Shown piece after piece: positions 1-64,000 of a DNA stretch of 64,000 nucleotides; position 1 is the first letter of the stretch, and each line of letters starts with the position of its first letter. Source of the stretch: an uncultured Rikenellaceae bacterium. GTDB taxonomy: Bacteria > Bacteroidota > Bacteroidia > Bacteroidales > VadinHA17. The position numbers were made by a program, and so were the translations under genes. The stretch lies in the NCBI GenBank assembly GCA_964638955.1, contig CAZWZQ010000004.1:32371-96370 (forward strand), in the 5' to 3' direction. The notes below the pieces were generated by a model. That model saw only the letters and a list, made by a program, of their open reading frames with translations, was not told the DNA's origin and did not search any database.

Positions 1-1100
1 TCAAATTTGCGCAAGGTTTCAAAAGGTTCCAGCAAAGCAAACAGGAAAGCCATCTGTGCAGCCCTGGTACCGATGACATAAGCGCCGATCCTGTTCAGAC
101 TTGCATCGAAAAAATCGAGACCCATATTCACCCTTCCAAGAGCTTTAGCACGGACTATTTCCTGGGCAATGAGTAAAAGGTCATCATTGAAAGTAACAAC
201 ATGGTCACTGTCCCAACGGACACCCCTGGTAAGATGAAGCAGTAATTCATCGATATAAAGCAGTATTGAAGATATCTTGTCTCCTACCTGCTCTGTCGGA
301 TGAAAATGGCCATTATCGAGAGTGATCATTGTATTGTTTTTTATCGCATATCCGAGATAAAAATCATGAGAACCAACGACCATTGACTCTGAACCGATCC
401 CGAACAGTTTACTTTCAATTGAATCCTTAAGATATTTCTTTGGATATTTGACTGAGAATATTTCATCGAGCGATTTTTTCAGAAGCTTCCGGAGTGTATA
501 TCTGTCAACCGGAGTATCTTTTGAACCATCGGGGATCCATATATTATGTACTGCCGGTGTTCCGAGCTGTTTACCCATCTCAGCTGCAATCATGCGGCAT
601 CTTTTTGTATGTTCAATCCAGAATTTCCTTATTTTAGGATTCTTGCTTGAGAGTGTAAATCCGTTATCTGCCAGTGGATGTGAGAAGCAGGTACAGTTAA
701 AATCAAGACCTATTTTGCGTTTTTTTGCCCAGTTGATCCATCCCTGGAAATGTTTCACTTCAATCTGATCACGATCCACCGGTTTCCCTCCGAACTCACC
801 ATAGATAGCGTGAAGGTTCAGCCTTTGATTGCCCGGCAGCAGCGACATGACCTTATCCAGATCATCCCTCATTTGCTTTATTGTCTTTGCTTTACCAGGA
901 AAGTTACCCGTTGCCTGAATTCCTCCTCCTCCCAGCTCGGCTCCCTCCTTCTCAAAACCGCCGACATCGTCAGTTTGCCAGCAATGAAGGCTTATTACTA
1001 TATTTTCCATCTCCTGCAGGACTTCCCTTGTGTCAATTCCTAACTTTGCATATTGCTGTTTAGCAAGTTGATAGGTTTTAACAATAACATCTTTTTCCAT
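1..1100 (-). CDS. rhaA: L-rhamnose isomerase; the C-terminus runs off the left edge of the window
   Basis: My own minus-strand translation from the ATG at 1100-1098 gives MEKDVIVKTYQLAKQQYAKLGIDTREVLQEMENIVISLHCWQTDDVGGFEKEGAELGGGGIQATGNFPGKA...FHPTEQV... The frame stays open to position 1, so it has no stop in the window and is absent from the ORF track. The HCWQxDDVxGFE region and overall similarity fit RhaA. It is clustered with rhaT, the rhaM remnant and the GH78 gene. Confidence 0.85.
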   Translation of the reverse strand, partial: MEKDVIVKTYQLAKQQYAKLGIDTREVLQEMENIVISLHCWQTDDVGGFEKEGAELGGGGIQATGNFPGKAKTIKQMRDDLDKVMSLLPGNQRLNLHAIYGEFGGKPVDRDQIEVKHFQGWINWAKKRKIGLDFNCTCFSHPLADNGFTLSSKNPKIRKFWIEHTKRCRMIAAEMGKQLGTPAVHNIWIPDGSKDTPVDRYTLRKLLKKSLDEIFSVKYPKKYLKDSIESKLFGIGSESMVVGSHDFYLGYAIKNNTMITLDNGHFHPTEQVGDKISSILLYIDELLLHLTRGVRWDSDHVVTFNDDLLLIAQEIVRAKALGRVNMGLDFFDASLNRIGAYVIGTRAAQMAFLFALLEPFETLRKF

Positions 1101-1173
1101 TATATAATAATTTATTTTATGACTATCGTGAATGAATAATAATAGTTAAATAATAATTTTACCTATTTCATGT

Positions 1174-1267
1174 ACTCATCCCCCCTGCCCCCTTCTCTTG
1201 CAAGCAAAAGAAGGGGGAGTAAAACGATTTGCCCCTCTTTGCGAAGCAGAGAGGGGTTGGGGTGAGT
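1174..1267. repeat. GC-rich nested palindromic element: an outer stem encloses two hairpins
   Basis: The outer arms are ACTCAtCCCC (1174-1183) and GGGGTGAGT (1259-1267). Inner hairpin 1 is CCCCCTTCT-12 nt-AGAAGGGGG. Inner hairpin 2 is CCCCTCT-ttgcgaagcag-AGAGGGG. The element is a compositional outlier inside an AT-rich 340-bp gap between the rhaM remnant and rhaA. Confidence 0.6.
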
Positions 1268-1441
1268 TCATGTGATTATGTAATTGACATTTAATAACTT
1301 AAAATAGTTTATCATTAAAAGCCGATACTCATAATTTATTTTAATGGTATGATGTAACCTCCATATAGTTCATTATTATACTATTGTGTTTGCGGATGTT
1401 AATACATGGAGGTTTCATGTTAATTATTTATTTTCTATATT

Positions 1442-1658
1442 TTATTCCATGTAAAATAGCTGCTCCAGGGGAACTGTTACCGGTGAATTATCCGGATTGG
1501 TCTCCATAATATCTGCCATGTGCTTCCACCATCGCTGTACTATTTCCTTCATCTTTTAACAATTTTACCAGTTCGGGCCATATCTCGTTGTGTCGTTTCA
1601 GGTACTCCTCCTTAAAGCCCTGATATAATTTCATTTTGAAACCAAAACGCCATGTCAT
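1442..1658 (-). pseudogene. rhaM: L-rhamnose mutarotase remnant with an internal deletion of about 100 bp and a frameshift
   Basis: Frame 1 from the ATG at 1658 reads [40 protein letters not shown]..., then goes out of frame and stops after 56 codons. The +1 frame continues as ..[32 protein letters not shown], with its stop at 1442-1444. These two pieces match the N- and C-terminal thirds of E. coli RhaM/YiiL (..EEYQRRHNPIWPELEAVLK.. and ..[21 protein letters not shown]..). The central ~33 residues are missing. Confidence 0.8.
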
Positions 1659-1668
1659 CTATATCTGA

Positions 1669-2718
1669 TTAACCCAGTTTAACAATAAACGTTGACAGAA
1701 TAAGTACAATAATTCCAATAATCAGAACGATTATAGTTTTTCTTCCGACTCCCTTCCATTCTTTTAATATTATCCCCCAGATATTACTGATTGCAATGTT
1801 TAGTGCCATCAGTATGCTCCAGCCGAAAACTGCCATACCGTCCGGAAGTTTGCTTGATCCCATTCCGAAGAAATGGAACTGAAGGAACCATAACAGTCCT
1901 GCCAGAAATGTGAAAAAAAGATTATTGAGTAAAAGGCTGCCGGATACTGTATAGTAGTCCTTGTAAGTTTTATTCCTGATGTTTAAATATCCGCAATAGA
2001 ACAGGTTGGTGAGGAATCCTCCAAGGAGAATAAAAATGAGCGAAGGGTTTTTCTGGAACAAAGGATTTGTTCCATGTGACAAAGCAACCTCTTCAATAGG
2101 CTTGCCTGCTTCAAATCCGAAGTTGAAGCAAGCGCTCATGATCCCTGCAAATATGGCTATCAGGATACCTTTCTTAAGTGCAAATTCCTTCACGGCTGCT
2201 TTCTTCTCTTCCTCGGTCATCTCTCTGCTTTTCAAAGATCCGGCATAGCCGATTATAATAATGCCTGCCACAGTTATTGCCACTCCAATGACAGTGAGTA
2301 TTCCTCCTGTTGTTGAAAAGAGGTTCTGTCCAGCAATGATGGGAGGCAGTAATGTGCCAAAAGCAGCACAAAGACCCAATGCAATGGACTGTCCAAGGGC
2401 CACACCAAGGTATCGCAGGCTGAGTCCGAATGTAAGTCCGCCGAATCCCCAGAGGATGCCGAAGAATGCTGCCATAAGCTTAGCAGAAACCGGTGATTCA
2501 TTTATAATAGGAATAAGCTCTCCCCGGGGGATGAAAATGAGTGCAAAGAGCCATGGAATGACGAGCCAGGCAAAAACACCCTGGCTCAGCCAGTATGATT
2601 CCCACGCCCATTCCCTGACCTTTTTAAACGGGACATAAAAACTTGCAGCTCCAATACTGCCGATTGCAATTAATAAAATACCTATGATCGGCTCCATTTT
2701 TTTCTGTTTGTTTTGCAA
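1669..2718 (-). CDS. rhaT: L-rhamnose/H+ symporter
   Basis: 349-aa polytopic membrane protein. The N-terminus, ..IGSIGAASFYVPFKKVREWAWESYW.., parallels E. coli RhaT (..[25 protein letters not shown]..). It lies in the rhamnose cluster. Confidence 0.85.
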   Translation of the reverse strand: MQNKQKKMEPIIGILLIAIGSIGAASFYVPFKKVREWAWESYWLSQGVFAWLVIPWLFALIFIPRGELIPIINESPVSAKLMAAFFGILWGFGGLTFGLSLRYLGVALGQSIALGLCAAFGTLLPPIIAGQNLFSTTGGILTVIGVAITVAGIIIIGYAGSLKSREMTEEEKKAAVKEFALKKGILIAIFAGIMSACFNFGFEAGKPIEEVALSHGTNPLFQKNPSLIFILLGGFLTNLFYCGYLNIRNKTYKDYYTVSGSLLLNNLFFTFLAGLLWFLQFHFFGMGSSKLPDGMAVFGWSILMALNIAISNIWGIILKEWKGVGRKTIIVLIIGIIVLILSTFIVKLG

Positions 2719-2811
2719 TTTATAAACTTTAAGGCAGGATTTGACGGTATATCTGTTTTTTTATTCGCACATTTTTAATAATCTTGAACTTTAATCCAAA
2801 TATTCTTTATC

Positions 2812-5541
2812 ATGAAAACAATTCACCTATCCATCATGCTGTTTCTTATGTCAGCAGTCATCTATTCACAGGATTTGAAAGTCAGAGATGTGACTGTAGA
2901 ATACAAAAAGAATCCAACAGGCATTGATACCCGGAAACCAAGATTCTCATGGAAGATCACCGGCACAGGCACCGGTATAATGCAAACTGCATATTCTATC
3001 AGGGTGGCAACAGATCAGAAATTTCCAAAAAGTAAGATGATCTGGCAATCGGGGAAAAGAGGTTCGGATGAATCAGTTCTGATTGAATACAATGGTCCCG
3101 CTTTAAAATCAGGACAGAAATATTTCTGGCAGGTAAAGGTGTGGGACAACAAAAAGAGGCAATCGAAATGGAGCGAAACCGCATACTGGGAAACGGGATT
3201 ACTTTCCCCTTCGGACTGGAAAGCAAAATGGATAGAAATGCAGGGTGATACGCTACGCTATGCTCCGTCGCCGCATTTCCGTAAAGAGTTTTCAGTTACA
3301 AAACCTGTAGCAAAAGCAACAGTATATGTAACATCACACGGTCTGTATGAACTTCATCTTAACGGTAAAAAGGTTGGCGATCAAGTACTTACGCCAGGAT
3401 GGACATCATATGGTAAAAGGCTTCAGTACCAGGTATTTGATGTTACAAATCAGGTTACAAGAGGGAAGAATGCCATTGGGGCCGTTCTTGGCGACGGCTG
3501 GTACCGTGGTACTCTTGGCTGGAGCAATAACTGGTCAATATACGGTAAACGTCTCGGCCTCCTGATGCAGCTAAGGATAATATACGCCGATGGCAGTGAA
3601 GATCTTATAATCACGGATGAAACGTGGGAATGCAATAATGACGGTGCCATAAGGATGAGCGATATTTACAACGGTGAAGAATATGATGCCGGCAAAAAGC
3701 TGACCGGATGGAATCGACCGGATTATAATGACCAATCCTGGGAAAAAGTGAGGACAGGGAATTACAGCAATAACCTGATTGCCTCTGAAAGCGTTCCTGT
3801 CAGGAAGATAGAAGAGATCAAACCGGTTAAGATCTTTACAACGCCTAAAGGAAGTCTGGTGGCTGATATGGGACAAAATATGGTTGGATGGATAAGACTT
3901 AAAGTTACAGGACCAAAAGGTACTGTTATAACAGTGCGCCATGCAGAGGTTCTCGACAAGTATGGTGAGTTTTATACTGAGAATTTACGATCAGCAAAAG
4001 CTCAGTTTAACTATACACTTTCAGGGGCAGGTGAAGAGATATATGAACCCCGTTTTACTTTCTTTGGATTCAGATTCATAGAGGTTACAGGTTTTCCCGG
4101 TATTCTTTCGGCTGATAATATAACAGGTGTTGTTGTACATTCAGATATGAGGCCGACAGGTATATTTGAATGTTCTAATCCCTTGTTGAACCAGCTTCAG
4201 CATAATATAAAATGGGGTCAGAAAGGGAATTTTGTGGATGTGCCTACCGATTGTCCTCAGAGAGATGAACGCCTCGGATGGACAGGTGATGCCCAGGCAT
4301 TCAGCAGAACTGCCGCATTTAACCATAATGTTGCACCTTTCTTTACCAAATGGCTCAAGGATGTTGCTCTTGATCAGAAACCGGGTGGTGAAATTCCTGA
4401 TGTCATACCGGATGTGCTAAACAGGCAGGATGCAAAAACAGCCAGTCCTTCAGCAGGATGGGGCGATGTGGCAGTTATCGTTCCCTGGACAATGTACACG
4501 GTTTACGGCGACAGGCATCTGCTTGAAGTGCAATATCCCAGTATGAAGGCATGGGTCGAATACATCAGGAATAGAGCGGGCGAAGATTATATCTGGAACG
4601 GAGGCAGCAAATACGGTGACTGGCTATTCTATCATCCGCCCGTAAATAATCACTCGGAACCTGACGGCCATACCGACCATGATTTTATAGCAACAGCCTT
4701 CTATGCATATTCAACATCCCTCCTTGCTGATGCAGCAAAGGAACTTGGCAAAACAGATGACGAAAAGTACTACAGAGAGCTCTTCAATAAGATCAAAACA
4801 GTCTTCATTAATGAATATGTGACACCAGCAGGTCGTGTCGGGACCAATTCACAGACCTCATACGTGCTTGCCATTATGTTTGATCTTCTGCCTGAAAACC
4901 TCAGGGAGAAAGCAGCACAATTCCTTGTTGATGACATAAAAAGCCGAAGGAACCATCTTTCAACCGGTTTCCTGGGAACGCCTTTTCTGTGTTATGTGCT
5001 TACTCAAACCGGTCATTCTGATGTGGCCTATGATCTTCTTCTTCAGGAAACATACCCGTCGTGGCTATATCCTGTAAGAATGGGAGCCACAACAATCTGG
5101 GAACGGTGGGACGGTCAGAAGACCGACAGTACCTTCCAGGATGCCGGAATGAACTCGTTCAACCATTATGCTTACGGAGCAATAGGCGACTGGATGTACA
5201 GGGTGTCAGCAGGATTAGATGCAAAATCACCGGGTTATAAAAAGTTACTTATTAAACCTTATATTTCAGACAAGCTTACTTATGCAAAAGCCACATTTGA
5301 AAGTCTTTACGGCACTGTCGTCTCAGGATGGGAAAGAAAAGAAGGAAAAATAATTGTAAAAGTGATAATCCCTGCAAATACGACGGCAGAGATACTGCTT
5401 CCTGAAGGTGATCCTGAACAAATATCTGAAAGCGGAACAGCAGTAATGGGAAACAGGAAACTTTTATCAGTAGGTAAAGAAAATGGCAGGACGGCTATAA
5501 CAGCAGGATCTGGAGAGTATTTATTTGAGTTTGCGGAATAG
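2812..5541 (+). CDS. alpha-L-rhamnosidase, glycoside hydrolase family 78, secreted
   Basis: 909 aa with an N-terminal signal peptide. It has the GH78 hallmark ..DVPTDCPQRDERLGWTGDAQAF.. and a size typical of the family. It is divergent from rhaT. Confidence 0.9.
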   Translation: MKTIHLSIMLFLMSAVIYSQDLKVRDVTVEYKKNPTGIDTRKPRFSWKITGTGTGIMQTAYSIRVATDQKFPKSKMIWQSGKRGSDESVLIEYNGPALKSGQKYFWQVKVWDNKKRQSKWSETAYWETGLLSPSDWKAKWIEMQGDTLRYAPSPHFRKEFSVTKPVAKATVYVTSHGLYELHLNGKKVGDQVLTPGWTSYGKRLQYQVFDVTNQVTRGKNAIGAVLGDGWYRGTLGWSNNWSIYGKRLGLLMQLRIIYADGSEDLIITDETWECNNDGAIRMSDIYNGEEYDAGKKLTGWNRPDYNDQSWEKVRTGNYSNNLIASESVPVRKIEEIKPVKIFTTPKGSLVADMGQNMVGWIRLKVTGPKGTVITVRHAEVLDKYGEFYTENLRSAKAQFNYTLSGAGEEIYEPRFTFFGFRFIEVTGFPGILSADNITGVVVHSDMRPTGIFECSNPLLNQLQHNIKWGQKGNFVDVPTDCPQRDERLGWTGDAQAFSRTAAFNHNVAPFFTKWLKDVALDQKPGGEIPDVIPDVLNRQDAKTASPSAGWGDVAVIVPWTMYTVYGDRHLLEVQYPSMKAWVEYIRNRAGEDYIWNGGSKYGDWLFYHPPVNNHSEPDGHTDHDFIATAFYAYSTSLLADAAKELGKTDDEKYYRELFNKIKTVFINEYVTPAGRVGTNSQTSYVLAIMFDLLPENLREKAAQFLVDDIKSRRNHLSTGFLGTPFLCYVLTQTGHSDVAYDLLLQETYPSWLYPVRMGATTIWERWDGQKTDSTFQDAGMNSFNHYAYGAIGDWMYRVSAGLDAKSPGYKKLLIKPYISDKLTYAKATFESLYGTVVSGWERKEGKIIVKVIIPANTTAEILLPEGDPEQISESGTAVMGNRKLLSVGKENGRTAITAGSGEYLFEFAE

Positions 5542-6444
5542 ATGGAGTTTTTCAGAGATCATTACGGTGAGTTTGCCGCTCTTTTGACTGCTTTCTTCTG
5601 GACTATAACTGCTCTTGCTTTCGAATCGGCCAGCAGGAAATTGGGCTCTATTGCAGTAAATCTACTGCGGCTTATTCTGGGTTTCATTTTCGTGAGCATA
5701 TTTGTCCTGATCTACAGGGGTATGATTTTCCCGGTTGATGCAGGACCTCAAAACTGGTTATGGCTTTTACTTTCGGGACTCATAGGTTTTGTTTTCGGCG
5801 ATCTGTTTCTTTTTAAATCATTCACAATCATCGGATCAAGATTTGCCATGCTCATTATGACTCTGGTCCCTCCCATCACTGCATTTTTCGGGTGGCTGAT
5901 AATGGATGAACATCTTGAACTCATTCATTATATTGGCATGACACTCACATTTTCGGGTATTGCTCTTGCTATTTTCAGCCGTCCGGCCAAAGGTGAAAAG
6001 TTATCACTGAAACTTGCACCACTGGGTATTTTATATGCACTGGTAGGCGCTGTGGGCCAGGCCCTTGGATTAGTATTAAGCAAGAAGGGAGTGAAGGATT
6101 ATGATCCTTTCGCTGCTACTCAAATACGAGTCATGGCAGGAATGGCAGGCTTTGCGGTACTTGTAACTGTTATGGGGAGGTGGAAAAACATCAGGACAGC
6201 TTTAACAAACAGGCAGGGAATGAAAGCACTTACCCTTGGATCTTTTTTCGGACCATTTCTCGGGGTGTCATTTTCACTGGTAGCAGTAAAATTCACCGAA
6301 GCAGGTATAGCTTCAACACTCATGGCAATGGTTCCAATATTCATAATAGCTCCTGCAGTAGTTCTGTATAAAGAAAAGGTAACAATAGCAGAGATAATCG
6401 GAGCTATAGTAAGTGTGGGAGGCGTAGCGTTATTCTTCATGTAA
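5542..6444 (+). CDS. EamA/DMT-superfamily transporter
   Basis: 300 aa with about 10 predicted TM helices arranged as a two-fold EamA-like repeat. Its start codon directly abuts the GH78 stop (TAG-ATG). Confidence 0.7.
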   Translation: MEFFRDHYGEFAALLTAFFWTITALAFESASRKLGSIAVNLLRLILGFIFVSIFVLIYRGMIFPVDAGPQNWLWLLLSGLIGFVFGDLFLFKSFTIIGSRFAMLIMTLVPPITAFFGWLIMDEHLELIHYIGMTLTFSGIALAIFSRPAKGEKLSLKLAPLGILYALVGAVGQALGLVLSKKGVKDYDPFAATQIRVMAGMAGFAVLVTVMGRWKNIRTALTNRQGMKALTLGSFFGPFLGVSFSLVAVKFTEAGIASTLMAMVPIFIIAPAVVLYKEKVTIAEIIGAIVSVGGVALFFM

Positions 6445-6455
6445 AATCAACTTTT

Positions 6456-6884
6456 ATGAAACCTGAAGAGTTGCAGGAGAGAATTCCGGAAAGTGAACTG
6501 AGATTTTCATCATCGAGGAGCAGGGGTCCGGGCGGACAGAATGTGAATAAAGTGAACACAAGGGTTGAATTAAGGTTCAATGTAAAAAGATCATCAGTAT
6601 TATCTGATCACGAAAAAGAACTAATTCTCACAAGTTTAAAAAACAGAATTAATACTGAAGGAGAGCTGCTGATTGCATCCCAGGCGGAAAGGACCCAGCT
6701 TCTCAATAAAAGAAAAGCTACAGCACGGTTTTATAAGCTCATTTTAACTGCACTTAAGGAAAAACCGAAACGTATTGCTACACATCCCACGAAAGCATCT
6801 GATACAGAGCGTCTGGAAAAGAAAAAAAAGCGAAGTACAATTAAAAAACTAAGGAAAGATACCGGAATAAATGACGATGCGTAA
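6456..6884 (+). CDS. arfB: alternative ribosome-rescue factor ArfB (peptidyl-tRNA hydrolase with a GGQ domain)
   Basis: 142 aa. It has the GGQ motif ..SRGPGGQNVNKVNTRVELRF.. and a Lys/Arg-rich C-terminal tail, which is the ArfB/YaeJ architecture. Confidence 0.85.
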   Translation: MKPEELQERIPESELRFSSSRSRGPGGQNVNKVNTRVELRFNVKRSSVLSDHEKELILTSLKNRINTEGELLIASQAERTQLLNKRKATARFYKLILTALKEKPKRIATHPTKASDTERLEKKKKRSTIKKLRKDTGINDDA

Positions 6885-7042
6885 AATGCTATATGACAGC
6901 ACATTATGACATTCTGCATTAAACCGGAATAATATTGCTGTTAAAAAAATACCAATAGTGTTAATATTTCTGATACTCAGGTGATACAATGTATTTACAT
7001 TATATATACTTTCGCACCAATTATTTTTTAAATAGTATTAAT

Positions 7043-7244
7043 TTAAAACCACACTATCTCAAAAAGAACCCGATGATCTTTATCATCGCCAGCTATGAAC
7101 GCTAACAATAATGAGGCTACGGCACTCCGTTGTGAGAGCCGCCTCGTGGGTAGTTCTTCTGATGAAGAACCTGGCGCGAAAACCATGATATTTTCGCAAA
7201 ACGAGACCCTAAACAAGTTAGTTAGCAACCGAAGTTCGGAGTTC
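7043..7244 (+). promoter_or_regulatory. GC-rich, highly structured 5' leader or candidate cis-regulatory RNA upstream of kamA; class unknown
   Basis: Four clean hairpins lie within about 130 nt. (1) CGATGAT-cttt-ATCATCG at 7071-7088. (2) GAGGC-uac-GGCaCTC-cgttgt-GAGaGCC-GCCTC at 7113-7145. (3) GTTCTTC-tgat-GAAGAAC at 7153-7170. (4) GCGAAAA-ccatgata-TTTTCGC at 7176-7197. The region is clearly GC-richer than the flanking AT-rich intergenic DNA. Confidence 0.45.
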
Positions 7245-8336
7245 ATGCACCGCTACTTCCCCCTAACAACTATCGACTCCTGGAATGATTGGAAATGGCA
7301 GATGCGCAATGCTATAACAAGTATTGACGAGCTAAAAAAAATCATGAGATTATCTGAGAAGGAAATTATGGCCATTAATAACCTGAAAGGCCGCCTTCCT
7401 ATGAGGATAACTCCATATTTTGCTACGCTGATTTACAATACCGGTTATTCACACCCATTGCGGCGCAATGTAATTCCGGTTGTTGAAGAGCTTATTCAGC
7501 ACAGCAATGAGCAGTCAGATCCTTTGCATGAGAAATCCTTTTCTCCAGTAAAGGGAATAGTACACAGATACCCTGACAGGGTACTTTTCACTGTTACCCA
7601 GGTTTGTTCCAGCTATTGCAGATACTGCACCCGTTCACATTCAGTCGGAAAACTTGACAAACTCGGGAAACAGGATTTCGAGAAAGCCTTTTATTATATT
7701 GCATCACACAAGGAGATACGTGACGTGCTTATCAGTGGTGGTGATCCGCTTACATTAAGTGATGCTCTGCTTGAATATATTGTATCGAACATAAGAAGCA
7801 TTCCGCATGTAGAGATCATACGTATCGGCACCAGGATTCCTGTTGTGATGCCACAGAGAATTACCGATAATCTGATCAGCATGCTCAGAAAATATCACCC
7901 GCTTTACTTCAGTCTTCATTTTTCTCATCCTACTGAAGTAACAGAGGAATGTGCAAAAGCATGCAACAAACTTGCAGATGCAGGATTTCCCCTTGGAAGC
8001 CAGACAGTTCTTCTGAAGGGCATTAATGATAATGTCACAGTGATGAAGGATCTTATGCATAAACTGCTTAAGATACGAGTAAGACCTTATTATTTATATC
8101 AATGCGACCTTATTCCGGGTTCAGGTCATTTCAGGACAACCGTAAAAAAAGGTCTGGAAATAATTAAGGGATTAAGAGGTTTTACAAGCGGTTACGCTAT
8201 TCCTACTTTTGTTGTTGATGCTCCCGGCGGGGGCGGAAAGATACCGATCATACCAAATTATGTTGTAGAGCATACAAGCGAAAAAATAGTGTTGCGTAAC
8301 TACAAGGGTGTTTTATGCGAATACCCTGAGAAATAA
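7245..8336 (+). CDS. kamA: lysine 2,3-aminomutase family radical-SAM enzyme (KamA/AblA/EpmB-like)
   Basis: It has the CxxxCxxC cluster motif ..VCSSYCRYCTRS.., the ..YYLYQCDLIPGSGHFRT.. motif and ..FVVDAPGGGGKIPI... The ORF track starts at 7095. Alignment to clostridial LAM (M..DWNDWRWQVRN) favours the ATG at 7245 (MHRYFPLTTIDSWNDWKWQMRN), giving 363 aa. Confidence 0.85.
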   Translation: MHRYFPLTTIDSWNDWKWQMRNAITSIDELKKIMRLSEKEIMAINNLKGRLPMRITPYFATLIYNTGYSHPLRRNVIPVVEELIQHSNEQSDPLHEKSFSPVKGIVHRYPDRVLFTVTQVCSSYCRYCTRSHSVGKLDKLGKQDFEKAFYYIASHKEIRDVLISGGDPLTLSDALLEYIVSNIRSIPHVEIIRIGTRIPVVMPQRITDNLISMLRKYHPLYFSLHFSHPTEVTEECAKACNKLADAGFPLGSQTVLLKGINDNVTVMKDLMHKLLKIRVRPYYLYQCDLIPGSGHFRTTVKKGLEIIKGLRGFTSGYAIPTFVVDAPGGGGKIPIIPNYVVEHTSEKIVLRNYKGVLCEYPEK

Positions 8337-8344
8337 TGCTATAA

Positions 8345-9319
8345 ATGAAAGTTGGGTTAACTTACGACCTGCGGTCATGGTACCTTGACCGCGGTTATTC
8401 TATGGAGGATACTGCCGAATTTGACAAGCAGGATACTATAGATGCCATTAATGAGTCTCTCCGTAAAATGGGGTTTGAAACAGAGCCAATAGGAAATTGT
8501 TTCCAGCTTATTGAAGCTCTGGCAGCAGGAAGAAAATGGGATCTTGTGTTTAATATTGCAGAGGGACTCTATGGTGACGGCCGTGAATCGGTTGTGCCGT
8601 CAATCCTTGACCAGTACAGGATACCTTACGTTTTCTCCGGGCCTGTAATACTCGGAATATCACTAAATAAATATTTTACACGCCTTATAGTCTCAGCAGC
8701 AGGTGTTCCCGTAAGCCCGGGAATGTTAATATCAAATAAAGAAGATATAGCCACATGCAGACTTGAGTATCCTCTTTTTATAAAACCTGTTTCGGAGGGA
8801 ACAGGTAAAGGGATCACTGAAAAGAACCTTATAAAATCACCGGTCGAATTAAAGGAGATAGCCGAATATATCCTCACGAGATATAATCAGCCTGCCATTG
8901 TGGAGGAATATCTTCCGGGAAGGGAGTTTACTATTGGCGTTATTGGTTCAGGGGAAGAGACCGTTGCAATTGGCGGTATGGAGATAGAATGCAGAAACAA
9001 CTACCCCTATTCAGTTGAATACAAGGAAAACTATAAGGAATACTGCAAATATATTCCCATGGCTCATGAATTAAGCGAGGAATGCAAAACCGTAGCTCTT
9101 AATGCATGGAAAGCCCTTGGAGGAGTTGATGCAGGACGAGTGGATGTAAAAGCCGACAGAAACGGGAGGATATGTTTTATGGAAGTGAATCCGCTGGCAG
9201 GATTGCATCCGGTACATTCGGATCTGCCGATACTTTCCGGCATGATCGGTATTGATTTTCAGAAACTAATGGAGATGATAATGAAATCAGCTTTAAAAAG
9301 ACATAATCTGAAAGTATGA
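8345..9319 (+). CDS. ATP-grasp ligase of the D-alanine--D-alanine ligase-like family (paralog 1)
   Basis: 324 aa with a Ddl-like layout. The C-terminal ATP-grasp motif is ..GRVDVKADRNGRICFMEVNPLAGL... It starts 8 nt after the kamA stop. Confidence 0.75.
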   Translation: MKVGLTYDLRSWYLDRGYSMEDTAEFDKQDTIDAINESLRKMGFETEPIGNCFQLIEALAAGRKWDLVFNIAEGLYGDGRESVVPSILDQYRIPYVFSGPVILGISLNKYFTRLIVSAAGVPVSPGMLISNKEDIATCRLEYPLFIKPVSEGTGKGITEKNLIKSPVELKEIAEYILTRYNQPAIVEEYLPGREFTIGVIGSGEETVAIGGMEIECRNNYPYSVEYKENYKEYCKYIPMAHELSEECKTVALNAWKALGGVDAGRVDVKADRNGRICFMEVNPLAGLHPVHSDLPILSGMIGIDFQKLMEMIMKSALKRHNLKV

Positions 9320-10287
9320 GCACGAAGCGATGCTGTATACTATTTAACCAGCCGCGCGATGATGCCCTGCCAGATGAACTGGATGTGCTTGACCAGGTTG
9401 ATTTCGTAGAGAAAAACATCAATTTGCTGGATATTGAAACCTTCAGGAAAGGTATTACTGATGACTTCATGAATGAGGTAGCAGTACTTGCTGCCGATAA
9501 ACCGGATTTTGTTTTTAACCTGGTCGAATCAATTAACAACAGAGGTGAATTATGCTACTTCATTCCGGCACTGCTGAATATGCACTCATTACCTTATTCC
9601 GGAAGCCCTCTGGAGGCAATATTCATTACCACAAGTAAGGTTCTTACAAAAAAAACACTAAAAAAGGCAGGTATAAATACTCCTCAGAGTTATTCTCCAT
9701 CAGAATTCAGCAAGCTTGTTCCAGGCAATAAGTATATCATAAAACCTGTTTGGGAAGATGGCTCTTTAGGTATTACAGGTGACAGTGTTTTCACTTATCA
9801 GCCCGGCTTTGAGGTCAGGTTTAAAGATTATAGTGATAATCACTGGTTCATTGAAGAATACATTGACGGCAGGGAATTTAATATAAGCTTGATTTACAGT
9901 GATAAGGGACCGGAAGTATTGCCTCCGGCCGAAATAATCTTTCATAATTATACGGAAGATAAACCGCGTATTGTTGATTTTAAAGCAAAGTGGGAAGCAG
10001 GCAGCTTTGAATATGAAAACACCATCAGGGACTTTCCCGGCGATGATCTGAATCCGGTTCTGAAGGAAAGGATCACATCTACAGCCCTGCAGTGCTGGAA
10101 TGAATTCAGATTAAAAGGTTATGCACGTATCGATATGCGTATTGACAGTAATAATACTCCTTATGTTATTGAAGTGAATGCAAATCCCTGCCTCTCTCCC
10201 GATGGTGGTATTGTGGCAGCAACAATTGCAGCAGAGCTGCCGTTTACAGATGTCCTTCAACGTATTATTGCTGACTTAAACACCTGA
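9316..10287 (+). CDS. ATP-grasp ligase of the D-alanine--D-alanine ligase-like family (paralog 2)
   Basis: 323 aa with the motif ..GYARIDMRIDSNNTPYVIEVNANPCLSPDG... Its start overlaps the stop of paralog 1 by 4 nt, indicating translational coupling. Confidence 0.75.
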   Translation: MSTKRCCILFNQPRDDALPDELDVLDQVDFVEKNINLLDIETFRKGITDDFMNEVAVLAADKPDFVFNLVESINNRGELCYFIPALLNMHSLPYSGSPLEAIFITTSKVLTKKTLKKAGINTPQSYSPSEFSKLVPGNKYIIKPVWEDGSLGITGDSVFTYQPGFEVRFKDYSDNHWFIEEYIDGREFNISLIYSDKGPEVLPPAEIIFHNYTEDKPRIVDFKAKWEAGSFEYENTIRDFPGDDLNPVLKERITSTALQCWNEFRLKGYARIDMRIDSNNTPYVIEVNANPCLSPDGGIVAATIAAELPFTDVLQRIIADLNT

Positions 10288-10291
10288 CAAT

Positions 10292-10774
10292 ATGATTATT
10301 TCAGAAGGTCTGAAACTGGAAGACAGGGAACATATTGAAGAAGTTCTCAGATCCTCAGGTTTCTTCTATGAATTTGAGATAAAAACTGCTCTTGAGATTG
10401 CTGATGAAACGATTTCTGATGGCATGGAAAAGAGCGGATATTACTGGCTTAAAGCCGCTGATGAAGAGGGCAATGTATTAGCATTTGCCAATTATGGGAA
10501 AAATGAATTTTCTACTCATTCATGGGAACTATACTGGATAGCAGTCCATGAAAAAGCCAGAAACAAAAAACTGGGTTCAGCTCTTTTGAAAACTATCGAA
10601 GAGAATGTTATCAATCTGGGAGGCAAGATACTCTGGGTCGAGACATCAGGTCGCCAGCTATATGCATCAACCGAAGGATTTTACAAACGCAATGGCTATG
10701 AATTGCAGGCCAGCCTGAAGGATTTCTACGGACCGGATGATCCGAAACAGGTTTATGCAAAGGTGCTGAAATAA
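10292..10774 (+). CDS. GNAT-family N-acetyltransferase
   Basis: 160 aa. The acetyl-CoA binding region is ..WIAVHEKARNKKLGSALLKTIEE... It is the last gene of the kamA operon. Confidence 0.75.
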   Translation: MIISEGLKLEDREHIEEVLRSSGFFYEFEIKTALEIADETISDGMEKSGYYWLKAADEEGNVLAFANYGKNEFSTHSWELYWIAVHEKARNKKLGSALLKTIEENVINLGGKILWVETSGRQLYASTEGFYKRNGYELQASLKDFYGPDDPKQVYAKVLK

Positions 10775-10811
10775 AAAATGTCTGATTGTCTGATTGTCTT
10801 TCGTGAACAGA

Positions 10812-11282
10812 TTACTTTATAAGATTGACATTGTAATACTCAGGCTTTCCGGTAACCTCCTCCCCCAGCCAGTCAGGCTTTTCAAACTTTTCATTTTCAC
10901 TAGAGAGTTCAATTTCCGCAATTATAAGGCCCTCATTTTTATCATGAAAGACATCAACTTCATAAATATGCTTTCCTGCAGGAACAACATACCTGGTTTT
11001 TTCAACCTTCCCGGGCAGACATATTTTCATAATATCTCTCGCATAAGATACAGGCATTTGTATCTCCCACTCGCTTCGTGTAACTGAACTGTCAGTACCC
11101 TTGCCCTTAATAGTTAAAAAAGCTTTTTTCGAGGCAATCCGGATCCTTATTGTTCTTTCGGGGTCATCTGAAAGATATGCCTGCAAAATACTTATCTTTT
11201 TAATTGCCAGGTGTTTAAACTTACCCTTTACCAGGAATTTACGTTCTGTTTCGGTCGCCATTTTTTTATATAAAGTTAACAA
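10812..11282 (-). CDS. CYTH-domain protein (triphosphate tunnel metalloenzyme, CyaB/ThTPase-like)
   Basis: It has the N-terminal ExExK signature ..TETERKFLV.. and the size of a stand-alone CYTH domain. The likely start is M8 at 11261. Confidence 0.75.
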   Translation of the reverse strand: MLTLYKKMATETERKFLVKGKFKHLAIKKISILQAYLSDDPERTIRIRIASKKAFLTIKGKGTDSSVTRSEWEIQMPVSYARDIMKICLPGKVEKTRYVVPAGKHIYEVDVFHDKNEGLIIAEIELSSENEKFEKPDWLGEEVTGKPEYYNVNLIK

Positions 11283-11575
11283 TTAGCACGAACTGATTTT
11301 CTGTTGGTGTTATAATGGAGGATCTTCCTGATAATAAATCTTTTGCCATTAATAAGATGCCGTTTATAAATGAATTTGCCTCTTTAGTGTAATAAATTAG
11401 TATTGTATTGAAAAAATTCATAAATTTGATATATAAAATTGAAGTAAACTGAATATCATGTATATCAGGCATTCCTGATACTCAGTTTCAAGGACGTAAG
11501 TAGTTTTAGTTTAGGTGGGTAGGGTGATTAGGTAAAGGGGCTGCCAGGTTTCATGACAGCCCTTTTAATTATCAG

Positions 11576-11725
11576 GTCCGGGCGCACCAGGCAGGGTCAC
11601 ACCGGAGAAAGGGTTGGGAAGAATTTACTGATTCCGTGATAAGAGTAATAAATAATGAAAAGAAAAACCTGGTGTTCTTTCTCAGGGGCAGTTATGCACA
11701 GAAAAAAGGTGAGACAATTACCTGA
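11576..11725 (+). pseudogene. ung: uracil-DNA glycosylase internal fragment (50 codons); gene remnant
   Basis: My translation is VRAHQAGSHRRKGWEEFTDSVIRVINNEKKNLVFFLRGSYAQKKGETIT*. It aligns with E. coli Ung ..[48 protein letters not shown]... The N-terminal catalytic Asp region and the C-terminal HPSPLS region are both absent. Confidence 0.8.
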
Positions 11726-11743
11726 AAGAAAATAATATAGAAC

Positions 11744-12928
11744 CTATTGACCGGAGATAAGAGCTGATGTAATTGTTTCCGCTAATTCATCAGTATCTTC
11801 AAAACCTGCTGATATTCTTATCATTCCCGGTTCGGGATATTTTGCACCCCATACTGATTCCACAGGCAACATCATAGTACGTGGATCTCCAAGACTGGGA
11901 ATCACCTTTATCTTACCAGAGACAGTCTTAATAAAAGCATCCCTGCCCCTTCTCTTCTCCTCACCGTTCTTTCCTGCGAAATCTACAGTTACCATCCCGC
12001 CAAATCCCTTATCACCGAAAAGTTTTTTAGCTTCATAATGGGTAGGATGGTTTGCCAGGCCGGGATACCATACCCTGGCAACCCTTTCTGAATTACTCAA
12101 TAATTCAGCAATATGTGAAGCATTGTTACATTGCTGGCGGAATCTTAGCCGCAGTGTCCTGATCTGTGTATTAAGCCTGTAAGCATCATCCGCAGACAAC
12201 ATATGGCCAATATACTTACGGTATTCAATAGCAGCTTTGAGAAGATCAGCATCGTTACCGCACACAACTCCTGCAGTTATATTGCCGTGTCCCGACAGGT
12301 ATTTTGTAGCACTATGAAGCACAATATCTGCGCCTGACATTAAAGGTTTCCATAAACACGGTGTTGCAAACGTATTATCGACTATGATCTTTGACCCGTA
12401 TTTACGCGCAATTTCAATCACTCCCGCGGTATCCGGAACAATGAGCATGGGATTGGAGATAGATTCGATATAAATAAATTGCGGCTTTAAATCCTTAACT
12501 ACAGATTCAAGTGAAGAAAGATCATATCTCTCGTTTACAGGGGAGAAACTGTGTATATCAAGTCCTCTCCTCTTTTTCAGCACTGATTCAGCGAATGTTA
12601 TTGTACCACCGTAAATCTCATTGAAAAAAAGCCATGGTCGTACTGTTTTTCCATCCTGGAATATGGATACAGCAACATCAACTGCCGACATTCCTGATTG
12701 TGTCAGTAGTGCCCATTCAGAACCTTCAAGCTTCATTATCTCCTCCTCTGCATCAATAACTGTCGGATTACGGTAACGGGAATATATGTATATATCCGGG
12801 ACACGCTTGTTCTCAGTTTCTTTCTGAAAGGCCTCAGATGCTGTATCTGCGTCGAACAACTCAAATCCTGCATCCCTGTAAACGGGAATGCGCGTACTGT
12901 TTACATCTTTATTTTTATTCATTGCCAT
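11744..12928 (-). CDS. Cys/Met-metabolism PLP-dependent enzyme (cystathionine gamma-synthase / beta-lyase / methionine gamma-lyase family)
   Basis: 394 aa. The PLP-lysine motif is ..HSATKYLSGHGN... Family-level call only. Confidence 0.75.
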   Translation of the reverse strand: MAMNKNKDVNSTRIPVYRDAGFELFDADTASEAFQKETENKRVPDIYIYSRYRNPTVIDAEEEIMKLEGSEWALLTQSGMSAVDVAVSIFQDGKTVRPWLFFNEIYGGTITFAESVLKKRRGLDIHSFSPVNERYDLSSLESVVKDLKPQFIYIESISNPMLIVPDTAGVIEIARKYGSKIIVDNTFATPCLWKPLMSGADIVLHSATKYLSGHGNITAGVVCGNDADLLKAAIEYRKYIGHMLSADDAYRLNTQIRTLRLRFRQQCNNASHIAELLSNSERVARVWYPGLANHPTHYEAKKLFGDKGFGGMVTVDFAGKNGEEKRRGRDAFIKTVSGKIKVIPSLGDPRTMMLPVESVWGAKYPEPGMIRISAGFEDTDELAETITSALISGQ

Positions 12929-12930
12929 AT

Positions 12931-13647
12931 TTATTTAATAGATTCAGAATGCAAGATATTTAAATCATTATAAAACAATATCCTGTCAAGAAGTTCTCCT
13001 GAAAGAAAAAGACAAATTATTACGGGATCGGAATAGAAAATTCTCCAGAATATTATAATTCCCGCCGCTATTAATAATAAAATACGAAGTATCCTCAGGC
13101 TCATGTATATGTTTTGAGGTCTTGCTGAAAAAAGATAATACACTCCAGAAATCAATTTAATTACAGCAATAAATATAAAAGGTAACTTCATACCTGAAAA
13201 GAATGAAGCAATGAGCAGTCCTGTTAAAAATGCCTGTCCGCTGTGGAAAAATGACCTTGTTTTCTCCCCGGAGAATTTATGGACTGATGTATCTATTGCT
13301 ATAAGCACTAATAATCCTGCAGCTGCTGCAAGTAATATCAATATTGAACTTTTGATAATGAGGGATGAAGAGGCAAATCCCAGGTATGACAAGTACAGAA
13401 TTAATTCAGTAAAAACGGATGACTTGGAAACTGTAGACGATTCCTCCACGAGATAGAATTTATCCCGGAAATATATAAAACCCGATAAAAGAGATAATAT
13501 TAGTACAATAAAAGCAATCCGGCTTATCGGTTCGGTATTGCCGGTCAGCCAGGAGATCATCATTGCGGCCGATAATGTTGTCAGAAAACTGAATAGGATA
13601 TTAGTCCATCCTCCCGGCGTGTAATAATCTTTATCGTCCCTTTCCAA
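12931..13647 (-). CDS. polytopic membrane protein, weakly DmsC/NrfD-anchor-like
   Basis: 238 aa with about 7-8 hydrophobic helices. The C-terminal ..GELLDRILFYNDL.. resembles the ELxGRxLFY end of DmsC-type anchor subunits. It ends 2 nt before the PLP enzyme start. Confidence 0.4.
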   Translation of the reverse strand: MERDDKDYYTPGGWTNILFSFLTTLSAAMMISWLTGNTEPISRIAFIVLILSLLSGFIYFRDKFYLVEESSTVSKSSVFTELILYLSYLGFASSSLIIKSSILILLAAAAGLLVLIAIDTSVHKFSGEKTRSFFHSGQAFLTGLLIASFFSGMKLPFIFIAVIKLISGVYYLFSARPQNIYMSLRILRILLLIAAGIIIFWRIFYSDPVIICLFLSGELLDRILFYNDLNILHSESIK

Positions 13648-13665
13648 TTATAATGCAGGGGGTGT

Positions 13666-14064
13666 TTACTTCAGTTCAAGAGGTTCTTCGGGAATAGTCT
13701 TATTAATGGTGAGCACTCTGTTGGCCATATCGGAAATATAAACCACATAAGTGATCTTCATCTGTCCTATATAATTCATGTAGGTCTCATCAACTTCTCC
13801 GGTTGAGAAGAGTTCCCCATTTATCCTGGCAGATATTTCAGCAAAAGGATATGCTGTCTCAAAACGGTGATATTCAGATACATTTCCGCTGGTTATAGTA
13901 CCCAGTGTATCAACCTCTTCCTCTATTTTGACTATTACTTCATCGAATGTCTGGTCGGATATATTCTTGACCCTGACATCAGTAGGTCCTTTGGGTTCAT
14001 ATTCAGTTTTTTTGCATGCAATTACTGCAACTAATATCAGTAGAAAATAAAGAAATTTCTTCAT
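13666..14064 (-). CDS. small lipoprotein of unknown function
   Basis: The ORF track extends to 14112. The likely start is MKKFLYFLLILVAVIAC|KK, which has a lipobox Cys. Confidence 0.5.
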   Translation of the reverse strand: MKKFLYFLLILVAVIACKKTEYEPKGPTDVRVKNISDQTFDEVIVKIEEEVDTLGTITSGNVSEYHRFETAYPFAEISARINGELFSTGEVDETYMNYIGQMKITYVVYISDMANRVLTINKTIPEEPLELK

Positions 14065-14128
14065 AGTCAGAGAATATTGAACTGTATAATTATCTGACCT
14101 TAAAGATAGCAAATAAGTTGCAAACGGA

Positions 14129-14902
14129 TCAAATTATTTCAAGGCTGTTTGCAGGCACCCACCCTTTATTTCCATCGGACAGACGTATTTCCAGCCATTC
14201 GCCCAACTCATCCTCTACGGTCACTTTTGTGCCCTCATGAAGTACAAAAAGGTCGGTGCCACTGTCATCCGGAGAACTTTTACCATTGACCACAGGACTG
14301 AATATCACTGCTTTCTGACTGTCGTAAACAAGTGTTTTATTTCTGAAGGTAAGTGCAAGCGATAACAGAGAAATTATAAGAAGTAATATAGCCAGCCAGA
14401 ATCCGGACACTTTAAGCTTATATTTTGTTGTATAAAAATAGACTGACAGAAAAAGAAGACATAGTACAAAAGCAGATATGCTGATCCATGCCCATGTGTT
14501 TGTTGTCAATGAAAGCGAGAGCAGATTATACCAGCTTACAAAAAAGAGTTCGGGGATCTCCTCGAAACGGTCAACGACAAGTGTACGGGCTATTTGCAGG
14601 TTATAATTAATATCCTCATCGCCTGGTTTATGTAAGTGAGCTCTTTCATAAAAGAGAATTGCTCCCGGTATATTATTCATTTTAAAATAGGCGTTCCCTA
14701 TGTTGTATTCAAGTTCAGCGGACCTATATCCTGTTTTGTAGATATCTGTCCATTGTTCAAGAGCCTGATCGTAGTCCCCTGATGAGAAATACTCTACTCC
14801 TGCCTTGAATTTCTCATTCCTTGTTTCCTGTGAATAACCACTATTCGGGATAATAATAAAAAGAACCGTAGCTGACAATATCAATAAGTTGCGTTTCATC
14901 AC
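14129..14902 (-). CDS. batE: BatE: TPR plus C-terminal SH3-like domain protein
   Basis: 257 aa containing a signal peptide, TPR repeats, a TM segment and a C-terminal ..GEWLEIRLSDGNKGWVPANSLEII (SH3b-like). Its position and size match the last gene of the Bat operon. Confidence 0.75.
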   Translation of the reverse strand: MMKRNLLILSATVLFIIIPNSGYSQETRNEKFKAGVEYFSSGDYDQALEQWTDIYKTGYRSAELEYNIGNAYFKMNNIPGAILFYERAHLHKPGDEDINYNLQIARTLVVDRFEEIPELFFVSWYNLLSLSLTTNTWAWISISAFVLCLLFLSVYFYTTKYKLKVSGFWLAILLLIISLLSLALTFRNKTLVYDSQKAVIFSPVVNGKSSPDDSGTDLFVLHEGTKVTVEDELGEWLEIRLSDGNKGWVPANSLEII

Positions 14903-16705
14903 TCAGATTATAGAATTTTCCACTGCCCTGATAAATCCTGATGCTCCCTCATATATAGCTGCAGCTTCCGTACCGGAGGCAGAGGGTGAATATCTTGCAT
15001 ATTCGCAGTTGTCAAGTATCTTTGCCAGGTTGTCTAAAATATCCTCCTGTATTCCCTTCTCTTTCAAAGCTGCAATGGCGTTGTTTCGTGTCAGATCCGA
15101 GACAGGTATGTTAAGCTTGTCGCTCAGATAGCCCCAGATGGCTTTGAGTATCTCTTCATGGAATCTGTCCATTTCACCCCTTTTCATACAGGCAGAAGCT
15201 TCACGCAACCTTTTCCCTGCCACTTTTCCGGCTTTACGGTTCCTTACAGCAGTGATATCGGCATTTCTCCTTATATGTTCTCTCCTGGCAAAAAGAACTC
15301 CTATAAACAGCAGAAAAGCTATTGCGTAGATGCTATAAAATGATCTTTTCGATATTATTATACCTGCCGACCTTGCTATTTTACCCAATTCTGACTTTAT
15401 AAACCGGATATCCTGTCCCAGATATTTTACATCCTCCTTGGACATACCTCCGTAAACAGTTATACCGGTACTCTCGTCTGTACTCCTCCTGGCATGAAAG
15501 TTAAATTCCCTTGTAGTGAGAGTCTCATATTTTCCTGTGGAAGTATTAAAAAATGAATAACTGACGGGCGGGATTGAAAAATCACCATGATGACGTGGTA
15601 TTAACAGATATTCAAAAGTTCTTAGTCCCGATGTACCATTAATACTGTTTTTGATATTATCTTTTACCTGGGGATCATAAACCTCTATATCCGGTGATAA
15701 TTTCATTGTGGGGGCACTGGCAAGTTTCAGGTTTCCGTTACCCGAGACAGTTATTTTAAAATTGACTGCGTCATTTACCGTAACAGTATCCTTATCAATA
15801 GTTGCTTTAAGATCCAGGTTACCGACCACTCCTGAAAAGTCATCCGGTTTCGTTCCAGGTAAAGGTTTTACATTTATTTTAACCACAGGGCTTATAACTG
15901 CCCTTGGAATTGTCTGGTATGTTGAAAAGAAATCTCCGAAAAAAGGATCAGTCTGGCCTGATTTCTGTCTGACAAGAACGGATATCTGAACGGCGTCTAT
16001 TGTTATTTCGCCTGTCACCTGCGGGAACAATAAAAACTGCTGAATAACGCCTGTACCATATATTGTCCCCTTTATATTCTCCTGCTTCAGTGAAGTTAGA
16101 GCAGGTGTTTCAATATCAGTTTTAAGAAATCCTGTAAATGGAGGATACTTGATCTCATTTATACCTGAAAGATCAACCCGTGTATAAATTTTTATTGTGG
16201 CTGTAATGTGCTCACCTATATATACCTCTCTCCGGTTTACTGAAAGATCGAGGAAGAGGTCTTTATTAGCCGTTTCAATCCGGGTGTCTTCCTCGCCGGC
16301 GGCCTGTACATTTTGCCGGTTAGCGACTGTACCTACAACCTCAATCCGCAGCGAATCAGAATAGTATGTCTTATTTCTAAAGGTAAATGAGGCAGGCGGA
16401 ATAACAAAAGTACCTTCTTCAAGAGCCTGGAGATAATATAAATGGCTATAGGTTGTTTTTTGTGACACTTTGCCGTTTATAATCTGTGTGCTTGAGCTGT
16501 AAGATGTCTGCGGTCCCATAAGCTTATAGAATCCTTCGAATGAAGGTGCTGAGAATTGACCTCCTCTGGTGTTTACAGTCCATGACACACTGAATTGCTG
16601 CCCGGCTTCAACAACAGAAGGGTATTCTGCCTCTACTTTTATATCCTGGGAGTAGAGTGTTGCTGCCAAAAAAAGTAACAGATGATATATTAATATTTTT
16701 TTCAC
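14903..16705 (-). CDS. batD: BatD (oxygen-tolerance protein)
   Basis: 600 aa with a signal peptide, beta-rich repeats and a late TM helix followed by a cytoplasmic tail. Order and size match BatD. It abuts batE with a 0-nt gap. Confidence 0.75.
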   Translation of the reverse strand: MKKILIYHLLLFLAATLYSQDIKVEAEYPSVVEAGQQFSVSWTVNTRGGQFSAPSFEGFYKLMGPQTSYSSSTQIINGKVSQKTTYSHLYYLQALEEGTFVIPPASFTFRNKTYYSDSLRIEVVGTVANRQNVQAAGEEDTRIETANKDLFLDLSVNRREVYIGEHITATIKIYTRVDLSGINEIKYPPFTGFLKTDIETPALTSLKQENIKGTIYGTGVIQQFLLFPQVTGEITIDAVQISVLVRQKSGQTDPFFGDFFSTYQTIPRAVISPVVKINVKPLPGTKPDDFSGVVGNLDLKATIDKDTVTVNDAVNFKITVSGNGNLKLASAPTMKLSPDIEVYDPQVKDNIKNSINGTSGLRTFEYLLIPRHHGDFSIPPVSYSFFNTSTGKYETLTTREFNFHARRSTDESTGITVYGGMSKEDVKYLGQDIRFIKSELGKIARSAGIIISKRSFYSIYAIAFLLFIGVLFARREHIRRNADITAVRNRKAGKVAGKRLREASACMKRGEMDRFHEEILKAIWGYLSDKLNIPVSDLTRNNAIAALKEKGIQEDILDNLAKILDNCEYARYSPSASGTEAAAIYEGASGFIRAVENSII

Positions 16706-16720
16706 TTCCGTTTGTTCTTT

Positions 16721-17431
16721 CTACCAGTTTTTAGTTGTCCTGGTCTTTTCTTTCAATGCTTTTGCAAGTTTAACCTTTTCCTGAATATCTTTTTCATCAT
16801 TTGCCAGTGCATTCAGGACTCTTTCTGCATCCTCTTTCGAAATCTCCTGTTGTTGCTGTTCTTTTTGCTGTTGCTGCTGTTGTTGTTGTTGTTTGCTGGT
16901 TTGATCTTTGTTACTGTTGTCCTGTTCATCCTTTTGATCCTGGTTCTGCTTTTCCTGCCGGTTTTGTTTCTGCTGCTTTTGCTGTTCTTGCTTAAGCAGG
17001 TCCTGAGCATATGCAAGATTGTATTTTGCCTCCATGTTTCCGGGGTCGAGACGCAGAGATCTCTTATATGCATCTATACTCTCCTTTATTTTCTTCGAGT
17101 TCAGTAGAGAATTACCAAGGTTGTAAAGGCTGGCAGCTTTCATCTTACCGTCATCACTCATTTCGTGAGTCTCAGCGAATTCTTTACCGGCATCTTCGAA
17201 TTTGTCCTGTCTGTATAATGCATCTCCAGCATTAAAAACAGCATCAGGCAGTTCGCTGTTTTTATCAATTGCCCTCCTGTATGAAACTTCCGATTCGGAA
17301 TAATTACTTTTTTCATATTCCCTGTTTCCCTGCCTGATGAACTTCTTTTCAGCCTGTGAATATCCCGGCAAGGTGTAAATTAATAACAGAGCGGTCAGAA
17401 ATGTCAATATGAAATTTCTACTTATCAGCAT
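16721..17431 (-). CDS. batC: BatC: TPR protein with a Gln/Lys-rich C-terminal tract
   Basis: 236 aa with TPR repeats followed by ..QEQQKQQKQNRQEKQNQDQKDEQDNSNKDQTSKQQQQQQQQQKEQQQQ.., encoded by an imperfect CAA/CAG run around 16840-16990. Confidence 0.75.
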   Translation of the reverse strand: MLISRNFILTFLTALLLIYTLPGYSQAEKKFIRQGNREYEKSNYSESEVSYRRAIDKNSELPDAVFNAGDALYRQDKFEDAGKEFAETHEMSDDGKMKAASLYNLGNSLLNSKKIKESIDAYKRSLRLDPGNMEAKYNLAYAQDLLKQEQQKQQKQNRQEKQNQDQKDEQDNSNKDQTSKQQQQQQQQQKEQQQQEISKEDAERVLNALANDEKDIQEKVKLAKALKEKTRTTKNW

Positions 17432-17444
17432 ATTCAGGTATCTG

Positions 17445-18485
17445 TTATATTTTGAATTTAAATAATTTAATATTTGCCAGTTTCCTGTTTTTCCTGTCCT
17501 TAATTAAAAAATCGACGACCAGCAGAAAAATTGCGACAACTGCAAAGATCTGAAACTGGTCATTATATTCTGTATACATAGTACTTTCCATCTCCTGTGT
17601 TTTCATCTTCCTGATTTCACCATATATCTCATCGAGTCCGATGTTTGAAGTACTTGCCCGCACATAGCTTCCCTGAGCGGCGACAGCAATTTTCTTGAGG
17701 ATATCTTCATCGAGTTTTGTGATTACTGAATTCCCGTTTTCATCTTTGAGATAATCTAATTTTCCTCCCGACACTATAGGTACCGGTACACCCTGAGGTG
17801 AGCCTATACCTATGGTATGAATAATAATGCCTGCCTCAGATGCCTCTTTGGCCTTAGCCACCGGATCATCCTCATGATTTTCCCCATCAGTAATGATGAT
17901 CATAGTTTTACTTTTACCCTCTCCGGGACTGAATGACCTGATTCCCAGATCTATGGCCGATCCAATTGCAGTCCCTTGTTTAGGTACCATTTGGGGACTT
18001 ATTGCTGACAGGAACATCTTTGCTGAGATATAATCGGTAGTGATGGGAATTTGTGTATAGGCATCACCTGCAAATACAATCAATCCGATTTTATCATTTT
18101 CGAGGTTATCAATGAGTCTTGTAAGAGCCTGTTTTGCTCGTGTGAGCCTGTCAGGCTGAATATCCCGTGCAAGCATTGAATTGCTCACATCAAGGGCAAT
18201 GATGACTTCTACACCCTGTTTCTTAACCTCCTCAAGCCTTGATCCGAACTGTGGTCTTACCAAAATGATTATCACTGCTGTAATAGCCAAAAGTCCCAGG
18301 AAGAATTTTAATCCCGGACGTATTCCTGACAGTTCAGGAACCAATTTTCTTACAAGGTCCTGTTCACCCAGCCGTTTAAAAGCCCGTTTCCTTCTTATAT
18401 TGTTAAATACCCATAATAATACCAGCACCGGAAGCAACAGCAACAGGTAAAGAAAATCGGGATTTGCAAATCTGAATAGCTGCAT
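17445..18485 (-). CDS. batB: BatB: von Willebrand factor A domain membrane protein
   Basis: 346 aa with two N-terminal TM helices and the VWA MIDAS motif ..ALDVSNSM... Confidence 0.8.
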   Translation of the reverse strand: MQLFRFANPDFLYLLLLLPVLVLLWVFNNIRRKRAFKRLGEQDLVRKLVPELSGIRPGLKFFLGLLAITAVIIILVRPQFGSRLEEVKKQGVEVIIALDVSNSMLARDIQPDRLTRAKQALTRLIDNLENDKIGLIVFAGDAYTQIPITTDYISAKMFLSAISPQMVPKQGTAIGSAIDLGIRSFSPGEGKSKTMIIITDGENHEDDPVAKAKEASEAGIIIHTIGIGSPQGVPVPIVSGGKLDYLKDENGNSVITKLDEDILKKIAVAAQGSYVRASTSNIGLDEIYGEIRKMKTQEMESTMYTEYNDQFQIFAVVAIFLLVVDFLIKDRKNRKLANIKLFKFKI

Positions 18486-18497
18486 ATTCTTACTGGT

Positions 18498-19490
18498 TTA
18501 TGTAAGGTTTTTAAATATAGTGAATCGTATCAGTGATTCCAATGCCAGAAGTACAAAGGCAACTATTGCGGGCATCAGGTATTTCTCCTCTTTCCTGGTA
18601 AACTGTCTCACATCGATCTTTGATTTTTCAAGCTTGTCAATTTCGGCATATACCTCAATGAGTTTATTATTATCAGTAGCTCTGAAATAACTGCCTCCGG
18701 TCTTTGATGCAATATCCTTGAGGACTGCTTCATCAATTTCAACCGGCATATTCCGGTACTGGATCCCGTATGGTGTTTGTACAGGATAGGGAGCAGTACC
18801 TCGTGTGCCGACACCTATTGTATAAACCCTCACACCGTATGTCTTTGCAATATCCGCTGCAGTTGACGGGGCTATCTCTCCCCTGTTGTTAACACCATCG
18901 GTAAGCAGGATTATTACTTTACTAACAGCGTCAGAGTCTTTTATCCTGTTTATTGCTGTAGCAAGGCCATTTCCTATTGCTGTTCCATCTTCTATCATCC
19001 CGCTCTCTATCTCTCTCATCAGGTTGACAAGAACTGCATGATCAGTAGTAAGCGGACACTGGGTGAAGCTTTCACCACTGAAAACCACCAGTCCAAGTCT
19101 GTCGTATGGCCGTCCTGAAATAAATTCGGTGGCTACATTTTTTGATGCCTCAAGTCTGTCAGGTTTAAAATCCCGGGCCAACATACTTCCTGAAATATCA
19201 AGTGCCAGCATAATATCAATACCCTCAGTAGTAACATCCTGGTATCTGTCGGTTTTTTGAGGACGTGCTAGAACAATAATAAGAAGTGATACTGCTATCA
19301 TTCTGAGGGCAAAAAGAAAATGCCGCAGATAATTCCGGAAGGTACTCTGTGTTTCATTAAAGGGCTGAAGCCCCGGCATACTGAAGGCAGCAATACTCTT
19401 GTGCTGTTTCAGGATATAATAAGCTATCATTCCCGGAATAATGACCAGAAGCCATAGAAACAATGGTTCAGCATATGTTATTCCTGTCAT
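18498..19490 (-). CDS. batA: BatA: von Willebrand factor A domain membrane protein
   Basis: 330 aa with the VWA MIDAS motif ..ALDISGSM.. and N- and C-terminal TM helices. Confidence 0.8.
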   Translation of the reverse strand: MTGITYAEPLFLWLLVIIPGMIAYYILKQHKSIAAFSMPGLQPFNETQSTFRNYLRHFLFALRMIAVSLLIIVLARPQKTDRYQDVTTEGIDIMLALDISGSMLARDFKPDRLEASKNVATEFISGRPYDRLGLVVFSGESFTQCPLTTDHAVLVNLMREIESGMIEDGTAIGNGLATAINRIKDSDAVSKVIILLTDGVNNRGEIAPSTAADIAKTYGVRVYTIGVGTRGTAPYPVQTPYGIQYRNMPVEIDEAVLKDIASKTGGSYFRATDNNKLIEVYAEIDKLEKSKIDVRQFTRKEEKYLMPAIVAFVLLALESLIRFTIFKNLT

Positions 19491-20467
19491 GATATATTAT
19501 TTTTTATTTTGTCAGTTAATACTGAATTGGCAACCTCTGCCTTTTGCATTGTTGCTTCAACAAATGCCCATGAGTTTTGAAAATGGACATCATTTTCAAC
19601 CGGATCGGGTTTGTATTTGGCAAACTTTACAAGGTCGGAACCGTCAAGTATGGTCTTAAGGCTTGAAAACAAACCATTCTTCTTAAAACCTGTTTTCAGC
19701 AAGGCCTCAAGTGTTTCAGAAGTTGTCATTTCAAGTGAGAATACTCCATACCTGTTCTCAAGGTATTGACGGAGTATTTCTGTAAGTCTTGAATAATATA
19801 ATTTTACCTCACCTTTCTGCCACAGTTGTTCCTCGCTCAATTTCTCGAGATCACGGAATGCTATAACATGTGCAGGATCAGGATTTATTATAACTTCGGG
19901 CTCTGTTTTTGTCTTCCTGTATTTTTTCAGGAGCCTTATTATTCCCCATATTGCTGCAGCAATAACAGTTGCAAGAAGTATCCAGGGCAGTATCTCACCC
20001 AGGGTAACAGACGCGCCGTAAGGTTCAACGATATCAAAGATCTTTGCACTATCAGGAGGTGTTATATTCACTCTCATCACTTTGAGAGGCGAATAGTCGG
20101 AATAAAACCGCTTGATACCAGTTTCGCTTTTTAGTTCCGCATAAACCGGGGGCACTTCATAAAATCCTGAGTCAAATGATGTTACAAGGTATCTGTTTAC
20201 TGTTTTCAAACGGTTATTTTCAACCTTCATACTGTCAGTAAAAGGACCTGATACTATTTCTATATTCCGGCAAAGAGTATCTTTAAAGAACTGAAGATTT
20301 AGTTCAACGTCAGCAGGCTGATTTACAGTAACCGTATAATTGATCTGATCGCCAATGTAAATGCTTGAACTGTCGAAAGCAGCAGTAACCTTTATTTCCT
20401 GCGCTTCTGAGGCTACAAAAAATCCGGCTATCAAACAAAGCGATATGACTGATCTTTTCCTTTTCAC
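19487..20467 (-). CDS. Bat-operon membrane protein with a BatD-like N-domain and a DUF4381-like TM/cytoplasmic part
   Basis: 326 aa. After the signal peptide, the N-domain (..EIKVTAAFDSSSIYIGDQINYTVTVNQ..) resembles the BatD start (..DIKVEAEYPSVVEAGQQFSVSWTVN..). It has a central TM helix. It overlaps both neighbouring genes by 4 nt. Confidence 0.55.
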   Translation of the reverse strand: MKRKRSVISLCLIAGFFVASEAQEIKVTAAFDSSSIYIGDQINYTVTVNQPADVELNLQFFKDTLCRNIEIVSGPFTDSMKVENNRLKTVNRYLVTSFDSGFYEVPPVYAELKSETGIKRFYSDYSPLKVMRVNITPPDSAKIFDIVEPYGASVTLGEILPWILLATVIAAAIWGIIRLLKKYRKTKTEPEVIINPDPAHVIAFRDLEKLSEEQLWQKGEVKLYYSRLTEILRQYLENRYGVFSLEMTTSETLEALLKTGFKKNGLFSSLKTILDGSDLVKFAKYKPDPVENDVHFQNSWAFVEATMQKAEVANSVLTDKIKNNIS

Positions 20468-21327
20468 CTGCTCTCAAACAATTTTATAAGTGGTTTAACA
20501 TAGTCCTCCCCTGTGCTTATTTGTGCAGCATCGACTCCACATCGGGTTAACACATTGTTAAATACTTTAAGGTGATCCTCCCACCAGTTTTTATAGGCAT
20601 TCCTGGCACTGAGCGAAGATGTATCTATCCATTTTTCACCTCCTGTCTCCGAATCCGATATTTTGATCAGACCTGCATCGGGTAAAGCTGTTTCAAGAGG
20701 GTCATAGACCTTAATGGCTACAATATCATGTTTGTTTGATGCAATACGTAATGCTTCCTCAAAATCGGGTGCAATAAAATCGGAGATGATAAATGCCGTA
20801 CATCTTTTTTTTATGGCATTGGTCAGGAAACGCAGGGGTTCATCGAGATCGGTTTTTTTATTCTCTGATTTAAAACCCAGTAACTCTCTTATGATCCGAA
20901 GAATGTGCTTTCTTCCTTTTTGCGGCGGAATGAATTTCTCAACCTTGTCGGTAAAAAAGATCACTCCGATTTTATCGTTATTAAATATTGCTGAGAAAGA
21001 TAGCACTGCAGCAACTTCAGTCATAATATCCCTTTTAAAGCTGACTGTAGTTCCGAAGCTTCCTGAGCCGCTTACATCAATAAGGAGCATTACTGTCAGT
21101 TCTCGTTCCTCCTCAAAAATTTTTATATATGGATGGTTAAAGCGGGCTGTTACATTCCAGTCTATGCTTCTTATATCATCACCATACTGGTATTCCCGTA
21201 CTTCACTGAAGGCAATACCTCTTCCTTTAAATGCACTATGATATTCACCTGCAAAAATATGCCGGGTCAATCCCCTGGCTTTTATTTCAATCCTCCGTAC
21301 TTTCTTCAGCAAGTCTGTTTCTTCCAC
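20464..21327 (-). CDS. DUF58 protein (MoxR-associated, VWA-like)
   Basis: 287 aa in the canonical position after MoxR. It has a ..LLIDVSGSG.. MIDAS-like motif. Confidence 0.8.
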   Translation of the reverse strand: MEETDLLKKVRRIEIKARGLTRHIFAGEYHSAFKGRGIAFSEVREYQYGDDIRSIDWNVTARFNHPYIKIFEEERELTVMLLIDVSGSGSFGTTVSFKRDIMTEVAAVLSFSAIFNNDKIGVIFFTDKVEKFIPPQKGRKHILRIIRELLGFKSENKKTDLDEPLRFLTNAIKKRCTAFIISDFIAPDFEEALRIASNKHDIVAIKVYDPLETALPDAGLIKISDSETGGEKWIDTSSLSARNAYKNWWEDHLKVFNNVLTRCGVDAAQISTGEDYVKPLIKLFESR

Positions 21328-21391
21328 TTCAGTATTGTTTTAAAAATTCAAGGATCGTTTTTATTTTCGGTGCCCAATACCCCTTCCTTTC

Positions 21392-22387
21392 CTAGGGAAC
21401 TTCAACTACATTCAGGATCTCTGATATTATCTTATCCTGATTAATATTTTCAGCTTCAGCTTCATAGGTTAGTCCCATTCTGTGACGCATCACATCCGGA
21501 CATACTGCCCTGATATCTTCAGGAATGACATAACCTCTCCGGCGAATAAAAGCAAATGCTTTTGCAGCAAGCGCAAGGTATATCGAAGCACGCGGCGATG
21601 CACCATACGAGATCATATTGGTAAATGCAGGCAGTCCGTATTTTTCAGGATTCCTGCTTGCAAATACAATATTGAGAATGTAGTTTTCAATCTTTTCATC
21701 CATATAAACCTCTCTTACAATATCTCTTGCCCTTATAATATCAGCGGGTTTGAGAACTGTGCTTGCTTTTGGGAATTCGCTGGCCAGGTTTTCCCTGATA
21801 ATAAGTTTTTCTTCATCCATAGAAGGGTAATCTATCAGGACCTTCAGCATAAACCTGTCAACCTGTGCTTCAGGCAGAGGATATGTTCCCTCCTGCTCTA
21901 TCGGGTTTTGCGTTGCAAGGACCAGAAATGGTTCATCGAGCTTAAATGTTGTTTCACCTATTGTTATTTGTCTCTCCTGCATTGCTTCGAGAAGTGCGCT
22001 CTGAACCTTAGCCGGAGACCGGTTTATTTCATCCGCGAGGATAAAGTTTGCGAAAACAGGTCCTTTTTTGACGGTAAATTCCTCCTTCTTCTGGCTGTAA
22101 ATCATCGTGCCTATCAGGTCAGCAGGAAGAAGATCGGGTGTGAACTGGATCCTGCTGAATTTTGCCTCAATGATTGAGGCAAGTGACCTTATTGCAAGTG
22201 TTTTTGCCAGCCCGGGAACCCCTTCCAGGAGAATATGCCCATTTGCAAGTAACCCTATCATCAGGCTGTCGGTAAGATGTTTCTGGCCCACAATAACCTT
22301 ATTCATCTCCATCCTGATCATATCTACAAAAGCACTCTCTTTTTCGATCTTTTCATTGAGTATTCTAATGTCAGTCGTTTGTTCCAT
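21392..22387 (-). CDS. moxR: MoxR-family AAA+ ATPase
   Basis: 331 aa with Walker A ..LLEGVPGLAKT.. and Walker B ..ILADEINR... It is the first gene of the Bat operon. Confidence 0.9.
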   Translation of the reverse strand: MEQTTDIRILNEKIEKESAFVDMIRMEMNKVIVGQKHLTDSLMIGLLANGHILLEGVPGLAKTLAIRSLASIIEAKFSRIQFTPDLLPADLIGTMIYSQKKEEFTVKKGPVFANFILADEINRSPAKVQSALLEAMQERQITIGETTFKLDEPFLVLATQNPIEQEGTYPLPEAQVDRFMLKVLIDYPSMDEEKLIIRENLASEFPKASTVLKPADIIRARDIVREVYMDEKIENYILNIVFASRNPEKYGLPAFTNMISYGASPRASIYLALAAKAFAFIRRRGYVIPEDIRAVCPDVMRHRMGLTYEAEAENINQDKIISEILNVVEVP

Positions 22388-22437
22388 GGTTTGAGTATTT
22401 TTATATAGCTAAGATAATAAAACAGATGTGATTCGAA

Positions 22438-22457
22438 TTTCAGAATTTCTTCTGAAA
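22438..22457. terminator. perfect 8-bp hairpin between DUF4105 and moxR
   Basis: TTTCAGAA-tttc-TTCTGAAA in the 120-bp gap. It plausibly ends the DUF4105 transcript before the Bat promoter. Confidence 0.4.
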
Positions 22458-22508
22458 CAGTTGATCACAAAAAAAATAATCTAATTAATAAAGAGGTGTT
22501 AAGGAAAG

Positions 22509-23774
22509 TTAAAGTTCTGTTAAATCCATCGACAGCGGATTCCAGCTGAATCTGGCTCTTATCGAACATCGTATGATAAGAAGCAATTCGAGAGGAATAA
22601 AGGCATTATTGAATGCATTGGGAAACACTATCTGAACGATGAATGCTATAAGGGCAAGAAAGAATACTATTCTGAACCAGATGTGCCACTCTTTTTTGAA
22701 TATAATGCTTATCAGACACATTAAAATAAAAGGATTAAGCCATATAATATTAAGGTTCCATTTCATCTGCTGATGATCGGTAAAAAAATTAAAAAATATC
22801 ATCATCAGTGCCAGGAGTGAATAGATCGAAAAAACTACCAGGTCAACAATCGTGTTAGGTGTAAAACCCCTGACAGCAGAAGAAAAAAGGATAATCCCTA
22901 TCAGCAGAATAGAAAAGATAAAGAGAGGTGTGGAATAGAATACATGTCTAATTTTTGGCGGATCAAACTGCAGGATAGTTACAGGATTCTGGAGCAAGGG
23001 GATCATCTTTCCGTTACGGTTAATAACAGCTTTTGATAATCCTTCCTGCAGATCGATCGGCAGGAACATCCTGTCCCTGTATGAAGCTTTCTTATCACCG
23101 GGAGTTCCCATAAGCAGATCGACACCCAGTTGCAGCCATGGATAGGGTCTCTGGTAATTACCAACTTTTTCCCTGAAGGTCGGGATGTCTTTTATCACTT
23201 CCGGGGGATAACGAAGTTTGCCGCCAATAGCTTTCTCCAGGAGATCCCTTATTCGTGTGGAGCAATCATCATAAAAGAAATCGTACCTGTATTTTATATT
23301 CTCTGGTTTAAGGTTTTCTTTTAACAGGGCAAAAAGAGTATTAATTTCTTCCGGTTCCAGGTTTATTTTTTGCTGATACACTGACCGTTCTTCGTAAAAA
23401 TAATCCTCAAGAAACCTGTTAAATGGATAAACTCCAAGCATATATTCCAGGCGGCCCTTTGCAAATTTCCATGCAAAATTAGGTGTTGCAAAATCGAAGA
23501 CACCCCAGTTATAGGCAAGGTCGCTCTCCTCTTCAGAAATAATTATTCTTAAAGCGCTATGACCGTAGATAGAATAGGTTTCCGTACCCGGAGCACAGGT
23601 AATCAGGAAAACCTCAGCATCAGGTGCTTTTTGAGATGAGAGATTCAAACACCATGACACCAGTATTGTTATTATTATGAGACCCTTTTTGATCATTGTA
23701 AAACAATAAAACACGAAAATGCAAATAAGAATGCAATTAGCAGCTAAATCCGCCGATTTTTTTTCAAATTGCAT
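22509..23774 (-). CDS. DUF4105 (Lnb N-terminal periplasmic domain) membrane protein
   Basis: It has the motif ..TETYSIYGHSALRII.., typical of DUF4105, and a C-terminal multi-TM region. The real start is probably M27 at 23696. Confidence 0.65.
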   Translation of the reverse strand: MQFEKKSADLAANCILICIFVFYCFTMIKKGLIIITILVSWCLNLSSQKAPDAEVFLITCAPGTETYSIYGHSALRIIISEEESDLAYNWGVFDFATPNFAWKFAKGRLEYMLGVYPFNRFLEDYFYEERSVYQQKINLEPEEINTLFALLKENLKPENIKYRYDFFYDDCSTRIRDLLEKAIGGKLRYPPEVIKDIPTFREKVGNYQRPYPWLQLGVDLLMGTPGDKKASYRDRMFLPIDLQEGLSKAVINRNGKMIPLLQNPVTILQFDPPKIRHVFYSTPLFIFSILLIGIILFSSAVRGFTPNTIVDLVVFSIYSLLALMMIFFNFFTDHQQMKWNLNIIWLNPFILMCLISIIFKKEWHIWFRIVFFLALIAFIVQIVFPNAFNNAFIPLELLLIIRCSIRARFSWNPLSMDLTEL

Positions 23775-23813
23775 ATTAGTTTTAATTTTGGAAAGGAATT
23801 TTAAAATAAGACG

Positions 23814-24629
23814 ATGAACCTACAGGAACTGGAAGGTATAAATCCGGTATTACTTGCCCTTTTTGCAACATTGTTTACATGGGCTCTGACTGCTCTTGGA
23901 GCAGCAATGGTCTTTTTCTTCAAAAGCATCAACAGAAAGGTATTAAACTCAATGCTTGGTTTTGCTGCAGGGATCATGATAGCTGCCAGTTTCTGGTCTC
24001 TGTTAATGCCGGCCATTGAAATGGCTGAAGCTGACAATATCACTCCGTGGATACCTGCAGTTATCGGATTCCTTGCCGGAGGTGTATTTTTATACCTGAT
24101 AGACAGAATTTTACCTCACCTTCACCTGGGATTGTCAATCGATAAGGCAGAGGGAATAAAAACATCATGGCAGAGAAGTGTTTTGCTTGTTCTTGCAATA
24201 ACGCTGCATAATATTCCCGAGGGACTTGCGGTAGGAGTTGCATTTGGAGCATTGGCAATTAATCCGGATCCAGGCATCCTGTCAGGGGCAGTTATTCTGG
24301 CCATCGGGATAGGTATTCAGAACTTTCCTGAAGGCGCCGCTGTTTCAATCCCACTGAGAAGGGAAGGATTTACAAGGAGGAAATCATTCTTCTATGGACA
24401 ATTGTCGGGTTTCGTTGAACCCATGGCAGGTGTTCTTGGTGCATTTGCAGTTCTTATGATTAAACCGATGCTTCCCTATGCCCTTTCATTTGCAGCAGGC
24501 GCAATGATATTTGTGGTTGTGGAGGAACTTATCCCGGAATCGCAAAATGGGCACGAAACAGACCTCTCGACAATAGGTGCAATGTTCGGCTTTGCAGTAA
24601 TGATGCTGCTCGACGTAGCACTGGGGTAA
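23814..24629 (+). CDS. ZIP-family divalent metal (zinc) transporter
   Basis: 271 aa with the paired motifs ..HNIPEGLAVG.. and ..QNFPEGAAVS.. of ZupT/GufA-type ZIP proteins. Confidence 0.85.
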   Translation: MNLQELEGINPVLLALFATLFTWALTALGAAMVFFFKSINRKVLNSMLGFAAGIMIAASFWSLLMPAIEMAEADNITPWIPAVIGFLAGGVFLYLIDRILPHLHLGLSIDKAEGIKTSWQRSVLLVLAITLHNIPEGLAVGVAFGALAINPDPGILSGAVILAIGIGIQNFPEGAAVSIPLRREGFTRRKSFFYGQLSGFVEPMAGVLGAFAVLMIKPMLPYALSFAAGAMIFVVVEELIPESQNGHETDLSTIGAMFGFAVMMLLDVALG

Positions 24630-24633
24630 TGAT

Positions 24634-24789
24634 ATGATTAAAATATATGAGCAGATGACAGACAGGTACGATACTTTCTGGACTGAGGAGCGGATGGACA
24701 GTGTGATAAAAGCCGCAAAAGAGATCATACAGTACGGCTTAACAGAGGAGGATTTCTTCTTGCCTGCTAATAAACGGCAGGATGGATAA
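24634..24789 (+). CDS. small hypothetical protein (51 aa), below the ORF-track cutoff
   Basis: My translation is MIKIYEQMTDRYDTFWTEERMDSVIKAAKEIIQYGLTEEDFFLPANKRQDG*. It fills the gap between the ZIP gene and the M50 protease, and its end overlaps the protease start (24782) by 8 nt. Confidence 0.4.
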   Translation: MIKIYEQMTDRYDTFWTEERMDSVIKAAKEIIQYGLTEEDFFLPANKRQDG

Positions 24790-25429
24790 TCTTGATATCT
24801 TCAGGACATTAAAGTTTCTGCCAGGTATAATCCTGGGACTCACAATTCATGAGTTCAGCCATGCTTATATTGCACACAGGTGTGGTGATTCAACATCAAA
24901 GGATCAGGGAAGAGTATCGCTGAATCCCCTTAAACATATTGACCCTATTGGATTTATCATGCTTCTGGTTGCAGGATTCGGATGGGCTAAACCTGTTGAA
25001 TTCAATGAGAGCAAACTGAGAAATCCAAAACGGGATGTTTATAAGATAGCAGTTGCCGGACCGGTTTCAAATGCATTTCTGGCAATGATTCTTTCAGCCT
25101 TATTTGTTATTCTCAAACAACTGGAGCCTTCTGGTTTTTATGAAGGCAAGTATTTAATTACAGAACTGTTTGTCTATGCAATATATATTAACTGGGGGCT
25201 TTTCATATTCAACCTTATACCTATACCCCCGCTTGACGGCTCACACCTGTTGTTAGGTTCTTTTAAGAAATTTCCTGCTCTATATACTGCTCTTTATAAA
25301 TATGGAACACTTGTTTTGTTCGGACTTCTTATAGCTTCGGCTATAACAAAACTGAACCTTCTGCCTATATGGCCCGTGATAGAGTTCCTGGGAAAAGGAT
25401 TTCTTTCACTTCTTGGTTACCATTTATAG
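24782..25429 (+). CDS. site-2 protease family (peptidase M50) membrane metalloprotease
   Basis: 215 aa with the HExxH motif ..HEFSHAYIA.. inside a TM helix and a later ..PIPPLDGSH.. motif. Confidence 0.8.
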   Translation: MDNLDIFRTLKFLPGIILGLTIHEFSHAYIAHRCGDSTSKDQGRVSLNPLKHIDPIGFIMLLVAGFGWAKPVEFNESKLRNPKRDVYKIAVAGPVSNAFLAMILSALFVILKQLEPSGFYEGKYLITELFVYAIYINWGLFIFNLIPIPPLDGSHLLLGSFKKFPALYTALYKYGTLVLFGLLIASAITKLNLLPIWPVIEFLGKGFLSLLGYHL

Positions 25430-25482
25430 ACAAAAAACTAACTTTTATTATCCGGAGCCTATTTTGATATTTGCCATAAATT

Positions 25483-26199
25483 TTGTATATTGCAGGAAAT
25501 AAGCATGTTGTGAAAACTATTCTGCTTCTACAGATAATCATTATGACAGGTTGCTTTGTTCCTCAGGCAGATAAGTATGAAACCCTGAGACAAAAAATGG
25601 TTGAAAGCCAGATCCGTAACAGGGGAATTAATAACAAGGCTGTACTTGACGCAATGAAAACGGTACCGAGACACCTGTTTATTCCTGAGAATTACAGGGA
25701 TGAAGCCTATAATGATTATCCGCTGCCAATAGGCTACGGACAGACCATCTCTCAGCCATATATTGTAGCATATATGACGGAAGCTGTCAAACCAACAAGT
25801 AAGAAAAAGGTATTGGAAATCGGAACCGGTTCGGGATACCAGGCAGCAATCCTGGCTGAGATTGTAGATAAAGTGTATACAATTGAAATTGTACCCGAAC
25901 TGGCAAAAGAATCGGCGGAACGGCTAAAGAATATGGGCTATAACAATGTTATCTGCAAGTATGGAGATGGTTACCGGGGTTGGCCTGAATATGCTCCTTT
26001 TGATATAATCGTCGTAACTGCTGCGCCGGAAAAGATACCTCAACCGCTTATTGATCAGCTTGCAGAAGGCGGAAGACTGATAATTCCTGTTGGCGCCCCG
26101 GGTGCAGTGCAAGAGCTGGTATTGCTGATAAAAAAGAATGGCAAAACTGAAACAAGGCGCCTGAGTTTTGTAAGGTTCGTTCCATTTAAGCGCCTTTAA
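25483..26199 (+). CDS. pcm: protein-L-isoaspartate O-methyltransferase with an N-terminal signal/lipoprotein-like extension
   Basis: It has the SAM motif ..VLEIGTGSGYQAAILA.. and ..GYGQTISQPYIVAYM... The start codon is uncertain: the track uses TTG, and the N-terminus reads ..IIIMTGCF... Confidence 0.85.
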   Translation: MYIAGNKHVVKTILLLQIIIMTGCFVPQADKYETLRQKMVESQIRNRGINNKAVLDAMKTVPRHLFIPENYRDEAYNDYPLPIGYGQTISQPYIVAYMTEAVKPTSKKKVLEIGTGSGYQAAILAEIVDKVYTIEIVPELAKESAERLKNMGYNNVICKYGDGYRGWPEYAPFDIIVVTAAPEKIPQPLIDQLAEGGRLIIPVGAPGAVQELVLLIKKNGKTETRRLSFVRFVPFKRL

Positions 26200-26220
26200 C
26201 ATTTCACATTATACTTACTA

Positions 26221-26276
26221 TTTTAACTTGAAGAGACAGCCTTAAAGCTGTCTCTTCCCGTGATTCCGGCGCGATT
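26221..26276. repeat. 56-bp direct repeat, copy 1: a terminator hairpin plus the last 16 nt of tRNA-Arg
   Basis: It is identical to 26435-26490 (offset 214 bp): ttttaacttgaagagacagccttaaagctgtctcttcccgtgattccggcgcgatt. Confidence 0.9.
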
Positions 26277-26434
26277 GCTCGCTACGCACAAGCAAACGCG
26301 CCTATCCTGCTCGCGAGCTCGTCGCATCGCCCGCTATAGCCTTTGGCGACAGTGGGCTTCACTCCTCGGTTCGAACTTCCCTACCCTTCGCGTTCTCGTC
26401 GCTCCTGGTAAACTTTTTACTTTTTACTTTTTAC
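26277..26434. other. GC-rich (~60%) insert between the two repeat copies, ending in a (TTTTTAC)n tandem run
   Basis: It contrasts sharply with the ~40% GC surroundings. It contains the palindrome GCTCGCGAGC and the internal direct repeat GCGACGAG-nn-CGCGA (read on the minus strand). A 7-mer tandem repeat lies at 26411-26441. There is no convincing ORF. Confidence 0.6.
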
Positions 26435-26490
26435 TTTTAACTTGAAGAGACAGCCTTAAAGCTGTCTCTTCCCGTGATTCCGGCGCGATT
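26435..26490. repeat. 56-bp direct repeat, copy 2, overlapping the genuine tRNA-Arg 3' end
   Basis: See copy 1. The hairpin GAAGAGACAGC-cttaaa-GCTGTCTCTTC lies at 26444-26471. Confidence 0.9.
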
Positions 26491-26548
26491 CGAACGCGCG
26501 ACCCACAGCTTAGAAGGCTGTTGCTCTATCCAACTGAGCTACGGAACC
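26475..26548 (-). tRNA. tRNA-Arg (anticodon TCT)
   Basis: The minus strand reads GGTTCCGTAGCTCAGTTGGATAGAGCAACAGCCTTCTAAGCTGTGGGTCGCGCGTTCGAATCGCGCCGGAATCA. It folds as a cloverleaf: acceptor GGTTCCG/CGGAATC, anticodon stem ACAGC/GCTGT with loop CTTCTAA, and T-arm GCGCG-TTCGAAT-CGCGC. No CCA is encoded. Confidence 0.93.
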
Positions 26549-26564
26549 GAAATCGGGTGCAAAT

Positions 26565-28340
26565 TTATAAGGATTTCATGTAATTAACAAGTCCCTTATG
26601 ATCTATGATCTGCTTCAACTTTTGAGGCAATGGTTCAAAACTGAATTTATGTGAACCGATGATAATCTCTCCCCTGTCAAAATCTATATCAACTTTATCA
26701 CCGGGCTTATATGATTCAACTGCATCTTTATGAACTATCAGAATAAGCCCCTGGTTGATTGATGAACGATAGAAGATCCTGTTGACTGATTTGACAATAA
26801 CAGCTTTTATCCCTGCATATACAAGTCCCACCGAAGGATGTTCCCTTGAGCTTCCGCATCCGAAATTGTCTCCTGCAATTATGATATCACCTTTTTTCAC
26901 ATTAGCGCTGAACGATGGATCAAAATCGGAAAAAAGCAATGGCAAAATTGCTGCAGGATCAGTGCTTAATACATTATATGTATGTTTACCGGCAAACATC
27001 TGGTCGGTATTCAGGTTATCAACATCGGCATAATTCCATACATTACCGGTTTTCCTGACCTCTCCTTCCCTGATCTCAACTGTTTTACTCCGGGAAGCTT
27101 TATAAGGATACTTTTCGGAACCCGGTTTCTTACGTGGATCAGTTATTATCCCTTTGATCGCTGAACAGGCTACTGTTGCAGGTGATGCAAGGTATATCGA
27201 TGCTTCCTTGTTTCCCATACGGCCCAAAAAATTACGATTGGCAGTTGAAATAACCGAATGCCCTGATGCCGGAATACCCTGACCGGTCCCCAGGCATGGA
27301 CCGCAGGATGGAGTAAGTACATTGGCACCCGACTCCATGAGATCAGTAATTATACCCTCTTCAATTGCATTTACATAGATCTTCCTGGATGCTGGAATAA
27401 CATTAAGCTGAAAACCTTCAAAGATTTTCTTTCCTTTTAATATCCTGGCAGCTATGCGCAGATCTTCAATCCTACCATTTGTACAGGTACCGATTAATCC
27501 CTCATGGACGGGTGTGCCCGCAACCTCATGAATAGATTTTATGTTATCCACATTATGTGGAGCTGCCACAACAGGAAAAACATCATTTAACAGGATGCTG
27601 ATCTCTCTGAAATATTCTGCCCCGGGGTCTGCCCAGACACCCTTTATTTTCTTACCCAAGAATTCAAAAAGTACCTGATCGGGAGGAAATACGGCATTCT
27701 TGGCTCCCATTTCGGAAGCAAGGTTTGCCAGTGTCATCCGGTCGGATATATTCAGGTTTTTAATACCCTCTCCGTGGTATTCAACTGACATATAATTTGC
27801 CCCGTCTGAGCCAATCATTCCTATTATCCACAGAGCCAGATCTTTAGCTGATACCCCCATCCTTAATTTACCGGTAAGAGTTATCCTTATTGATTCAGGC
27901 ACCCTGAACCAGGTCTCTCCTCTTTTCCATATACCTGCTGCTTCTGTTCTGTCTATTCCTGCAGCAAAGGCGTTAAATGCACCTGCTGTTGAGGTATGAC
28001 TGTCGCTGCCGACTATTAACATGCCCGGTCTGGCATGATACGACATAATCTGATGGCAAATACCCATACCCGCATCGTAAAATTTACTTATGCCCTGCTC
28101 CCTCATAATATCCCTGATATCCTGATATTGAGCTGCCAGTTTGGCACTTGTGGGCGGAGCATTATGATCAAGTACAACAAGTATTTGCCGTGGATCGGCA
28201 ACTTTTTGACCACCCATATTCCTGAAAGTTTTGTAAATGCTTGATGTATTATCATGGGTTAAAATAATATCAGGACGTGCAAAAATTATCGATCCGGCCG
28301 GAGCTTTAAATATCTTTTCAGCAAATGTTAATGGTTTCAT
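26565..28340 (-). CDS. aconitase-superfamily hydro-lyase, fused LeuC-like large and LeuD-like small domains (paralog A)
   Basis: 591 aa with the motifs ..VGSDSHT.. and ..IGTCTNGRIEDL.., ..PSCGPCLGTGQG.. (three cluster Cys) and ..STANRNFLGRMG... The C-terminal swivel domain has ..GDNFGCGSSREHP... Confidence 0.8.
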   Translation of the reverse strand: MKPLTFAEKIFKAPAGSIIFARPDIILTHDNTSSIYKTFRNMGGQKVADPRQILVVLDHNAPPTSAKLAAQYQDIRDIMREQGISKFYDAGMGICHQIMSYHARPGMLIVGSDSHTSTAGAFNAFAAGIDRTEAAGIWKRGETWFRVPESIRITLTGKLRMGVSAKDLALWIIGMIGSDGANYMSVEYHGEGIKNLNISDRMTLANLASEMGAKNAVFPPDQVLFEFLGKKIKGVWADPGAEYFREISILLNDVFPVVAAPHNVDNIKSIHEVAGTPVHEGLIGTCTNGRIEDLRIAARILKGKKIFEGFQLNVIPASRKIYVNAIEEGIITDLMESGANVLTPSCGPCLGTGQGIPASGHSVISTANRNFLGRMGNKEASIYLASPATVACSAIKGIITDPRKKPGSEKYPYKASRSKTVEIREGEVRKTGNVWNYADVDNLNTDQMFAGKHTYNVLSTDPAAILPLLFSDFDPSFSANVKKGDIIIAGDNFGCGSSREHPSVGLVYAGIKAVIVKSVNRIFYRSSINQGLILIVHKDAVESYKPGDKVDIDFDRGEIIIGSHKFSFEPLPQKLKQIIDHKGLVNYMKSL

Positions 28341-28359
28341 GTCAGTTATCAGTTATTAT

Positions 28360-30168
28360 TTATGCCAGCAAACCTCCGTTCCTGTATATTTCAAGCTGAA
28401 CATCTGAAAATGGCTCAGCATCAGTCTTTTTATTGTTTCTCAGGTTTATTATAATCCCGGTACTGAGGTTTATCTTAATATTGTCTCCATCATGTAACTC
28501 AAGCTCATCAAATGATTTACAGCATATAACCGGCAGTGCTGCATTTATTGCATTTCGCTCGTATATTGCCCCGAATGATTTCGCGACAATAGCCCGGATG
28601 CCTAATGAAATAAAGCAGTCAACTGCCTGCTGTCTTGAGCTTCCGCTTCCGAAATTTTTACCTGTGACCACTATATCCCCTGGCTGTGCTTTACCTGAGA
28701 AATCCTCAAATCCTTTAAGGTTATTAAAGGTATATTGTCCCATCTCTTTTGTATCGGTAATAGCCAGGTACCTGTTGTGAAAAATCATGTCAGTATCAAT
28801 ATTATCTCTTTGGACAAACCATATCCTTCCCGCAATTTCATCAGGTTTAGCTTTTATACTTTTCTTCTCATGACTATCAGTCACAGCAGTTGTCACTTTC
28901 TGTTCAAAAAGAGAAGGAACGGTGGGGATCATATCAGGTGTTGTTATATGTCCCGCCACAGCTGAAGCTGCGACCACTTCGGGTGAAGCCAGGAATACGC
29001 TTCCCTTTCCCTGTTTTCCGGGAAAATTTCTGTTTCCGGTGCTTATCGTTACTTCTCCCGGACCATTCTGTCCAACCTGTCCTGCAGCACATCCTGCACA
29101 GCCTGCATTGGAAACAAGAGTACCTGACTTTTTGAAGATATCCAAAAGTCCCTGCTCGAGGCAGATTTTCCATATTTCATCTGTTGCGGGAACAATTTTA
29201 AGGATTACTCCGGGAGCCACTTTTTTCCCCTTCAATATTGCAGCTGTCTTAAGCATATCCTCCATCCTGCCATTTGTACAGCTTCCTATAAATGCCGAAT
29301 CAATTTTTTGTCCGGCGACAGACATTACTGAAACGGTATCGTGAGGTTCTCCGGGACGGGAAACAAGCGGAAGAAAAACGGAGACATCTATTTCGATTGT
29401 TTTATCATATAAAGCCTCTTCATCTGCATACAGCGGCTGGAAATATTTTCCGGAACGTTTTCTGCAATAATCAATTACTTCCTGTGACGGCGGGAACAGA
29501 ATTATTATCGCACCCATCTCGGTTGCCATTGATGATATTGTCATTCTTTCATCAAGACTCATTTTATCGACCGGATCACCGTACATTTCCACGGAATACC
29601 CAAGGAGTGAGTTTGCACCGAAGATGCCCAGAAGATTAAGTATGACATCTTTTGCAGAAATGTTCCCCGGCATTTTTCCCTTGAGGTTTATTTTTACTGA
29701 AGGCGGCACCTTGAACCAAATTTTCCCTTTATGCCAGGCTGCAGCAATATCCATATCTCCCATTCCCTGTCCGAAGGCTCCCACAGCACCAAGAATATTA
29801 GCATGAGAATCGGTCGAAACGGCTGTAGCCCCCGGTACGACAAAGCCCTCATCAATCAGAATGTGAGTACCAATACCTGCATTTATATCGAAAACCCTTA
29901 TTCCGTTTTCACGGGCAAACTGCCGGCAAAGGTGTTGATTTACTGCATATTTCTGATCCGATCCGGTGGGGTTGCAGTCGAATGTAAATAACGTCTTCTC
30001 AGGATTTTCTATATTCAATTTATGCTCCATGATATTTTTTACCACATTTGCACCGCCAAAATCGCGTGCGACCCGTATATCAATATCGATGTCAGTAATT
30101 TCTCCCGGCTTCAGGATATTTGATCCTGAATGAGCAGCAAGGATTTTTTCAACCAATGTCATTGCCAT
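28360..30168 (-). CDS. aconitase-superfamily hydro-lyase, fused LeuC-like large and LeuD-like small domains (paralog B)
   Basis: 602 aa with the motifs ..VSTDSHA.., ..IGSCTNGRMEDM.., ..NAGCAGCAAGQVG.. and ..STGNRNFPGKQG... The C-terminal domain has ..GKNFGSGSSRQQA... It shares only about 30% identity with paralog A by eye. The gap to paralog A is 19 nt. Confidence 0.8.
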   Translation of the reverse strand: MAMTLVEKILAAHSGSNILKPGEITDIDIDIRVARDFGGANVVKNIMEHKLNIENPEKTLFTFDCNPTGSDQKYAVNQHLCRQFARENGIRVFDINAGIGTHILIDEGFVVPGATAVSTDSHANILGAVGAFGQGMGDMDIAAAWHKGKIWFKVPPSVKINLKGKMPGNISAKDVILNLLGIFGANSLLGYSVEMYGDPVDKMSLDERMTISSMATEMGAIIILFPPSQEVIDYCRKRSGKYFQPLYADEEALYDKTIEIDVSVFLPLVSRPGEPHDTVSVMSVAGQKIDSAFIGSCTNGRMEDMLKTAAILKGKKVAPGVILKIVPATDEIWKICLEQGLLDIFKKSGTLVSNAGCAGCAAGQVGQNGPGEVTISTGNRNFPGKQGKGSVFLASPEVVAASAVAGHITTPDMIPTVPSLFEQKVTTAVTDSHEKKSIKAKPDEIAGRIWFVQRDNIDTDMIFHNRYLAITDTKEMGQYTFNNLKGFEDFSGKAQPGDIVVTGKNFGSGSSRQQAVDCFISLGIRAIVAKSFGAIYERNAINAALPVICCKSFDELELHDGDNIKINLSTGIIINLRNNKKTDAEPFSDVQLEIYRNGGLLA

Positions 30169-30212
30169 AGTTTGATCATTAAAAAGGTTAATGCCATTAT
30201 TTTACTATGTTT

Positions 30213-31061
30213 TTACCTGTACTGAGCCCTGTAATCTCTTGGTGATAGTCCCTCAGTTTTACGGAATTGTTTATTAAAGTTAGAGATACTTTCAAAGCCG
30301 CACTCGACTGCAATGTCCTGGACCTGGTATTCGGTTTCCCGAAGAAGATAACAGGCTTTATTAGTTCTTACCCGGTTCAGGTATTCAACAAATCCTGCTC
30401 CGCAATTCTTTTTGAAGAAGCGACTAAAGGATATAGGACTCATTTCGGCTATTTTGGCAATCTGCTCAAGAGATATCTGTTTAAAGTAATTTTCCCTTAT
30501 ATAAGTATACACATCTGTCATTTTCTTATTTCCTCTTTCATCATAAGTCTGCTTATAATTTTCGGAGCAGAGGAGCACCTTTTTCTCAGACTGGCACATG
30601 ATCTTCAGGACAATAAAGAAATCGATCATTTTATCAATTCCTTTATTGTTTACCATCTGTACCAGATATTTTTCAGTTTTTCTGGCATCTTCTGTGGAAA
30701 ATCCGATACCACGTTCAGCCTGATTCAGCAGCTCATTTACACAGTCCATCTCATGCTGAGAAAGGAGAGCATCTCCAAGTGATGACTTCCTGAAATGTAC
30801 CATTATACCATGTTTATCGGGAAGCGCTACGTCATGTTTATAATAATTCCAGGAGTGGGGTATATTTCCGGCAACAAGGACCATATCATAATGGTCAAAT
30901 AATTCAACACTGTCGCCCACAATACGTGTCCCGTTACTTTTAATATTCAATACCAGTTCATACTCCGGATGAAAATGCCATAATCCGCCGGTGTCGCTTA
31001 TATATTCAGCTGTAAATCCGCCGGAATTTTTATAATTAATCTTCTCAAGTTCTGCTATCAT
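30213..31061 (-). CDS. AraC-family transcriptional regulator (cupin N-domain plus HTH)
   Basis: 282 aa. The C-terminal AraC HTH region is ..ISLEQIAKIAEMSPISFSRFFKK...VQDIAVECGFESISNFNKQFRK... It lies 44 nt upstream of paralog B on the same strand. Confidence 0.85.
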   Translation of the reverse strand: MIAELEKINYKNSGGFTAEYISDTGGLWHFHPEYELVLNIKSNGTRIVGDSVELFDHYDMVLVAGNIPHSWNYYKHDVALPDKHGIMVHFRKSSLGDALLSQHEMDCVNELLNQAERGIGFSTEDARKTEKYLVQMVNNKGIDKMIDFFIVLKIMCQSEKKVLLCSENYKQTYDERGNKKMTDVYTYIRENYFKQISLEQIAKIAEMSPISFSRFFKKNCGAGFVEYLNRVRTNKACYLLRETEYQVQDIAVECGFESISNFNKQFRKTEGLSPRDYRAQYR

Positions 31062-31182
31062 TATTATTGAAGAGTCTTAATCAGCGGCCTTATCAAATTT
31101 ACGCATTATTCTTTCAATATCCGATCAGAACCATTTTAAAAATATTTTTTCAGGATTATTTTGATTATATTATTTTATTATT

Positions 31183-31412
31183 TAAATTTGTTACCAAGCT
31201 CATGCTATTGGTATAAGAGGAGTTGAGCAAGGGTTGGGAGTGAAAATCAACAGGATTGTATTGCAGACATTGACTTTCACATCTGGAACCTGAGGAATAG
31301 CGCCAGCTAACCATGGTTCCATCCTTTTATCAGACAGTAGACACGGGAATTATTTCATAAATAAAACCCGCTCCCTGATCTTCACAACCACCCTTCCTCC
31401 TCTTATTTTTTT
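31183..31412 (+). ncRNA. candidate small RNA or 5' leader: promoter box, closed multi-helix domain and a U-run
   Basis: A perfect TAnnTTTG box (TAAATTTG) lies at 31183-31190. The purine tract AAGAGGAG..AAGGGTTGG (31215-31237) can pair with CCACCCTT-CCTCCTCTT (31388-31404), which is followed by ATTTTTTT (31405-31412). Two internal hairpins are GTGAAAATCAA/TTGACTTTCAC (31240-31280) and TGGAACC/GGTTCCA (31284-31321). Confidence 0.35.
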
Positions 31413-31532
31413 GTATATGTATTATCCTGTCTGTCCCATTATATGTTCAACTTTTAGTATAAGTAAAAAATTAAATTATCTTTATATCGAGGTAAAAAGG
31501 GGAATCCTAATTTTAATTACTTATCAAGTACG

Positions 31533-32267
31533 ATGAAGACGTATATAAGAAGAAGGGATACGAATGATCAGCTTATTGTTCTGTACGGGGGATGGGGTGC
31601 TGATGAGAATGTCTTCACACCATTATGTACAGATGATTTTGATTTTATTCTTTTTTACAACTATTCTGCTGATGAAGCTCTGGTATTGCCGGAAATGAAG
31701 GTTTACAGGAAAATCATCATAATAGGCTGGTCTCTTGGTGTATGGGCAGCTGAATATCTTTCTTTGAGAACAGGGATCAAACCCGATCTGACCATTGCCG
31801 TAAACGGCACTCCAATACCCGCAGATGACAGGTTTGGAATCCCGCTGAAAGTATTTGAAGGCACACTGGAAAATATTTCAGAGACAAACATGGAAAAATT
31901 TTATTTGAGGATGTTTGGCGACAAGAAAACATACATGACTAATGCTGACCGGATTCCACACAGGACAATAAAATCGCTTAATGATGAACTCAGGTGGCTC
32001 TACAACAGGATAATGGAACAAACAGAACCGGGCTTCAGATGGGATTATGCTGTTACAAGCGAAAATGACCGTATATTCCCTTCAGAGAATGTAAAGAGTT
32101 ACTGGGAAAAAGAAAAGTATACCGGGCAGATAATTGTGCCAATGCCTCATTATCTGTTTTTCAGATGGGATTCCTTTTCTGATTTTGTAAGTTATGTTGA
32201 AAAATCCAAAAAGAATAGACGCTCTAAAGATGTTGCTATTCGGGCAGATGCAATCACAGATTTTTGA
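31533..32267 (+). CDS. bioG: pimeloyl-ACP methyl ester esterase BioG (DUF452)
   Basis: It has ..LIVLYGGWGADENVF.., the nucleophile elbow ..IIIGWSLGVWAAE.. and ..AVNGTPIPADDRFGIPLKVFEGTLENISE.., which closely parallel Haemophilus BioG (..AVNGTGLPCDDSFGIPYAVFKGTLENLTE..). Confidence 0.8.
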   Translation: MKTYIRRRDTNDQLIVLYGGWGADENVFTPLCTDDFDFILFYNYSADEALVLPEMKVYRKIIIIGWSLGVWAAEYLSLRTGIKPDLTIAVNGTPIPADDRFGIPLKVFEGTLENISETNMEKFYLRMFGDKKTYMTNADRIPHRTIKSLNDELRWLYNRIMEQTEPGFRWDYAVTSENDRIFPSENVKSYWEKEKYTGQIIVPMPHYLFFRWDSFSDFVSYVEKSKKNRRSKDVAIRADAITDF

Positions 32268-33597
32268 TTAATATATTGTGGTCAGATTTTGTTTTGAGCT
32301 TGTCAAATTTTTCAAGAATTGTAATTACCTTTTCATAATCCTTATTTCTTAATGCTAACTGTTGTTCAATGCCTTTTTTATCAAGCCTTGAAAGCACGAA
32401 ATTCACAGTCATCTTATTAATATCAAGTGCCGGCTGGTACAACCTCTGTTTCTGTTCATTTTCATGAATAATCGACACAAGATCAGCATTGCCTAGATCC
32501 TGGAGAATATCGCGGGCCAGGCGAACAGGTATCTGCAGAGTTTTACCTATTTTTTCGGCACTGACAGGTTTTTCACCGACAGCGAAATTTCTGATGATCA
32601 TATGCATGATCAGAATTACAAGTGCCCGTTTCTGGAAATAGCTCACATTCAGAGCCTCAGATTCAAATTCATAGCGAGAGATATTCTGGTTGGCAAAGGA
32701 GAGTTCAGCTCCAATAAGAACAAGTGTCCAGGTTGTTTGCAGGAAGATGATAAACAAAGGTATAGCAGCAAGACCTCCATAGATGGCACTAAGTTTTGTT
32801 ATTCCGAATTGAAGATCAAGATAAAGCCACTGCAGACCTTTTAACAACAAACCTGTGATGATCCCTGAAACAAGAGCAGGCCAAAACTTGACCTTTGCGT
32901 TTGGCATTACAATAAATAATAGTGTCAGGATAAGCCATGTAAGAAAGAAGGGAGCAAATTTGATAAGAAAACTTATCACCGGCTTAAAAAATGACAGTAT
33001 CGGTGCCTTTGAAATATAATCAGTTAATTCGGTACTGATAAACACAGTGATACTGCTTGAAAGAATGAGTATCACAGGTGCAAAAACCATTATTGTCAGA
33101 TAATCCGTGAATTTTCTGTGCCATTGTCTGGAAGAGGTTATCTGCCATATGTGGTTAAATGAACTTTCTATCTGCTCAAGTAACGAGACCACTGACCAGA
33201 ACAGTATGATCATTCCTATTCCGGCAATATAGCCTCCTCTTGTTTCCTGTATTGTAAGTCTTGCTCTGTTAAGCAGAGGAGTGAGAATTTCACTGTATGA
33301 CTGAAAATCCTTTGAATTTGTAATAAGGCCCTCAAGGTTCTGATCAAGCCCGAATCCTTTTGCAATGGCAAATGCAATAGCAATAACGGGAATAATTGAT
33401 AAAAGAGTATAAAATGTAAGGGCTGAAGCCCGTAGTTGAACCTTGTCTTTCAATGAACCGCGGCCAGCTATAAAAAGGATCCGCAACTGTTTGATTAAGA
33501 ACGTTTTCTTCCTTGATAATTCTGAGAGCGGGGTGTGCCATATTGCATCATTCCACTTTTTAGCCTGGTTCAGAGTCCATGATACAGGATTAGCCAT
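32254..33597 (-). CDS. YihY/BrkB-family membrane protein with a C-terminal winged-helix-like extension
   Basis: 447 aa with six TM helices in the YihY arrangement and a soluble tail of about 140 aa. It overlaps bioG convergently by 14 nt. Confidence 0.65.
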   Translation of the reverse strand: MANPVSWTLNQAKKWNDAIWHTPLSELSRKKTFLIKQLRILFIAGRGSLKDKVQLRASALTFYTLLSIIPVIAIAFAIAKGFGLDQNLEGLITNSKDFQSYSEILTPLLNRARLTIQETRGGYIAGIGMIILFWSVVSLLEQIESSFNHIWQITSSRQWHRKFTDYLTIMVFAPVILILSSSITVFISTELTDYISKAPILSFFKPVISFLIKFAPFFLTWLILTLLFIVMPNAKVKFWPALVSGIITGLLLKGLQWLYLDLQFGITKLSAIYGGLAAIPLFIIFLQTTWTLVLIGAELSFANQNISRYEFESEALNVSYFQKRALVILIMHMIIRNFAVGEKPVSAEKIGKTLQIPVRLARDILQDLGNADLVSIIHENEQKQRLYQPALDINKMTVNFVLSRLDKKGIEQQLALRNKDYEKVITILEKFDKLKTKSDHNILIKNL

Positions 33598-33718
33598 GGT
33601 TTAAGTTTTCATGTTATTAGTAATATAGAACACAGTTAGTTCCAGCTTCAAATATACAAAATACGAAAGGGTGTATAATAAAAAAAATTATTATTTTCAC
33701 TCAGTATGATTTTGAATC

Positions 33719-34411
33719 ATGAAGATAGAAATCCTTGAGTTTATAAGTGGAGCTGAAAAAGCAACGGGTGTTACAGTGATAATAGATGTCTTCAGGGCAT
33801 TTTCTACAGCCTGCTATGCCTCTGATGCAGGAGCTGTAAGAATAATAGCCACATCAGAAGTGCAGAAAGCATTTGAATTGCGTAATAGCTACAAGAATTG
33901 TGTGCTTTCAGGTGAAAGTGATGAGAAAAACATTGAAGGATTTGATTTCGGGAACAGTCCAACCGAAATGATCAAGGCTGATCTGAGTGGTAAAACAGTT
34001 ATACAAACCACCACTGCAGGTACCCGTGGATTAATTAATGCGGTAAATGCAGATGTACTACTGACCGGAAGCTTCGTTAATGCTGACGCAGTGACAAGTT
34101 ATATAAAAGCACTGAACCCGGAAAACGTATCCCTTGTTGCAATGGGATACAGGGGTACTATCTCTTCTGAAGAGGATTTCATCTGTGCAGAAATGATAAA
34201 ATCAGGTCTCGAAGGTAAAGGAACAGATTTTAATAAAAGGATCAGCGACCTGAGGTATGGGGCCGGAAAAAGATTTTTTAACCCGGAAAACCTGTACTTC
34301 TCTCCTCCTACCGATTTTTTCCTGTGCACAATGAAGAACAGGTTTAGTTTTATTCTCAAGGGCGAAAAAAGACACGATGGGAATGTTGACCTGATGAGAA
34401 TTGATCTTTGA
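33719..34411 (+). CDS. 2-phosphosulfolactate phosphatase (ComB) family protein
   Basis: 230 aa. The motif ..GVTVIIDVFRAFSTACYA.. resembles the ComB ..VIDVLRATTT.. motif. Family-level call only. Confidence 0.55.
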   Translation: MKIEILEFISGAEKATGVTVIIDVFRAFSTACYASDAGAVRIIATSEVQKAFELRNSYKNCVLSGESDEKNIEGFDFGNSPTEMIKADLSGKTVIQTTTAGTRGLINAVNADVLLTGSFVNADAVTSYIKALNPENVSLVAMGYRGTISSEEDFICAEMIKSGLEGKGTDFNKRISDLRYGAGKRFFNPENLYFSPPTDFFLCTMKNRFSFILKGEKRHDGNVDLMRIDL

Positions 34412-34504
34412 ACCTCCCGATATCAGGGCTCTATCCACAAATAAATCAAATACGAATACCGGAAAATACTAATATAAAGATCTGTATTCGCACTCCTTCA
34501 TTAT

Positions 34505-35464
34505 TTACAGATCAAGTGATTCAGGGATGATAACAGGGAGTATTCTTCTTCTCCTCCTGTGAATTTCGCGATATGCACAGAAAATACATACCTTATAAAA
34601 ATGGAACAGCCACATTGGAGGATTTGCAGAATCGATTCTTATTTCCATTCTTTCTCTGAAACGTACAAGGATCGCTACAAGTATAAGTCTCACCCTGATA
34701 AGGCGCAGCTTGTCATAAAGACGAAGCATCCTTACTGATGAAACAAAGGCTTTCTTATCAGTAACCCGGTCATATAACCGGCTTAGATTTTCGAGACTCT
34801 GTTTTGTTTTATGTAGATATTCCCCGTTTGACTCCAACCCCTCATGAAAAAGTCCATTATCAATATGCAGTATATTTATCCCTGCCTTATTGAGCTGGTA
34901 ACTGAACAGGGTATCCTCATGCCCATATTGCTTGAGCTCTTCATTAAAGCGTAATTTCGAAAAAATTGTCCTGTCGATCAGGAAATTAAATGAAGAGAAG
35001 GAGGCGTGCGGGTGTTTGTTTCTCTGAGCTGCTTTTTGTTGTTCTCTCTTAATCCCGTATTTCCATCTCAACATTTTATCAGGGTCACCGGGGGGACTTT
35101 CATGATACAGGATACCACCCGAGATAACCCGTGCCGATGACATAACATTTATCCAGTTTTTCAGGTAAGCCTCTGCAGTGGAGGGAATCATGGTATCCGC
35201 ATCAATAAACAGCAGAAAGTCACCTTTTGATTGCAGCGCCAGCCTGTTTCTTATTGCAGATCTTCCTATATTCTTCTTTGAACGTATAACCCTTACACCA
35301 TTGCCTTCAAGTGATTTGTATTTTGAATGGAATTCAGTGGAAGAACCATCTTCACCAATAATTATTTCAAGAAATTCCGGAAACTTGCCAATACAGCCTT
35401 TCATACTGTGTACCAAAGCCACAATATCATAATCGCAGACAGGAATAAGCAAGGAAATAGTCAT
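34505..35464 (-). CDS. family 2 glycosyltransferase
   Basis: 319 aa with the N-terminal ..SLLIPVCDYD.. and the DxD-type ..LLFIDADTMI... Confidence 0.75.
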   Translation of the reverse strand: MTISLLIPVCDYDIVALVHSMKGCIGKFPEFLEIIIGEDGSSTEFHSKYKSLEGNGVRVIRSKKNIGRSAIRNRLALQSKGDFLLFIDADTMIPSTAEAYLKNWINVMSSARVISGGILYHESPPGDPDKMLRWKYGIKREQQKAAQRNKHPHASFSSFNFLIDRTIFSKLRFNEELKQYGHEDTLFSYQLNKAGINILHIDNGLFHEGLESNGEYLHKTKQSLENLSRLYDRVTDKKAFVSSVRMLRLYDKLRLIRVRLILVAILVRFRERMEIRIDSANPPMWLFHFYKVCIFCAYREIHRRRRRILPVIIPESLDL

Positions 35465-35586
35465 TATTACCCTGGAAATTAACCATTCAAAAATACAATA
35501 TATTTCTTTATGTTGAAAAATTATGAATTTGGCAGTAAAATTGTAATGACTATTTTTGTCATCATCTTTTACAGCTTTATATTTTT

Positions 35587-37005
35587 ATGAGAAAAAGTGT
35601 ATTTTTTTTCATCGTGTTTCTTCTGCCGGTATCAGGTTTCTGTCAGTTAAAAAATAATTACGAAATATCACTTACAATATCAGGTCTCAGGGATTCTTCA
35701 GTTTATCTTGCATATCATTTCGGTGAAAAACAGTACCTTAAGGATACGGTAAAGCTCGACAGCAGAGGTCACGGAATATTTTCAGGACAGGAAAGCCTTG
35801 CGCAGGGAATTTACATGATTGTGCTACCCGGCAAGAACTACTTTGAATTTCTTGCTTCAGACGACCAGAATTTTTCAATTACATGCGACTATGATGATTA
35901 TTTCAATACACTCAGGTTCACAGGATCGGATGAAAATTCGGCATTCATTGAATACCAGAAAAAGTGGTCATCGCTTCAGCGGCAGGCCCAGGCATTATCC
36001 GGGAGGATACAAAATAACAGGCAGAACAGTGATTCGTTGAAGCTCCTTACAGAAAAGCAGAAGCAACAGGAAGAGTCAATGAAATCCTATCTCAAAAATA
36101 TTGTAGAAACTAATACGGGAAATTTGCTATCAGTACTTGTAAAATCGATGTTGCCCGTTGAGATACCCGAGTTTACTGTACCGGAGGGCACCCATAATCC
36201 TGATTCCGTCAGGTGGGTATTAAGATACAACTACAATAAGGATCATTTTTTTGATAACCTGGATTTTACAGATGAAAGGCTGCTGCGGACACCTTTGTTA
36301 TATGCCAGACTTGATGCTTTTTTCCGGAATGTTGTGATCCAGTATCCTGACTCAATTAACAAAGCCATTGACAGAGTGATAGCAAAATGTCAGGATAATT
36401 ATAAAGTATTCCAGTTTGTAGCTGTTTATCTCTTCAATCATTTCCGTGAGAGCGAAATAATGGGTCATGATGCAGTTATTGTTAAGCTGGCTGATGATAT
36501 TTATCTATCAGGAAAAGCTGACTGGATAACCGATGATTTCAGGAAGGACCTGGCCAGACAGGTTGAACTTATAAGGAATAACCTGATTGGGATGAAGGCT
36601 AAAAACCTTGTAATGGATTCATATAAGGGAGTATTTGTCTCCCTTTATGATATTGATAAGGATTTTACCATTCTATATTTCTGGGAACCTAACTGCGGAT
36701 TTTGCAAGGAAGTGACGCCGAAGCTCAAGACATTTTATGAAAAGGCAAAAGATGAAGGCATTGAAGTATTTGCCGTATGTACTATTGATGACAAATCGTT
36801 GTGGTCAAAATATATTGAGGAACACGAATTAATATGGATCAATGGATGGGATCCTGAAAGACTCACCCATTTTGATTTTTACTATAATATCCAGTCTACT
36901 CCTATGATCTACATCCTGGACAGGGATAAAACGATAATTGCAAAAAAGCTTTCAGTGGATGATATTCCCTCCTTCATTGACAACTACCGGAAATATAACA
37001 AGTAA
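35587..37005 (+). CDS. TlpA/AhpC-TSA-like thiol:disulfide oxidoreductase with DUF4369/DUF5106-like N-terminal domains
   Basis: 472 aa with a signal peptide and a C-terminal thioredoxin fold carrying CxxC (..FWEPNCGFCKEVTP..). Confidence 0.75.
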   Translation: MRKSVFFFIVFLLPVSGFCQLKNNYEISLTISGLRDSSVYLAYHFGEKQYLKDTVKLDSRGHGIFSGQESLAQGIYMIVLPGKNYFEFLASDDQNFSITCDYDDYFNTLRFTGSDENSAFIEYQKKWSSLQRQAQALSGRIQNNRQNSDSLKLLTEKQKQQEESMKSYLKNIVETNTGNLLSVLVKSMLPVEIPEFTVPEGTHNPDSVRWVLRYNYNKDHFFDNLDFTDERLLRTPLLYARLDAFFRNVVIQYPDSINKAIDRVIAKCQDNYKVFQFVAVYLFNHFRESEIMGHDAVIVKLADDIYLSGKADWITDDFRKDLARQVELIRNNLIGMKAKNLVMDSYKGVFVSLYDIDKDFTILYFWEPNCGFCKEVTPKLKTFYEKAKDEGIEVFAVCTIDDKSLWSKYIEEHELIWINGWDPERLTHFDFYYNIQSTPMIYILDRDKTIIAKKLSVDDIPSFIDNYRKYNK

Positions 37006-38007
37006 TCATCTTTGAAGACGCCGTATAAGGTCGTACACTGAATCAAAATGCTCAGTTATCTCTTTTGTAACCATCACCCATTCCTTACAATACCGGTTCG
37101 GCGTTTTTATTGTAATATCGATTCCCCTGTCTGAAACATTATACCCGGCCCTGATAACAGCTCTTTCTGTCCATTTCCGGATCATACCTTCTCCTGAGAT
37201 ACAGATATTTCCACGTGGCTCTCTCATGAATATAAAACTGCCGTCATCGGAATTGAATTCGACTATTGCTGATTCGAAGAGATGATCGAAGGAACCGCCA
37301 AGCATCAGATCTTCCGGAGCGCCTTCCAATAGTCCTGAATCCAGCATGATCCATATCTTATCGGCTTGATTTACAGCAATATTAAAATCATGTGTTGAAA
37401 AGATTATTGTTTTTCCTTCCCTGGTGAGTTCAAGCATCAGGTTGATGATCTCATACTTGCTGGAAATATCAAGAAATGCTGTTGGTTCATCCATTATCAT
37501 AATATCAGTATCCTGGGCCAGCACACGTGAAATCATTGCTTTTTGTCTCTCTCCGTCAGAGAGTTCCGAAATATTCCTCTTCCGTAAAGCAGTAAGTCCT
37601 GTTTTTTCCAAAGAATTCTCTATTGCTATCTGACTTGCCCGGTCTATTCTCCCCAGCCAGTTTGTATGAGGAAACCGGCCAAGTGAAACAAGGTTAAAAA
37701 CAGTCATATTGCTTGCCCTGACAATTTCAGTCGATATATATCCGATTTTTCGAGCCAGATCCATTCGGTTATATTCGCAAATGTTTTTATTATTTAGAAA
37801 TATCCGGCCTCCCAGGGATTCCTGTAATCCTGTCAACGTACGAAGCAGAGTACTTTTTCCAATACCGTTTCTGCCGATAACGGCAATAAGCTCACCACTA
37901 TCTGAAGAGGCTGTGATTGGAGGTATAAGCTCCTTCGTATGTTTCCCTGCAGCATAACCAATTCGTAATGACTCAAGAAGTATGATTTTATTACTTTCTG
38001 TATCCAT
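37006..38007 (-). CDS. ABC importer ATPase (FecE/BtuD type) with a C-terminal extension of about 80 aa
   Basis: It has Walker A ..GRNGIGKST.., the signature ..LSDGERQ.. and Walker B ..IMIMDEP... The likely start is the ATG at 38007-38005, overlapping the permease stop (ATGA). The ORF track extends to 38049. Confidence 0.85.
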   Translation of the reverse strand: MDTESNKIILLESLRIGYAAGKHTKELIPPITASSDSGELIAVIGRNGIGKSTLLRTLTGLQESLGGRIFLNNKNICEYNRMDLARKIGYISTEIVRASNMTVFNLVSLGRFPHTNWLGRIDRASQIAIENSLEKTGLTALRKRNISELSDGERQKAMISRVLAQDTDIMIMDEPTAFLDISSKYEIINLMLELTREGKTIIFSTHDFNIAVNQADKIWIMLDSGLLEGAPEDLMLGGSFDHLFESAIVEFNSDDGSFIFMREPRGNICISGEGMIRKWTERAVIRAGYNVSDRGIDITIKTPNRYCKEWVMVTKEITEHFDSVYDLIRRLQR

Positions 38008-39074
38008 CAGAATATACCAGTTTCTTTCCTTCTGCGAAGTATTACCCATATCACAACCGGGATTCCAATCAACGATGTAACAGAGTTCACCGGAAGGATA
38101 TTTTCGTTACCCGGAAGCTGCGATATAATATCGCTGATAAGCATTATAATCCCACCTGCCATAATTGTTCCCGGGACCAGTATTTTGTGATCAGAACTCC
38201 TGAACAGGTTCCTTCCAATATGAGGAACCGCAATTCCAATAAATCCTATCGGGCCGCAGAAAGCTGTAACACTTCCCGCCAGTATGCTTGTGCAGGCAAA
38301 AATCAGCAATCGTGATAACCTGATATTAAGCCCTATACTACCCGCATAATTCTCTCCGAGCAGCAAAGCATTCAGTATCTTAACAGAAGCTATACTTATA
38401 ATTGTACCTGCAGCAACAGTTATTGTAAGTACTTTCAGCTGTCCACCTGAAAGGTTACCGAGACTTCCCATAGTCCAGATTACATATGTTTTCAGCATAG
38501 TTTCACTGCTGAAATACTGCATTATACTGACAATGGCCGAGATACCGCTTGCCAGCATTATCCCGATGATCAGGATTGTCATAATCTCCTTAATTCGGGA
38601 TGAGATAAACATGATCAGTATCATTACTACTCCTGCTCCTGCCCATGCCGATATTACAAGAACCCAGTTGCCGAAATTCTGGAGGTTCCCCGGGACAAAG
38701 CTTGCAGAAAAACCAAGTATTACAAGTGCAACGCCCAGGCTTGCCCCGGAGCTTACTCCCAGGACATAAGGCCCGGCCATCGGATTTCGGAAAATTGTCT
38801 GCATCTGCAGTCCGCTTATTGACAAAGCTACACCGACAGTAAGTGAAGTAATGGCTTTTGGCAGCCTGAATCTGAGGATTATTGTTTCAATATTTGTATC
38901 TGCAGTACCTGCAAAAACCCTGAGTATCTCTGCAGGTTTAATAGACACCGACCCTATAAAAATATCAAGGATGAAGGCAATTACCAGTATAATAGCCAAC
39001 AGGGTAAAGATAGTTGTGATCTTACCTCCCGGTTCCGGTACTTTTACAGCTAATATTTTATTGTCAGTCTTCAC
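38007..39074 (-). CDS. FecCD/BtuC-family ABC importer permease
   Basis: 355 aa with about 9-10 TM helices. The Gly/Ala-rich helices are typical of type II importers. Confidence 0.85.
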   Translation of the reverse strand: MKTDNKILAVKVPEPGGKITTIFTLLAIILVIAFILDIFIGSVSIKPAEILRVFAGTADTNIETIILRFRLPKAITSLTVGVALSISGLQMQTIFRNPMAGPYVLGVSSGASLGVALVILGFSASFVPGNLQNFGNWVLVISAWAGAGVVMILIMFISSRIKEIMTILIIGIMLASGISAIVSIMQYFSSETMLKTYVIWTMGSLGNLSGGQLKVLTITVAAGTIISIASVKILNALLLGENYAGSIGLNIRLSRLLIFACTSILAGSVTAFCGPIGFIGIAVPHIGRNLFRSSDHKILVPGTIMAGGIIMLISDIISQLPGNENILPVNSVTSLIGIPVVIWVILRRRKETGIF

Positions 39075-39085
39075 CGGTATCCTTA

Positions 39086-40303
39086 TTATTCTATTTTCCG
39101 GTAATAATAAAGTTCCCTGTTTCTAAATAATTCAGGATGCAATATCGTTGCAATATCTTTCAGAATCAAGTCAGGGTAAAGAGCACCGCTTTCCCAGTAA
39201 TCATTGCCTCCTTCCGGCGATATTCTCTTATTGTTATTGTACAAATTGCCGTTAATAAAACATGGCAGATTCTTTAGCCGCTGATCTATTGAAGCTATTT
39301 CCTTTTTTGATCCGGCTATGCCTGTATTCAGCCAGTAATCTGCCTCAAGAGATCTCATAAAGACATCCTCCAGCCCATATGGCATCGAAACTGATGATTC
39401 GGTATCATGCCACAGATAGCTTCCTCCTGCATCCTCAATAAGTCTGCTAATATAAGAATTGCCCGGCGAGATATACCAGGCATCCCGGAAAGGAAGTCCG
39501 AGAAGGACATCCGGTATTTCACCGGCGTTTTGCTTTACGTATTCCTTTATCTGATCATATGATGCAACAACTGATGTAAAGATTGAATCAGCCATTTTCT
39601 CTTTGCAAAACAAAGCACCAAATAATTTTATCCATTCAGCTTTTCCCAGAGGATCCTCCTCGAGATAATCAGCATTAAACAGAGCCTGTGTGCCCAGTTC
39701 TCTTAATTTACCAATATAAGCGGCTGATTCACTGCCTATTCCATACAACATAATCAAATCCGGAGAGATTCTGATAATCAATTCGTTATTCAATCCCGAT
39801 TCATAACCTATATCGTTTATCAGTCCCGCCTCTATCATAGCCGTAATCTTTTCATCAAATATATAACCTGTTCCTGATACCCCGGCAATAGTATGCCTTT
39901 CATTGAGAGCTGCCAACATTGCCAGATGTGTCGTTGACATGCAAATAATTTTTTGTACCGGAATATAAATAACTTCTGACGGATCCACTTTCAGAGGAAC
40001 TTCATTATTTCTGTTTATCAGGTAGTATGTATGTTTTATACCTGCAGCTCCCTGCCATGGATCATTTATTGTCAGTATGATACAGCTATCGGTTTTGTTG
40101 AGAGAATATCTTTCTGCGATGGTTACGATTCCCTCACTTTTTGGTGCTCCGGATTGAACATTATCATTCTTTCTGCCAACACAAGAGATTATCAGAGTTG
40201 ATATAAAACAAACAGCTATCAAGGCATATAATTGCCGTTGAAGGACAGCATGAAAAAAAAGGCTGCATCTCATAAGGATGCATGTTGATTTCCGACAAAT
40301 CAT
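39086..40303 (-). CDS. periplasmic binding protein (BtuF/FecB class, cluster A) lipoprotein
   Basis: It has a lipobox ..TLIISC.. and operon context with FecCD/FecE-type partners. The start is probably the internal M at 40273. Confidence 0.7.
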   Translation of the reverse strand: MICRKSTCILMRCSLFFHAVLQRQLYALIAVCFISTLIISCVGRKNDNVQSGAPKSEGIVTIAERYSLNKTDSCIILTINDPWQGAAGIKHTYYLINRNNEVPLKVDPSEVIYIPVQKIICMSTTHLAMLAALNERHTIAGVSGTGYIFDEKITAMIEAGLINDIGYESGLNNELIIRISPDLIMLYGIGSESAAYIGKLRELGTQALFNADYLEEDPLGKAEWIKLFGALFCKEKMADSIFTSVVASYDQIKEYVKQNAGEIPDVLLGLPFRDAWYISPGNSYISRLIEDAGGSYLWHDTESSVSMPYGLEDVFMRSLEADYWLNTGIAGSKKEIASIDQRLKNLPCFINGNLYNNNKRISPEGGNDYWESGALYPDLILKDIATILHPELFRNRELYYYRKIE

Positions 40304-40393
40304 TCCTGATCTACTCTTTATTTGTCATTGTCAGTAAAGGATTTCAGAAAGGCAGGAATTTTTAAAAACAAAACAAATATAGGTGAATTTATT

Positions 40394-41428
40394 TTAGAGA
40401 GTACCGCAGGAATTTCTAACAATAAGCTCCGGGGTCAAATTAACCTGACGTTTGAATTTGCTTTTTCCTGAGTTTTTTACCTCCGACCATATCATATTTG
40501 CAACTTTAATTGCCATTCCCGGCAGCGGTTTCCTGAGGCATGTTATTGGTGAGACCATTAAATCGAATCCCGTACCTTCTTCCATTGATATTATAGCAAC
40601 ATCCTGGGGAACACGTAATTTTCTTTTTCGTATAAAAGACATTAACGGATATACAAAAGAAGCATGAAGAGCTATAATGACATCGGCACGAAAAGGAGGT
40701 CGCAGGAGTTTTTCCAGATCAGAAAAATCGATATCATCACTTGTTCCCTTGATATCAATGTCAACAATAGCGGGAGTGTTAATACTCTCGAACTGACCGA
40801 GTGCATTGTCGATTTCATTCAGAGTATTTGTATCTGCCTTGAATGATTTGCGGTCAGTTGTTATGATAATATTTTTATAACCCAGTTTTGCAATATGTTC
40901 TGCAATAAGCCTGGCGCCGGATGATGAATCGGAAGTTACTGTACTCAGCCGCAGTGTTTTTACTGATTTCTCAAGCAGAATAAACGGATATTCTGCCGAA
41001 CGCAATGTTCGGATCGTAGAATCATCTGCAGCTTCACCAACAAGGACCAGTCCACTGAAAAACTTCCTGAAAGCATTGGTTAATCTGTCATATCTCTGAT
41101 CATCCGGATCTTTTGTAATTATTGAAAATCCCAGGCCGATACTTGCAAAAGCTTTTTGAAGATAAGGTGTTATTCCTGTAATAAAGGGGTCACTCATAGA
41201 CGGGACTATCATTCCTATTACGCCGGGTTTCTCGTCAACCGGTGAGGTCGTTTCCTTATCATCAGGTGCGCTAAAGAATCCCATTTGTCGGGCCATAGCG
41301 AGAACTTTTTCCTGGGTATCCTTTCTTATGCCATGCTGGTCGGCTTTATTATTAAGTACAAGCGATACAAGGGTACCTGAAACACCAAGTTTAGCTGCTA
41401 AATCTTTGTTTTTGAATTTTTTTCCCAT
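40394..41428 (-). CDS. LacI-family transcriptional regulator
   Basis: 344 aa with the N-terminal HTH ..DLAAKLGVSGTLVSLVLNNK.. and a periplasmic-binding-fold C-domain. Confidence 0.85.
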   Translation of the reverse strand: MGKKFKNKDLAAKLGVSGTLVSLVLNNKADQHGIRKDTQEKVLAMARQMGFFSAPDDKETTSPVDEKPGVIGMIVPSMSDPFITGITPYLQKAFASIGLGFSIITKDPDDQRYDRLTNAFRKFFSGLVLVGEAADDSTIRTLRSAEYPFILLEKSVKTLRLSTVTSDSSSGARLIAEHIAKLGYKNIIITTDRKSFKADTNTLNEIDNALGQFESINTPAIVDIDIKGTSDDIDFSDLEKLLRPPFRADVIIALHASFVYPLMSFIRKRKLRVPQDVAIISMEEGTGFDLMVSPITCLRKPLPGMAIKVANMIWSEVKNSGKSKFKRQVNLTPELIVRNSCGTL

Positions 41429-41618
41429 TTGACCGGATAATCATTAAATAAAAATAGGCTATTTTCCTAAAGTAGTTATTGGTTTTAATGTTTTTTAACT
41501 AAAAAATAACATTTACATTTTCTGATCAGCCTGCAAAATAACTCACTAAAGCATATTAAAACCACAGTAAGCATTGGTTAATACCAAAAAGGCTGCAATA
41601 GTAAATATACGGGAAAGA

Positions 41619-43589
41619 CTATCTTCTATGTGGCGATATGCCCCTTTGTTTTGCAGCCTGTTCAAGCCGCTGCTGCCATTTTGATTTCTTTGCCGGTTTC
41701 TTCCTGTTTTCTGCCAGGGTTGTCAGTAATTTATCCTCATTAATAAAACGTTTGGATATCATGTTTTGCAGATACGTTAATATATTAGCCAGGAAATAGT
41801 AATATGTCAGTCCTGCTGGAAAGGAATTCAGGATAAGCATGAACATTACCGGCATCATATATGTCATAGCCTTCATTCCAGGCTGATCCTGGCCCGGAGA
41901 CGAGCCTGTCATCTTCATCGTCAGTAATGATGATGCCGTCATCAGAAGCGTAAAAAGACTTACATGGTCGCCATACATGGGTATTCTAAACGGCAAATCC
42001 AGAATTGAATCATATGTAGAGAGATCAGTTGCCCATAGAAAATGTTCCTGTCTCAGTTCAATCGATACAGGAAAGAATCTGAACATGGCGAAAAGGATCG
42101 GGAACTGCAGGAGCATAGGAAGACATCCTCCCATCGGATTTACGCCGGCTTTCTTGTACAAATCCATTGTTGCCTGCTGCTTCTTCATTGAATCTTCCTT
42201 TTTCGGGAATTTCTTCCCAAGTTCCTCAACCATTGGCTTTAAAATCTGCATTTTTGCCTGCGACTGGTATGATTTAAAGGTTAACGGGAAAAGTACAATT
42301 TTAATTAAGATGGTGAGTATGAGGATTATAAGACCATAGCTTCGTATGTACTTTTCAAGCCAGTTAAAAACAGGAATAATGACAAACCGGCTGATCCATC
42401 CAATAATATTTTTACCAAGGAAGACTATTTTATCAAGTTCCAGGCCCTCCTTTCTCAGTGTCGAGATGTGGTTGGGCCCATAATATAATCTCATAGCTAT
42501 TGTAGTTTCCGGTCCCGGATCAAACGGCACCCCTACTTCGGCAGTAAAATAACGGATGTACTTCTCTGATGTAAGAGTTCTTGAGGAAGTAACCATGCCA
42601 TTCAGGAAAAAATTATTGGTTATGAGAACTGATGAAAAAAACTGATCCTGGAAAGCAACCCAGCTGAGTTTGGTGGTTATATCTGCCTTTTCAAGCTCCT
42701 TCTGCTGGCGGAGTCTTATCTGGTCAACTTCATCCTGGTAGTATTTATACTTTATTGTTGTATAATTCTCCTCATTCTGTCGTCCCCTCTCCTGCTGAGG
42801 TATATACATCCGCCAGTCGAGAGTGATACTATTCTGATTGGCCGGTAAAATATCATTGAGGTTCTTAAAGGTGACATCAAAGTCGATGCTATATTTTTCG
42901 GGAGCCAGAGTATACCTGTATTCTATGTACCTGTCATCGCCGGCCGGAAGTCTGAGAACTACACTTTGTGGTTCCGATTCGACTATAAAATGCTTCTTTT
43001 CCTTTTCCGGTGTAAAAAAGAGTTCATTAGTCAGTACCGCTTTGTTATCAGCGGTAAAGAAATTAAAGCCAAAATCTGTTGAATCACCCGAGAAAAGTAT
43101 CAATGGAAGTGAGTCATGTGTAGTATACTCTTTCAGTCGTGCCGAATAAACACGTCCCCCCCTGGGAGATATCTTTAATTCAATCTTGTTATTCTCAAGG
43201 ATTAATAACTCGTCACTACCCTGTGCGGCTTCTGCAAAAACGCCATACTGGCTTGCATCCGGAGAAGCCTTGACAGAAGCTACTGGAGACTCTTCAAGGA
43301 ATTTTTCAACCTGTGTTGTATCCTTTTCCGGCTCACCCTGTGTTATTCCAAGCTTAATATTCAGTTCACTGATCTTATCAAGAACTTCCGGGTTATTGGG
43401 TTTATACCTGAGAGCATTTACATATTCTGTCCTTGCCCGTTCCAGGTTCCCTTTAGCCGCTTCGGCTTCTGCCACTGTTACAGCTTTCTCAAAAGCCCTG
43501 GTATGCCGGCTGTTATTTATAACACTTGTAACAATGAAAATTGCTATAATCAGGATAATACCTATAATCGTATTTTTGTCCATTCCCAT
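41619..43589 (-). CDS. yidC: membrane protein insertase YidC (long Bacteroidota form)
   Basis: 656 aa with an N-terminal TM helix, a large periplasmic domain and a C-terminal 5-TM core (..GGCLPMLLQFPILFAMFRFF..). It is adjacent to pyrG. Confidence 0.9.
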   Translation of the reverse strand: MGMDKNTIIGIILIIAIFIVTSVINNSRHTRAFEKAVTVAEAEAAKGNLERARTEYVNALRYKPNNPEVLDKISELNIKLGITQGEPEKDTTQVEKFLEESPVASVKASPDASQYGVFAEAAQGSDELLILENNKIELKISPRGGRVYSARLKEYTTHDSLPLILFSGDSTDFGFNFFTADNKAVLTNELFFTPEKEKKHFIVESEPQSVVLRLPAGDDRYIEYRYTLAPEKYSIDFDVTFKNLNDILPANQNSITLDWRMYIPQQERGRQNEENYTTIKYKYYQDEVDQIRLRQQKELEKADITTKLSWVAFQDQFFSSVLITNNFFLNGMVTSSRTLTSEKYIRYFTAEVGVPFDPGPETTIAMRLYYGPNHISTLRKEGLELDKIVFLGKNIIGWISRFVIIPVFNWLEKYIRSYGLIILILTILIKIVLFPLTFKSYQSQAKMQILKPMVEELGKKFPKKEDSMKKQQATMDLYKKAGVNPMGGCLPMLLQFPILFAMFRFFPVSIELRQEHFLWATDLSTYDSILDLPFRIPMYGDHVSLFTLLMTASSLLTMKMTGSSPGQDQPGMKAMTYMMPVMFMLILNSFPAGLTYYYFLANILTYLQNMISKRFINEDKLLTTLAENRKKPAKKSKWQQRLEQAAKQRGISPHRR

Positions 43590-43629
43590 TCTTTCTCAAT
43601 AAAATATTATTAATTCCACATTACATCAC

Positions 43630-45234
43630 CTATTTATCGATACAAGCTTTTATGAATTTAATAAAGAGCGGATGCGGATTTATGACAGTACTGCTGTATT
43701 CAGGGTGAAATTGAATCCCTACGAACCATTTATGTTCTGCAAGTTCGATTATCTCGACCAATCCTGATTCAGGATTAATTCCCACAGGTATCATTCCTTT
43801 GTTTTTAAACTGATCAAGATACCGGTCATTGAATTCATACCTGTGACGATGTCTTTCAACAATTTCAGTCCTGCCGTATGCCTCAAATGTTTTAGAATTC
43901 TTGCTGATAATGCATTTATAACCGCCAAGTCGCATTGTTCCGCCTTTATAGATTATTTTTTTTTGTTCTTCCATAAGGTCGATTACCGGGTATTTTGTTT
44001 TGATATCAATTTCTGTTGAATGTGCTCCGTCGAGTTTAAGTACGTTCCTGGCAAATTCAATTACGGCACACTGCATCCCAAGGCAAATGCCTAAAAAAGG
44101 TATATTATTTTCCCTGGCATATCTGGCTGCAGCTATTTTCCCATCAATTCCCCTGGATCCAAATCCCGGTGCAACAAGAATGCCATTGTGATCATTGAGT
44201 CGTTCCTCAACATTTTTTTCATTGATATCTTCCGATTGAATAAAATCAACATCGATTTCACATTCATTAGCGGAACCGCTGTGTATAAGTGCTTCAGAGA
44301 TTGATTTATATGCATCAGCCAGCTCTACATATTTACCCACTAATCCAATTCTTACCGAATGTTTTGGATTATTAAGTCTGTCGAGGAATTGCCTCCATTC
44401 TGTCAGCGGAGGCTTATTCCCGATTGGCAGACCAAGCTTACGTAATACTGTCTGATCAAGTTTTTCTTCGAGCATTTTTAATGGCACCTCGTATATCGTT
44501 GATACATCTACTGACTCCACGACGGCATTTTCCTCCACGTTACAGAAAAGAGCGACTTTCCTTTTAATATCTGCATTAAGACTCCTGTCAGTTCTCAGCA
44601 CGAGGATATCGGGTTGGATTCCTTCTTCAAGAAGGAGCTTTACAGAATGTTGTGTCGGTTTTGTTTTTGACTCGCCTGTTGTTGAGAGGAAGGGTACCAG
44701 TGTCAGGTGGATTACAATACAGTTTTGTGCTCCTAGTTCCCACTTCATCTGTCGAACTGATTCTATATAAGGCAGGGACTCGATGTCACCGACAGTTCCG
44801 CCAATTTCAGTCAGAACGATCTCAAATTTATCGCCTGAGCTCACAAGTTTTATCCGGCGCTTTATTTCATCTGTGATATGAGGGATTATCTGGACTGTTT
44901 TTCCCAGGTAATCGCCTCTCCTTTCCTTGTCAATCACCGATCGGTATACACTACCGGTTGTCACATTATTGGTTTTGCTAGTAGGGACATTCAGAAATCT
45001 CTCATAATGACCCAGGTCGAGATCTGTTTCTGCGCCATCAAGAGTGACATAGCATTCGCCATGTTCATAGGGATTAAGGGTTCCGGGATCAACATTTATA
45101 TAAGGGTCCAGCTTTTGTATTGTCACCGAATGACCACGAGCCTGCAAAAGTAAGGCCAGAGATGCAGAAATAGTGCCTTTTCCGAGGGAAGAGGCAACGC
45201 CACCGGTAATGAATACATATTTAACCTTTTTCAA
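43630..45234 (-). CDS. pyrG: CTP synthase
   Basis: 534 aa with ..ITGGVASSLGKGT.. and the glutaminase site ..LGICLGMQ.. plus ..QFHPE... Confidence 0.95.
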   Translation of the reverse strand: MKKVKYVFITGGVASSLGKGTISASLALLLQARGHSVTIQKLDPYINVDPGTLNPYEHGECYVTLDGAETDLDLGHYERFLNVPTSKTNNVTTGSVYRSVIDKERRGDYLGKTVQIIPHITDEIKRRIKLVSSGDKFEIVLTEIGGTVGDIESLPYIESVRQMKWELGAQNCIVIHLTLVPFLSTTGESKTKPTQHSVKLLLEEGIQPDILVLRTDRSLNADIKRKVALFCNVEENAVVESVDVSTIYEVPLKMLEEKLDQTVLRKLGLPIGNKPPLTEWRQFLDRLNNPKHSVRIGLVGKYVELADAYKSISEALIHSGSANECEIDVDFIQSEDINEKNVEERLNDHNGILVAPGFGSRGIDGKIAAARYARENNIPFLGICLGMQCAVIEFARNVLKLDGAHSTEIDIKTKYPVIDLMEEQKKIIYKGGTMRLGGYKCIISKNSKTFEAYGRTEIVERHRHRYEFNDRYLDQFKNKGMIPVGINPESGLVEIIELAEHKWFVGIQFHPEYSSTVINPHPLFIKFIKACIDK

Positions 45235-45274
45235 AACAATAAAATCAATTAATGGTCATTTGAAATTATCCATA

Positions 45275-47476
45275 TCACTCATCAATGCCGGACTGGTCAA
45301 TCATTTTGACCTTTTCCTCCAGTGTCTTGATCATTTTCTTTGCATGATCGATTTTTTCTTCCACCTCACGTATCATAGTATCAGCATTAGGGGATTTAGC
45401 GAAGAAACCTATATTATTCTCCCACAGAACAATATCACCTTCAAGCTGCTTTATCTTTGTAACAAATTTCTCCCTTTCATTTCTCAACTTTCTTAAAGCC
45501 TTGGGATTAGCACGAAGATTTTCAAGCTTATTCTTATATTTCAGAATGCTCTTATCCTCATCACCAATTTTCAGCTTATCAAATTCTTTGTTCAGGGCAT
45601 TTCTGTAACGGTTCGTGATTTCATCTTTCATGTTGAAAGGCACAAATCCTATATCAGTCCATTTTTTCTGTATCTCTTTGAGGCGTTCGAATGCTGTCTG
45701 AACATCAGTTCCCGGCTCAAATTTTTCAAGTTCTTCAAGCAGTGCAATTTTTTCTTTCAGATTATCTTCATAAGAAGTATCAAGTTCGGCAAAGTATTCA
45801 GCTTTTTTGTTGAAGAAATGGTCGCATGCTTTCCGGAAGCGTTTCCAGCATTTTTCTGATTGTTTTCGAGGTACAGGACCTATTGCTTTCCATTCTTTTT
45901 GTAATCTTATAAGAGCATCCGATGTAGTTTTCCAGTCTGTATTATCCTGGAGTGCTTCGGCCTGAATACACAATTCAATCTTCATCTGGAGGTTGTTTTG
46001 CTGCTGCTCCTTATTATTGGCATAAAATCCTCTCTTCTTTTCAAAAAAAGTATCGCAGGCATCGCGAAATCTTTGATATACCTTATTGTTCTGTTTTTTA
46101 GGAGCAAATCCTATTGTCCTCCACATTTTCTGCAAAGCGATAATTTTTTCTGCTTTTTCATCAAATTCCCTGAAATTGTGTATTTCAAGAGCATTAATGG
46201 CTTCTACCTCTTCGCAAATTGCAATCTTGGCTTCCAGGTTCTTGCGTTGTTCTTCTTTCTGCTTTTCAAAATACTCGTGATGCCGTTTATTTATCTGTGA
46301 TGTGGCTTCCTTAAATCTCTCCCATATCTCATTTTTTGATTCCAGGGGCACCGGGCCTATTTCACGCCATTGGTTATGATACTCCTGCAGCAATTTGAAG
46401 GCATTCACCGGGTTTGGCTCAAGGAAAAGCTCCTCAGCTTTTTCGCATAACAGAATCTTTGCCTCAAGGTTCTTTCTAAGATCAAGGTCTCGCAGTTCCT
46501 TGTTGATCTTTATATAATCGTAGAATATTTCGACATTATGGTGGTAGTTTTCCCAAAGGTCTTTCAGGGCACTTTGTGGAACAATACCAATTGAATGCCA
46601 CTCATTCTGCAGTGATCTGAATTCCTGAAATGTCTTATTGATTGATTCCTCGCGATTGACAAGTTCCTTTATCCTGTCAATTATGTCATATTTTTTCTTT
46701 AGGTTTTCAAATTTTTCTGCTTCCTGTACCCGGTTGAAATCAGATTTTCTTTCCTTGTATTTTTCAAGGAGGTGTTTTACTTTTGCTTCCTGCGGATCGA
46801 CCCATGCACGATACTCCTCGATTTTGCCTCCCTCATCAAGAAATTTCTTTTTTCTCTCTTCACCTTCAATCTTAAGCTTTTTATAAAAAAGAGCCTTTAT
46901 ACGGTCTATATCACCTCTTATCTCAGCAGGCGGCCTGTTTTCAATGAGAAGCGCCAATGTTTCTACCAGCTCATTTTTCGGGAACCCCGAATAATCAACC
47001 GGTGGAAGAGCCGTATCATCAGCATCTGCTGCTTCCTCTTCCTTTACCTCTTCTTCTTTCGACTCTGCCTCATGAACTGTTTTTACTCTGCTTTTTGCTT
47101 TTTTAATGACACCTTCTGCATCTTTTTCTTTTTCGTCTCCCTTATCAGCGTTCTTTTCTGCCTCTATTCCCTTCTTTTCTTCTTCTGCAACTTCGGGTTC
47201 CGTCCCTTCTTCCTTTTCTTCTTCTTTTTCTTTGACTTCTCCTTTTTCTTCTTCTACTTCTTCTTCTTCTTCTTCTTTTCCTCCTTCGGTCACTGAATCA
47301 TGTTCCTGTTCTTCTTTAGTTTCTGCATCTGGTTTTGTTTTTTCTTTTTCACCTTCGGTGTCATTTTCATTTGCTTTTTCAGCTTGTGTGGTTTCCTCAG
47401 TTCCGGCAGCATTCTCATCTGCCCCGGATTGTTCTTCATGAACAGAGTCATCCGGATTTTTCTTGATCATAGTCAA
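45275..47476 (-). CDS. DUF349 repeat protein with an acidic Glu/Lys-rich N-terminus
   Basis: 733 aa with repeated ..W(K/R)xIGPVP.. DUF349 units and an E/K low-complexity N-terminal region of about 150 aa. Confidence 0.8.
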   Translation of the reverse strand: MTMIKKNPDDSVHEEQSGADENAAGTEETTQAEKANENDTEGEKEKTKPDAETKEEQEHDSVTEGGKEEEEEEVEEEKGEVKEKEEEKEEGTEPEVAEEEKKGIEAEKNADKGDEKEKDAEGVIKKAKSRVKTVHEAESKEEEVKEEEAADADDTALPPVDYSGFPKNELVETLALLIENRPPAEIRGDIDRIKALFYKKLKIEGEERKKKFLDEGGKIEEYRAWVDPQEAKVKHLLEKYKERKSDFNRVQEAEKFENLKKKYDIIDRIKELVNREESINKTFQEFRSLQNEWHSIGIVPQSALKDLWENYHHNVEIFYDYIKINKELRDLDLRKNLEAKILLCEKAEELFLEPNPVNAFKLLQEYHNQWREIGPVPLESKNEIWERFKEATSQINKRHHEYFEKQKEEQRKNLEAKIAICEEVEAINALEIHNFREFDEKAEKIIALQKMWRTIGFAPKKQNNKVYQRFRDACDTFFEKKRGFYANNKEQQQNNLQMKIELCIQAEALQDNTDWKTTSDALIRLQKEWKAIGPVPRKQSEKCWKRFRKACDHFFNKKAEYFAELDTSYEDNLKEKIALLEELEKFEPGTDVQTAFERLKEIQKKWTDIGFVPFNMKDEITNRYRNALNKEFDKLKIGDEDKSILKYKNKLENLRANPKALRKLRNEREKFVTKIKQLEGDIVLWENNIGFFAKSPNADTMIREVEEKIDHAKKMIKTLEEKVKMIDQSGIDE

Positions 47477-47715
47477 TCCTTTCTTGTCTCAGCCTAAGTC
47501 ATGGCATTCCATGAATTTTTCAGAGTACGAAAATATTGAAATAAAAATTAAACACAAAGATTTAGCTAAATTAATAATGATTTGATGAATCAGTGAATAT
47601 TGTTGAAAAGGCCGGAAAACAGGGGTAAAATCAATAATCAAATGATTATTTAACTTTAGTGTAACATATTCGTAATATATTTGAATATATTTTATGAAAT
47701 CAACATTAATATTCT

Positions 47716-47907
47716 ATGAGTTCAACGGAAATAATATTAATAATCGTTGCCTTTATCGCGCTCGGATTCAGCCTGTACAGGAGGTTCAAAGGAAAAGGGC
47801 AGGGACCGGGTGGTCCGCAGTCGGGTCAGAGGTCAGGATCATCATTCTCATCACATTCAGAAGATGGTGATTATGAACCATATTCTAAAAGTAACAGGCA
47901 GAATTGA
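47716..47907 (+). CDS. small single-TM protein with a Gly/Ser/Gln-rich tail (hypothetical)
   Basis: 63 aa: MSSTEIILIIVAFIALGFSLYRRFKGKGQGPGG... The TM helix is clean. The ORF ends exactly where the convergent HlyD gene ends. Confidence 0.4.
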   Translation: MSSTEIILIIVAFIALGFSLYRRFKGKGQGPGGPQSGQRSGSSFSSHSEDGDYEPYSKSNRQN

Positions 47908-49200
47908 TCATCTGCTTTTGTTTCTGGATATAAGATACCTGAACGGATTAATAATCTTTTGAATTAATCTTAAATCTTCAGTAACTATTTCCGCCGTTCC
48001 CTGCATATTCTGGGAAAAATCGAGTTCCCGTCCATACAGGGTTGTTAGTCCTTTTGGAAGGAATACTTCTATTATATAGGCATCACCGGAAGGTACAAGA
48101 GATTTCGAACTAACTACACCCCTGATCATACCATATTCCAGATAAGGGAACCCACTCAGCTTTATATTTACAATCTGGTCAATCTTCACTTTCCCGGATC
48201 GTTGCATTTTCAGGTTTATTCTGCCAACGAAATCACCAGTCTCTTCCGGTACAATAGATAATACAGGCTGATCGACAGTAACAGACTGATTTTCACTCCA
48301 GTACTTAGTAAAAGCCACTTTGCCCTCAAAAGGAGAAATAAGAAGGTAATTGTTTTGCCATATCTTCATTTGTGCTTTAAGGTTCAGTAATGCTTCCTCC
48401 AGTGCGGAAATTAGTTTCTCCTTATCGGTCTGTCTGTTTATCCTGTAATCCTGAAGCATCTGCCTTTTTTCAGCAAGTTCAATTACCTTGGCTGAATGAT
48501 CAAGCCTGACTTCCTGTAGTTCCAGGCTGGTTCTGATAAATGATTGTCTCGAATTTTCTATATCGCTCTCAGAATAAACCTTGCCGGAATACAGTATTGA
48601 ATCTCTTTCATATTTCCTTTTTTCTATCTCCAGATTCTGGGCGACAAGATCCTCCTTGATCTTTATCCTTTCAATATATTCCTGTATTCCTTCTATTTCC
48701 CCGGTTATTGATTGTATTTTATTTCCATACAAATCATTGGTTATATATGTATTATAATCCGAAAGCACCTTCATGAAGGATGCATAATATGCCTGGAGCT
48801 CACCAAGCTCATAAAGATCAGGAAATGATTCAGTTACTAACGCATCAGGTTTTTTGATTGTATCAATGATTGTCCTGAGCAGATCTATTTCACTTATTGA
48901 TGCCGCAGTCTCCATCACTGCAAGGAGTCTTCCCGGCAAAACCTTTTCTCCGTCACTTACATATAATTTATTTATCCGGCCTGTTATTTTACTAACCAGT
49001 GTTACCGGCGGATTTACAGTGGTAATCTCAATAGGTGCAGGTACTACATCGGGGTATTTTATCAACCATGATAATAATATTAATACAGCGAATACAAGGA
49101 ATATCACAGTTGTCCCCCATCTTATTATCCTCCTGGGCGGATTTGAGATTATTTCCTTAACAGCATCAGAATATAGTATCTCAGGTTTGTTATTTTTCAT
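47908..49200 (-). CDS. HlyD-family secretion adaptor (bacteriocin/peptide exporter accessory)
   Basis: 430 aa with an N-terminal TM helix, coiled-coil and barrel regions. It lies 9 nt downstream of the C39-ABC gene. Confidence 0.85.
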   Translation of the reverse strand: MKNNKPEILYSDAVKEIISNPPRRIIRWGTTVIFLVFAVLILLSWLIKYPDVVPAPIEITTVNPPVTLVSKITGRINKLYVSDGEKVLPGRLLAVMETAASISEIDLLRTIIDTIKKPDALVTESFPDLYELGELQAYYASFMKVLSDYNTYITNDLYGNKIQSITGEIEGIQEYIERIKIKEDLVAQNLEIEKRKYERDSILYSGKVYSESDIENSRQSFIRTSLELQEVRLDHSAKVIELAEKRQMLQDYRINRQTDKEKLISALEEALLNLKAQMKIWQNNYLLISPFEGKVAFTKYWSENQSVTVDQPVLSIVPEETGDFVGRINLKMQRSGKVKIDQIVNIKLSGFPYLEYGMIRGVVSSKSLVPSGDAYIIEVFLPKGLTTLYGRELDFSQNMQGTAEIVTEDLRLIQKIINPFRYLISRNKSR

Positions 49201-49209
49201 CTTCCCTGT

Positions 49210-51396
49210 TTACTTTCCGAGTTCAAGCTGGTTTTTCACCAGGTTAAAATAGGCTCCTTTATTTTGAATAAGGGATTCATGAGTTCCGGTTTCGACTATT
49301 CTTCCGTTATCCATAACAATAATTTTATCAGCATCCCGAACCGTACTTAGCCTGTGAGCAACTATTATCACCGTTTTGCCTTTAAAGAAATCCGCAAGAT
49401 TCTCAACGATTGCCTTTTCATTATTTGCATCGAGTGAATTGGTGGCTTCATCAAAAATAATTATCTCAGGATCCTTATAGACAACCCGTGCTATCAGAAG
49501 TCTTTGCATTTGTCCCTCACTCAATCCATGTCCATTCGCGCCAATTTTTGTATTATAACCGAGAGGCAGCGACTCTATGAATCCCTTAATATTTGCTATC
49601 TCAGCGGCTTTCACCATTTTATCCTCATCAATTTCAGCTATCCCGGGGGCAATATTTGATGCTATCGATTCAGGAAAAAGAAATCCATCCTGCATTACCG
49701 CTCCCGTCTTTTCGCGCCATATTCTAAGGCTGAGATTTGGGAGGCGAGTATCACCAATAAGTATCTCTCCTGCTACCGGTTTATAAAACCCAAGCAACAG
49801 CTTCAGCAGTGTTGTCTTACCGCTACCGCTGGTCCCTACAATTGCCGTTGTTTTATTTTCCTCAATATAAAGGTCAACATCTTTAAGTGCATACGGTGAA
49901 TTAGGTCCCTCATACTGAAATGACACATTATTTATAAAAAGATCCTTTTTTTCGGGAAGCTTTCTCACCTTCATCCCGGGTTCATGCTCCTCATTTTCCA
50001 TTTCATGCACTTCGGCCAGTCTGTTAAGGCTCATCTTTGCGTCCTGCGACATCCGGAAAAAACTAATGATCTGGTTCACAGGTACATTCAACTGGCCTAT
50101 TATGAACTGGACTGCGAGCATCATACCAAGGGTCATTGCTCCTTTCAGAACGGCTGTTGCAGCAACAACAGTTATCAGCAGGTTTGTGACCTCATTGATG
50201 AATGTTGCTCCTGCTGACTGATACTGAATGATACCAAGTCCTTTTACCTTTAGTCCGAACAGAGTTGCCTGCAGCCTTTCCCAGTCCCATCTTTTACTTG
50301 TCTCGCTCTGTGTCAGTTTTATCTCCTGTATCCCGTTCACAATGTTTATAAGTTTGCTGCCTGCAATTGACATCTGCTTAAAACGCTGATGATCGAGTTT
50401 TGCTCTCGGCTGCATGAACAACGATATCCATAAAATATACATTATTGTTCCTGCCAGGAACAGAGTAAGTATCTTGATGCTGAAAATTGCCAGTACTATT
50501 CCGAATATTACCAGGTTAAAGAATGAGAATAATATAGAAAGGCTTGCTGATGTCAGGAATTCTTCGATCCTGTTGTTATCTTCTATCCTCTGGAGAATGT
50601 CCCCTGTTAGTTTCGTATCAAAAAATGATATCGGCAATGACATCAGTTTCTGGAGGAAACCGGAAATTATAGCCACGTTGACCCGGGTTCCGATATGTAA
50701 AAGAAGCCATCCCCTGATAAATTCCACCGACATTCGTCCTATTACCAGAGCAAGCTGGGCAAAAAGAATCAGGTAAATAAAGCCTATATCGTTATTATTC
50801 AGACCAATATCAACTATCGACTGTGTCAGGAAAGGGATAATGAGCTGTATACAGCTTCCAATCAGCAGACCAAGGATAAGCTGATAAAAATACTTATCAT
50901 AAAGCCTGAAGTATTTAAAAAGAAATCTGAATCCACGTGATTTTTCATGTTCGCTTTCCTTTTCAAAAAATGCAGGTGTAGGCTCAATTATCAAAACAAG
51001 TCCTGCCGGTTTACCATCGGCCATTGTGGATGCCCAGTTCCTTGTAAATTCCTCCCTGTCATATTTTACCGGTCCTACTGCAGGATCGGCTGCCCATATT
51101 TTGTCATTTTTAATTTTATATACTACTATAAAATGACGCTGTTTCCAGTGCACTATACATGGCAAAGGGACATTCCCGGTGAGCATTTCAAAGGGAATCT
51201 TAACTCCAATGGTCCGGAAGCCAAGAGAATCAGCAGCTTCAGAAAGACCTAAGAATGATACTCCTTCCCTGGTTATAAAACACCTCTTGCGGATAGATTC
51301 GAGAGAAAAGCTTTTCTTATAAAACGCTGCAACCATTTTCAGACATGCAGGTCCGCAATCCATGGCATCAGGCTGTTTTACAAAAGGAAAAGACAT
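49210..51396 (-). CDS. peptide-cleaving ABC exporter with an N-terminal C39 cysteine-peptidase domain
   Basis: 728 aa. The catalytic Cys is retained (..QPDAMDCGPACLKMV..) and there is a His-containing ..HFIVVYKI.. segment. It has 6 TM helices, Walker A ..GTSGSGKTT.., the signature ..LSEGQMQR.. and Walker B ..IIIFDEAT... Confidence 0.9.
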   Translation of the reverse strand: MSFPFVKQPDAMDCGPACLKMVAAFYKKSFSLESIRKRCFITREGVSFLGLSEAADSLGFRTIGVKIPFEMLTGNVPLPCIVHWKQRHFIVVYKIKNDKIWAADPAVGPVKYDREEFTRNWASTMADGKPAGLVLIIEPTPAFFEKESEHEKSRGFRFLFKYFRLYDKYFYQLILGLLIGSCIQLIIPFLTQSIVDIGLNNNDIGFIYLILFAQLALVIGRMSVEFIRGWLLLHIGTRVNVAIISGFLQKLMSLPISFFDTKLTGDILQRIEDNNRIEEFLTSASLSILFSFFNLVIFGIVLAIFSIKILTLFLAGTIMYILWISLFMQPRAKLDHQRFKQMSIAGSKLINIVNGIQEIKLTQSETSKRWDWERLQATLFGLKVKGLGIIQYQSAGATFINEVTNLLITVVAATAVLKGAMTLGMMLAVQFIIGQLNVPVNQIISFFRMSQDAKMSLNRLAEVHEMENEEHEPGMKVRKLPEKKDLFINNVSFQYEGPNSPYALKDVDLYIEENKTTAIVGTSGSGKTTLLKLLLGFYKPVAGEILIGDTRLPNLSLRIWREKTGAVMQDGFLFPESIASNIAPGIAEIDEDKMVKAAEIANIKGFIESLPLGYNTKIGANGHGLSEGQMQRLLIARVVYKDPEIIIFDEATNSLDANNEKAIVENLADFFKGKTVIIVAHRLSTVRDADKIIVMDNGRIVETGTHESLIQNKGAYFNLVKNQLELGK

Positions 51397-51497
51397 CTCT
51401 CTTTCGGAAATAGGTTGTTAGATCAGATAAAGATATTTATATTTTAAATAGGACATAGCGATACTCCTTATAAAATCAAATCCTGCTTCATCTTTCA

Positions 51498-51527
51498 ATA
51501 GTATTCGTGTGTGAAATACTATATTTG
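51498..51527 (+). promoter_or_regulatory. inverted repeat overlapping a perfect -7 box upstream of the sigma-factor gene
   Basis: ATAGTATT (51498-51505), a 9-nt spacer, then AATACTAT (51515-51522). TATATTTG (51520-51527) fits the Bacteroidota TAnnTTTG consensus and lies about 27 nt before the sigma start. Confidence 0.45.
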
Positions 51528-51553
51528 CCAGTTGATACTGTATCATTGCGGGC

Positions 51554-52120
51554 TTGTTTAAAAGAATTTCAGATAAGAACATAATTGAGGGTATTAAAAA
51601 TCAGGACGATAAAACCCTGGAATGGCTGTATGATAATTATTTTCAAACAGTTAAAAATCATGTCATTAGAAACAGCGGTACTGAAGAGGATGTTTCTGAT
51701 GTATTTCAGGATTCAATCATCGTATTGTACAGCCAGATCACTGAAAACAGTCTTAAACTAACTACAGACCTGAAGGGTTATTTTTTCGGAGTGGCACGAA
51801 ATGTCTGGAATGCCCAGTTGAGAAAAAAGAGAAAAATCAGAGAACTTGACATCGATATACCCGATGAAGCGGATGCTGATGAATCAAATGAACTGTTGTT
51901 TGAACGAATTATTTCGAAGGCTTTCCAGAAACTAAAACCCGACTGTCAGACAATACTTACTTTGTACTCTGAGGGAATATCTTATGATGAGATTTCAGTC
52001 AGAATGAATCTTAAAAATGAGATTTATGCACGCAGGAAGAAGTATCTCTGCAAGGAATTGCTTATGGAACTTGTAAAAAAGGATCCCGAATATCAGGAGT
52101 ATTTACGGTACCTTAGATGA
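51554..52120 (+). CDS. sigma-70 family (ECF-like) RNA polymerase sigma factor
   Basis: 188 aa with a region-2-like segment ..EEDVSDVFQDSIIVLY.. and a region-4 HTH ..ILTLYSEGISYDEISVRMNL... The track uses a TTG start. Confidence 0.75.
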   Translation: MFKRISDKNIIEGIKNQDDKTLEWLYDNYFQTVKNHVIRNSGTEEDVSDVFQDSIIVLYSQITENSLKLTTDLKGYFFGVARNVWNAQLRKKRKIRELDIDIPDEADADESNELLFERIISKAFQKLKPDCQTILTLYSEGISYDEISVRMNLKNEIYARRKKYLCKELLMELVKKDPEYQEYLRYLR

Positions 52121-55100
52121 TAAGCCATTATTATAACCAGGATAAGTACGAAACATCCTGCAGTTATCGTCAGAATTCGTGAAGAAAAAACCGGGGAAAC
52201 GTCGCCATATATAACCAGGGAAGACCAGAAGTAAGGATGGGATTTCAGCTGGCTTGCATTTTTCAGATATGCTTGCCTGGCTCTCTTCAATGATACACTT
52301 TTTGATTTTCCTTTCAGCAGGTTATCATAAAATAATTTGATTATTTCGGTTCCGGACCGGTCTTCTATCTCCCACATTGACATTACAACTGACTGACTGC
52401 CTGAATACAGGAATCCACGTGCAAGACTCAGGATTCCTTCACCTGACGATAATGAACCGGAACCGGTATTGCATGAGCTGAGTACCACCATTCGGGCTTT
52501 CAAGGGGATCCCATAAACCTCATAGGTATTCAGCAATCCATCTTCAGGCATATCACCGTTTTGCATGAATATCATTGCAGAGTTCATAGGATTTTTGTCA
52601 TTAAGGTATGTATGCATCGCCAGGTGAATAATATCATATTTCCCTGCTTCAGCCTTAAAAACAGATTCCCTGGCATTGTCGTTCAAAAACAATACTCCTT
52701 CAGAAACACGTGCCACATATTCTGCCTCCTGGCGTGCATACGGAAGGTCATCCAGGATTTTGCCTCCTGTCTGCCGTTTCATGAATAACGAATCAACATT
52801 CAGGGTACCGGGATACATAGGAGCAAATGCAACAAGATTTTTTGCTCTGCCATATATACCATTTCCAGCCTCCTGCATAAATGAAACAGAATAAGTATAT
52901 GAAACACTGAAATCATTCATCAGATAGGGCAATTTTCGATACATAATGTCTTCCCCGTCATAAGTCGAAGTTAAAAGTGTTTCATATGGAAGGTAAGAGA
53001 GCATATTATCGGGAGAGATTAGCAGATCGGGCGAAATGAAATATTTCCGGACAGGCTCAATCAGTGTTTTATAGAGATCATATCCGACTTCCTGATATGA
53101 ATTGAAGTTCTTTCTCGCATGTGCTGACAGATCAGGGTTTGAGAGATGCTTCCTGAAATCCATGATTCTGTTAATGAAAACAGAATCTATTTTAACTGTT
53201 GTAAGATGCTGATGTTTCCGGTTTACTACCAGGATATAAAGCACGGAATCTGAAACGATGTAGTTCAGATAATTGCCTTTATGCCCTATTATTGAGGGAA
53301 CATCCTCCATTGACGGTACTGCAGTATTGTATTTTAAGGTATAGTATTCCGGATAATCGCGTTCGTATGTTAAGATCAGCGAGTCCCTTTTTTTTATAAC
53401 TTCCAGCAGATTCGCATTCCATTCTGACAGCATCTCCTTTTGAGGTTTTTCTTTTTCATTCTCCGCAGATATCCTGGAGTTATAATATCCTATCTCTCTT
53501 TGAAGAGAATGTTCAAGCTCTGCAATTGCCTGTGGAATATGGAAGTTAACTGCATTTAGTTCGCGAGTAGCTGCAAGCAATCCCGCCACCTTACTCTTTT
53601 CTGCGTACTCAAAAGCTTTTTCAAGAAATCTTTGTTCTCCGGTACTTCTGAAACATAGTTCAAAGTCACGTATTGAATTAAGATATGATCTCCTGTAATT
53701 GTCTCCCAGGATAATCCTGCTCTCCTCTTCGCTTATGTTTATCCTTATTCTTTCGATCAGGTTTATCACTAATTCAGAAGTAGATGCAGCTGATACAAGG
53801 ACTTCATATTCTTCAGATACTTCATACAAGTTCCATAATATATCATATTTAGTCTTAAATATCCGTAATGTGCGATTGTCTGCTTTAAGCATGTCGGGAT
53901 CAGGATTTTCATAAAGATCAGGTGTTACCCCCGGAGCTACATCAGAAAACAGAAGCTCCTGAATCTTTTTCAGTGCCTTTTGGGATTCTCCGGTTTCTGA
54001 CAACGCCATTGCATATCCGGTGATCACCGGTTCTCTTAAAGTAACCTCATCATTGTGACGGTCGAGGTAATCAAGACAAAGCAAATAGTAATTTAATGAA
54101 TTCTGATAATCATGGATATAGATCCTCAGATATTCAGCATAATTCTTGAGCACTTCAGCATAAAATCTTGAATCAGTACCAAATACGGCTTTTGCTTTCA
54201 CAAGCAGAGCCGAGAGTAATTCTACACCACTGGATATCTTTCCGGCATTACCCAGCTCAATTGCATAGCTGTTGATCATATTATATGCCAGATATGAGTC
54301 ATTGGCTTCTGCCATCTCAATTCCCCTTTCAAAATATTCTGCTTCCTTTTCTGTTAATACCAGCTTGCCGTATGTTATCGCCATGTTGTTGATCAGATTG
54401 ATATAGTTCTGATTATTAGATACAACACCTTTATTAAGGATCGACTCGGCTTCTTCAAAATAAATTCTTGCCTTTGCATAATCATATAGGCGTGCATAGC
54501 CAGCTCCTATGTTAATATAAAGATTGCTAAGTTCATCATCAGTAAAGATGTTCTTATTAGAATTCAGGATTTCAAGTGTCAGGAATGTATATTTTCGGAA
54601 ATTCTCGTAATCCTTATTTTCAAGAGAAGCTCCGATAACGGTTGAATACGCAGTTGCAATCTCAGGGCTATAAGAACCGTATAACTTTGTACCGATATCG
54701 ATATACTGAAGCATATAATCGATTACTCTGTCGAATTCACCCAGGTAGTTATAAGCCACTCCAAGATTGTAGATTCCTTTAGCATAATGATCGTCAATGA
54801 CACCCTGCTTTTTTTTGAAATCTATAGAAAGATGCAGCCAGGGAAGAGCCTCTTTATGTCTTTCAGCAAGCAATTTGCAGACCCCTGTATAATAATATAT
54901 ATCAGCAAGTTCGGAGCTGTCAGAAATGCTTACTGCCAGATTCTTTATGAGTGTATCTGAAAGCGATAATAATCCGGCTGTATCTCCGGCAGAATAGAGT
55001 GTAATAATGGTTGACCCTATCCTTTCAAGTATAACAGGTTGCTTCTGTTGAACAGCTTTTACAGAAGATATGCATGTTATTCCTGAGATAAGGAGTACCG

Positions 55101-55167
55101 GCACAAAAAAACGCAATCTTTTTTTTCTTCTGTTCATAGGTATGTTTACAACCTTTATTTTTATCAA
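52093..55167 (-). CDS. TPR-CHAT protein (caspase-fold protease) with an N-terminal signal sequence and a C-terminal TM anchor
   Basis: 1024 aa. The N-terminus ..RRKKRLRFFVPVLLISGITCISSVKA.. is followed by about 600 aa of TPR-like repeats. The C-terminal CHAT domain has the His/Cys dyad motifs ..YDIIHLAMHT.. and ..MVVLSSCNTGSG... The terminal hydrophobic helix is ..ILTITAGCFVLILVIIMAYHL... Confidence 0.8.
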   Translation of the reverse strand: MIKIKVVNIPMNRRKKRLRFFVPVLLISGITCISSVKAVQQKQPVILERIGSTIITLYSAGDTAGLLSLSDTLIKNLAVSISDSSELADIYYYTGVCKLLAERHKEALPWLHLSIDFKKKQGVIDDHYAKGIYNLGVAYNYLGEFDRVIDYMLQYIDIGTKLYGSYSPEIATAYSTVIGASLENKDYENFRKYTFLTLEILNSNKNIFTDDELSNLYINIGAGYARLYDYAKARIYFEEAESILNKGVVSNNQNYINLINNMAITYGKLVLTEKEAEYFERGIEMAEANDSYLAYNMINSYAIELGNAGKISSGVELLSALLVKAKAVFGTDSRFYAEVLKNYAEYLRIYIHDYQNSLNYYLLCLDYLDRHNDEVTLREPVITGYAMALSETGESQKALKKIQELLFSDVAPGVTPDLYENPDPDMLKADNRTLRIFKTKYDILWNLYEVSEEYEVLVSAASTSELVINLIERIRINISEEESRIILGDNYRRSYLNSIRDFELCFRSTGEQRFLEKAFEYAEKSKVAGLLAATRELNAVNFHIPQAIAELEHSLQREIGYYNSRISAENEKEKPQKEMLSEWNANLLEVIKKRDSLILTYERDYPEYYTLKYNTAVPSMEDVPSIIGHKGNYLNYIVSDSVLYILVVNRKHQHLTTVKIDSVFINRIMDFRKHLSNPDLSAHARKNFNSYQEVGYDLYKTLIEPVRKYFISPDLLISPDNMLSYLPYETLLTSTYDGEDIMYRKLPYLMNDFSVSYTYSVSFMQEAGNGIYGRAKNLVAFAPMYPGTLNVDSLFMKRQTGGKILDDLPYARQEAEYVARVSEGVLFLNDNARESVFKAEAGKYDIIHLAMHTYLNDKNPMNSAMIFMQNGDMPEDGLLNTYEVYGIPLKARMVVLSSCNTGSGSLSSGEGILSLARGFLYSGSQSVVMSMWEIEDRSGTEIIKLFYDNLLKGKSKSVSLKRARQAYLKNASQLKSHPYFWSSLVIYGDVSPVFSSRILTITAGCFVLILVIIMAYHLRYRKYS

Positions 55168-55290
55168 GAATAAAACTAATGTTTTTTATTCAGGTTTTTT
55201 ATTTCCTAATTAGCTGATTACCTGTGTTTGTTATAAAAAATGCTTTTTTTCTGTTATTTTTATGTCACAAATCAGGGATATATGACATGT

Positions 55291-55323
55291 AGTATTGAAA
55301 TACCCTGAATTAGTTTCAATACT
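55291..55323 (+). promoter_or_regulatory. 10-bp perfect inverted repeat immediately upstream of the peptide gene
   Basis: AGTATTGAAA (55291-55300), a 13-nt spacer, then TTTCAATACT (55314-55323). It shares AGTATT/AATACT half-sites with the repeat at 51498-51522. Confidence 0.45.
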
Positions 55324-55327
55324 TAAA

Positions 55328-55477
55328 ATGAAAACAATGAAAACCCTGAATTACGAAAAAACGGAAGACATTTTTGCTGAGTTTGTATTGTCAAACGACG
55401 AAATGATTAAAGTACGTGGTGGTGAAGGTGAAGGTGAACCCATAATTCTACCTAATCCTCCACCGGTAAAAATCTGA
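55328..55477 (+). CDS. double-glycine-leader precursor peptide; predicted core EGEGEPIILPNPPPVKI
   Basis: MKTMKTLNYEKTEDIFAEFVLSNDEMIKVRGG|EGEGEPIILPNPPPVKI*. The leader fits the Bacteroidota GG-leader pattern (..LsxxEMxxixGG). An alternative ATG lies at 55337, and the track's TTG at 55295 is unlikely. A C39-ABC exporter lies 4 kb away. Confidence 0.7.
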   Translation: MKTMKTLNYEKTEDIFAEFVLSNDEMIKVRGGEGEGEPIILPNPPPVKI

Positions 55478-55490
55478 TAATAAATAAGAG

Positions 55491-55625
55491 GCCTGTCATT
55501 GAGACAGGTAATGATTTACCTGGTCGCAGGTAAATCGTAGGAAGCAGTCACATATTGTGACTCTGCAGGGAAGAGTACATTTAATACCAATTAATCTGAT
55601 GCTATATTTATGTGATATACAGCAT
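55491..55625 (+). terminator. cluster of four hairpins downstream of the peptide gene (attenuator or processing region)
   Basis: The hairpins are CCTGTC-attga-GACAGG (55492-55508), ATTTACCTG-gtcg-CAGGTAAAT (55514-55535, 9 bp perfect), AGTCACA-tat-TGTGACT (55546-55562) and the imperfect ATGCTATAT/ATATAcAGCAT (55599-55625). None has a clear U-run. Confidence 0.4.
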
Positions 55626-55669
55626 ATTAGATAATTAGTTTAATTAACAGAATTTTAAAAATACAGCAT

Positions 55670-56431
55670 ATGAAAGAAAATTTTATTAAACCAATCGACT
55701 TTTCTTATTTCATCGAAAGGTATAACTCGGGTGAAATGAATGAAGCTGAACTGACATGGTTCCGCAAAGAACTGGATGGAAATGAACAGCTTCGGAGAGA
55801 AGTAGAATTAAGGAAAAAAGCTGATATGGTTCTTAAAAACCATGATGTTATTCAGTTACGAAGTAAGCTTTCAAATATTGAGAGTAAAAGGGCAGCAGAA
55901 GAACCTGTTAAAATCCGGGTTAAGCGTATTCCACTAGGATATGCTGCAGCAATTGCCGGTTTTATCCTGGTTAGCAGTATTTTTCTATTTAACGGCAGGA
56001 AGCTGACCAGTGATGAAATTCTCGACCGGTTCTACAAATCTTATGAGGTTACTTCACCCTCAAGGTCTCAACAAGCCATTTTAAATTCTGATTATTCAAC
56101 GGCAATTGAATTCTACAACATCCGTGATTACAGAAATGCTGCCCTTTATTTCAGTAAAGTACTGTCAGAGGATCCGAAATACATGGAATCCACCATGTTA
56201 TACGGAGTTTCCAATTTCGAGATCAAAGACTACCCGGAAGCAAAGCATTCATTCATGAAGGTTATTGATGATAACGATAACCTGTTTTTAGAGGATGCTG
56301 AATGGTACCTTGCTCTATGTTACCTTAAAACCCAAGAAACGGAAAAAGCTGCTGATGTGCTGGATCAGATAAAAAGATCGGAAAGCATATATAAAAAGGA
56401 TGCAGCACGGATAATGAGAAAAATGAAATAA
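55670..56431 (+). CDS. single-pass membrane protein, anti-sigma-like: cytoplasmic helical N-domain and extracytoplasmic TPR domain
   Basis: 253 aa with a TM helix ..IPLGYAAAIAGFILVSSIFLF.. at roughly residues 87-107. The C-terminal ~145 aa have TPR-like repeats (..AIEFYNIRDYRNAALYFSKVL.., ..AEWYLALCYLKTQETEKAADVL..). There is no zinc-finger anti-sigma motif. Confidence 0.55.
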   Translation: MKENFIKPIDFSYFIERYNSGEMNEAELTWFRKELDGNEQLRREVELRKKADMVLKNHDVIQLRSKLSNIESKRAAEEPVKIRVKRIPLGYAAAIAGFILVSSIFLFNGRKLTSDEILDRFYKSYEVTSPSRSQQAILNSDYSTAIEFYNIRDYRNAALYFSKVLSEDPKYMESTMLYGVSNFEIKDYPEAKHSFMKVIDDNDNLFLEDAEWYLALCYLKTQETEKAADVLDQIKRSESIYKKDAARIMRKMK

Positions 56432-56461
56432 ATATATATCTCCTTATTATTCTATTTCAGG

Positions 56462-57268
56462 ATGGATATTGATAAAGACAGAGAGGAATGTGGCGGATTA
56501 AAGGATTTGAATTCTTTAACTAATATGATAAACTGCCCCACAGTACTGCACGGTATGTCTCATGAAGTGAGAACACACATGAATGCAATAGTAGCGCTTT
56601 CATTCCTCATAAACAGAAATAATTGCAATAAAAAGGAACGCGAAGAATACAGTGACCAGATCCTTGCCTCATGTGAGCAGCTTATAGGCCTTTTTGATAA
56701 TTTTCTCGATTCAGCAATAATTGAAACAGGTGGTAATTCACAAACAAACTTAAATATCTGCAAACTCAACAATCTTCTGGAAGATCTTTTTTCAGAATTC
56801 AGGGTAATACTTAAAAAGGAAGTCTATAAGGATTTGACACTAATCACCAACAACAATCTTAATGAAGCAACCGGGGTTTTTATTGATTCTGACAGGGTGT
56901 TCAGGGTAATTCGTAACCTTTTTCAGAATGCACTTAAAAATACCACATCAGGTTATATTAAGATTGGTTATTCTTTCAGGGATAATGAGGTGACTTTTTA
57001 CGTAATCGACTCCGGCCAGGGTTATTTCAAATGCAAAGAATTTCTTCATACAGAGGATTTAAACGACTCGCTGACTCAATACAATGATACAATTTCAGCG
57101 ATAAACCTGACCCTGGCCAAAAAATTAATCAGCATGCTGGGCGGAACACTATGGATAGAGTGCAATGGCATCACCGGCACCGGTATTTATTTTTCCATAC
57201 CGGTCAAAATTGCGGAAAGCTCAGATATCAACATAAATAAGTTTGTCAATACCATGATCGCAATCTGA
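56462..57268 (+). CDS. soluble histidine kinase core (HisKA plus HATPase_c) without a sensor domain
   Basis: 268 aa with the H-box ..MSHEVRTHMNAI.. about 40 aa from the N-terminus, N-box ..RNLFQNALKNT.., G1 ..VIDSGQG.. and G2 ..GITGTGIYF... It has no TM helix. No response regulator is present in the window. Confidence 0.75.
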   Translation: MDIDKDREECGGLKDLNSLTNMINCPTVLHGMSHEVRTHMNAIVALSFLINRNNCNKKEREEYSDQILASCEQLIGLFDNFLDSAIIETGGNSQTNLNICKLNNLLEDLFSEFRVILKKEVYKDLTLITNNNLNEATGVFIDSDRVFRVIRNLFQNALKNTTSGYIKIGYSFRDNEVTFYVIDSGQGYFKCKEFLHTEDLNDSLTQYNDTISAINLTLAKKLISMLGGTLWIECNGITGTGIYFSIPVKIAESSDININKFVNTMIAI

Positions 57269-57340
57269 TACTATTTTGCTGCAATGTCTGAATGCAATTA
57301 AGCATGAGATGAAGTGGCCGTCATTTTAAAGACAGGCCAC

Positions 57341-59281
57341 TTATTTTTTCAGACCAACAATTCTTGCCTCGGTCCTTCTGTTAAGTTTTCTTCCCTCTGA
57401 AGTCAAATTATCACCTAACGGTGAAGAATTACCGTATCCTTTATACTTGAGCCTGTCCGGAGATATTCCTTTTCCTGTCAGGTAATTAACTACAGAAAGT
57501 GCCCTTTTTTCAGAAAGTGTAAGGTTATATTCATCGGATCCTGTAGCATCAGTATACCCGCCAATCTCAACAATAACATCGGCATTATATTCTATAAGAT
57601 CTGCAAGGTTGTCAAGTTCCTTCATTGATTCTTCTTTAAGCTCCCATGAGTCCCATTCATAGAAAACATTTGTAAGAGTCATCTTCTCTCCCACTTTAGC
57701 AGGGCTTAATGTTATTCGTTTGATAAACGGTTCCATCACTGTATGCTCACCTTCGAACATAAAATTTTCTGAATAGAATAAATATCCCGGTTTTGAGACG
57801 TTTATTCCGTAATTATTTCCCGAGGGGATACATACAAGGAAATTACCATACTCATCAGTTTTATTTCTGGCCGTAATTCTGTTTGTTGAAAGGTTGATAA
57901 GTTCGTAATCGGCTTGCAGCAGCTTTCCTGTTTCTTTATCAGTAACTTTACCTTTGAGGTATGAAACCGGAGTGGGACGAATGGATTCATCAAGTTCAAA
58001 ATAGAATATGTCTTTTCCGTTAATGTTGTCTCTCTTCGATGAAAAGTAGGCTTTTTGTCCTCCTGATTCAATCACAAGTCCCATGTCATCATTGAATGTA
58101 TTTATCGGGTAGCCAAGATTCTTTGGCTCTGTCCAGGTGGTATCATCATTCATCTTTGAAAAATAGATATCAAATCCCCCCATTCCTGCATGGCCGTCTG
58201 ATGCAAAATATAATGTTCTACCGTCAAAATGAATAAATGGTGACATCTCATCTCCATCAGTATTAATGGTTTTACCAAGATTTACCGGGGTTGTCCAGGT
58301 TCCCTTTTCCGTAAGAACAGAATACCACAGGTCTTTTCTGCCATACCCTCCTTTCCTGTTGCTTGAGAAGATAAGAAGATTTCCCTCGGCGTTTATTGAT
58401 GGAGTGGATTCCCACGAAGGGCTGTTTACGGGTGGGCCCAGATTATATGGTGTTGTCCATTCCCCATTTCTTAAAGCAGAAAAATATATATCACAACTAC
58501 CCAGCCCACCTCGTCGTCCACAGGCAGTGAAATACATATAACTTCCGTTTGATGAGAGTGTTTGAGCCCCCTCATTTGAACTGGTGTTCAAAGGTAACCC
58601 GGCATTGATAGAAGTTCCCCAGCCTTCGTCAGTGAGAAAACTTATATAAAAATCCTCCTGCAGTGCTTCTGTTCCGAATGGTCCTGATTTTCCGCCGGCT
58701 AATTGTCTGGTGAACATCAGCGTCTGACCGTCAGCTGTTATAGAAGGCCAGTATTCATCATAAGCAGTATTGATCGAACTGCCAATATTTTTTGGACTAA
58801 AAGCCACCGGATTCTTCATTGCCTCTATGGCAAATTCACAGTTACGTATATTTTTTACAGCAATTGCCCTGTTTTGCAGAGAACCGTTATAATTTAAATA
58901 AGTTTTATAGTGCAGAAGCGCATTTGCATAATCACCTGTTTTCATCTCTGCGTTTGCGAGAGAAAAGAAAACAGGTTTATATGATATTGAATCGAGCTTA
59001 ATGGCGGACGTATAACTTTCTGCAGCCTGATCAAAGTTACCCTTTTTTGTATATAGTTCCCCCAGCATAACGTAGGCTTCATAGAAATTGGTATCTGTTT
59101 CAAGAGCATTCCTGAACCATGATTCGGCTGTTTCAAGGTCAAGAAAATCATACGCTGTAACACCTTCATTATAAGCCTTAACTGCCTTATTTGATGTTGT
59201 ATGCAGGTCCTGTGCATAACTATCCCTCGCTACTGAGCATGAGGTTAAAAATAGTGCTGTTAATATCAGATATCGAATCAT
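57341..59281 (-). CDS. OmpA-family protein (TPR, TolB-like beta-propeller repeats, CarboxypepD_reg-like domain and OmpA C-domain)
   Basis: 646 aa. The C-terminus ..VEIGGYTDATGSDEYNLTLSEKRALSVVNYL.. is the OmpA peptidoglycan-binding motif. Confidence 0.85.
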   Translation of the reverse strand: MIRYLILTALFLTSCSVARDSYAQDLHTTSNKAVKAYNEGVTAYDFLDLETAESWFRNALETDTNFYEAYVMLGELYTKKGNFDQAAESYTSAIKLDSISYKPVFFSLANAEMKTGDYANALLHYKTYLNYNGSLQNRAIAVKNIRNCEFAIEAMKNPVAFSPKNIGSSINTAYDEYWPSITADGQTLMFTRQLAGGKSGPFGTEALQEDFYISFLTDEGWGTSINAGLPLNTSSNEGAQTLSSNGSYMYFTACGRRGGLGSCDIYFSALRNGEWTTPYNLGPPVNSPSWESTPSINAEGNLLIFSSNRKGGYGRKDLWYSVLTEKGTWTTPVNLGKTINTDGDEMSPFIHFDGRTLYFASDGHAGMGGFDIYFSKMNDDTTWTEPKNLGYPINTFNDDMGLVIESGGQKAYFSSKRDNINGKDIFYFELDESIRPTPVSYLKGKVTDKETGKLLQADYELINLSTNRITARNKTDEYGNFLVCIPSGNNYGINVSKPGYLFYSENFMFEGEHTVMEPFIKRITLSPAKVGEKMTLTNVFYEWDSWELKEESMKELDNLADLIEYNADVIVEIGGYTDATGSDEYNLTLSEKRALSVVNYLTGKGISPDRLKYKGYGNSSPLGDNLTSEGRKLNRRTEARIVGLKK

Positions 59282-59283
59282 TA

Positions 59284-59913
59284 TCAGGGTATATGCATAT
59301 ATTTATGGACCTGGAGAGATATCCTCCATACGCTATTGTTTTTAACATAATCAACAATTTCCGTTATAATCCTTTCGAAGCTGCTCCATTCAGGTTGAAG
59401 AAAAAGCCGGCATTTCTCATTAACCTGATTACGATATTCTTCGGCCCACTCAAAATCGGCTTTTTCCTGAATAACTACTTTCAGTTCGTCGGCCACCTTG
59501 CATATTTCAGGAACGGGCTTCATGTTTTTTTTAGGAGAGAGACATATCCAGTCCCATTTGCCTGTAAGGGGATATGCTCCCGATGTTTCAAGGTAAGTGG
59601 AGATATTCTTTTTTTTCAACTTGGAACACAGATAATCAAGATTCCACATGAGAGGTTCGCCTCCTGTTATTACTACAGAATCCGTTCCGGAATTAATTAT
59701 ACGGTTTGCAATATCATCAGCATTTGTCATTGGGTGTATTTCAGGATCCCAGGTGAAAGGTGAATCACACCAGCTGCATCCTATATCACAGCCTCCAAGT
59801 CGTATGAAATATGCTGCTTTCCCGGTATGGAATCCTTCGCCCTGGATTGAAAAAAAATCTTCTACAAGTGGTAATTTTTTCCCTTGCGTATTTTGTTCCG
59901 GTTGTTTTATCAT
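59284..59913 (-). CDS. queE: 7-carboxy-7-deazaguanine synthase (radical SAM)
   Basis: 209 aa with ..FFSIQGEGFHTGKAAYFIRLGGCDIGCSWCDS.., the QueE N-terminal cluster motif. Confidence 0.85.
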   Translation of the reverse strand: MIKQPEQNTQGKKLPLVEDFFSIQGEGFHTGKAAYFIRLGGCDIGCSWCDSPFTWDPEIHPMTNADDIANRIINSGTDSVVITGGEPLMWNLDYLCSKLKKKNISTYLETSGAYPLTGKWDWICLSPKKNMKPVPEICKVADELKVVIQEKADFEWAEEYRNQVNEKCRLFLQPEWSSFERIITEIVDYVKNNSVWRISLQVHKYMHIP

Positions 59914-59972
59914 TTTACCAGAGACATATCATAATATCTCCATCACAATAACGGAACTTCAATCAAAAAATT

Positions 59973-61067
59973 TTATTCTCTGATCTTAAGCAACTGCTGG
60001 AACCGGTCAAAGAAGAAAGTGTTTTGATTTATTCCGGAGAATTGTTCTGCCCCCGGGCCAAAAGAAAAAATCGGTACCATTTCAGCCGTATGGTCAGGAG
60101 ATGAGAATTTGACAGTGATTGTTTTTTCTTTCCTGTTTCCTTGAGGTATTGTCAGTCCGCCTGTCTCATGATCGGAAGTAACTACGACAAGTGTTCTTTT
60201 ATCAGCTTTGGCAAATTCAAGTGCAACACCTACAGCATTGTCAAAATCAGTTGTTTCTGAAATTGTATAATCGACATTATTTGCATGTGCTCCCCAGTCA
60301 ATCTGAGAGCCTTCTACCATGAGGAAAAATCCATCCTTGTCCTTGCTGAGCGTTTCAATTGCTTTTTCGGTCATGGCTTCCAGCGCTCCATCTCTTCCTT
60401 CCAGCATGGTAGGCATATGTTCTTTTGCCAGCAAACCTGCTATTTTCTGTGAGTTTGAAGCATTAAGTTCATCAAGAGTATAAACAACATCAAAACCCTG
60501 TTCTTTTAGGTTAACGGTAAGATCTTTACCATCTTCACGGTTACGAAAATGATCCTCTCCTCCTCCGATAAAGACATCTATTGTGCCTTTCAGATAATCT
60601 GCAGCAATAGCTTCATAATTATTACGATTTTCGTTATGAGCTACAAATGATGCAGGAGTCGCGTGTGTTACAGAACTTGTACTGACTACACCTGTTGCCA
60701 TTCCATGTTTGTGAACAACATCAATAATTGATGGGGCTACAGTTGTGTCCGGTGTCATCCCTATCATATAATTATTTGTCTTTATACCACATGAAATAGC
60801 AGTTCCGCCAGCTCCCGAATCAGTCACGTAATTGTTGGCAGAATATGTAATACTGAAACCCGAATAAGGAAACTGTTCCATAAAAAGCGGCTGCTGACTA
60901 ACTGACATGGCAGCATAAACAAGTGCATCACCCATTCCGTCACCAATCAATAAAATTATGTTCTGTGGTTCTTCTGGCGGAACAGCATTGCTGTCACACC
61001 TGGTGAGAGAGATACCTGTGAGTAACAGTATCATAAGTAAAATCTGATTCTTAATTATACTCTTCAT
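59973..61067 (-). CDS. alkaline phosphatase (PhoA family), secreted
   Basis: 364 aa with ..LLIGDGMGD.. and the active-site Ser region ..VTDSGAGGTA.., plus later ..DWGAHAN.. and ..TSDHETGG... Confidence 0.85.
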   Translation of the reverse strand: MKSIIKNQILLMILLLTGISLTRCDSNAVPPEEPQNIILLIGDGMGDALVYAAMSVSQQPLFMEQFPYSGFSITYSANNYVTDSGAGGTAISCGIKTNNYMIGMTPDTTVAPSIIDVVHKHGMATGVVSTSSVTHATPASFVAHNENRNNYEAIAADYLKGTIDVFIGGGEDHFRNREDGKDLTVNLKEQGFDVVYTLDELNASNSQKIAGLLAKEHMPTMLEGRDGALEAMTEKAIETLSKDKDGFFLMVEGSQIDWGAHANNVDYTISETTDFDNAVGVALEFAKADKRTLVVVTSDHETGGLTIPQGNRKEKTITVKFSSPDHTAEMVPIFSFGPGAEQFSGINQNTFFFDRFQQLLKIRE

Positions 61068-61118
61068 ATCTTAAATTTTTGATTAAATCATTTTGCATCC
61101 ATAGAACACCAAATATAC

Positions 61119-62912
61119 TTATTTAGTTGTAGTTGTGCCAAACAACAGGAGTTTTTCTTCAGGGATCCTTTCAGTTACCCATTTTACGGGCACTATCTTC
61201 CAGTTATTCAGTGGTTTCGGGCTAATAGTCTTATTTGTTTCTATCGTCTTAAGTATATAATATCTCAGGTCCCTGTCAGTGGAAGTAATCAGTCTTTCAC
61301 GCAATTTCGCCTGGTCTATTCCTGCTCCTTTGGTAAGATGTCCTCCACCGCCGTTTCCCCTGTATGAATTTATTGCTGCTTTATAGATTTTTTGTTTTTC
61401 AAAAGGCCGGCCATCAGAGAATGAAATGATATTTATTCTGCCGCCCGCTGGTTTACTGACATCTACAGTATAATCGATACCGGCTCCGGAGTCAAAATTA
61501 TAAGAGGCATTTGCGAGCCAGGCTCTGCCGTTTGTCAGAACAGGCTTTCCGTTATTGCCAAGCCGGTACTTTAACAGGTAATCATCCGGCCCCTCCATGG
61601 TATTAAGCCACTCTGAATAAGAATATTCGAGATATTTCATGATCTCTTCTCCTGTCATACTCATAGTATACAGCATGTTCTCATACCGGTAGAGCTTGAA
61701 CATATCTCCAACAGTAACGGGCCCTTTTGCAATAGTTACATCGAATGATAATGGAGCAGCAAAGGAGATATCCGCACCTGTGATATCGAGCTGTATTGAA
61801 TGGATCATATCCGTGAATGCCGATGACCCGAAATATGAATCACGAGATGTAATCGCTTCAGGCAAGTATCCAATTACCCTTGTAACATACTCCTTAATTG
61901 TTTTTTCCTGGTTTGAAAAACTTGCCAGAAAATCTGCATCAGGTTCCAGTTCATTAACGCTTATAAGTTTTCCCGACATGTTCTTTTTCATTTTCCTGAA
62001 GAGTCCCTTAAACGAAATAGTGATATCAGCACGTGCAATATACTGCGATCTGCTGCCTCCATTTAGAATGAGAATTGTATCACCTTCAGAATTAATAAAT
62101 CTCTCGTTTGCAGCTCGGTGATCATGTCCGCAGAAAATAATGTCAAATCCCGGAATTTTCCATGCCACAGATGAAGTGCCATTTTCATTTAAGGAATTAT
62201 TCAGCTTGTAGTTTTCGTTATCAATGTTCCATCCCGAATGAAACATACCAACTACAATATCGGGTTTTTGTTTCAGTATTTCAGGCATCCATAGTTTTGC
62301 AGTCTCGACCATATCCCTGAATTCAATACCGGAATAAAGTTCTTCAGGCAGCCAGGTCGGAATAGCAGGTGTTACCATACCAAGCACAGCGACACGGATA
62401 TTGTCCTTCTCCAGAATAACATACGGTTTAAAATATGGCTCGCCGCTTTCAACATCAAGAGCATTTGCTGCCAGCAGTGGGAAATTAAATTCATTAACCA
62501 GTCGGTCATATACTGAATGACCAGCCTCAATATCATGATTGCCGACAGTACAGGCATCATAGTTCATCCAATTCATGGCTTCAGACAAAATATGCGGTGA
62601 TGTTGTATCAATGAAATTATAATAATATACAGCAGGCTGTCCCTGAAGATTATCTCCGTTATCAAGCAGGAAAACTGCATCTTCAGAGTTCCTTAGTTCT
62701 TTGACATAACCTGCAGTTCCGGCAAGTGATGCATCCAGCGGCTCATTTTCAATAAAATCCCAGGGGAGAATTACGCCGTGGAGATCAGTAGTTTCAAGAA
62801 TTGAGATATCTTTTGTCTCAGGTGTAGTACATGCAGTAAGACACAAGGTAATTCCAAGAAGTAACCAATTAAACTTGCATTTCATATTATTTATATTTTT
62901 TGTTATAAACAT
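61119..62912 (-). CDS. bifunctional metallophosphatase / 5'-nucleotidase (UshA-like) lipoprotein
   Basis: 597 aa with ..TTDLHG.., ..DNGDNLQG.., ..TVGNHDIEAG.. and a C-terminal 5'-nucleotidase domain. The lipobox is ..LCLTAC... The start is probably M10 at 62885. Confidence 0.85.
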   Translation of the reverse strand: MFITKNINNMKCKFNWLLLGITLCLTACTTPETKDISILETTDLHGVILPWDFIENEPLDASLAGTAGYVKELRNSEDAVFLLDNGDNLQGQPAVYYYNFIDTTSPHILSEAMNWMNYDACTVGNHDIEAGHSVYDRLVNEFNFPLLAANALDVESGEPYFKPYVILEKDNIRVAVLGMVTPAIPTWLPEELYSGIEFRDMVETAKLWMPEILKQKPDIVVGMFHSGWNIDNENYKLNNSLNENGTSSVAWKIPGFDIIFCGHDHRAANERFINSEGDTILILNGGSRSQYIARADITISFKGLFRKMKKNMSGKLISVNELEPDADFLASFSNQEKTIKEYVTRVIGYLPEAITSRDSYFGSSAFTDMIHSIQLDITGADISFAAPLSFDVTIAKGPVTVGDMFKLYRYENMLYTMSMTGEEIMKYLEYSYSEWLNTMEGPDDYLLKYRLGNNGKPVLTNGRAWLANASYNFDSGAGIDYTVDVSKPAGGRINIISFSDGRPFEKQKIYKAAINSYRGNGGGGHLTKGAGIDQAKLRERLITSTDRDLRYYILKTIETNKTISPKPLNNWKIVPVKWVTERIPEEKLLLFGTTTTK

Positions 62913-62997
62913 AGAAAAGAATATTCATATTATTCATGCATATTGCAATATTTAAGGCAATACAGACAATGAATTAATATATTTGTATATTAAAATT

Positions 62998-64000
62998 ATG
63001 GTTCAAACCGGGCTTGAAATAATATACAACAACTTCCCATCACAATTAAAAGGGAAAAGGATTGGCGTTTTATGTCATGCTCCAAGCATAACAAGTGATT
63101 TTCTTCACATAACAGATTTTCTTTTCAGGAGGAATGACTGCAGGTTGTCTGCGATCTTTGGTCCCCAGCATGGTCTTTTCGGACAGATCCAGGATAATAT
63201 GATTGAGTGGGAAGGCGTCATTCACCCGGTTTTTGATGTCCCTGTTTACAGCCTCTATGGTAAGAACCGTAAACCGGAATTATGGATGCTGGAAGATATT
63301 GATGTCTTATTGATTGATTTACAGGATATTGGAGCCAGGCTTTATACATATATATGGACAGTAAAGTTATGTATGGAAGCATGCTGTGAAGCTGACATTC
63401 CCGTCTGGGTACTTGACCGGCCTAATCCTGTGGGAAAGCTTCCCTTTGATGGCCCTGTACTTAAAGAGGAGTTCTTTACTTTTGTTGGAGGAGCTTCAAT
63501 TCCTTTATGTCACAGGATGACTATCGGAGAGATGGCTGTATGGCTGAAAGAGAATTATTATCCACGCTGCAAGCTCAAAATAATATGGATGAAGGGCTGG
63601 GAAAGGTTTTCCATGTATGATGAAACAGGGCTCCCCTGGGTTTTACCATCACCAAACATGCCAACAGTGCAGACTGCAACTGTTTACCCTGGAATGGTTC
63701 TTACCGAAGCTGTAAATATTTCGGAAGGAAGAGGAACGACTACCCCTTTCGAGTTATTTGGAGCACCCTTTATAGATTCTGAAAAACTGAAAAAAAATCT
63801 TGATCAGCGCCAGATTACAGGGTGCGTCTTCAGGATACATAACTTTATACCCACTTTCAACAAATATTGCGGCGAACTTTGCAATGGGCTCCAGATCCAT
63901 ATAACTGATATAACCGTTTATCGCCCGGTTGCAACAGTATTGGAGATTTTTGATGCTGTAATGGAATTATTTCCGGAAGATTTCAAATTCAATCTGCCGC
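62998..64000 (+). CDS. namZ: DUF1343 protein (exo-beta-N-acetylmuramidase NamZ-like); the C-terminus runs off the right edge
   Basis: My translation from the ATG at 62998 is MVQTGLEIIYNNFPSQLKGKRIGVLCHAPSITSDFLHITDFLFRRNDCRLSAIFGPQHGLFGQIQDNMIEWEG... The frame is open to 64000, so it is not in the ORF track. The pattern matches DUF1343/NamZ. Confidence 0.65.
   Translation, partial: MVQTGLEIIYNNFPSQLKGKRIGVLCHAPSITSDFLHITDFLFRRNDCRLSAIFGPQHGLFGQIQDNMIEWEGVIHPVFDVPVYSLYGKNRKPELWMLEDIDVLLIDLQDIGARLYTYIWTVKLCMEACCEADIPVWVLDRPNPVGKLPFDGPVLKEEFFTFVGGASIPLCHRMTIGEMAVWLKENYYPRCKLKIIWMKGWERFSMYDETGLPWVLPSPNMPTVQTATVYPGMVLTEAVNISEGRGTTTPFELFGAPFIDSEKLKKNLDQRQITGCVFRIHNFIPTFNKYCGELCNGLQIHITDITVYRPVATVLEIFDAVMELFPEDFKFNLP

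What the first reader, a model, noticed from the sequence alone, without database searches (positions are those of the whole stretch)
47908..57268. Candidate secreted-peptide sensing and regulated-proteolysis module: C39-ABC exporter, HlyD, ECF-like sigma, TPR-CHAT, GG-leader peptide, membrane TPR anti-sigma-like protein and a sensor-less histidine kinase
Seen in the sequence:
- A HlyD adaptor (47908-49200, minus strand).
- An ABC exporter whose C39 peptidase domain keeps its catalytic Cys (49210-51396, minus strand).
- A divergent ECF-like sigma factor (51554-52120).
- A 1024-aa TPR-CHAT protein with an intact His/Cys dyad (52093-55167, minus strand).
- A 46-49 aa gene with a textbook double-glycine leader (55328-55477).
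- A single-pass membrane protein with an external TPR domain (55670-56431).
- A minimal histidine kinase (56462-57268).

Established knowledge:
- C39-ABC/HlyD pairs cleave after GG and export the core peptide.
- CHAT domains are caspase-fold cysteine proteases.
- ECF sigma factors are typically freed by proteolysis of a membrane anti-sigma factor.
- TPR domains act as peptide receptors in RRNPP-type quorum sensing.

Inference:
- The locus has no RiPP-modifying enzyme and no obvious immunity gene.
- The predicted 17-aa core is acidic and Pro-rich and has no Cys, Ser or Thr, so a secreted signal seems more likely than a bacteriocin.
- A plausible circuit is as follows. The peptide is exported, then sensed by one of the extracytoplasmic TPR domains. 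The CHAT protease then acts on the anti-sigma-like protein, and the sigma factor is released.

I know of no described peptide-signalling system in Bacteroidota coupled to a CHAT protease.
Basis: partly seen in the sequence, partly recalled or inferred. Interest (0 to 1): 0.8.

Follow-up and report, generated by a model that had tools for sequence, protein, structure and literature searches.

The report
Peptide-linked caspase-like protease sigma-factor switch
An uncultured Bacteroidales genome carries a conserved, undescribed gene module in which a periplasmic caspase-like (TPR-CHAT) protease, a membrane anti-sigma factor and an ECF sigma factor are coupled to a small exported peptide whose gene carries the promoter predicted for that sigma factor; this may be a new kind of peptide-controlled gene switch in Gram-negative bacteria.

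Summary
**Observation: confirmed.** All seven genes are at the stated coordinates. Their domains and catalytic motifs are intact.

**Core module.** The core is a triad:
- an ECF-type sigma factor;
- a single-pass anti-sigma-like protein with a periplasmic TPR domain;
- a periplasmic, membrane-anchored TPR-CHAT protease.

The triad recurs in many Bacteroidota loci with unrelated flanks. The same logic is known from DdvA/DdvS and from craspase Csx29/Csx30/CASP-sigma. Here the protease and the anti-sigma are separate proteins.

**Accessory parts.**
- GG-leader peptide: three lineages.
- C39-ABC/HlyD exporter: two lineages.
- Histidine kinase: two lineages.

**Promoter.** GTCACAAA-N13-ACATGTA (55264-55291) precedes the peptide gene in every locus that covers the region. 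In sister lineages a related GGTAACA-type motif precedes the peptide, kinase, sigma-operon and RiPP-maturase genes. The peptide is therefore a predicted target of the sigma factor.

**Still inferred.**
- CHAT cleaves the anti-sigma.
- The peptide feeds back on the system.

Covariation between peptide position -9 and anti-sigma K170 is suggestive only.

**Verdict.** This is a new variant of a known kind, and no prior description was found.

The parts
47908..49200 (-). HlyD-family membrane-fusion (adaptor) protein, 430 aa, one N-terminal TM helix
   Evidence: Pfam HlyD_3 E 1.4e-6 and TIGR01843 E 3.5e-21. TM helix at residues 29-47. Conserved next to the ABC gene in 70/80 loci and again in L089.
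49210..51396 (-). C39-peptidase ABC exporter, 728 aa (peptide cleavage/export type)
   Evidence: Peptidase_C39 2.4e-35, ABC_membrane 6e-28, ABC_tran 5.3e-30. TIGR01193 and TIGR03796 about 1e-127 to 1e-134, both below the curated cutoffs. C14/H88/D104 motifs and Walker A/B intact.
51397..51553 (.). Divergent sigma/ABC intergenic region with conserved Bacteroidetes sigma-A-type boxes (TATATTTG towards sigma). It does not contain the peptide-type motif.
   Evidence: Phylogenetic footprint over 80 sequences. The -7 consensus TAnnTTTG is from my own knowledge.
51554..52120 (+). ECF-type sigma factor, 188 aa. Its 3' end overlaps the 3' end of the CHAT gene by 28 bp (convergent genes).
   Evidence: TIGR02937 53.3 bits, above the 42.9 cutoff. 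Present in 79/80 loci. 32% identical (E 4e-19) to the sigma gene that overlaps a TPR anti-sigma gene next to CHAT in Ekhidna.
52093..55167 (-). TPR-CHAT protease, about 1014-1024 aa. N-terminal signal-like segment, about 550 aa of TPR, a CHAT caspase-fold domain, a C-terminal TM helix and a conserved R(K/R)YS tail. The bulk is predicted to be periplasmic.
   Evidence: CHAT 183.7 bits. H848/H852/C899 invariant. Hydrophobic segments at residues 18-36 and 998-1016. CHAT-domain model pLDDT 89. Foldseek: Csx29 E 1e-14, separase about 3e-10, DdvA 8rot 4.8e-10.
55262..55292 (+). Conserved ECF-like promoter motif (family consensus GTGTCACAAA-N11-CCGACATGTAG). It lies 36-45 nt upstream of the two candidate peptide ATGs in the window.
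   Evidence: One exact match in the window, with 0 expected by chance. Exactly one exact match in each of 64 of the 80 genome loci, always upstream of the peptide gene and with fixed spacing. Found in 78/78 loci that cover the region when mismatches are allowed. Lies directly upstream of the anti-sigma gene in L073, where the peptide is deleted.
55328..55477 (+). GG-leader peptide precursor (49 aa, or 46 aa from 55337). Predicted core EGEGEPIILPNPPPVKI.
   Evidence: Family of 76 sequences. Leader ...F.LS.EEMI.VRGG. Core ends P-I-[IVL]-[KL]-P-x-x-P-P-[VI]-[KR]-I, with Pro at -5 in 76/76. No named family.
55492..55508 (+). Hairpin directly after the peptide stop codon, conserved as CCTGTTT...AAACAGG plus a T-rich tail. 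Probably a partial terminator or attenuator ahead of the anti-sigma and kinase genes.
   Evidence: Footprint. The terminator scan flagged a terminator-like site at these coordinates, but on the - strand. Rfam has no match.
55670..56431 (+). Single-pass anti-sigma-like protein, 253 aa. Cytoplasmic N-domain (1-88), TM helix (89-107), periplasmic linker with conserved R132, and a TPR domain (about 140-253).
   Evidence: TPR families. TM helix. 16/37 family members hit anti-sigma NF052375. Overlapping sigma/TPR operons in distant loci. R132, A157 and W212 are the only nearly invariant residues.
56462..57268 (+). Soluble histidine kinase with only DHp and CA domains, 268 aa, and no sensor domain. 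No response regulator gene nearby.
   Evidence: HisKA 8.1e-8 and HATPase_c 2.7e-10. H34 in HEVR, N-box and G1 box present, no TM helix. Lost in 7 of the 80 loci. In L086, L088 and L094 a PAS-containing homologue has its own sigma-type promoter.

Best explanation
This is a chromosomal signal-transduction module, and its core is a split version of a TPR-CHAT-controlled ECF sigma switch.

**Proposed mechanism**
1. The sigma factor (51554-52120) is held at the inner membrane by the single-pass anti-sigma-like protein (55670-56431).
2. The TPR-CHAT protein (52093-55167) sits in the periplasm, anchored by a C-terminal TM helix. It acts as the signal-dependent site-1 protease and cuts the periplasmic part of the anti-sigma. 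The candidate site is the conserved Arg132 in the juxtamembrane linker.
3. Intramembrane and cytoplasmic proteases then free the sigma factor.
4. The freed sigma factor transcribes from the conserved GTCACAAA-N13-ACATGTA promoter. That promoter drives the operon GG-peptide -> (attenuator hairpin) -> anti-sigma -> sensor-less kinase.
5. The peptide precursor is cut after Gly-Gly and exported by the adjacent C39-ABC/HlyD pair.
6. The mature 12-21-mer has a conserved C-terminus (P-I-x-[KL]-P-x-x-P-P-[VI]-K-I). It binds a periplasmic TPR domain, most likely that of the anti-sigma, and feeds back on the switch. My best guess is positive autoinduction, as in ComC/ComDE.
7. The kinase carries the output on to an unknown response regulator.

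**Shown computationally**
- Gene content and catalytic residues.
- Conservation of the module in unrelated genomic contexts.
- The promoter motif.
- Predicted topology and fold.

**Inferred**
- Every biochemical step.
- The sign of the feedback.

**My probability for each step**
- The triad is one functional unit: about 0.9.
- The peptide operon depends on this sigma factor: about 0.7.
- The peptide is exported by the adjacent ABC transporter: about 0.8.
- CHAT cleaves the anti-sigma: about 0.55.
- The peptide acts back on the triad: about 0.45.
For: **Triad linkage**
- The sigma and TPR-membrane genes sit next to a TPR-CHAT gene, often overlapping each other, in Ekhidna and in L085-L087 with unrelated flanks.
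- The same holds in 17 of 80 diverse metagenome loci at strict thresholds.

**Anti-sigma identity**
- 16/37 family members hit NF052375. Others hit NF047528, PRK13920 or zf-HC2.

**Protease**
- The His/His/Cys motif is invariant in 91 sequences.
- The fold matches craspase Csx29, separase and DdvA.
- Both characterised bacterial TPR-CHAT systems are proposed or shown to control an ECF-type sigma factor through its inhibitor.

**Topology**
- CHAT protein: signal-like N-terminus, C-terminal TM helix and a basic tail.
- Anti-sigma: N-in, C-out.

**Candidate cleavage site**
- R132 is one of only three nearly invariant residues in the anti-sigma family.

**Promoter and regulon**
- The motif occurs once per locus, always upstream of the peptide gene, and upstream of the anti-sigma gene in L073.
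- In sister lineages the related, non-palindromic motif AGGTAACAATTT...TTCC.ATTAA lies upstream of the peptide, kinase, sigma-operon and maturase genes. It gives 0 hits in 954 kb of shuffled sequence.

**Peptide-triad link**
- GG-leader peptides are adjacent to CHAT genes in L086/L088 and L089, and next to CHAT genes in L092 and L095, where no sigma gene was detected.
- An I-I-[KI]-P-x-x-P-type motif recurs in the L086/L088 peptides and at the C-terminus of the L087 protein upstream of CHAT.
- The exporter is linked again in L089.

**Covariation**
- Peptide position -9 against anti-sigma K170: Fisher p 2e-9, while control proteins reach 4e-5 at best.
- This column ranks first of about 2,950 column tests in nearest-pair contrasts.
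Against: - There is no experimental or expression data, and every host is an uncultured MAG.
- Synteny within the 80 genome loci also includes housekeeping genes (pyrG, queE, a PorE-like gene). That synteny alone proves nothing.
- Most distant triads have no GG peptide. The triad can therefore work without one and must sense something else in those lineages.
- L073 lost the peptide and the kinase but kept CHAT and the exporter.
- The strict same-branch parsimony test did not support the covariation.
- The window's own TPR protein does not reach anti-sigma models by itself.
- The promoter could instead be an operator, because TGTCA-N15-TGACA is an inverted repeat.
- A peptide exported across both membranes would have to re-enter the periplasm. 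No outer-membrane channel or uptake gene lies in the locus.
- In L089 the peptide is probably a modified RiPP. That fits a 'product' role as well as a 'signal' role.
Confidence: 0.5

Rival explanations
1. Output-only model. The sigma/anti-sigma/CHAT triad senses some other envelope or environmental cue. The peptide is simply a secreted product under its control, for example an antimicrobial, a protease inhibitor or a signal to other organisms. It does not feed back on the switch.
For: - The peptide gene carries the predicted sigma-dependent promoter, so it is an output.
- Many triads lack any peptide and must sense something else.
- In L089 the same promoter type drives a GG precursor plus an MvdC/MvdD-type ATP-grasp maturase beside the exporter. 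That is a typical RiPP cluster.
- C39-ABC/HlyD pairs classically export bacteriocins and microcins (TIGR01193 match).
- Five identical tandem peptide genes in L050 suggest selection for high yield.
Against: - The peptide sits at a fixed core-genome locus in 76 of 77 species-level genomes. It is not strain-variable.
- There is no immunity gene.
- The core is 12-21 aa and mostly acidic or neutral.
- A similar Pro-rich motif recurs in different carriers next to CHAT genes.
- There is suggestive covariation with the anti-sigma TPR domain.
Confidence: 0.3
2. Negative-feedback model. The exported peptide is a pseudosubstrate or shield (securin-like). It inhibits the CHAT protease, or protects the anti-sigma TPR domain from cleavage. 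Sigma activity would then induce both new anti-sigma and a protease inhibitor, which resets the switch.
For: - The peptide and the anti-sigma share one sigma-type promoter, and ECF operons usually encode negative regulators.
- Separase, which has the same fold, is held by a pseudosubstrate inhibitor. The DdvA paper says securin inhibits separase; the pseudosubstrate detail is my own knowledge.
- Pro-rich peptides resist proteolysis (my own knowledge).
- The sister-lineage peptide is graspetide-like, and graspetides such as microviridins are protease inhibitors. The maturase match is; the inhibitor function is my own knowledge.
- The either/or lysine pattern with anti-sigma K170 suggests contact with the substrate protein.
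Against: - There is no direct evidence.
- The gene order (GG peptide, then membrane receptor, then kinase, with a separate C39-ABC) resembles autoinducing ComC/BlpC circuits (my own knowledge).
- Microviridins inhibit serine proteases, not clan CD cysteine proteases (my own knowledge).
Confidence: 0.15
3. No module. The seven genes are neighbours only because this Bacteroidales clade has a collinear chromosome. The exporter and peptide form an unrelated bacteriocin-type cassette, and the kinase is unrelated.
For: - pyrG, DUF349, the PorE-like gene and queE are just as syntenic in the 80 genome loci.
- Ekhidna and most distant triads have no C39-ABC within 10 kb.
Against: - The triad recurs with unrelated flanks.
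- The peptide recurs beside CHAT in L086/L088 and L089.
- The exporter recurs in L089 in a different gene order and with different flanks.
- The kinase recurs in L086, L088 and L094 with the shared promoter motif.
Confidence: 0.03
4. Defence-island regulator. Like DdvA/DdvS or craspase, the module senses phage infection and switches on anti-phage genes located elsewhere in the genome.
For: Both characterised bacterial TPR-CHAT/sigma systems control defence genes.
Against: - PADLOC gives no defence-family hit apart from generic ABC ATPase matches.
- The neighbours are housekeeping genes.
- The only motif-bearing promoter in the window drives the peptide operon.
- The NCBIfam Csx29 model scores 16.8 bits against a cutoff of 300.
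Confidence: 0.05

Closest known systems
[quoted passage not shown]
   Same: - Periplasmic TPR-CHAT with a His-Cys dyad.
- A single-pass anti-sigma and an ECF sigma factor.
- The CHAT domain is proposed to act as the site-1 protease ahead of RseP.
- The fold match is detected (Foldseek E 4.8e-10).
   Different: - Here the CHAT protein and the anti-sigma are separate polypeptides, each with its own TM anchor and its own TPR domain.
- The anti-sigma N-domain has no Cys, so it is not a CHCC zinc ASD.
- No defence genes are nearby.
- A GG-leader peptide, an exporter and a kinase are attached.
- The DdvA authors report the fused type only in Myxococcota and one Comamonas.
Type III-E CRISPR craspase: Csx29 (TPR-CHAT), Csx30 and CASP-sigma (PMC10028731)
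   Same: - A TPR-CHAT protease cleaves an inhibitor of an ECF-like sigma factor to release a transcriptional response.
- It is the best structural match (E 1e-14, TMq 0.58-0.61).
   Different: - Craspase is cytoplasmic and is activated by target RNA through Cas7-11.
- The system here is predicted to be periplasmic and membrane-anchored, and none of the genes I checked near it is a cas gene.
- The NCBIfam Csx29 model scores 16.8 bits against a cutoff of 300.
ComC/ComDE-ComAB and BlpC/BlpHR-BlpAB peptide-pheromone circuits of streptococci (my own knowledge)
   Same: - An unmodified peptide with a GG leader.
- A C39-ABC transporter plus an accessory protein for cleavage and export.
- The peptide gene is co-transcribed with its putative membrane receptor and a kinase from a promoter the system itself is predicted to control.
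   Different: - This is a Gram-negative host.
- The transducer is an anti-sigma/ECF sigma pair plus a CHAT protease, not a membrane histidine kinase and a response regulator.
- The kinase here has no sensor or TM domain, and no response regulator gene is nearby.
DegS-RseA-sigmaE envelope-stress pathway of E. coli (my own knowledge; summarised in PMC10028731)
   Same: - A periplasmic protease cuts a single-pass anti-sigma.
- In DegS the trigger is binding of a peptide with a hydrophobic C-terminus (OMP Y-x-F-COOH). The peptide here ends in the conserved V/I-K-I-COOH.
   Different: - The protease is a caspase-fold CHAT with TPR repeats, not a PDZ serine protease.
- The peptide is a dedicated gene product, not a misfolded porin tail.
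- Activation by the peptide is not shown here.
Class II microcin / bacteriocin export cassettes: GG-leader peptide, C39-ABC and HlyD-type MFP
   Same: - Canonical leader (hydrophobic at -4, -7 and -12, then GG).
- Intact C39 triad motifs.
- An MFP partner.
   Different: - No immunity gene.
- The core is only 12-21 aa, acidic to neutral, and conserved in sequence across at least 76 species at a fixed core-genome site.
- It is tied to a sigma/anti-sigma/CHAT triad.

Membership tests
ECF (group IV) sigma-70 family | [quoted passage not shown] | tested here: met
   188 aa. TIGR02937 sigma70-ECF scores 53.3 bits, above the 42.9 cutoff. Pfam r2 (19 bits) and r4_2 (22 bits) are below their gathering scores.
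ECF (group IV) sigma-70 family | Co-encoded cognate anti-sigma factor | tested here: met
   In distant relatives the sigma gene overlaps, or directly precedes, the TPR-membrane gene. 16/37 family members hit anti-sigma NF052375. In the window the CHAT and peptide genes separate the two.
ECF (group IV) sigma-70 family | Recognises a group-specific -35/-10 promoter, usually autoregulated | tested here: inconclusive
   A conserved motif with sigma-70-like geometry lies upstream of the peptide/anti-sigma operon. A related GGTAACA-type motif lies upstream of sigma operons in L085 and L089. Binding was not tested.
DdvA-type TPR-CHAT anti-sigma factor | Anti-sigma domain, TM helix and periplasmic TPR-CHAT in a single polypeptide | tested here: not met
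   The anti-sigma-like protein (253 aa) and the TPR-CHAT protein (1024 aa) are separate genes on opposite strands.
DdvA-type TPR-CHAT anti-sigma factor | Zinc-binding CHCC anti-sigma domain | tested here: not met
   Residues 1-88 of the TPR membrane protein contain no Cys (sequence). Only 2/37 family members hit zf-HC2.
DdvA-type TPR-CHAT anti-sigma factor | Periplasmic CHAT domain with a His-Cys dyad | tested here: met
   H848/H852/C899 are invariant. The topology prediction places the domain between a signal-like segment and a C-terminal TM helix. Foldseek hit to 8rot, E 4.8e-10.
Type III-E craspase (Csx29) | Association with Cas7-11/gRAMP, Csx30 and Csx31; cytoplasmic location | tested here: not met
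   The NCBIfam Csx29 model scores 16.8 bits against a cutoff of 300. The neighbours I checked are housekeeping genes. The protein has a signal-like N-terminus and a TM anchor.
Peptide cleavage/export ABC transporter (C39-ABC, ComA/LagD type) | N-terminal C39 domain with a Cys/His/Asp triad, a 6-TM domain and an NBD | tested here: met
   Peptidase_C39 2.4e-35. C14, H88 and D104 motifs. Walker A, signature, Walker B and H-loop present. TIGR01193 scores 427 bits, below its equivalog-style cutoff of 524.
Peptide cleavage/export ABC transporter (C39-ABC, ComA/LagD type) | A cognate substrate with a double-glycine leader encoded nearby | tested here: met
   Leader ...LSNDEMIKVRGG, 3.9 kb away. It is conserved in 76 loci. 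Cleavage itself cannot be tested here.
Class II bacteriocin / microcin locus | A dedicated immunity gene next to the structural gene | tested here: not met
   No small membrane ORF lies in the peptide operon. The only small TM protein (47716-47907) is convergent with hlyD and is absent from distant modules.
RRNPP quorum sensing | Cytoplasmic TPR receptor fused to an HTH or phosphatase domain; peptide re-imported by Opp | tested here: not met
   Both TPR domains are predicted to be periplasmic. There is no HTH domain and no Opp gene in the locus.
RiPP (graspetide or other modified peptide) cluster | A maturase gene (ATP-grasp, rSAM, LanM and so on) next to the precursor | tested here: not met
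   There is none in 47.9-57.3 kb. The radical-SAM gene at 59284-59913 is a small QueE-like enzyme that is conserved as a neighbour throughout the clade. Sister locus L089 does have an MvdC/D-type ATP-grasp.
Two-component system | Sensor kinase with an input domain, plus a cognate response regulator | tested here: not met
   The kinase has only HisKA and HATPase_c, and no TM helix. No receiver domain is encoded in the locus.

The most novel reading that the evidence does not exclude
A Gram-negative, Bacteroidota-wide peptide autoinduction circuit of a new design. A linear, unmodified, self-produced GG-leader peptide is exported. It then binds the periplasmic TPR domain of an anti-sigma factor (around K170) or of a separate caspase-like TPR-CHAT protease. 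This licenses the protease to cut the anti-sigma at Arg132 and release an ECF sigma factor, which transcribes more peptide. That would be quorum or 'self' sensing through regulated proteolysis in place of a kinase or a cytoplasmic receptor. In sister lineages the same switch would control RiPP clusters.
Probability: 0.3. Interest if true: 0.85.

Novelty: new variant of a known kind. Interest (0 to 1): 0.72.

Why it matters
- **Peptide signalling.** Gram-negative bacteria are thought to rely mainly on small-molecule autoinducers, and dedicated peptide signalling is essentially unknown in Bacteroidota. This module would make that idea directly testable.
- **Range of CHAT/sigma switches.** Bacterial caspase-like TPR-CHAT proteases have so far been tied to sigma-factor control only in two defence systems, craspase and DdvA. 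In DdvA the protease step is still hypothetical because the signal is unknown. Here the same logic sits in ordinary core-genome contexts across many Bacteroidota, so CHAT/anti-sigma/ECF switches would no longer be limited to defence systems.
- **Experimental handles.**
  - The protease and its presumed substrate are separate proteins.
  - A candidate ligand is genetically encoded.
  - There is a predicted cleavage residue (R132), a predicted contact residue (K170) and a defined promoter.
- **Natural products.** In sister lineages the same switch appears to control RiPP biosynthesis, which bears on how natural-product clusters are regulated.

Tried and rejected
1. **Homology search with the sigma factor.** It found 1462 clusters, but the 120 listed were all at least 68% identical. 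It was useless for finding distant contexts.
2. **Full-length AlphaFold model from 12 sequences.** The CHAT domain had pLDDT below 50, so I did not use it for fold search. I replaced it with a CHAT-domain model built from 91 sequences.
3. **Sequence search of the PDB.** It returned only generic TPR hits.
4. **Relaxed mismatch search for the window promoter motif in distant loci.** It gave pure noise. The useful signal came from reading the regions upstream of the distant peptide genes.
5. **Distant CHAT homologues P0105 and P0109.** They have no sigma or anti-sigma neighbour. Not every TPR-CHAT protein in Bacteroidota belongs to this module.
6. **PADLOC and Rfam.** No defence family and no RNA family.
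7. **Hidden peptide ORFs in the long leaders upstream of the L085 and L089 sigma genes.** None found.
8. **Conserved RNA structure in the peptide 5' UTR.** No base pairs were predicted. The block AATTACCCTGAATTAGTATCAAT stays unexplained.
9. **Same-branch parsimony test of covariation.** It did not single out anti-sigma K170, so I downgraded the covariation to 'suggestive'.
10. **Covariation of peptide position -2.** Control proteins (HlyD, PorE-like, DUF349) score just as strongly, so it is phylogenetic signal only.
11. **Supplements of the ECF reclassification paper.** They are not held, so I could not assign an ECF group number.
12. **Resemblance of the core C-terminus (PNPPPVKI) to apidaecin-type proline-rich antimicrobial peptides (recalled from memory).** I rejected it as a working model because the cores are acidic or neutral, not cationic.

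Full report

Yes. All seven ORFs lie at the stated coordinates and strands.

HMM scans confirm each domain:
- **47908-49200(-):** HlyD_3.
- **49210-51396(-):** Peptidase_C39 (E 2.4e-35), ABC_membrane and ABC_tran.
- **51554-52120(+):** an ECF-type sigma factor. TIGR02937 scores 53.3 bits against a cutoff of 42.9. The Pfam r2 and r4_2 matches are only sub-threshold, so 'divergent' is a fair description.
- **52093-55167(-):** CHAT (183.7 bits) plus TPR_12.
- **55670-56431(+):** several TPR families.
- **56462-57268(+):** HisKA and HATPase_c.

Catalytic and structural motifs are intact:
- The C39 motifs are present: C14 in DCG, H88 in HF and D104 in DP. So are the ABC motifs.
- The CHAT residues H848, H852 and C899 are invariant in 12 orthologues. 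They are also invariant across 91 sequences that reach down to 23-34% identity.
- The kinase has its H-box, N-box and G1 box. It has no TM helix and no sensor domain.

The peptide ORF at 55328-55477 has a canonical double-glycine leader (...LSNDEMIKVRGG). It matches no Pfam or NCBIfam model.

**2. Who carries it, and a caveat about synteny**

The CHAT protein has about 100 full-length orthologues at 46-89% identity. All come from uncultured Bacteroidales or 'Rikenellaceae' MAGs.

In 80 species-level genomes the gene set is syntenic:

| Gene | Loci (of 80) |
|---|---|
| sigma | 79 |
| C39-ABC | 75 |
| TPR membrane protein | 74 |
| peptide | 72 by tblastn, 76 by HMM |
| HlyD | 70 |
| kinase | 65 |

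The flanking housekeeping genes keep their places too: pyrG, a DUF349 protein, a PorE-like OmpA protein and a QueE-like radical-SAM enzyme. This clade simply has a collinear chromosome, so its synteny cannot show functional linkage. I therefore looked outside the clade.

**3. The core is a sigma / anti-sigma / TPR-CHAT triad**

Distant CHAT homologues (25-30% identity) have entirely different neighbours, yet the triad is there:
- **Ekhidna sp. (L083):** the CHAT gene converges on an overlapping operon. It encodes a 181-aa sigma factor (32% identical to the window's, E 4e-19) and a 229-aa protein. That protein aligns collinearly with the window's TPR membrane protein and has a similar length.
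- **L085, L086 and L087:** the same arrangement.
- **Metagenome scan:** a scan seeded with the distant CHAT proteins returned 80 diverse loci. At strict thresholds 17 of them have sigma and TPR-membrane genes beside the CHAT gene. Several more are cut off by contig ends.

Overlapping sigma and membrane-protein genes are the signature of a sigma/anti-sigma pair.

More evidence on the anti-sigma identity:
- 16 of 37 family members hit NCBIfam 'anti-sigma factor' NF052375 (best E 5.6e-7). Others hit NF047528, PRK13920 or zf-HC2.
- The window's own protein does not reach these models alone. Its assignment rests on family membership and on the conserved N-terminal pattern (I..Y..G.LS..E...F...L..D).

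Some TPR-CHAT paralogues (P0105, P0109) have no such partners.

**4. Topology and fold**

- The CHAT protein family has a signal-like N-terminal hydrophobic segment. It also has a C-terminal TM helix followed by an almost invariant basic tail, R(K/R)YS. Its TPR and CHAT domains should therefore face the periplasm.
- The anti-sigma-like protein is N-in, C-out. It has about 88 cytoplasmic residues, one TM helix and a periplasmic TPR domain.
- A CHAT-domain model built from 91 sequences is confident (pLDDT 89, pTM 0.90).
- Its best structural matches are craspase Csx29 (E 1e-14, TMq about 0.6), separases (about 3e-10) and the anti-sigma DdvA (8rot, 4.8e-10).

**5. What is already known**

Two bacterial TPR-CHAT systems are linked to an ECF-type sigma factor through its inhibitor:
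- **Craspase.** Csx29 cleaves Csx30, which inhibits CASP-sigma (PMC10028731).
- **DdvA.** This Myxococcus anti-sigma carries a periplasmic TPR-CHAT domain. That domain is proposed to self-cleave as the site-1 step before RseP acts (PMC11506125). The DdvA authors found fused proteins only in Myxococcota and one Comamonas.

The module here follows the same logic with different hardware:
- The protease and the anti-sigma are separate membrane proteins, and each has its own periplasmic TPR domain.
- The anti-sigma N-domain has no cysteines, so it is not a zinc ASD.
- No defence genes are involved.

I found no paper that describes this arrangement.

**6. The peptide belongs to the module and is a predicted sigma target**

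*The peptide family* (76 sequences):
- The leader is conserved.
- The core is anchored at its C-terminus: P-I-[IVL]-[KL]-P-x-x-P-P-[VI]-[KR]-I-COOH. Pro at position -5 is invariant in 76 of 76.
- An acidic stretch of variable length precedes that motif.
- No Cys, Ser or Thr position is conserved, so a linear, unmodified peptide is likely.
- Databases call the family 'hypothetical'.

*The promoter in the window clade:*
- Upstream of the peptide gene lies a strongly conserved motif, GTGTCACAAA-N11-CCGACATGTAG.
- The exact core GTCACAAA-N13-ACATGTA occurs once in the window, with 0 expected by chance.
- It occurs exactly once in each of 64 of the 80 genome loci, always with the same spacing and always upstream of the peptide gene.
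- With mismatches allowed it is present in all 78 loci that cover the region.
- In L073 the peptide and kinase genes are deleted, and the motif sits directly upstream of the anti-sigma gene. The motif therefore heads a peptide -> anti-sigma (-> kinase) operon.
- A conserved hairpin follows the peptide stop codon.
- The sigma/ABC intergenic region has housekeeping-type TAnnTTTG boxes and lacks this motif.

*Outside the clade:*
- **L086 and L088:** a GG-leader peptide (...VRGG|GTDGEGDGGASVIIIPKPPQ) lies directly upstream of the CHAT gene.
- **L089:** a GG-leader precursor lies between a C39-ABC/HlyD pair and the CHAT gene. The flanks are unrelated to the window's.
- **L087:** the protein upstream of CHAT ends ...DDLIIKPTNPYLECF.
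- **L092 and L095:** other GG-leader peptides lie next to CHAT genes.

*The sister-lineage promoter:*
- A non-palindromic motif, AGGTAACAATTT-N-TTCC-ATTAA, has a -35 element that looks like a classic ECF GTAAC box (my own knowledge, by comparison with B. subtilis sigma-X).
- It occurs one to three times per locus in L085, L086, L088 and L089. Each copy lies upstream of one of these genes:
  - the peptide gene;
  - the kinase gene;
  - the sigma operon;
  - a small accessory gene;
  - in L089, an MvdC/MvdD-type ATP-grasp RiPP maturase.
- A site not used for training lies upstream of the L094 kinase.
- Shuffled sequence (954 kb) gives no hit at the same score.

This pattern looks like an ECF regulon. 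The window-clade motif aligns with it: GT[A/C]ACA, then TCC about 17-19 nt further on, then an A/T-rich -10 region. That similarity favours a promoter reading over an operator reading. The inverted repeat TGTCA-N15-TGACA in the window clade still leaves the operator reading open.

**7. Does the peptide feed back on the switch?**

This is the weakest link in the model.

*In favour:*
- A similar Pro-rich motif recurs in different carriers next to CHAT genes.
- The gene order resembles ComC-type autoinducing circuits.
- Peptide position -9 switches between K/R and L/I/M. It shows an 'either/or lysine' relationship with anti-sigma residue K170, in the DPKYME loop of the periplasmic TPR domain:
  - Fisher p is 2e-9 over 338 tests.
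  - Seven proteins from the same genomes reach 4e-5 to 3e-3 at best.
  - CHAT reaches 4e-7.
- In 26 nearest-neighbour contrasts this column scores 18:1. That is the top value among about 2,950 column tests. Control proteins peak at a net score of 12.

*Against:*
- A strict same-branch parsimony test, with only 7 inferred peptide changes, does not single this column out.
- The nearest-neighbour pairs are not fully independent.
- Most distant triads have no peptide.
- L073 lost its peptide but kept CHAT and the exporter.
- The L089 peptide is probably a modified RiPP.

I therefore rate feedback by the peptide at about 0.45. I keep 'output only' (0.3) and 'negative-feedback inhibitor' (0.15) as live rivals.

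**8. A candidate cleavage site**

- Across 37 anti-sigma family members, including 18-33% identical ones, only R132, A157 and W212 are nearly invariant.
- R132 lies about 25 residues after the TM helix, in a conserved linker: YYxP...(V/T)R(G/S/N).
- Many clan CD proteases cut after Arg or Lys. Separase is cited. Gingipain R appears among the fold matches. The preference of metacaspases is my own knowledge.
- R132 is therefore a concrete prediction, but an untested one.

**9. The kinase**

- It has no input domain and no partner response regulator nearby.
- It is dispensable in 7 of the 80 genomes.
- In the window clade it is the last gene of the sigma-type operon. In L086, L088 and L094 a PAS-containing homologue has its own copy of the motif.
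- The simplest reading is that the kinase is controlled through its transcription and relays the sigma output to a regulator encoded elsewhere. This is inference.

**10. Verdict**

- **Observation:** confirmed.
partly supported. The module, the anti-sigma assignment and the proteolytic logic are well grounded in comparative evidence and precedent. Sensing of the peptide is plausible but unproven. The RRNPP analogy does not fit a periplasmic receptor.
  - the peptide operon is the predicted target of the sigma factor;
  - the triad is older and more widespread than the peptide.
- **Novelty:** a new variant of a known kind. It is a split, periplasmic TPR-CHAT / anti-sigma / ECF sigma switch, newly coupled to a GG-leader peptide and its exporter.
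- **Limits:** everything is computational, and every host is uncultured.

Noticed in passing
window 47716-47907 (+): A 63-aa ORF encoding a single-TM protein, convergent with hlyD. It is conserved in 58 of the 80 clade loci, with a conserved C-terminal tail (S/D)DDYEPYSKK. It is absent from the distant modules. Its function is unknown, and it might be unrelated to the module.
   Followed up: partly
L050 8731-9643 (-): Five identical tandem copies of the peptide gene (MKTLNLTIDLLNEFTLSNDEMIAVRGGDGDPIVMPTQPPIII) with a 196-bp period. L074 has two diverged copies (9462-9778). This suggests selection for peptide dosage.
   Followed up: partly
L073 about 8900-10000: One species-level genome has lost both the peptide and the kinase genes. 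It keeps the sigma, CHAT, anti-sigma, ABC and HlyD genes. The promoter motif now sits directly upstream of the anti-sigma gene.
   Followed up: yes
L089 4189-5115 (-) and 9182-9436 (+): In this sister lineage an MvdC/MvdD-family ATP-grasp RiPP maturase (TIGR04185, E 4.6e-24) lies beside HlyD and the C39-ABC gene and carries the sigma-type promoter. The GG-leader precursor has a long core rich in Thr, Asp and Lys. This looks like a graspetide-like cluster under control of the CHAT/sigma triad.
   Followed up: partly
window 55299-55322 (+); alignment A6: The block AATTACCCTGAATTAGTATCAAT, between the promoter motif and the peptide start codon, is conserved at the nucleotide level in most loci. 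Its distance from both the motif and the ATG varies. No RNA structure is predicted. It might be a binding site for another regulator.
   Followed up: partly
window 52093-52120: The sigma and CHAT genes converge and their 3' ends overlap by 28 bp. The same convergent overlap is seen between the CHAT and anti-sigma genes in distant loci (for example L083 12844-12853). It could allow transcriptional interference or antisense coupling.
   Followed up: no
window 52096-52119 (C-terminus of the CHAT protein); proteins P0001-P0101: All CHAT orthologues end with a TM helix followed by an almost invariant cytoplasmic tail ...R(K/R)YS-COOH. R1021 is invariant and S1024 is nearly invariant in A1. The conservation is unexplained. 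The tail could be a docking or phosphorylation site, for example for the sensor-less kinase.
   Followed up: no
window 57341-59281 (-): A 646-aa TPR / PD40 / OmpA protein related to T9SS PorE and CHU_0125 (319 and 313 bits, both below the curated cutoffs). It follows the kinase gene on the opposite strand and keeps that position throughout the clade. It is probably housekeeping, but it is a periplasm-spanning envelope protein.
   Followed up: no
window 45275-47476 (-): A DUF349 protein (five repeats, 296 bits) with an extremely acidic, low-complexity N-terminal region of about 170 residues rich in Glu and Lys.
   Followed up: no
L092 3-262 (-); L095 8608-8919 (-): Other GG-leader peptides lie beside TPR-CHAT genes where no sigma gene was detected. 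L092 has two copies of MKNFEVVSTEELKNIKGG|MQDKAILDDCLV. L095 has ...LSYHEMSNIRGG|RRLWDPGDTVADDIDIPD.... The pairing of a peptide with a CHAT gene may be broader than this module.
   Followed up: no
L088 about 6880-6960: A short tandem array of CGGATT / TTTCGGATTGCCAAT-like units lies in the sigma-kinase intergenic region, just upstream of the sigma-type promoter of the kinase gene.
   Followed up: no

Follow-up and report, generated by a model that had tools for sequence, protein, structure and literature searches.

The block described here lies in a window of 64 kb (the whole stretch of DNA that was analysed), covers about 9.5 kb and is kept in well over a hundred uncultured species of Bacteroidales. 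It contains a small gene at 55337-55477 (+) coding for a peptide of 46 amino acids, together with genes for an exporter and its adaptor, a sigma factor, a caspase-like protease, a membrane protein with a TPR domain and a histidine kinase (Table 1). Comparison of 80 genomes revealed that the block is flanked by syntenic housekeeping genes (QueE, PorE-like and DUF349) and that the locus is single-copy and vertically inherited between them.

Table 1. Features of the block, with their positions in the window and the basis of each assignment
Feature	Position	Strand	Basis
HlyD-type periplasmic adaptor	47908..49200	-	TIGR01843, HlyD_3; 71/80 loci
C39-peptidase ABC exporter (PCAT)	49210..51396	-	Pfam Peptidase_C39, ABC_membrane, ABC_tran; 79/80 loci
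ECF-type sigma-70 family factor	51554..52120	+	TIGR02937, 53 bits, above cut-off; 79/80 loci
TPR-CHAT caspase-like protease, divergent from the peptide gene	52093..55167	-	Pfam CHAT, E = 6.8e-54
Bipartite promoter-like motif TGTCACAAA-N12-(T/C)GACATGTA after a T-run	55263..55291	+	Conserved motif
5' hairpin/palindrome AGTATTGAAA ... TTTCAATACT, loop TACCCTGAATTAG	55291..55323	+	Folding energy and pairing test
Upstream non-coding repeat copy, consensus CGAATTACCCTGAATTA, in the window TGAAATACCCTGAATTA	55296..55312	+	Conserved in most loci
Double-glycine leader, 29 aa, MKTLNYEKTEDIFAEFVLSNDEMIKVRGG	55337..55423	+	Conserved positions in 78 orthologues
Second repeat copy, codons 2-6, AAAACCCTGAATTA	55340..55353	+	Low position-3 entropy
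Core EGEGEPIILPNPPPVKI and TGA stop	55424..55477	+	C-terminus-anchored consensus
Three stem-loops 3' of the stop, terminator/stabiliser candidates	55492..55566	+	Predicted energy
Single-pass membrane protein with external TPR domain, anti-sigma-like, 253 aa	55670..56431	+	TPR Pfam, residues 142-238; 74/80 loci
Cytoplasmic histidine kinase without sensor, 268 aa	56462..57268	+	HisKA, HATPase_c; 66/80 loci
Kinase site 1, codons around F113-R114, reverse complement of the CCCTGAATT element	56786..56811	+	Window AATTCAGGGT
Kinase site 2, codons D144-R151, reverse complement of the UTR element	56891..56913	+	CGAATTACCCTGAA exact at 56900-56913

No gene of the block is better conserved than the exporter (mean pairwise identity 0.79). 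Its match to Peptidase_C39 is strong (E = 2.4e-35), the Cys, His and Asp of the C39 domain are intact (MDC14GPAC, H83W/H88F, D104P), and it is presumably the machine that processes and exports the peptide. No gene for an outer-membrane channel and no Opp genes were found in the block. A small gene coding for a 63-residue protein with a TM segment (47716-47907) is weakly conserved and lies distant from the peptide gene.

In the TPR-CHAT protease H848/H852 and C899 are invariant. The protein carries an N-terminal signal or anchor (RRKKRLR followed by a hydrophobic segment) and a C-terminal TM helix, from which an extracytoplasmic location is predicted, and it has no cytoplasmic domain. The best fold matches of its AF2 model in the PDB were craspase Csx29 (7zoq_A, the top match), separase and DdvA (8rw5, 8rot), and also 9hn4. 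A sequence search of the PDB with this protein gave generic TPR matches only, and its similarity to NF041237 (craspase) was far below the cut-off (E = 0.0024). For the N-terminal 112 residues of the TPR membrane protein no Pfam family was matched, and no family supports an anti-sigma identity of this protein. The TPR domains of both proteins are predicted to lie outside the cytoplasm, as judged from sequence and AF2 model. The kinase consists of HisKA and HATPase_c only, without TM or sensor domain, and no response regulator was found in the block. No modification enzyme was found in the conserved block (about 160 loci), the only radical-SAM gene nearby being QueE, and no candidate for an immunity gene was found between the CHAT and TPR genes.

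The peptide gene, its start and its expression

It was found that the peptide gene is present in about 78 of the 80 genomes having a TPR-CHAT orthologue, the exporter being present at 79 of these 80 loci, so that homologous peptides do adjoin homologous exporter and CHAT loci. Metagenome loci collected with the peptide itself as seed (a 13-sequence sub-alignment was used) contained the protease, the TPR membrane protein and the kinase in all cases with enough flank. The association with the TPR-CHAT, TPR and kinase genes is thus seen from both search directions, and the peptide gene is an obligate part of the conserved block. A profile search recovered 115 clusters among 1.84 billion representatives; close homologues numbered 9. 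The proposed comparison with the GG-leader families of Bacteroidota gave no relationship, as the peptide matched no family of NCBIfam or Pfam, including the NCBIfam GG-peptide and rSAM-target models, even at E <= 10. The cores of distant family members are quite different from those of the block; for two such members (P0230 and P0238) the surrounding contigs extend to only about 2.3 kb or less.

The original prediction described an open reading frame at 55295-55477 (+). The reading frame exists and ends in ...FAEFVLSNDEMIKVRGG followed by EGEGEPIILPNPPPVKI, but TTG 55295 is not the conserved start, which is ATG 55337; 78 distinct orthologues begin with MKT(L)N. The distance between the two repeat copies at the 5' end (see below) varies from 28 to 48 nt and is not a multiple of three, and therefore the upstream copy and the extension from TTG-55295 are non-coding. 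The 60-residue frame from TTG-55295 and the 49-residue frame from ATG-55328 were both dropped as conserved starts. Gene annotation of the peptide is mostly missing and otherwise has wrong starts (49, 60, 64 or 72 aa).

Codon statistics show that the protein is under purifying selection. In the leader the entropy at codon positions 1, 2 and 3 is 0.62, 0.61 and 1.16, which is about twice as high at the third position as at the other two, and indels in the head of the core are whole codons. Three lake-water metatranscriptomes contain contigs over the peptide, TPR and kinase genes of a relative that is about 90-95% identical. By our reading of the positions the substitutions in these contigs are mostly at third codon positions. 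The contigs extend through the peptide gene into the stem-loop region 55492-55566, and being of low depth they do not define transcript ends. The peptide gene is thus transcribed in a relative. It is real and conserved, and it encodes a small peptide which, from its leader and its neighbours, is likely to be exported.

A bipartite promoter-like element precedes the gene. In the form GTCACAA-N13-[GT]ACATG it is found a single time at each of 77 out of 80 loci, every time upstream of the peptide gene, and only once within the 64-kb window. Its spacing is invariant (76/76), as are the core bases, and within the locus TGTCACAAA-N12-GACATGTA is confined to the peptide gene. Neither the sigma gene nor the exporter gene has it upstream; both have TAnnTTTG boxes instead (housekeeping -7, sigma-A type), TAtATTTG in the case of the sigma gene's own promoter. 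It could be guessed that the motif is read by the ECF-type sigma factor of the locus; this is a guess because the motif is absent before the sigma gene, which therefore lacks the signature of autoregulation.

The 5' hairpin is predicted at -9.2 kcal/mol (z = -3.5). Among 32 orthologues 74% of the cells were paired as against 31-47% in slid controls, and changes on both sides were seen in 14 cells (for example AGGTTTGAAA/TTTCAAACCT); the hairpin was tested here as a named structure, which biases the result towards it. RNAalifold found no consensus structure in the 32 5' regions. The three stem-loops downstream of the stop codon are predicted at -36 kcal/mol (z = -6.2). Scanning 55100-55720 against Rfam yielded nothing beyond a chance match below threshold (Bacteroid-trp, E = 0.65).

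Conserved leader and variable core of the peptide

The double glycine that had been noticed at the end of the leader was borne out by the orthologues. Residues 25-29 read ...KVRGG, and G28 and G29 are invariant in 78 orthologues. In the same set L-12, E-8, M-7, V-4, G-2 and G-1 are invariant or nearly so: position -4 is I or V throughout, M-7 and L-12 are invariant and E-8 is present in at least 90%. Position -15 is Glu and not hydrophobic, and Phe is found at -14 and -17. Two helices, residues 6-14 and 20-26, appear in the AF2 model of the leader. With its Gly-Gly end and its conserved hydrophobic and acidic positions the leader has the canonical form of a PCAT substrate; leaders of this class have about 15-30 residues and end in Gly-Gly or Gly-Ala/Ser. 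Substrates of this kind (ComC/ComAB of Streptococcus, LahT, PCAT1) share with it a leader of about 29 residues with L-12, E-8, M/L-7, V/I-4 and GG, as well as an adjacent ABC exporter having an N-terminal C39 domain with intact Cys/His/Asp.

The core of the window peptide has 17 residues and a net charge of about -2, and it was confirmed that it contains no Cys, Ser, Thr or aromatic residue. Orthologous cores do have Cys, Ser or Thr in some cases (for example KPCLPPVKI, with Cys at position -7 in 4 of 79), but at no position are these conserved. Counted from the C-terminus the consensus is [E/D]-P-I-φ-[K/L]-P-x-x-P-P-[I/V]-K-I. Position -13 is E or D in 71/79, and proline is found at -12 in 66/79, at -8 in 60/79, at -5 in 79/79 and at -4 in 64/79; the last positions are I/V at -3, K/I/R at -2 and I/L at -1. 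It had been asked whether the proline tail or the acidic head is the conserved part. The proline-rich C-terminal tail is conserved, whereas the acidic, glycine-containing head is not constant and varies in length, resulting in cores of 12-21 residues. On the fixed proline framework positions -9, -7, -6 and -2 vary, and 59 distinct tails were found in 64 species. Evolution is fastest in three parts, namely the tail of the peptide (mean identity 0.49), the TPR region of the CHAT protein (0.46) and the external TPR domain (0.53), and slowest in the exporter. Fixed prolines combined with varying positions can be read as the evolution of a ligand.

A repeated element shared with the kinase gene

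The two repeat copies are present as originally noted, ATGAAAACCCTGAATTA at 55337-55353 and TTGAAATACCCTGAATTA at 55295-55312. They share an exact 11-mer, ACCCTGAATTA, that occurs within the 64-kb window only at 55302-55312 and 55343-55353. Both copies are conserved in most loci, the upstream one sitting 25-45 nt before the ATG. In codons 2-4 the entropy at position 3 is 0.3-0.6 as compared to about 1.5 elsewhere in the gene; in the window ACC makes up only 20% of the Thr codons and CTG only 29% of the Leu codons.

Two sites in the kinase gene further downstream are reverse complements of the two CCCTGAA copies. The reverse complement of site 1, ACCCTGAATTCTGAAAAAAG, equals the start of the peptide coding sequence, ACCCTGAATTACGAAAAAAC, at 17 of 19 positions. 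At site 2 the consensus CGAATTACCCTGAA is common to the UTR and to the reverse complement of the kinase sequence, and over 14 nt the upstream copy has 75% identity to it (77 distinct pairs). The kinase codons at these sites are constrained. R114 is AGG in 92% of 63 loci and R148 is AGG in 93% of 60 loci, the latter being the top column, and the two together are the most codon-constrained arginines among 92 conserved Arg columns. Exact-complement profiles along the kinase mRNA had their strongest peak at site 2 (codon 147), where the mean was 10.2 nt and 71% of loci reached 9 nt or more, and a second peak at codons 109-113; control mRNAs gave lower maxima, that of the TPR membrane protein (TPR253) reaching up to 7.7 at codons 9-11. 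Site 2 also holds the best duplex window in 55480-57300 (-34.8 kcal/mol, z about -5.4). Where the TGAA part has been lost, the losses in the two partners are correlated within the same clades.

The original prediction read the repeat as a partial tandem duplication of the gene start or as a repeated binding site. The second part holds in so far as the repeat is a repeated functional element, with the addition of two further, reverse-complement copies in the kinase gene which had been missed. A recent tandem duplication is ruled out, as conservation of both copies extends over loci with CHAT proteins of 45-60% identity. An invertible DNA segment between inverted repeats is ruled out as well, since the orientation is identical at all loci and a recombinase is lacking. 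The duplicated start is a conserved RNA or DNA element which matches two sites inside the kinase gene. It is functional and non-coding and is part of a set of four sites, of which the two in the kinase gene are under codon-level constraint.

It is most likely, judging from the conserved complementarity, that the peptide mRNA is coupled to kinase expression by RNA-RNA pairing. The pair of CCCUGAA elements, one in the loop of the 5'-UTR hairpin and one in codons 3-5, would pair with the two sites of the kinase mRNA, and this would couple translation or abundance of the peptide mRNA to the expression of the kinase. The four CCCTGAA/TTCAGGG sites could instead act as DNA, either as operators of one regulator that loops the peptide and kinase genes together or as inverted repeats of a recombinase. 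On double-stranded DNA the four sites are one motif in two orientations, and the wobble and compensatory signal expected for RNA helices was not found: in the pairing test between UTR and kinase, G-U mismatches were 41 vs 57, with no enrichment, and changes on both sides were the same in 18 cases and different in 16, with no compensatory excess. Nevertheless, the extended matches are specific to the pairs, the UTR matching site 2 over 14 nt and the coding start matching site 1 over 10-17 nt, and are therefore not predicted by a single protein site. About 130 loci having both genes are all in the same orientation, the block has no recombinase gene, and one copy lies in a conserved hairpin loop, as seed regions of sRNAs do. 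A role as DNA sites is thus held to be rather unlikely.

Possible function of the peptide

The peptide is probably a self-made signal of the module. The original prediction had called it probably an unmodified linear peptide, more like a pheromone than a toxin, and this is the reading best supported by the context. The block has no modification enzyme and the core no conserved Cys, Ser or Thr. Inheritance of the locus is vertical, and searches from either direction link it to TPR sensor proteins and a sigma-like factor. Export, maturation and sensing are predicted steps, and a bacteriocin-like effector role is the less probable alternative (see below). The reading in full, to which we give an even chance, is that a linear ligand exported by the PCAT is sensed by periplasmic TPR domains and gates a switch made of the CHAT protease and the sigma factor, with cross-talk between the peptide mRNA and the kinase mRNA.

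In such a scheme the gene would be transcribed from its own bipartite promoter by the ECF-type sigma factor of the block. The C39 domain would cut after Gly28-Gly29 and the ABC/HlyD machine would export the core, a step that is suggested by the textbook leader and the intact catalytic triad. The C-terminal 12-13 residues with their free carboxylate may act as the linear, unmodified ligand, and the core may first be trimmed to PIILPNPPPVKI by another cut, made at the conserved E/D-P junction. Either of two periplasmic TPR domains could bind the ligand, the one in the CHAT protease or the one in the TPR membrane protein. Binding would switch the caspase-like protease to cleave the anti-sigma-like protein, so that the sigma factor is freed, and the outcome would be a self-signalling loop of a quorum or kin type. 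A protease-gated sigma factor has a precedent in DdvA (PMC11506125). We infer export, maturation, binding, proteolysis, the promoter-sigma assignment and RNA pairing from what was observed, which is the gene with its conservation, context, motifs and complementarity and its transcription in a relative. Mutual information between the columns of the peptide and those of all partner proteins was dominated by phylogeny, with nothing above the housekeeping controls; since the scores of PorE-like, QueE and DUF349, which served as controls, were as high as those of CHAT and TPR253, it cannot point to the receptor.

A more far-reaching proposal is a peptide-pheromone circuit of a Gram-negative phylum in which the receptor is the periplasmic caspase-like protease itself. 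The species-specific, proline-rich peptide exported by the PCAT would dock with its free C-terminus into a TPR domain and so license cleavage of the separate anti-sigma-like protein by CHAT. The peptide mRNA would at the same time be a riboregulator, with the CCCUGAA elements of its hairpin loop and gene start pairing with the two constrained sites in the mRNA of the orphan kinase, and the messages for signal and signalling enzyme would control each other. We hold this proposal to be rather unlikely.

It could also be that the peptide is the output, the sigma, anti-sigma-like and CHAT proteins being a sensor of a different cue (for instance a phage, a competitor or stress on the envelope), and the peptide an exported antimicrobial, anti-adhesive or protective effector. 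Only the peptide gene has the special promoter, cores differ between nearly all species, and many PCAT/HlyD systems export bacteriocins. Tandem arrays of the peptide gene exist, with five copies in one locus (L059) and two in each of four others (L083, L135, L160, L168), and the copies, identical and as many as five, point to an effect of dosage and also fit a dosage-driven effector. However, a core of 12-21 residues that is acidic to neutral and proline-rich, without cationic amphipathicity, disulfide or GxxxG, does not resemble a toxin, no immunity gene was identified in the block, and a locus that is single-copy, syntenic and vertical in 80 genomes is unlike a bacteriocin island. The conserved framework and free C-terminus resemble a docking motif. 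An output role is therefore unlikely. By these features the peptide does not belong with the class II bacteriocins, which have a cationic, amphipathic or hydrophobic core of about 25-60 residues, often with a disulfide or GxxxG, and an immunity gene beside the structural gene in an accessory, strain-variable locus. Bacteroidetocins are class IIa-like toxins of about 40 residues with a disulfide (PMC6671954). Like these and the GG/rSAM-target families of Bacteroidota (TIGR04149-type), the peptide has a GG leader and a C39 ABC transporter, but neither the disulfide of the former nor the radical-SAM/SPASM maturase of the latter is present here.

Quite improbable is a role as substrate or pseudo-substrate of the CHAT protease, either as a securin-like inhibitor or with the head trimmed at E/D-P into an active 12-mer. 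The acidic residue at -13 lies directly before the proline at -12 and is fixed from the C-terminus in spite of the varying head length, CHAT is a protease of caspase fold whose His/Cys dyad is intact, and its structural neighbour separase is controlled by a pseudo-substrate. Proline at P1' is, on the other hand, unfavourable for most caspase-fold enzymes, about 10% of the cores lack the E/D-P junction, and the sequence offers nothing that would separate this role from simple ligand binding. A RiPP precursor modified by an enzyme encoded elsewhere (proline hydroxylation, epimerisation, modification of Lys or of the C-terminus) is very improbable, for although the leader is more conserved than the core and the cores of distant members differ, as in RiPPs, neither a conserved modifiable residue (Cys, Ser, Thr), nor a maturase in the roughly 160 loci apart from QueE nearby, nor a match to the NCBIfam models named above appears.

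The signal reading can be compared with known systems. The short, linear and probably unmodified core resembles CSP. ComC/CSP differs in that the host here is a Gram-negative of the Bacteroidales with an HlyD adaptor, and that the partners are a TPR-CHAT protease and a sigma/anti-sigma-like pair; the core is proline-rich with a conserved C-terminus. No membrane histidine kinase with a cognate response regulator lies alongside, and the lone kinase has neither sensor nor TM segment. In the RRNPP systems (Phr/Rap, PapR/PlcR, SHP/Rgg) the active and conserved part is likewise the C-terminal end of an exported pro-peptide, the peptide is species-specific, and the receptors, as the candidates here, are TPR proteins. 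The RRNPP receptors are cytoplasmic and need Opp import, whereas the TPR domains here are predicted to be periplasmic; export is by Sec there and presumably by PCAT here, and with no sequence relationship the resemblance seems to be one of logic only.

A close counterpart of the switch is DdvA, an extracytoplasmic TPR-CHAT protein with a His/Cys dyad that is genetically tied to an ECF-type sigma factor. The CHAT protein described here has the same TPR array and dyad and, by its predicted topology, the same location, and the proposed logic is similar, a signal leading to site-1 cleavage by CHAT and to release of the sigma factor. In DdvA a zinc-binding anti-sigma domain is fused to TPR-CHAT, while here the protease and the anti-sigma-like protein are separate polypeptides, a peptide and its exporter are encoded in the block, and the output would be the peptide gene and not a defence island. 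Type III-E craspase, in which Csx29 cleaves Csx30 and CASP-sigma is released, is another ligand-switched TPR-CHAT protease controlling a sigma factor by cutting its inhibitor; it is cytoplasmic and RNA-guided, and its sequence similarity to the CHAT protein is marginal in spite of the fold match.

The signal that activates TPR-CHAT proteases outside CRISPR is an open question, and the trigger of DdvA is unknown, being thought to be phage-derived (PMC11506125). The locus supplies genes for a candidate ligand and for its exporter, together with the protease, what is presumed to be its substrate, and one dedicated promoter. The question could be tested directly here because all parts sit in one conserved block. 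No description of the module was found in the searchable literature. To our knowledge, dedicated peptide signalling has not been established in Bacteroidota.

Messenger RNAs of small peptides that have a second function are RNAIII/hld of S. aureus, the psm-mec RNA acting on agrA mRNA, and the pel/sagA RNA of group A Streptococcus, and we know of no such case in Bacteroidota. As in these, the hairpin loop of an mRNA for a small peptide contains here a C-rich stretch whose complement is found in the coding sequence of a two-component gene of the same signalling locus. Both partners are under constraint here. The difference is that the pairing is suggested here by conserved complementarity and codon constraint only, and that the targets lie deep in the kinase reading frame, at codons about 113 and 147. 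If true, the pairing would add an example from Bacteroidota to the short list of dual-function peptide mRNAs. The complementarity between the leader of the peptide mRNA and the coding sequence of the kinase was unexpected.

Peptide gene and its conservation in related genomes

The open reading frame at 55295-55477 (+) of the original prediction is present and ends in ...FAEFVLSNDEMIKVRGGEGEGEPIILPNPPPVKI, and the 17-nt likeness of 55295-55312 to 55337-55353 reported with it is real. Within the 64-kb window the exact 11-mer ACCCTGAATTA has just two occurrences, 55302-55312 and 55343-55353. A word-based search gave nine close peptide homologues (84-96% identity), all in syntenic loci. Sixteen orthologues of the TPR-CHAT caspase-like protease (CHAT protein) were aligned and 80 loci were then taken from species-representative genomes, all of them uncultured Bacteroidales MAGs. 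A peptide profile was run over the six-frame ORFs of these loci, and about 78 of the 80 proved to have a divergent small ORF immediately upstream of CHAT. In the reverse test, scanning of metagenome contigs from the peptide gave 80 further loci, and all those with sufficient flank have CHAT on the upstream side and the genes for the TPR protein and the kinase on the downstream side. The peptide family is compact, with 115 clusters at E <= 1e-3 (HMMER, 78-sequence profile, 1.84 billion representatives), and its weakest members have kept the leader while their cores have drifted. Nucleotide entropy of the leader at codon positions 1, 2 and 3 is 0.62, 0.61 and 1.16, both Gly codons vary almost at random in their third position and not at all in the first two, and head length varies in whole codons. 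This codon pattern excludes a purely non-coding reading. The N-terminus MKT(L)N is common to the family, and the two repeat copies are spaced 28-48 nt apart across loci without respect for frame; therefore ATG 55337 is the conserved start, and the extension from TTG-55295 does not code for protein. It is very probable that this is a real exported-peptide gene of the module.

Four positions of the 29-aa leader never vary (L-12, M-7, G-2, G-1), E-8 has a conservation of 90% or more, and only V or I occurs at -4. In the AF2 model (mean pLDDT 74) the leader forms two short helices and the core is extended. A head of 0-8 residues, rich in Gly/Asp/Glu/Asn, separates GG from an E/D-P junction. Counted from the C-terminus, the core has E/D at -13 (71/79), P at -12 (66/79), I/T/V at -11, I/V/L at -10, K/L at -9, P at -8 (60/79), variable residues at -7 and -6, P at -5 (79/79) and -4 (64/79), I/V at -3, K/I/R at -2 and I/L at -1. 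Conservation lies in the proline-rich tail and variation in the acidic head, which answers a question raised with the original prediction. A conserved Cys, Ser or Thr was never seen in the cores. Some genomes have tandem arrays of the peptide gene. At the orthologous locus L059:4680-5601 (-) there are five identical copies, the internal ones keeping the CGAATTACCCTGAAT element upstream and lacking the promoter motif, and two slightly different copies each are found at the related loci L083:5465-5769, L135:138-485, L160:1149-1481 and L168:627-956.

Gene block, promoter motif and expression

Features of the gene block and their positions in the window
Feature	Position	Strand	Remark
63-aa single-TM protein gene	47716-47907	+	abuts HlyD stop codon
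HlyD adaptor	47908-49200	-	
C39-peptidase ABC exporter	49210-51396	-	C39 domain with Cys, His, Asp motifs retained
Exporter/sigma divergent intergenic region	51397-51553		
ECF-type sigma factor	51554-52120	+	
Sigma/CHAT 3' overlap	52093-52120		convergent, 28 nt
TPR-CHAT protein	52093-55167	-	1024 aa; divergent from peptide gene
TPR253 (anti-sigma-like TPR membrane protein)	55670-56431	+	253 aa, single-pass
TPR253 mRNA start, weak match	55695-55710	+	codons 7-13
Kinase	56462-57268	+	268 aa; HisKA + HATPase_c as sole domains
Possible third site	56700-56740	+	kinase codons ~85-88
Site 1	56786-56811	+	around F113-R114
Site 2	56891-56913	+	around D144-R151
QueE (radical-SAM gene)	59284-59913		

The entire neighbourhood, including DUF349, the OmpA-type gene identified as PorE-like and the adjoining QueE, is syntenic across the 80 genomes; the locus is a core one, inherited vertically. 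QueE and the PorE-like gene lie outside the peptide system. A close or overlapping convergent arrangement of sigma and CHAT genes is likewise seen in related loci with gene calls listed. The 63-aa single-TM protein was found by tblastn in 44/80 loci (identity 36-61%) and had no family match. The N-terminal hydrophobic segment of the CHAT protein has a terminal Cys (...CFS) conserved in the orthologue consensus, and thus the protein may be a lipoprotein besides having a C-terminal TM helix.

Mean pairwise identity is 0.79 for the exporter, 0.71 for QueE, 0.66 for sigma, 0.58 for the peptide leader, 0.53 for the external TPR domain of TPR253, 0.49 for the peptide tail and 0.46 for the TPR region of the CHAT protein. 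The fastest-evolving parts are the tail, with 59 distinct sequences in 64 species, and the two extracytoplasmic TPR regions. This fits ligand-receptor co-diversification and fits weak constraint too; in a mutual-information scan the partner proteins were not separable from housekeeping controls. No gene of the region is better conserved than the exporter, which ranks above the flanking housekeeping QueE and PorE-like (0.67) genes. Peptide exporters are not usually so conserved, a hint that this one has a near-essential role.

Upstream of the peptide gene lies a bipartite motif, T-run-TGTCACAAA-N12-(C/T)GACATGTA, with invariant core bases and a spacing invariant in 76/76 loci; each locus has a single copy, as has the 64-kb window. 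In its place, the sigma and exporter genes have Bacteroidetes housekeeping -7 boxes. Since this private motif stands on the peptide gene and housekeeping boxes on the sigma and exporter genes, the peptide gene seems to be the block's only regulated output, and the local sigma could be the factor that reads the motif. No copy of it lies upstream of the sigma gene in this lineage, and thus there is no signature of autoregulation. The two boxes in the exporter/sigma intergenic region, GGAAATACTATATTTGCC before the sigma gene and GTAAAGATATTTATATTTT (exporter strand) before the exporter, are strongly conserved. Three strong stem-loops are predicted 3' of the stop codon (-36 kcal/mol, z = -6.2). 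Three lake-water metatranscriptomes contain short contigs of a ~90-95% identical relative, which span 55282-55573, 55314-55549 and 55366-55521 and parts of the TPR and kinase genes; by our reading of the listed positions, most of their differences from the window are third-position changes within codons. Transcription in nature is thereby shown for a relative, at a contig depth too low for transcript ends.

Repeated 5' element and complementary sites in the kinase gene

In most loci the non-coding upstream copy of the repeat (UTR element, family consensus CGAATTACCCTGAATTA) precedes the ATG by 25-45 nt. Its predicted place in the window is the loop of a hairpin, AGUAUUGAAA/UUUCAAUACU (-9.2 kcal/mol, z = -3.5), whose stem is kept in many orthologues, with 74% of cells paired versus 31-47% in slid controls and 14 cells changed on both sides; RNAalifold alone did not call it. 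The second copy is codons 2-6, where third-position entropy is 0.3-0.6 as against ~1.5 elsewhere, and ACC (20%) and CTG (29%) are not preferred codons in this genome. Each copy is therefore under nucleotide-level constraint.

It was unexpected that the kinase gene contains two reverse-complement copies of the repeat; they lie on the same strand and are hence complementary in RNA. The reverse-complement consensus of site 2, CGAATTACCCTGAA, is the 14-mer of the UTR element and is exact in the window at 56900-56913; over 14 aligned positions UTR element and site 2 have 75% identity (77 distinct pairs). For site 1, the reverse complement ACCCTGAATTCTGAAAAAAG matches the CDS start ACCCTGAATTACGAAAAAAC at 17/19 positions in the window. 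When 92 conserved Arg columns from all locus proteins were compared (median 43%, 90th percentile 59%), kinase R148 and R114 had by far the most conserved codons, AGG in 93% and 92% of loci, AGG being 27% of Arg codons in the window. These patterns indicate constraint on the kinase sites over and above that on the protein. Along the kinase mRNA, profiled in 63 loci, the longest exact match complementary to the peptide 5' region is greatest at codon 147 (mean 10.2 nt, 71% of loci with at least 9 nt), with another peak at codons 109-113 (mean 8.3 nt) and a possible third near codon 87, over a background of 5.3-6.0 nt and maxima of 7.7 nt in the TPR and 6.6 nt in the sigma mRNA. The best duplex of 55285-55366 with 40-nt windows of 55480-57300 is at 56870 (-34.8 kcal/mol; background -11.1 ± 4.4).

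In clades where site 2 has lost its TGAA part, the UTR element has lost it as well. Between UTR element and site 2, G-U mismatches are not enriched, and double changes of the compensatory kind show no excess (18 against 16). We suggest that the peptide mRNA could pair with the kinase mRNA through CCCUGAA/UUCAGGG sites. The repeats may instead be DNA sites of a common DNA-binding protein, which is conceivable but doubtful because such a protein would predict neither pair-specific extended matches nor display in a hairpin loop. An invertible segment is unlikely, as all loci have one gene orientation and none a recombinase gene. There are two weaker matches beside sites 1 and 2. The possible third site is complementary to the UTR hairpin in its 3' arm (AGTATCAATAC-type), with a mean longest complement of 8.2 nt and 48% of loci reaching 9 nt or more; in the window the match is just 8 nt long. 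The TPR253 mRNA start gives a weak secondary peak (mean 7.7 nt, with 14% of loci reaching 9 nt or more), and the R17 codon of TPR253 is unusually conserved, AGG in 74% of loci.

Possible mechanism and known systems

The block could be a switch in which an exported ligand acts on TPR, CHAT and sigma proteins, a reading for which we find the balance about even. The C39 domain would cut after G29 and the ABC/HlyD machine would export the 17-mer. The conserved C-terminal 12-13 residues, possibly trimmed beforehand at E/D-P, would serve as an unmodified ligand for a periplasmic TPR domain. On binding, the CHAT protease, which has an invariant His/Cys dyad, would be switched to cleave the anti-sigma-like TPR protein, and the freed sigma would transcribe the peptide gene, closing a positive loop. 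At the sequence level the peptide answers to the definition of a PCAT substrate, having a textbook GG leader and a competent C39-peptidase ABC exporter adjacent to it. It could also be an effector or bacteriocin as output of the sigma switch, which we regard as unlikely; it does not answer to a class II bacteriocin. That it is a substrate or pseudo-substrate of the CHAT protease, next to whose gene it is encoded, is less probable still. A RiPP made with a distant maturase is the most improbable; the peptide fails the tests for RiPP precursors.

No description of this gene block was found in the searched literature. It differs from ComC-type pheromone systems in being without sensor kinase or response regulator, and from RRNPP systems in that its candidate receptors are predicted to lie outside the cytoplasm. 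As a ligand-driven switch the module would work like a split version of DdvA/DdvS, but it stands outside that class because the fused zinc anti-sigma domain is absent. Among known TPR-CHAT proteases, craspase Csx29 offers a precedent for activation by a ligand. For the CHAT protein the AF2 model (mean pLDDT 72) is confident in the TPR part and weaker in the CHAT part, and its best matches, at low TM-scores, are craspase Csx29 (7zoq_A), separase (9hn4_B) and DdvA (8rw5, 8rot).
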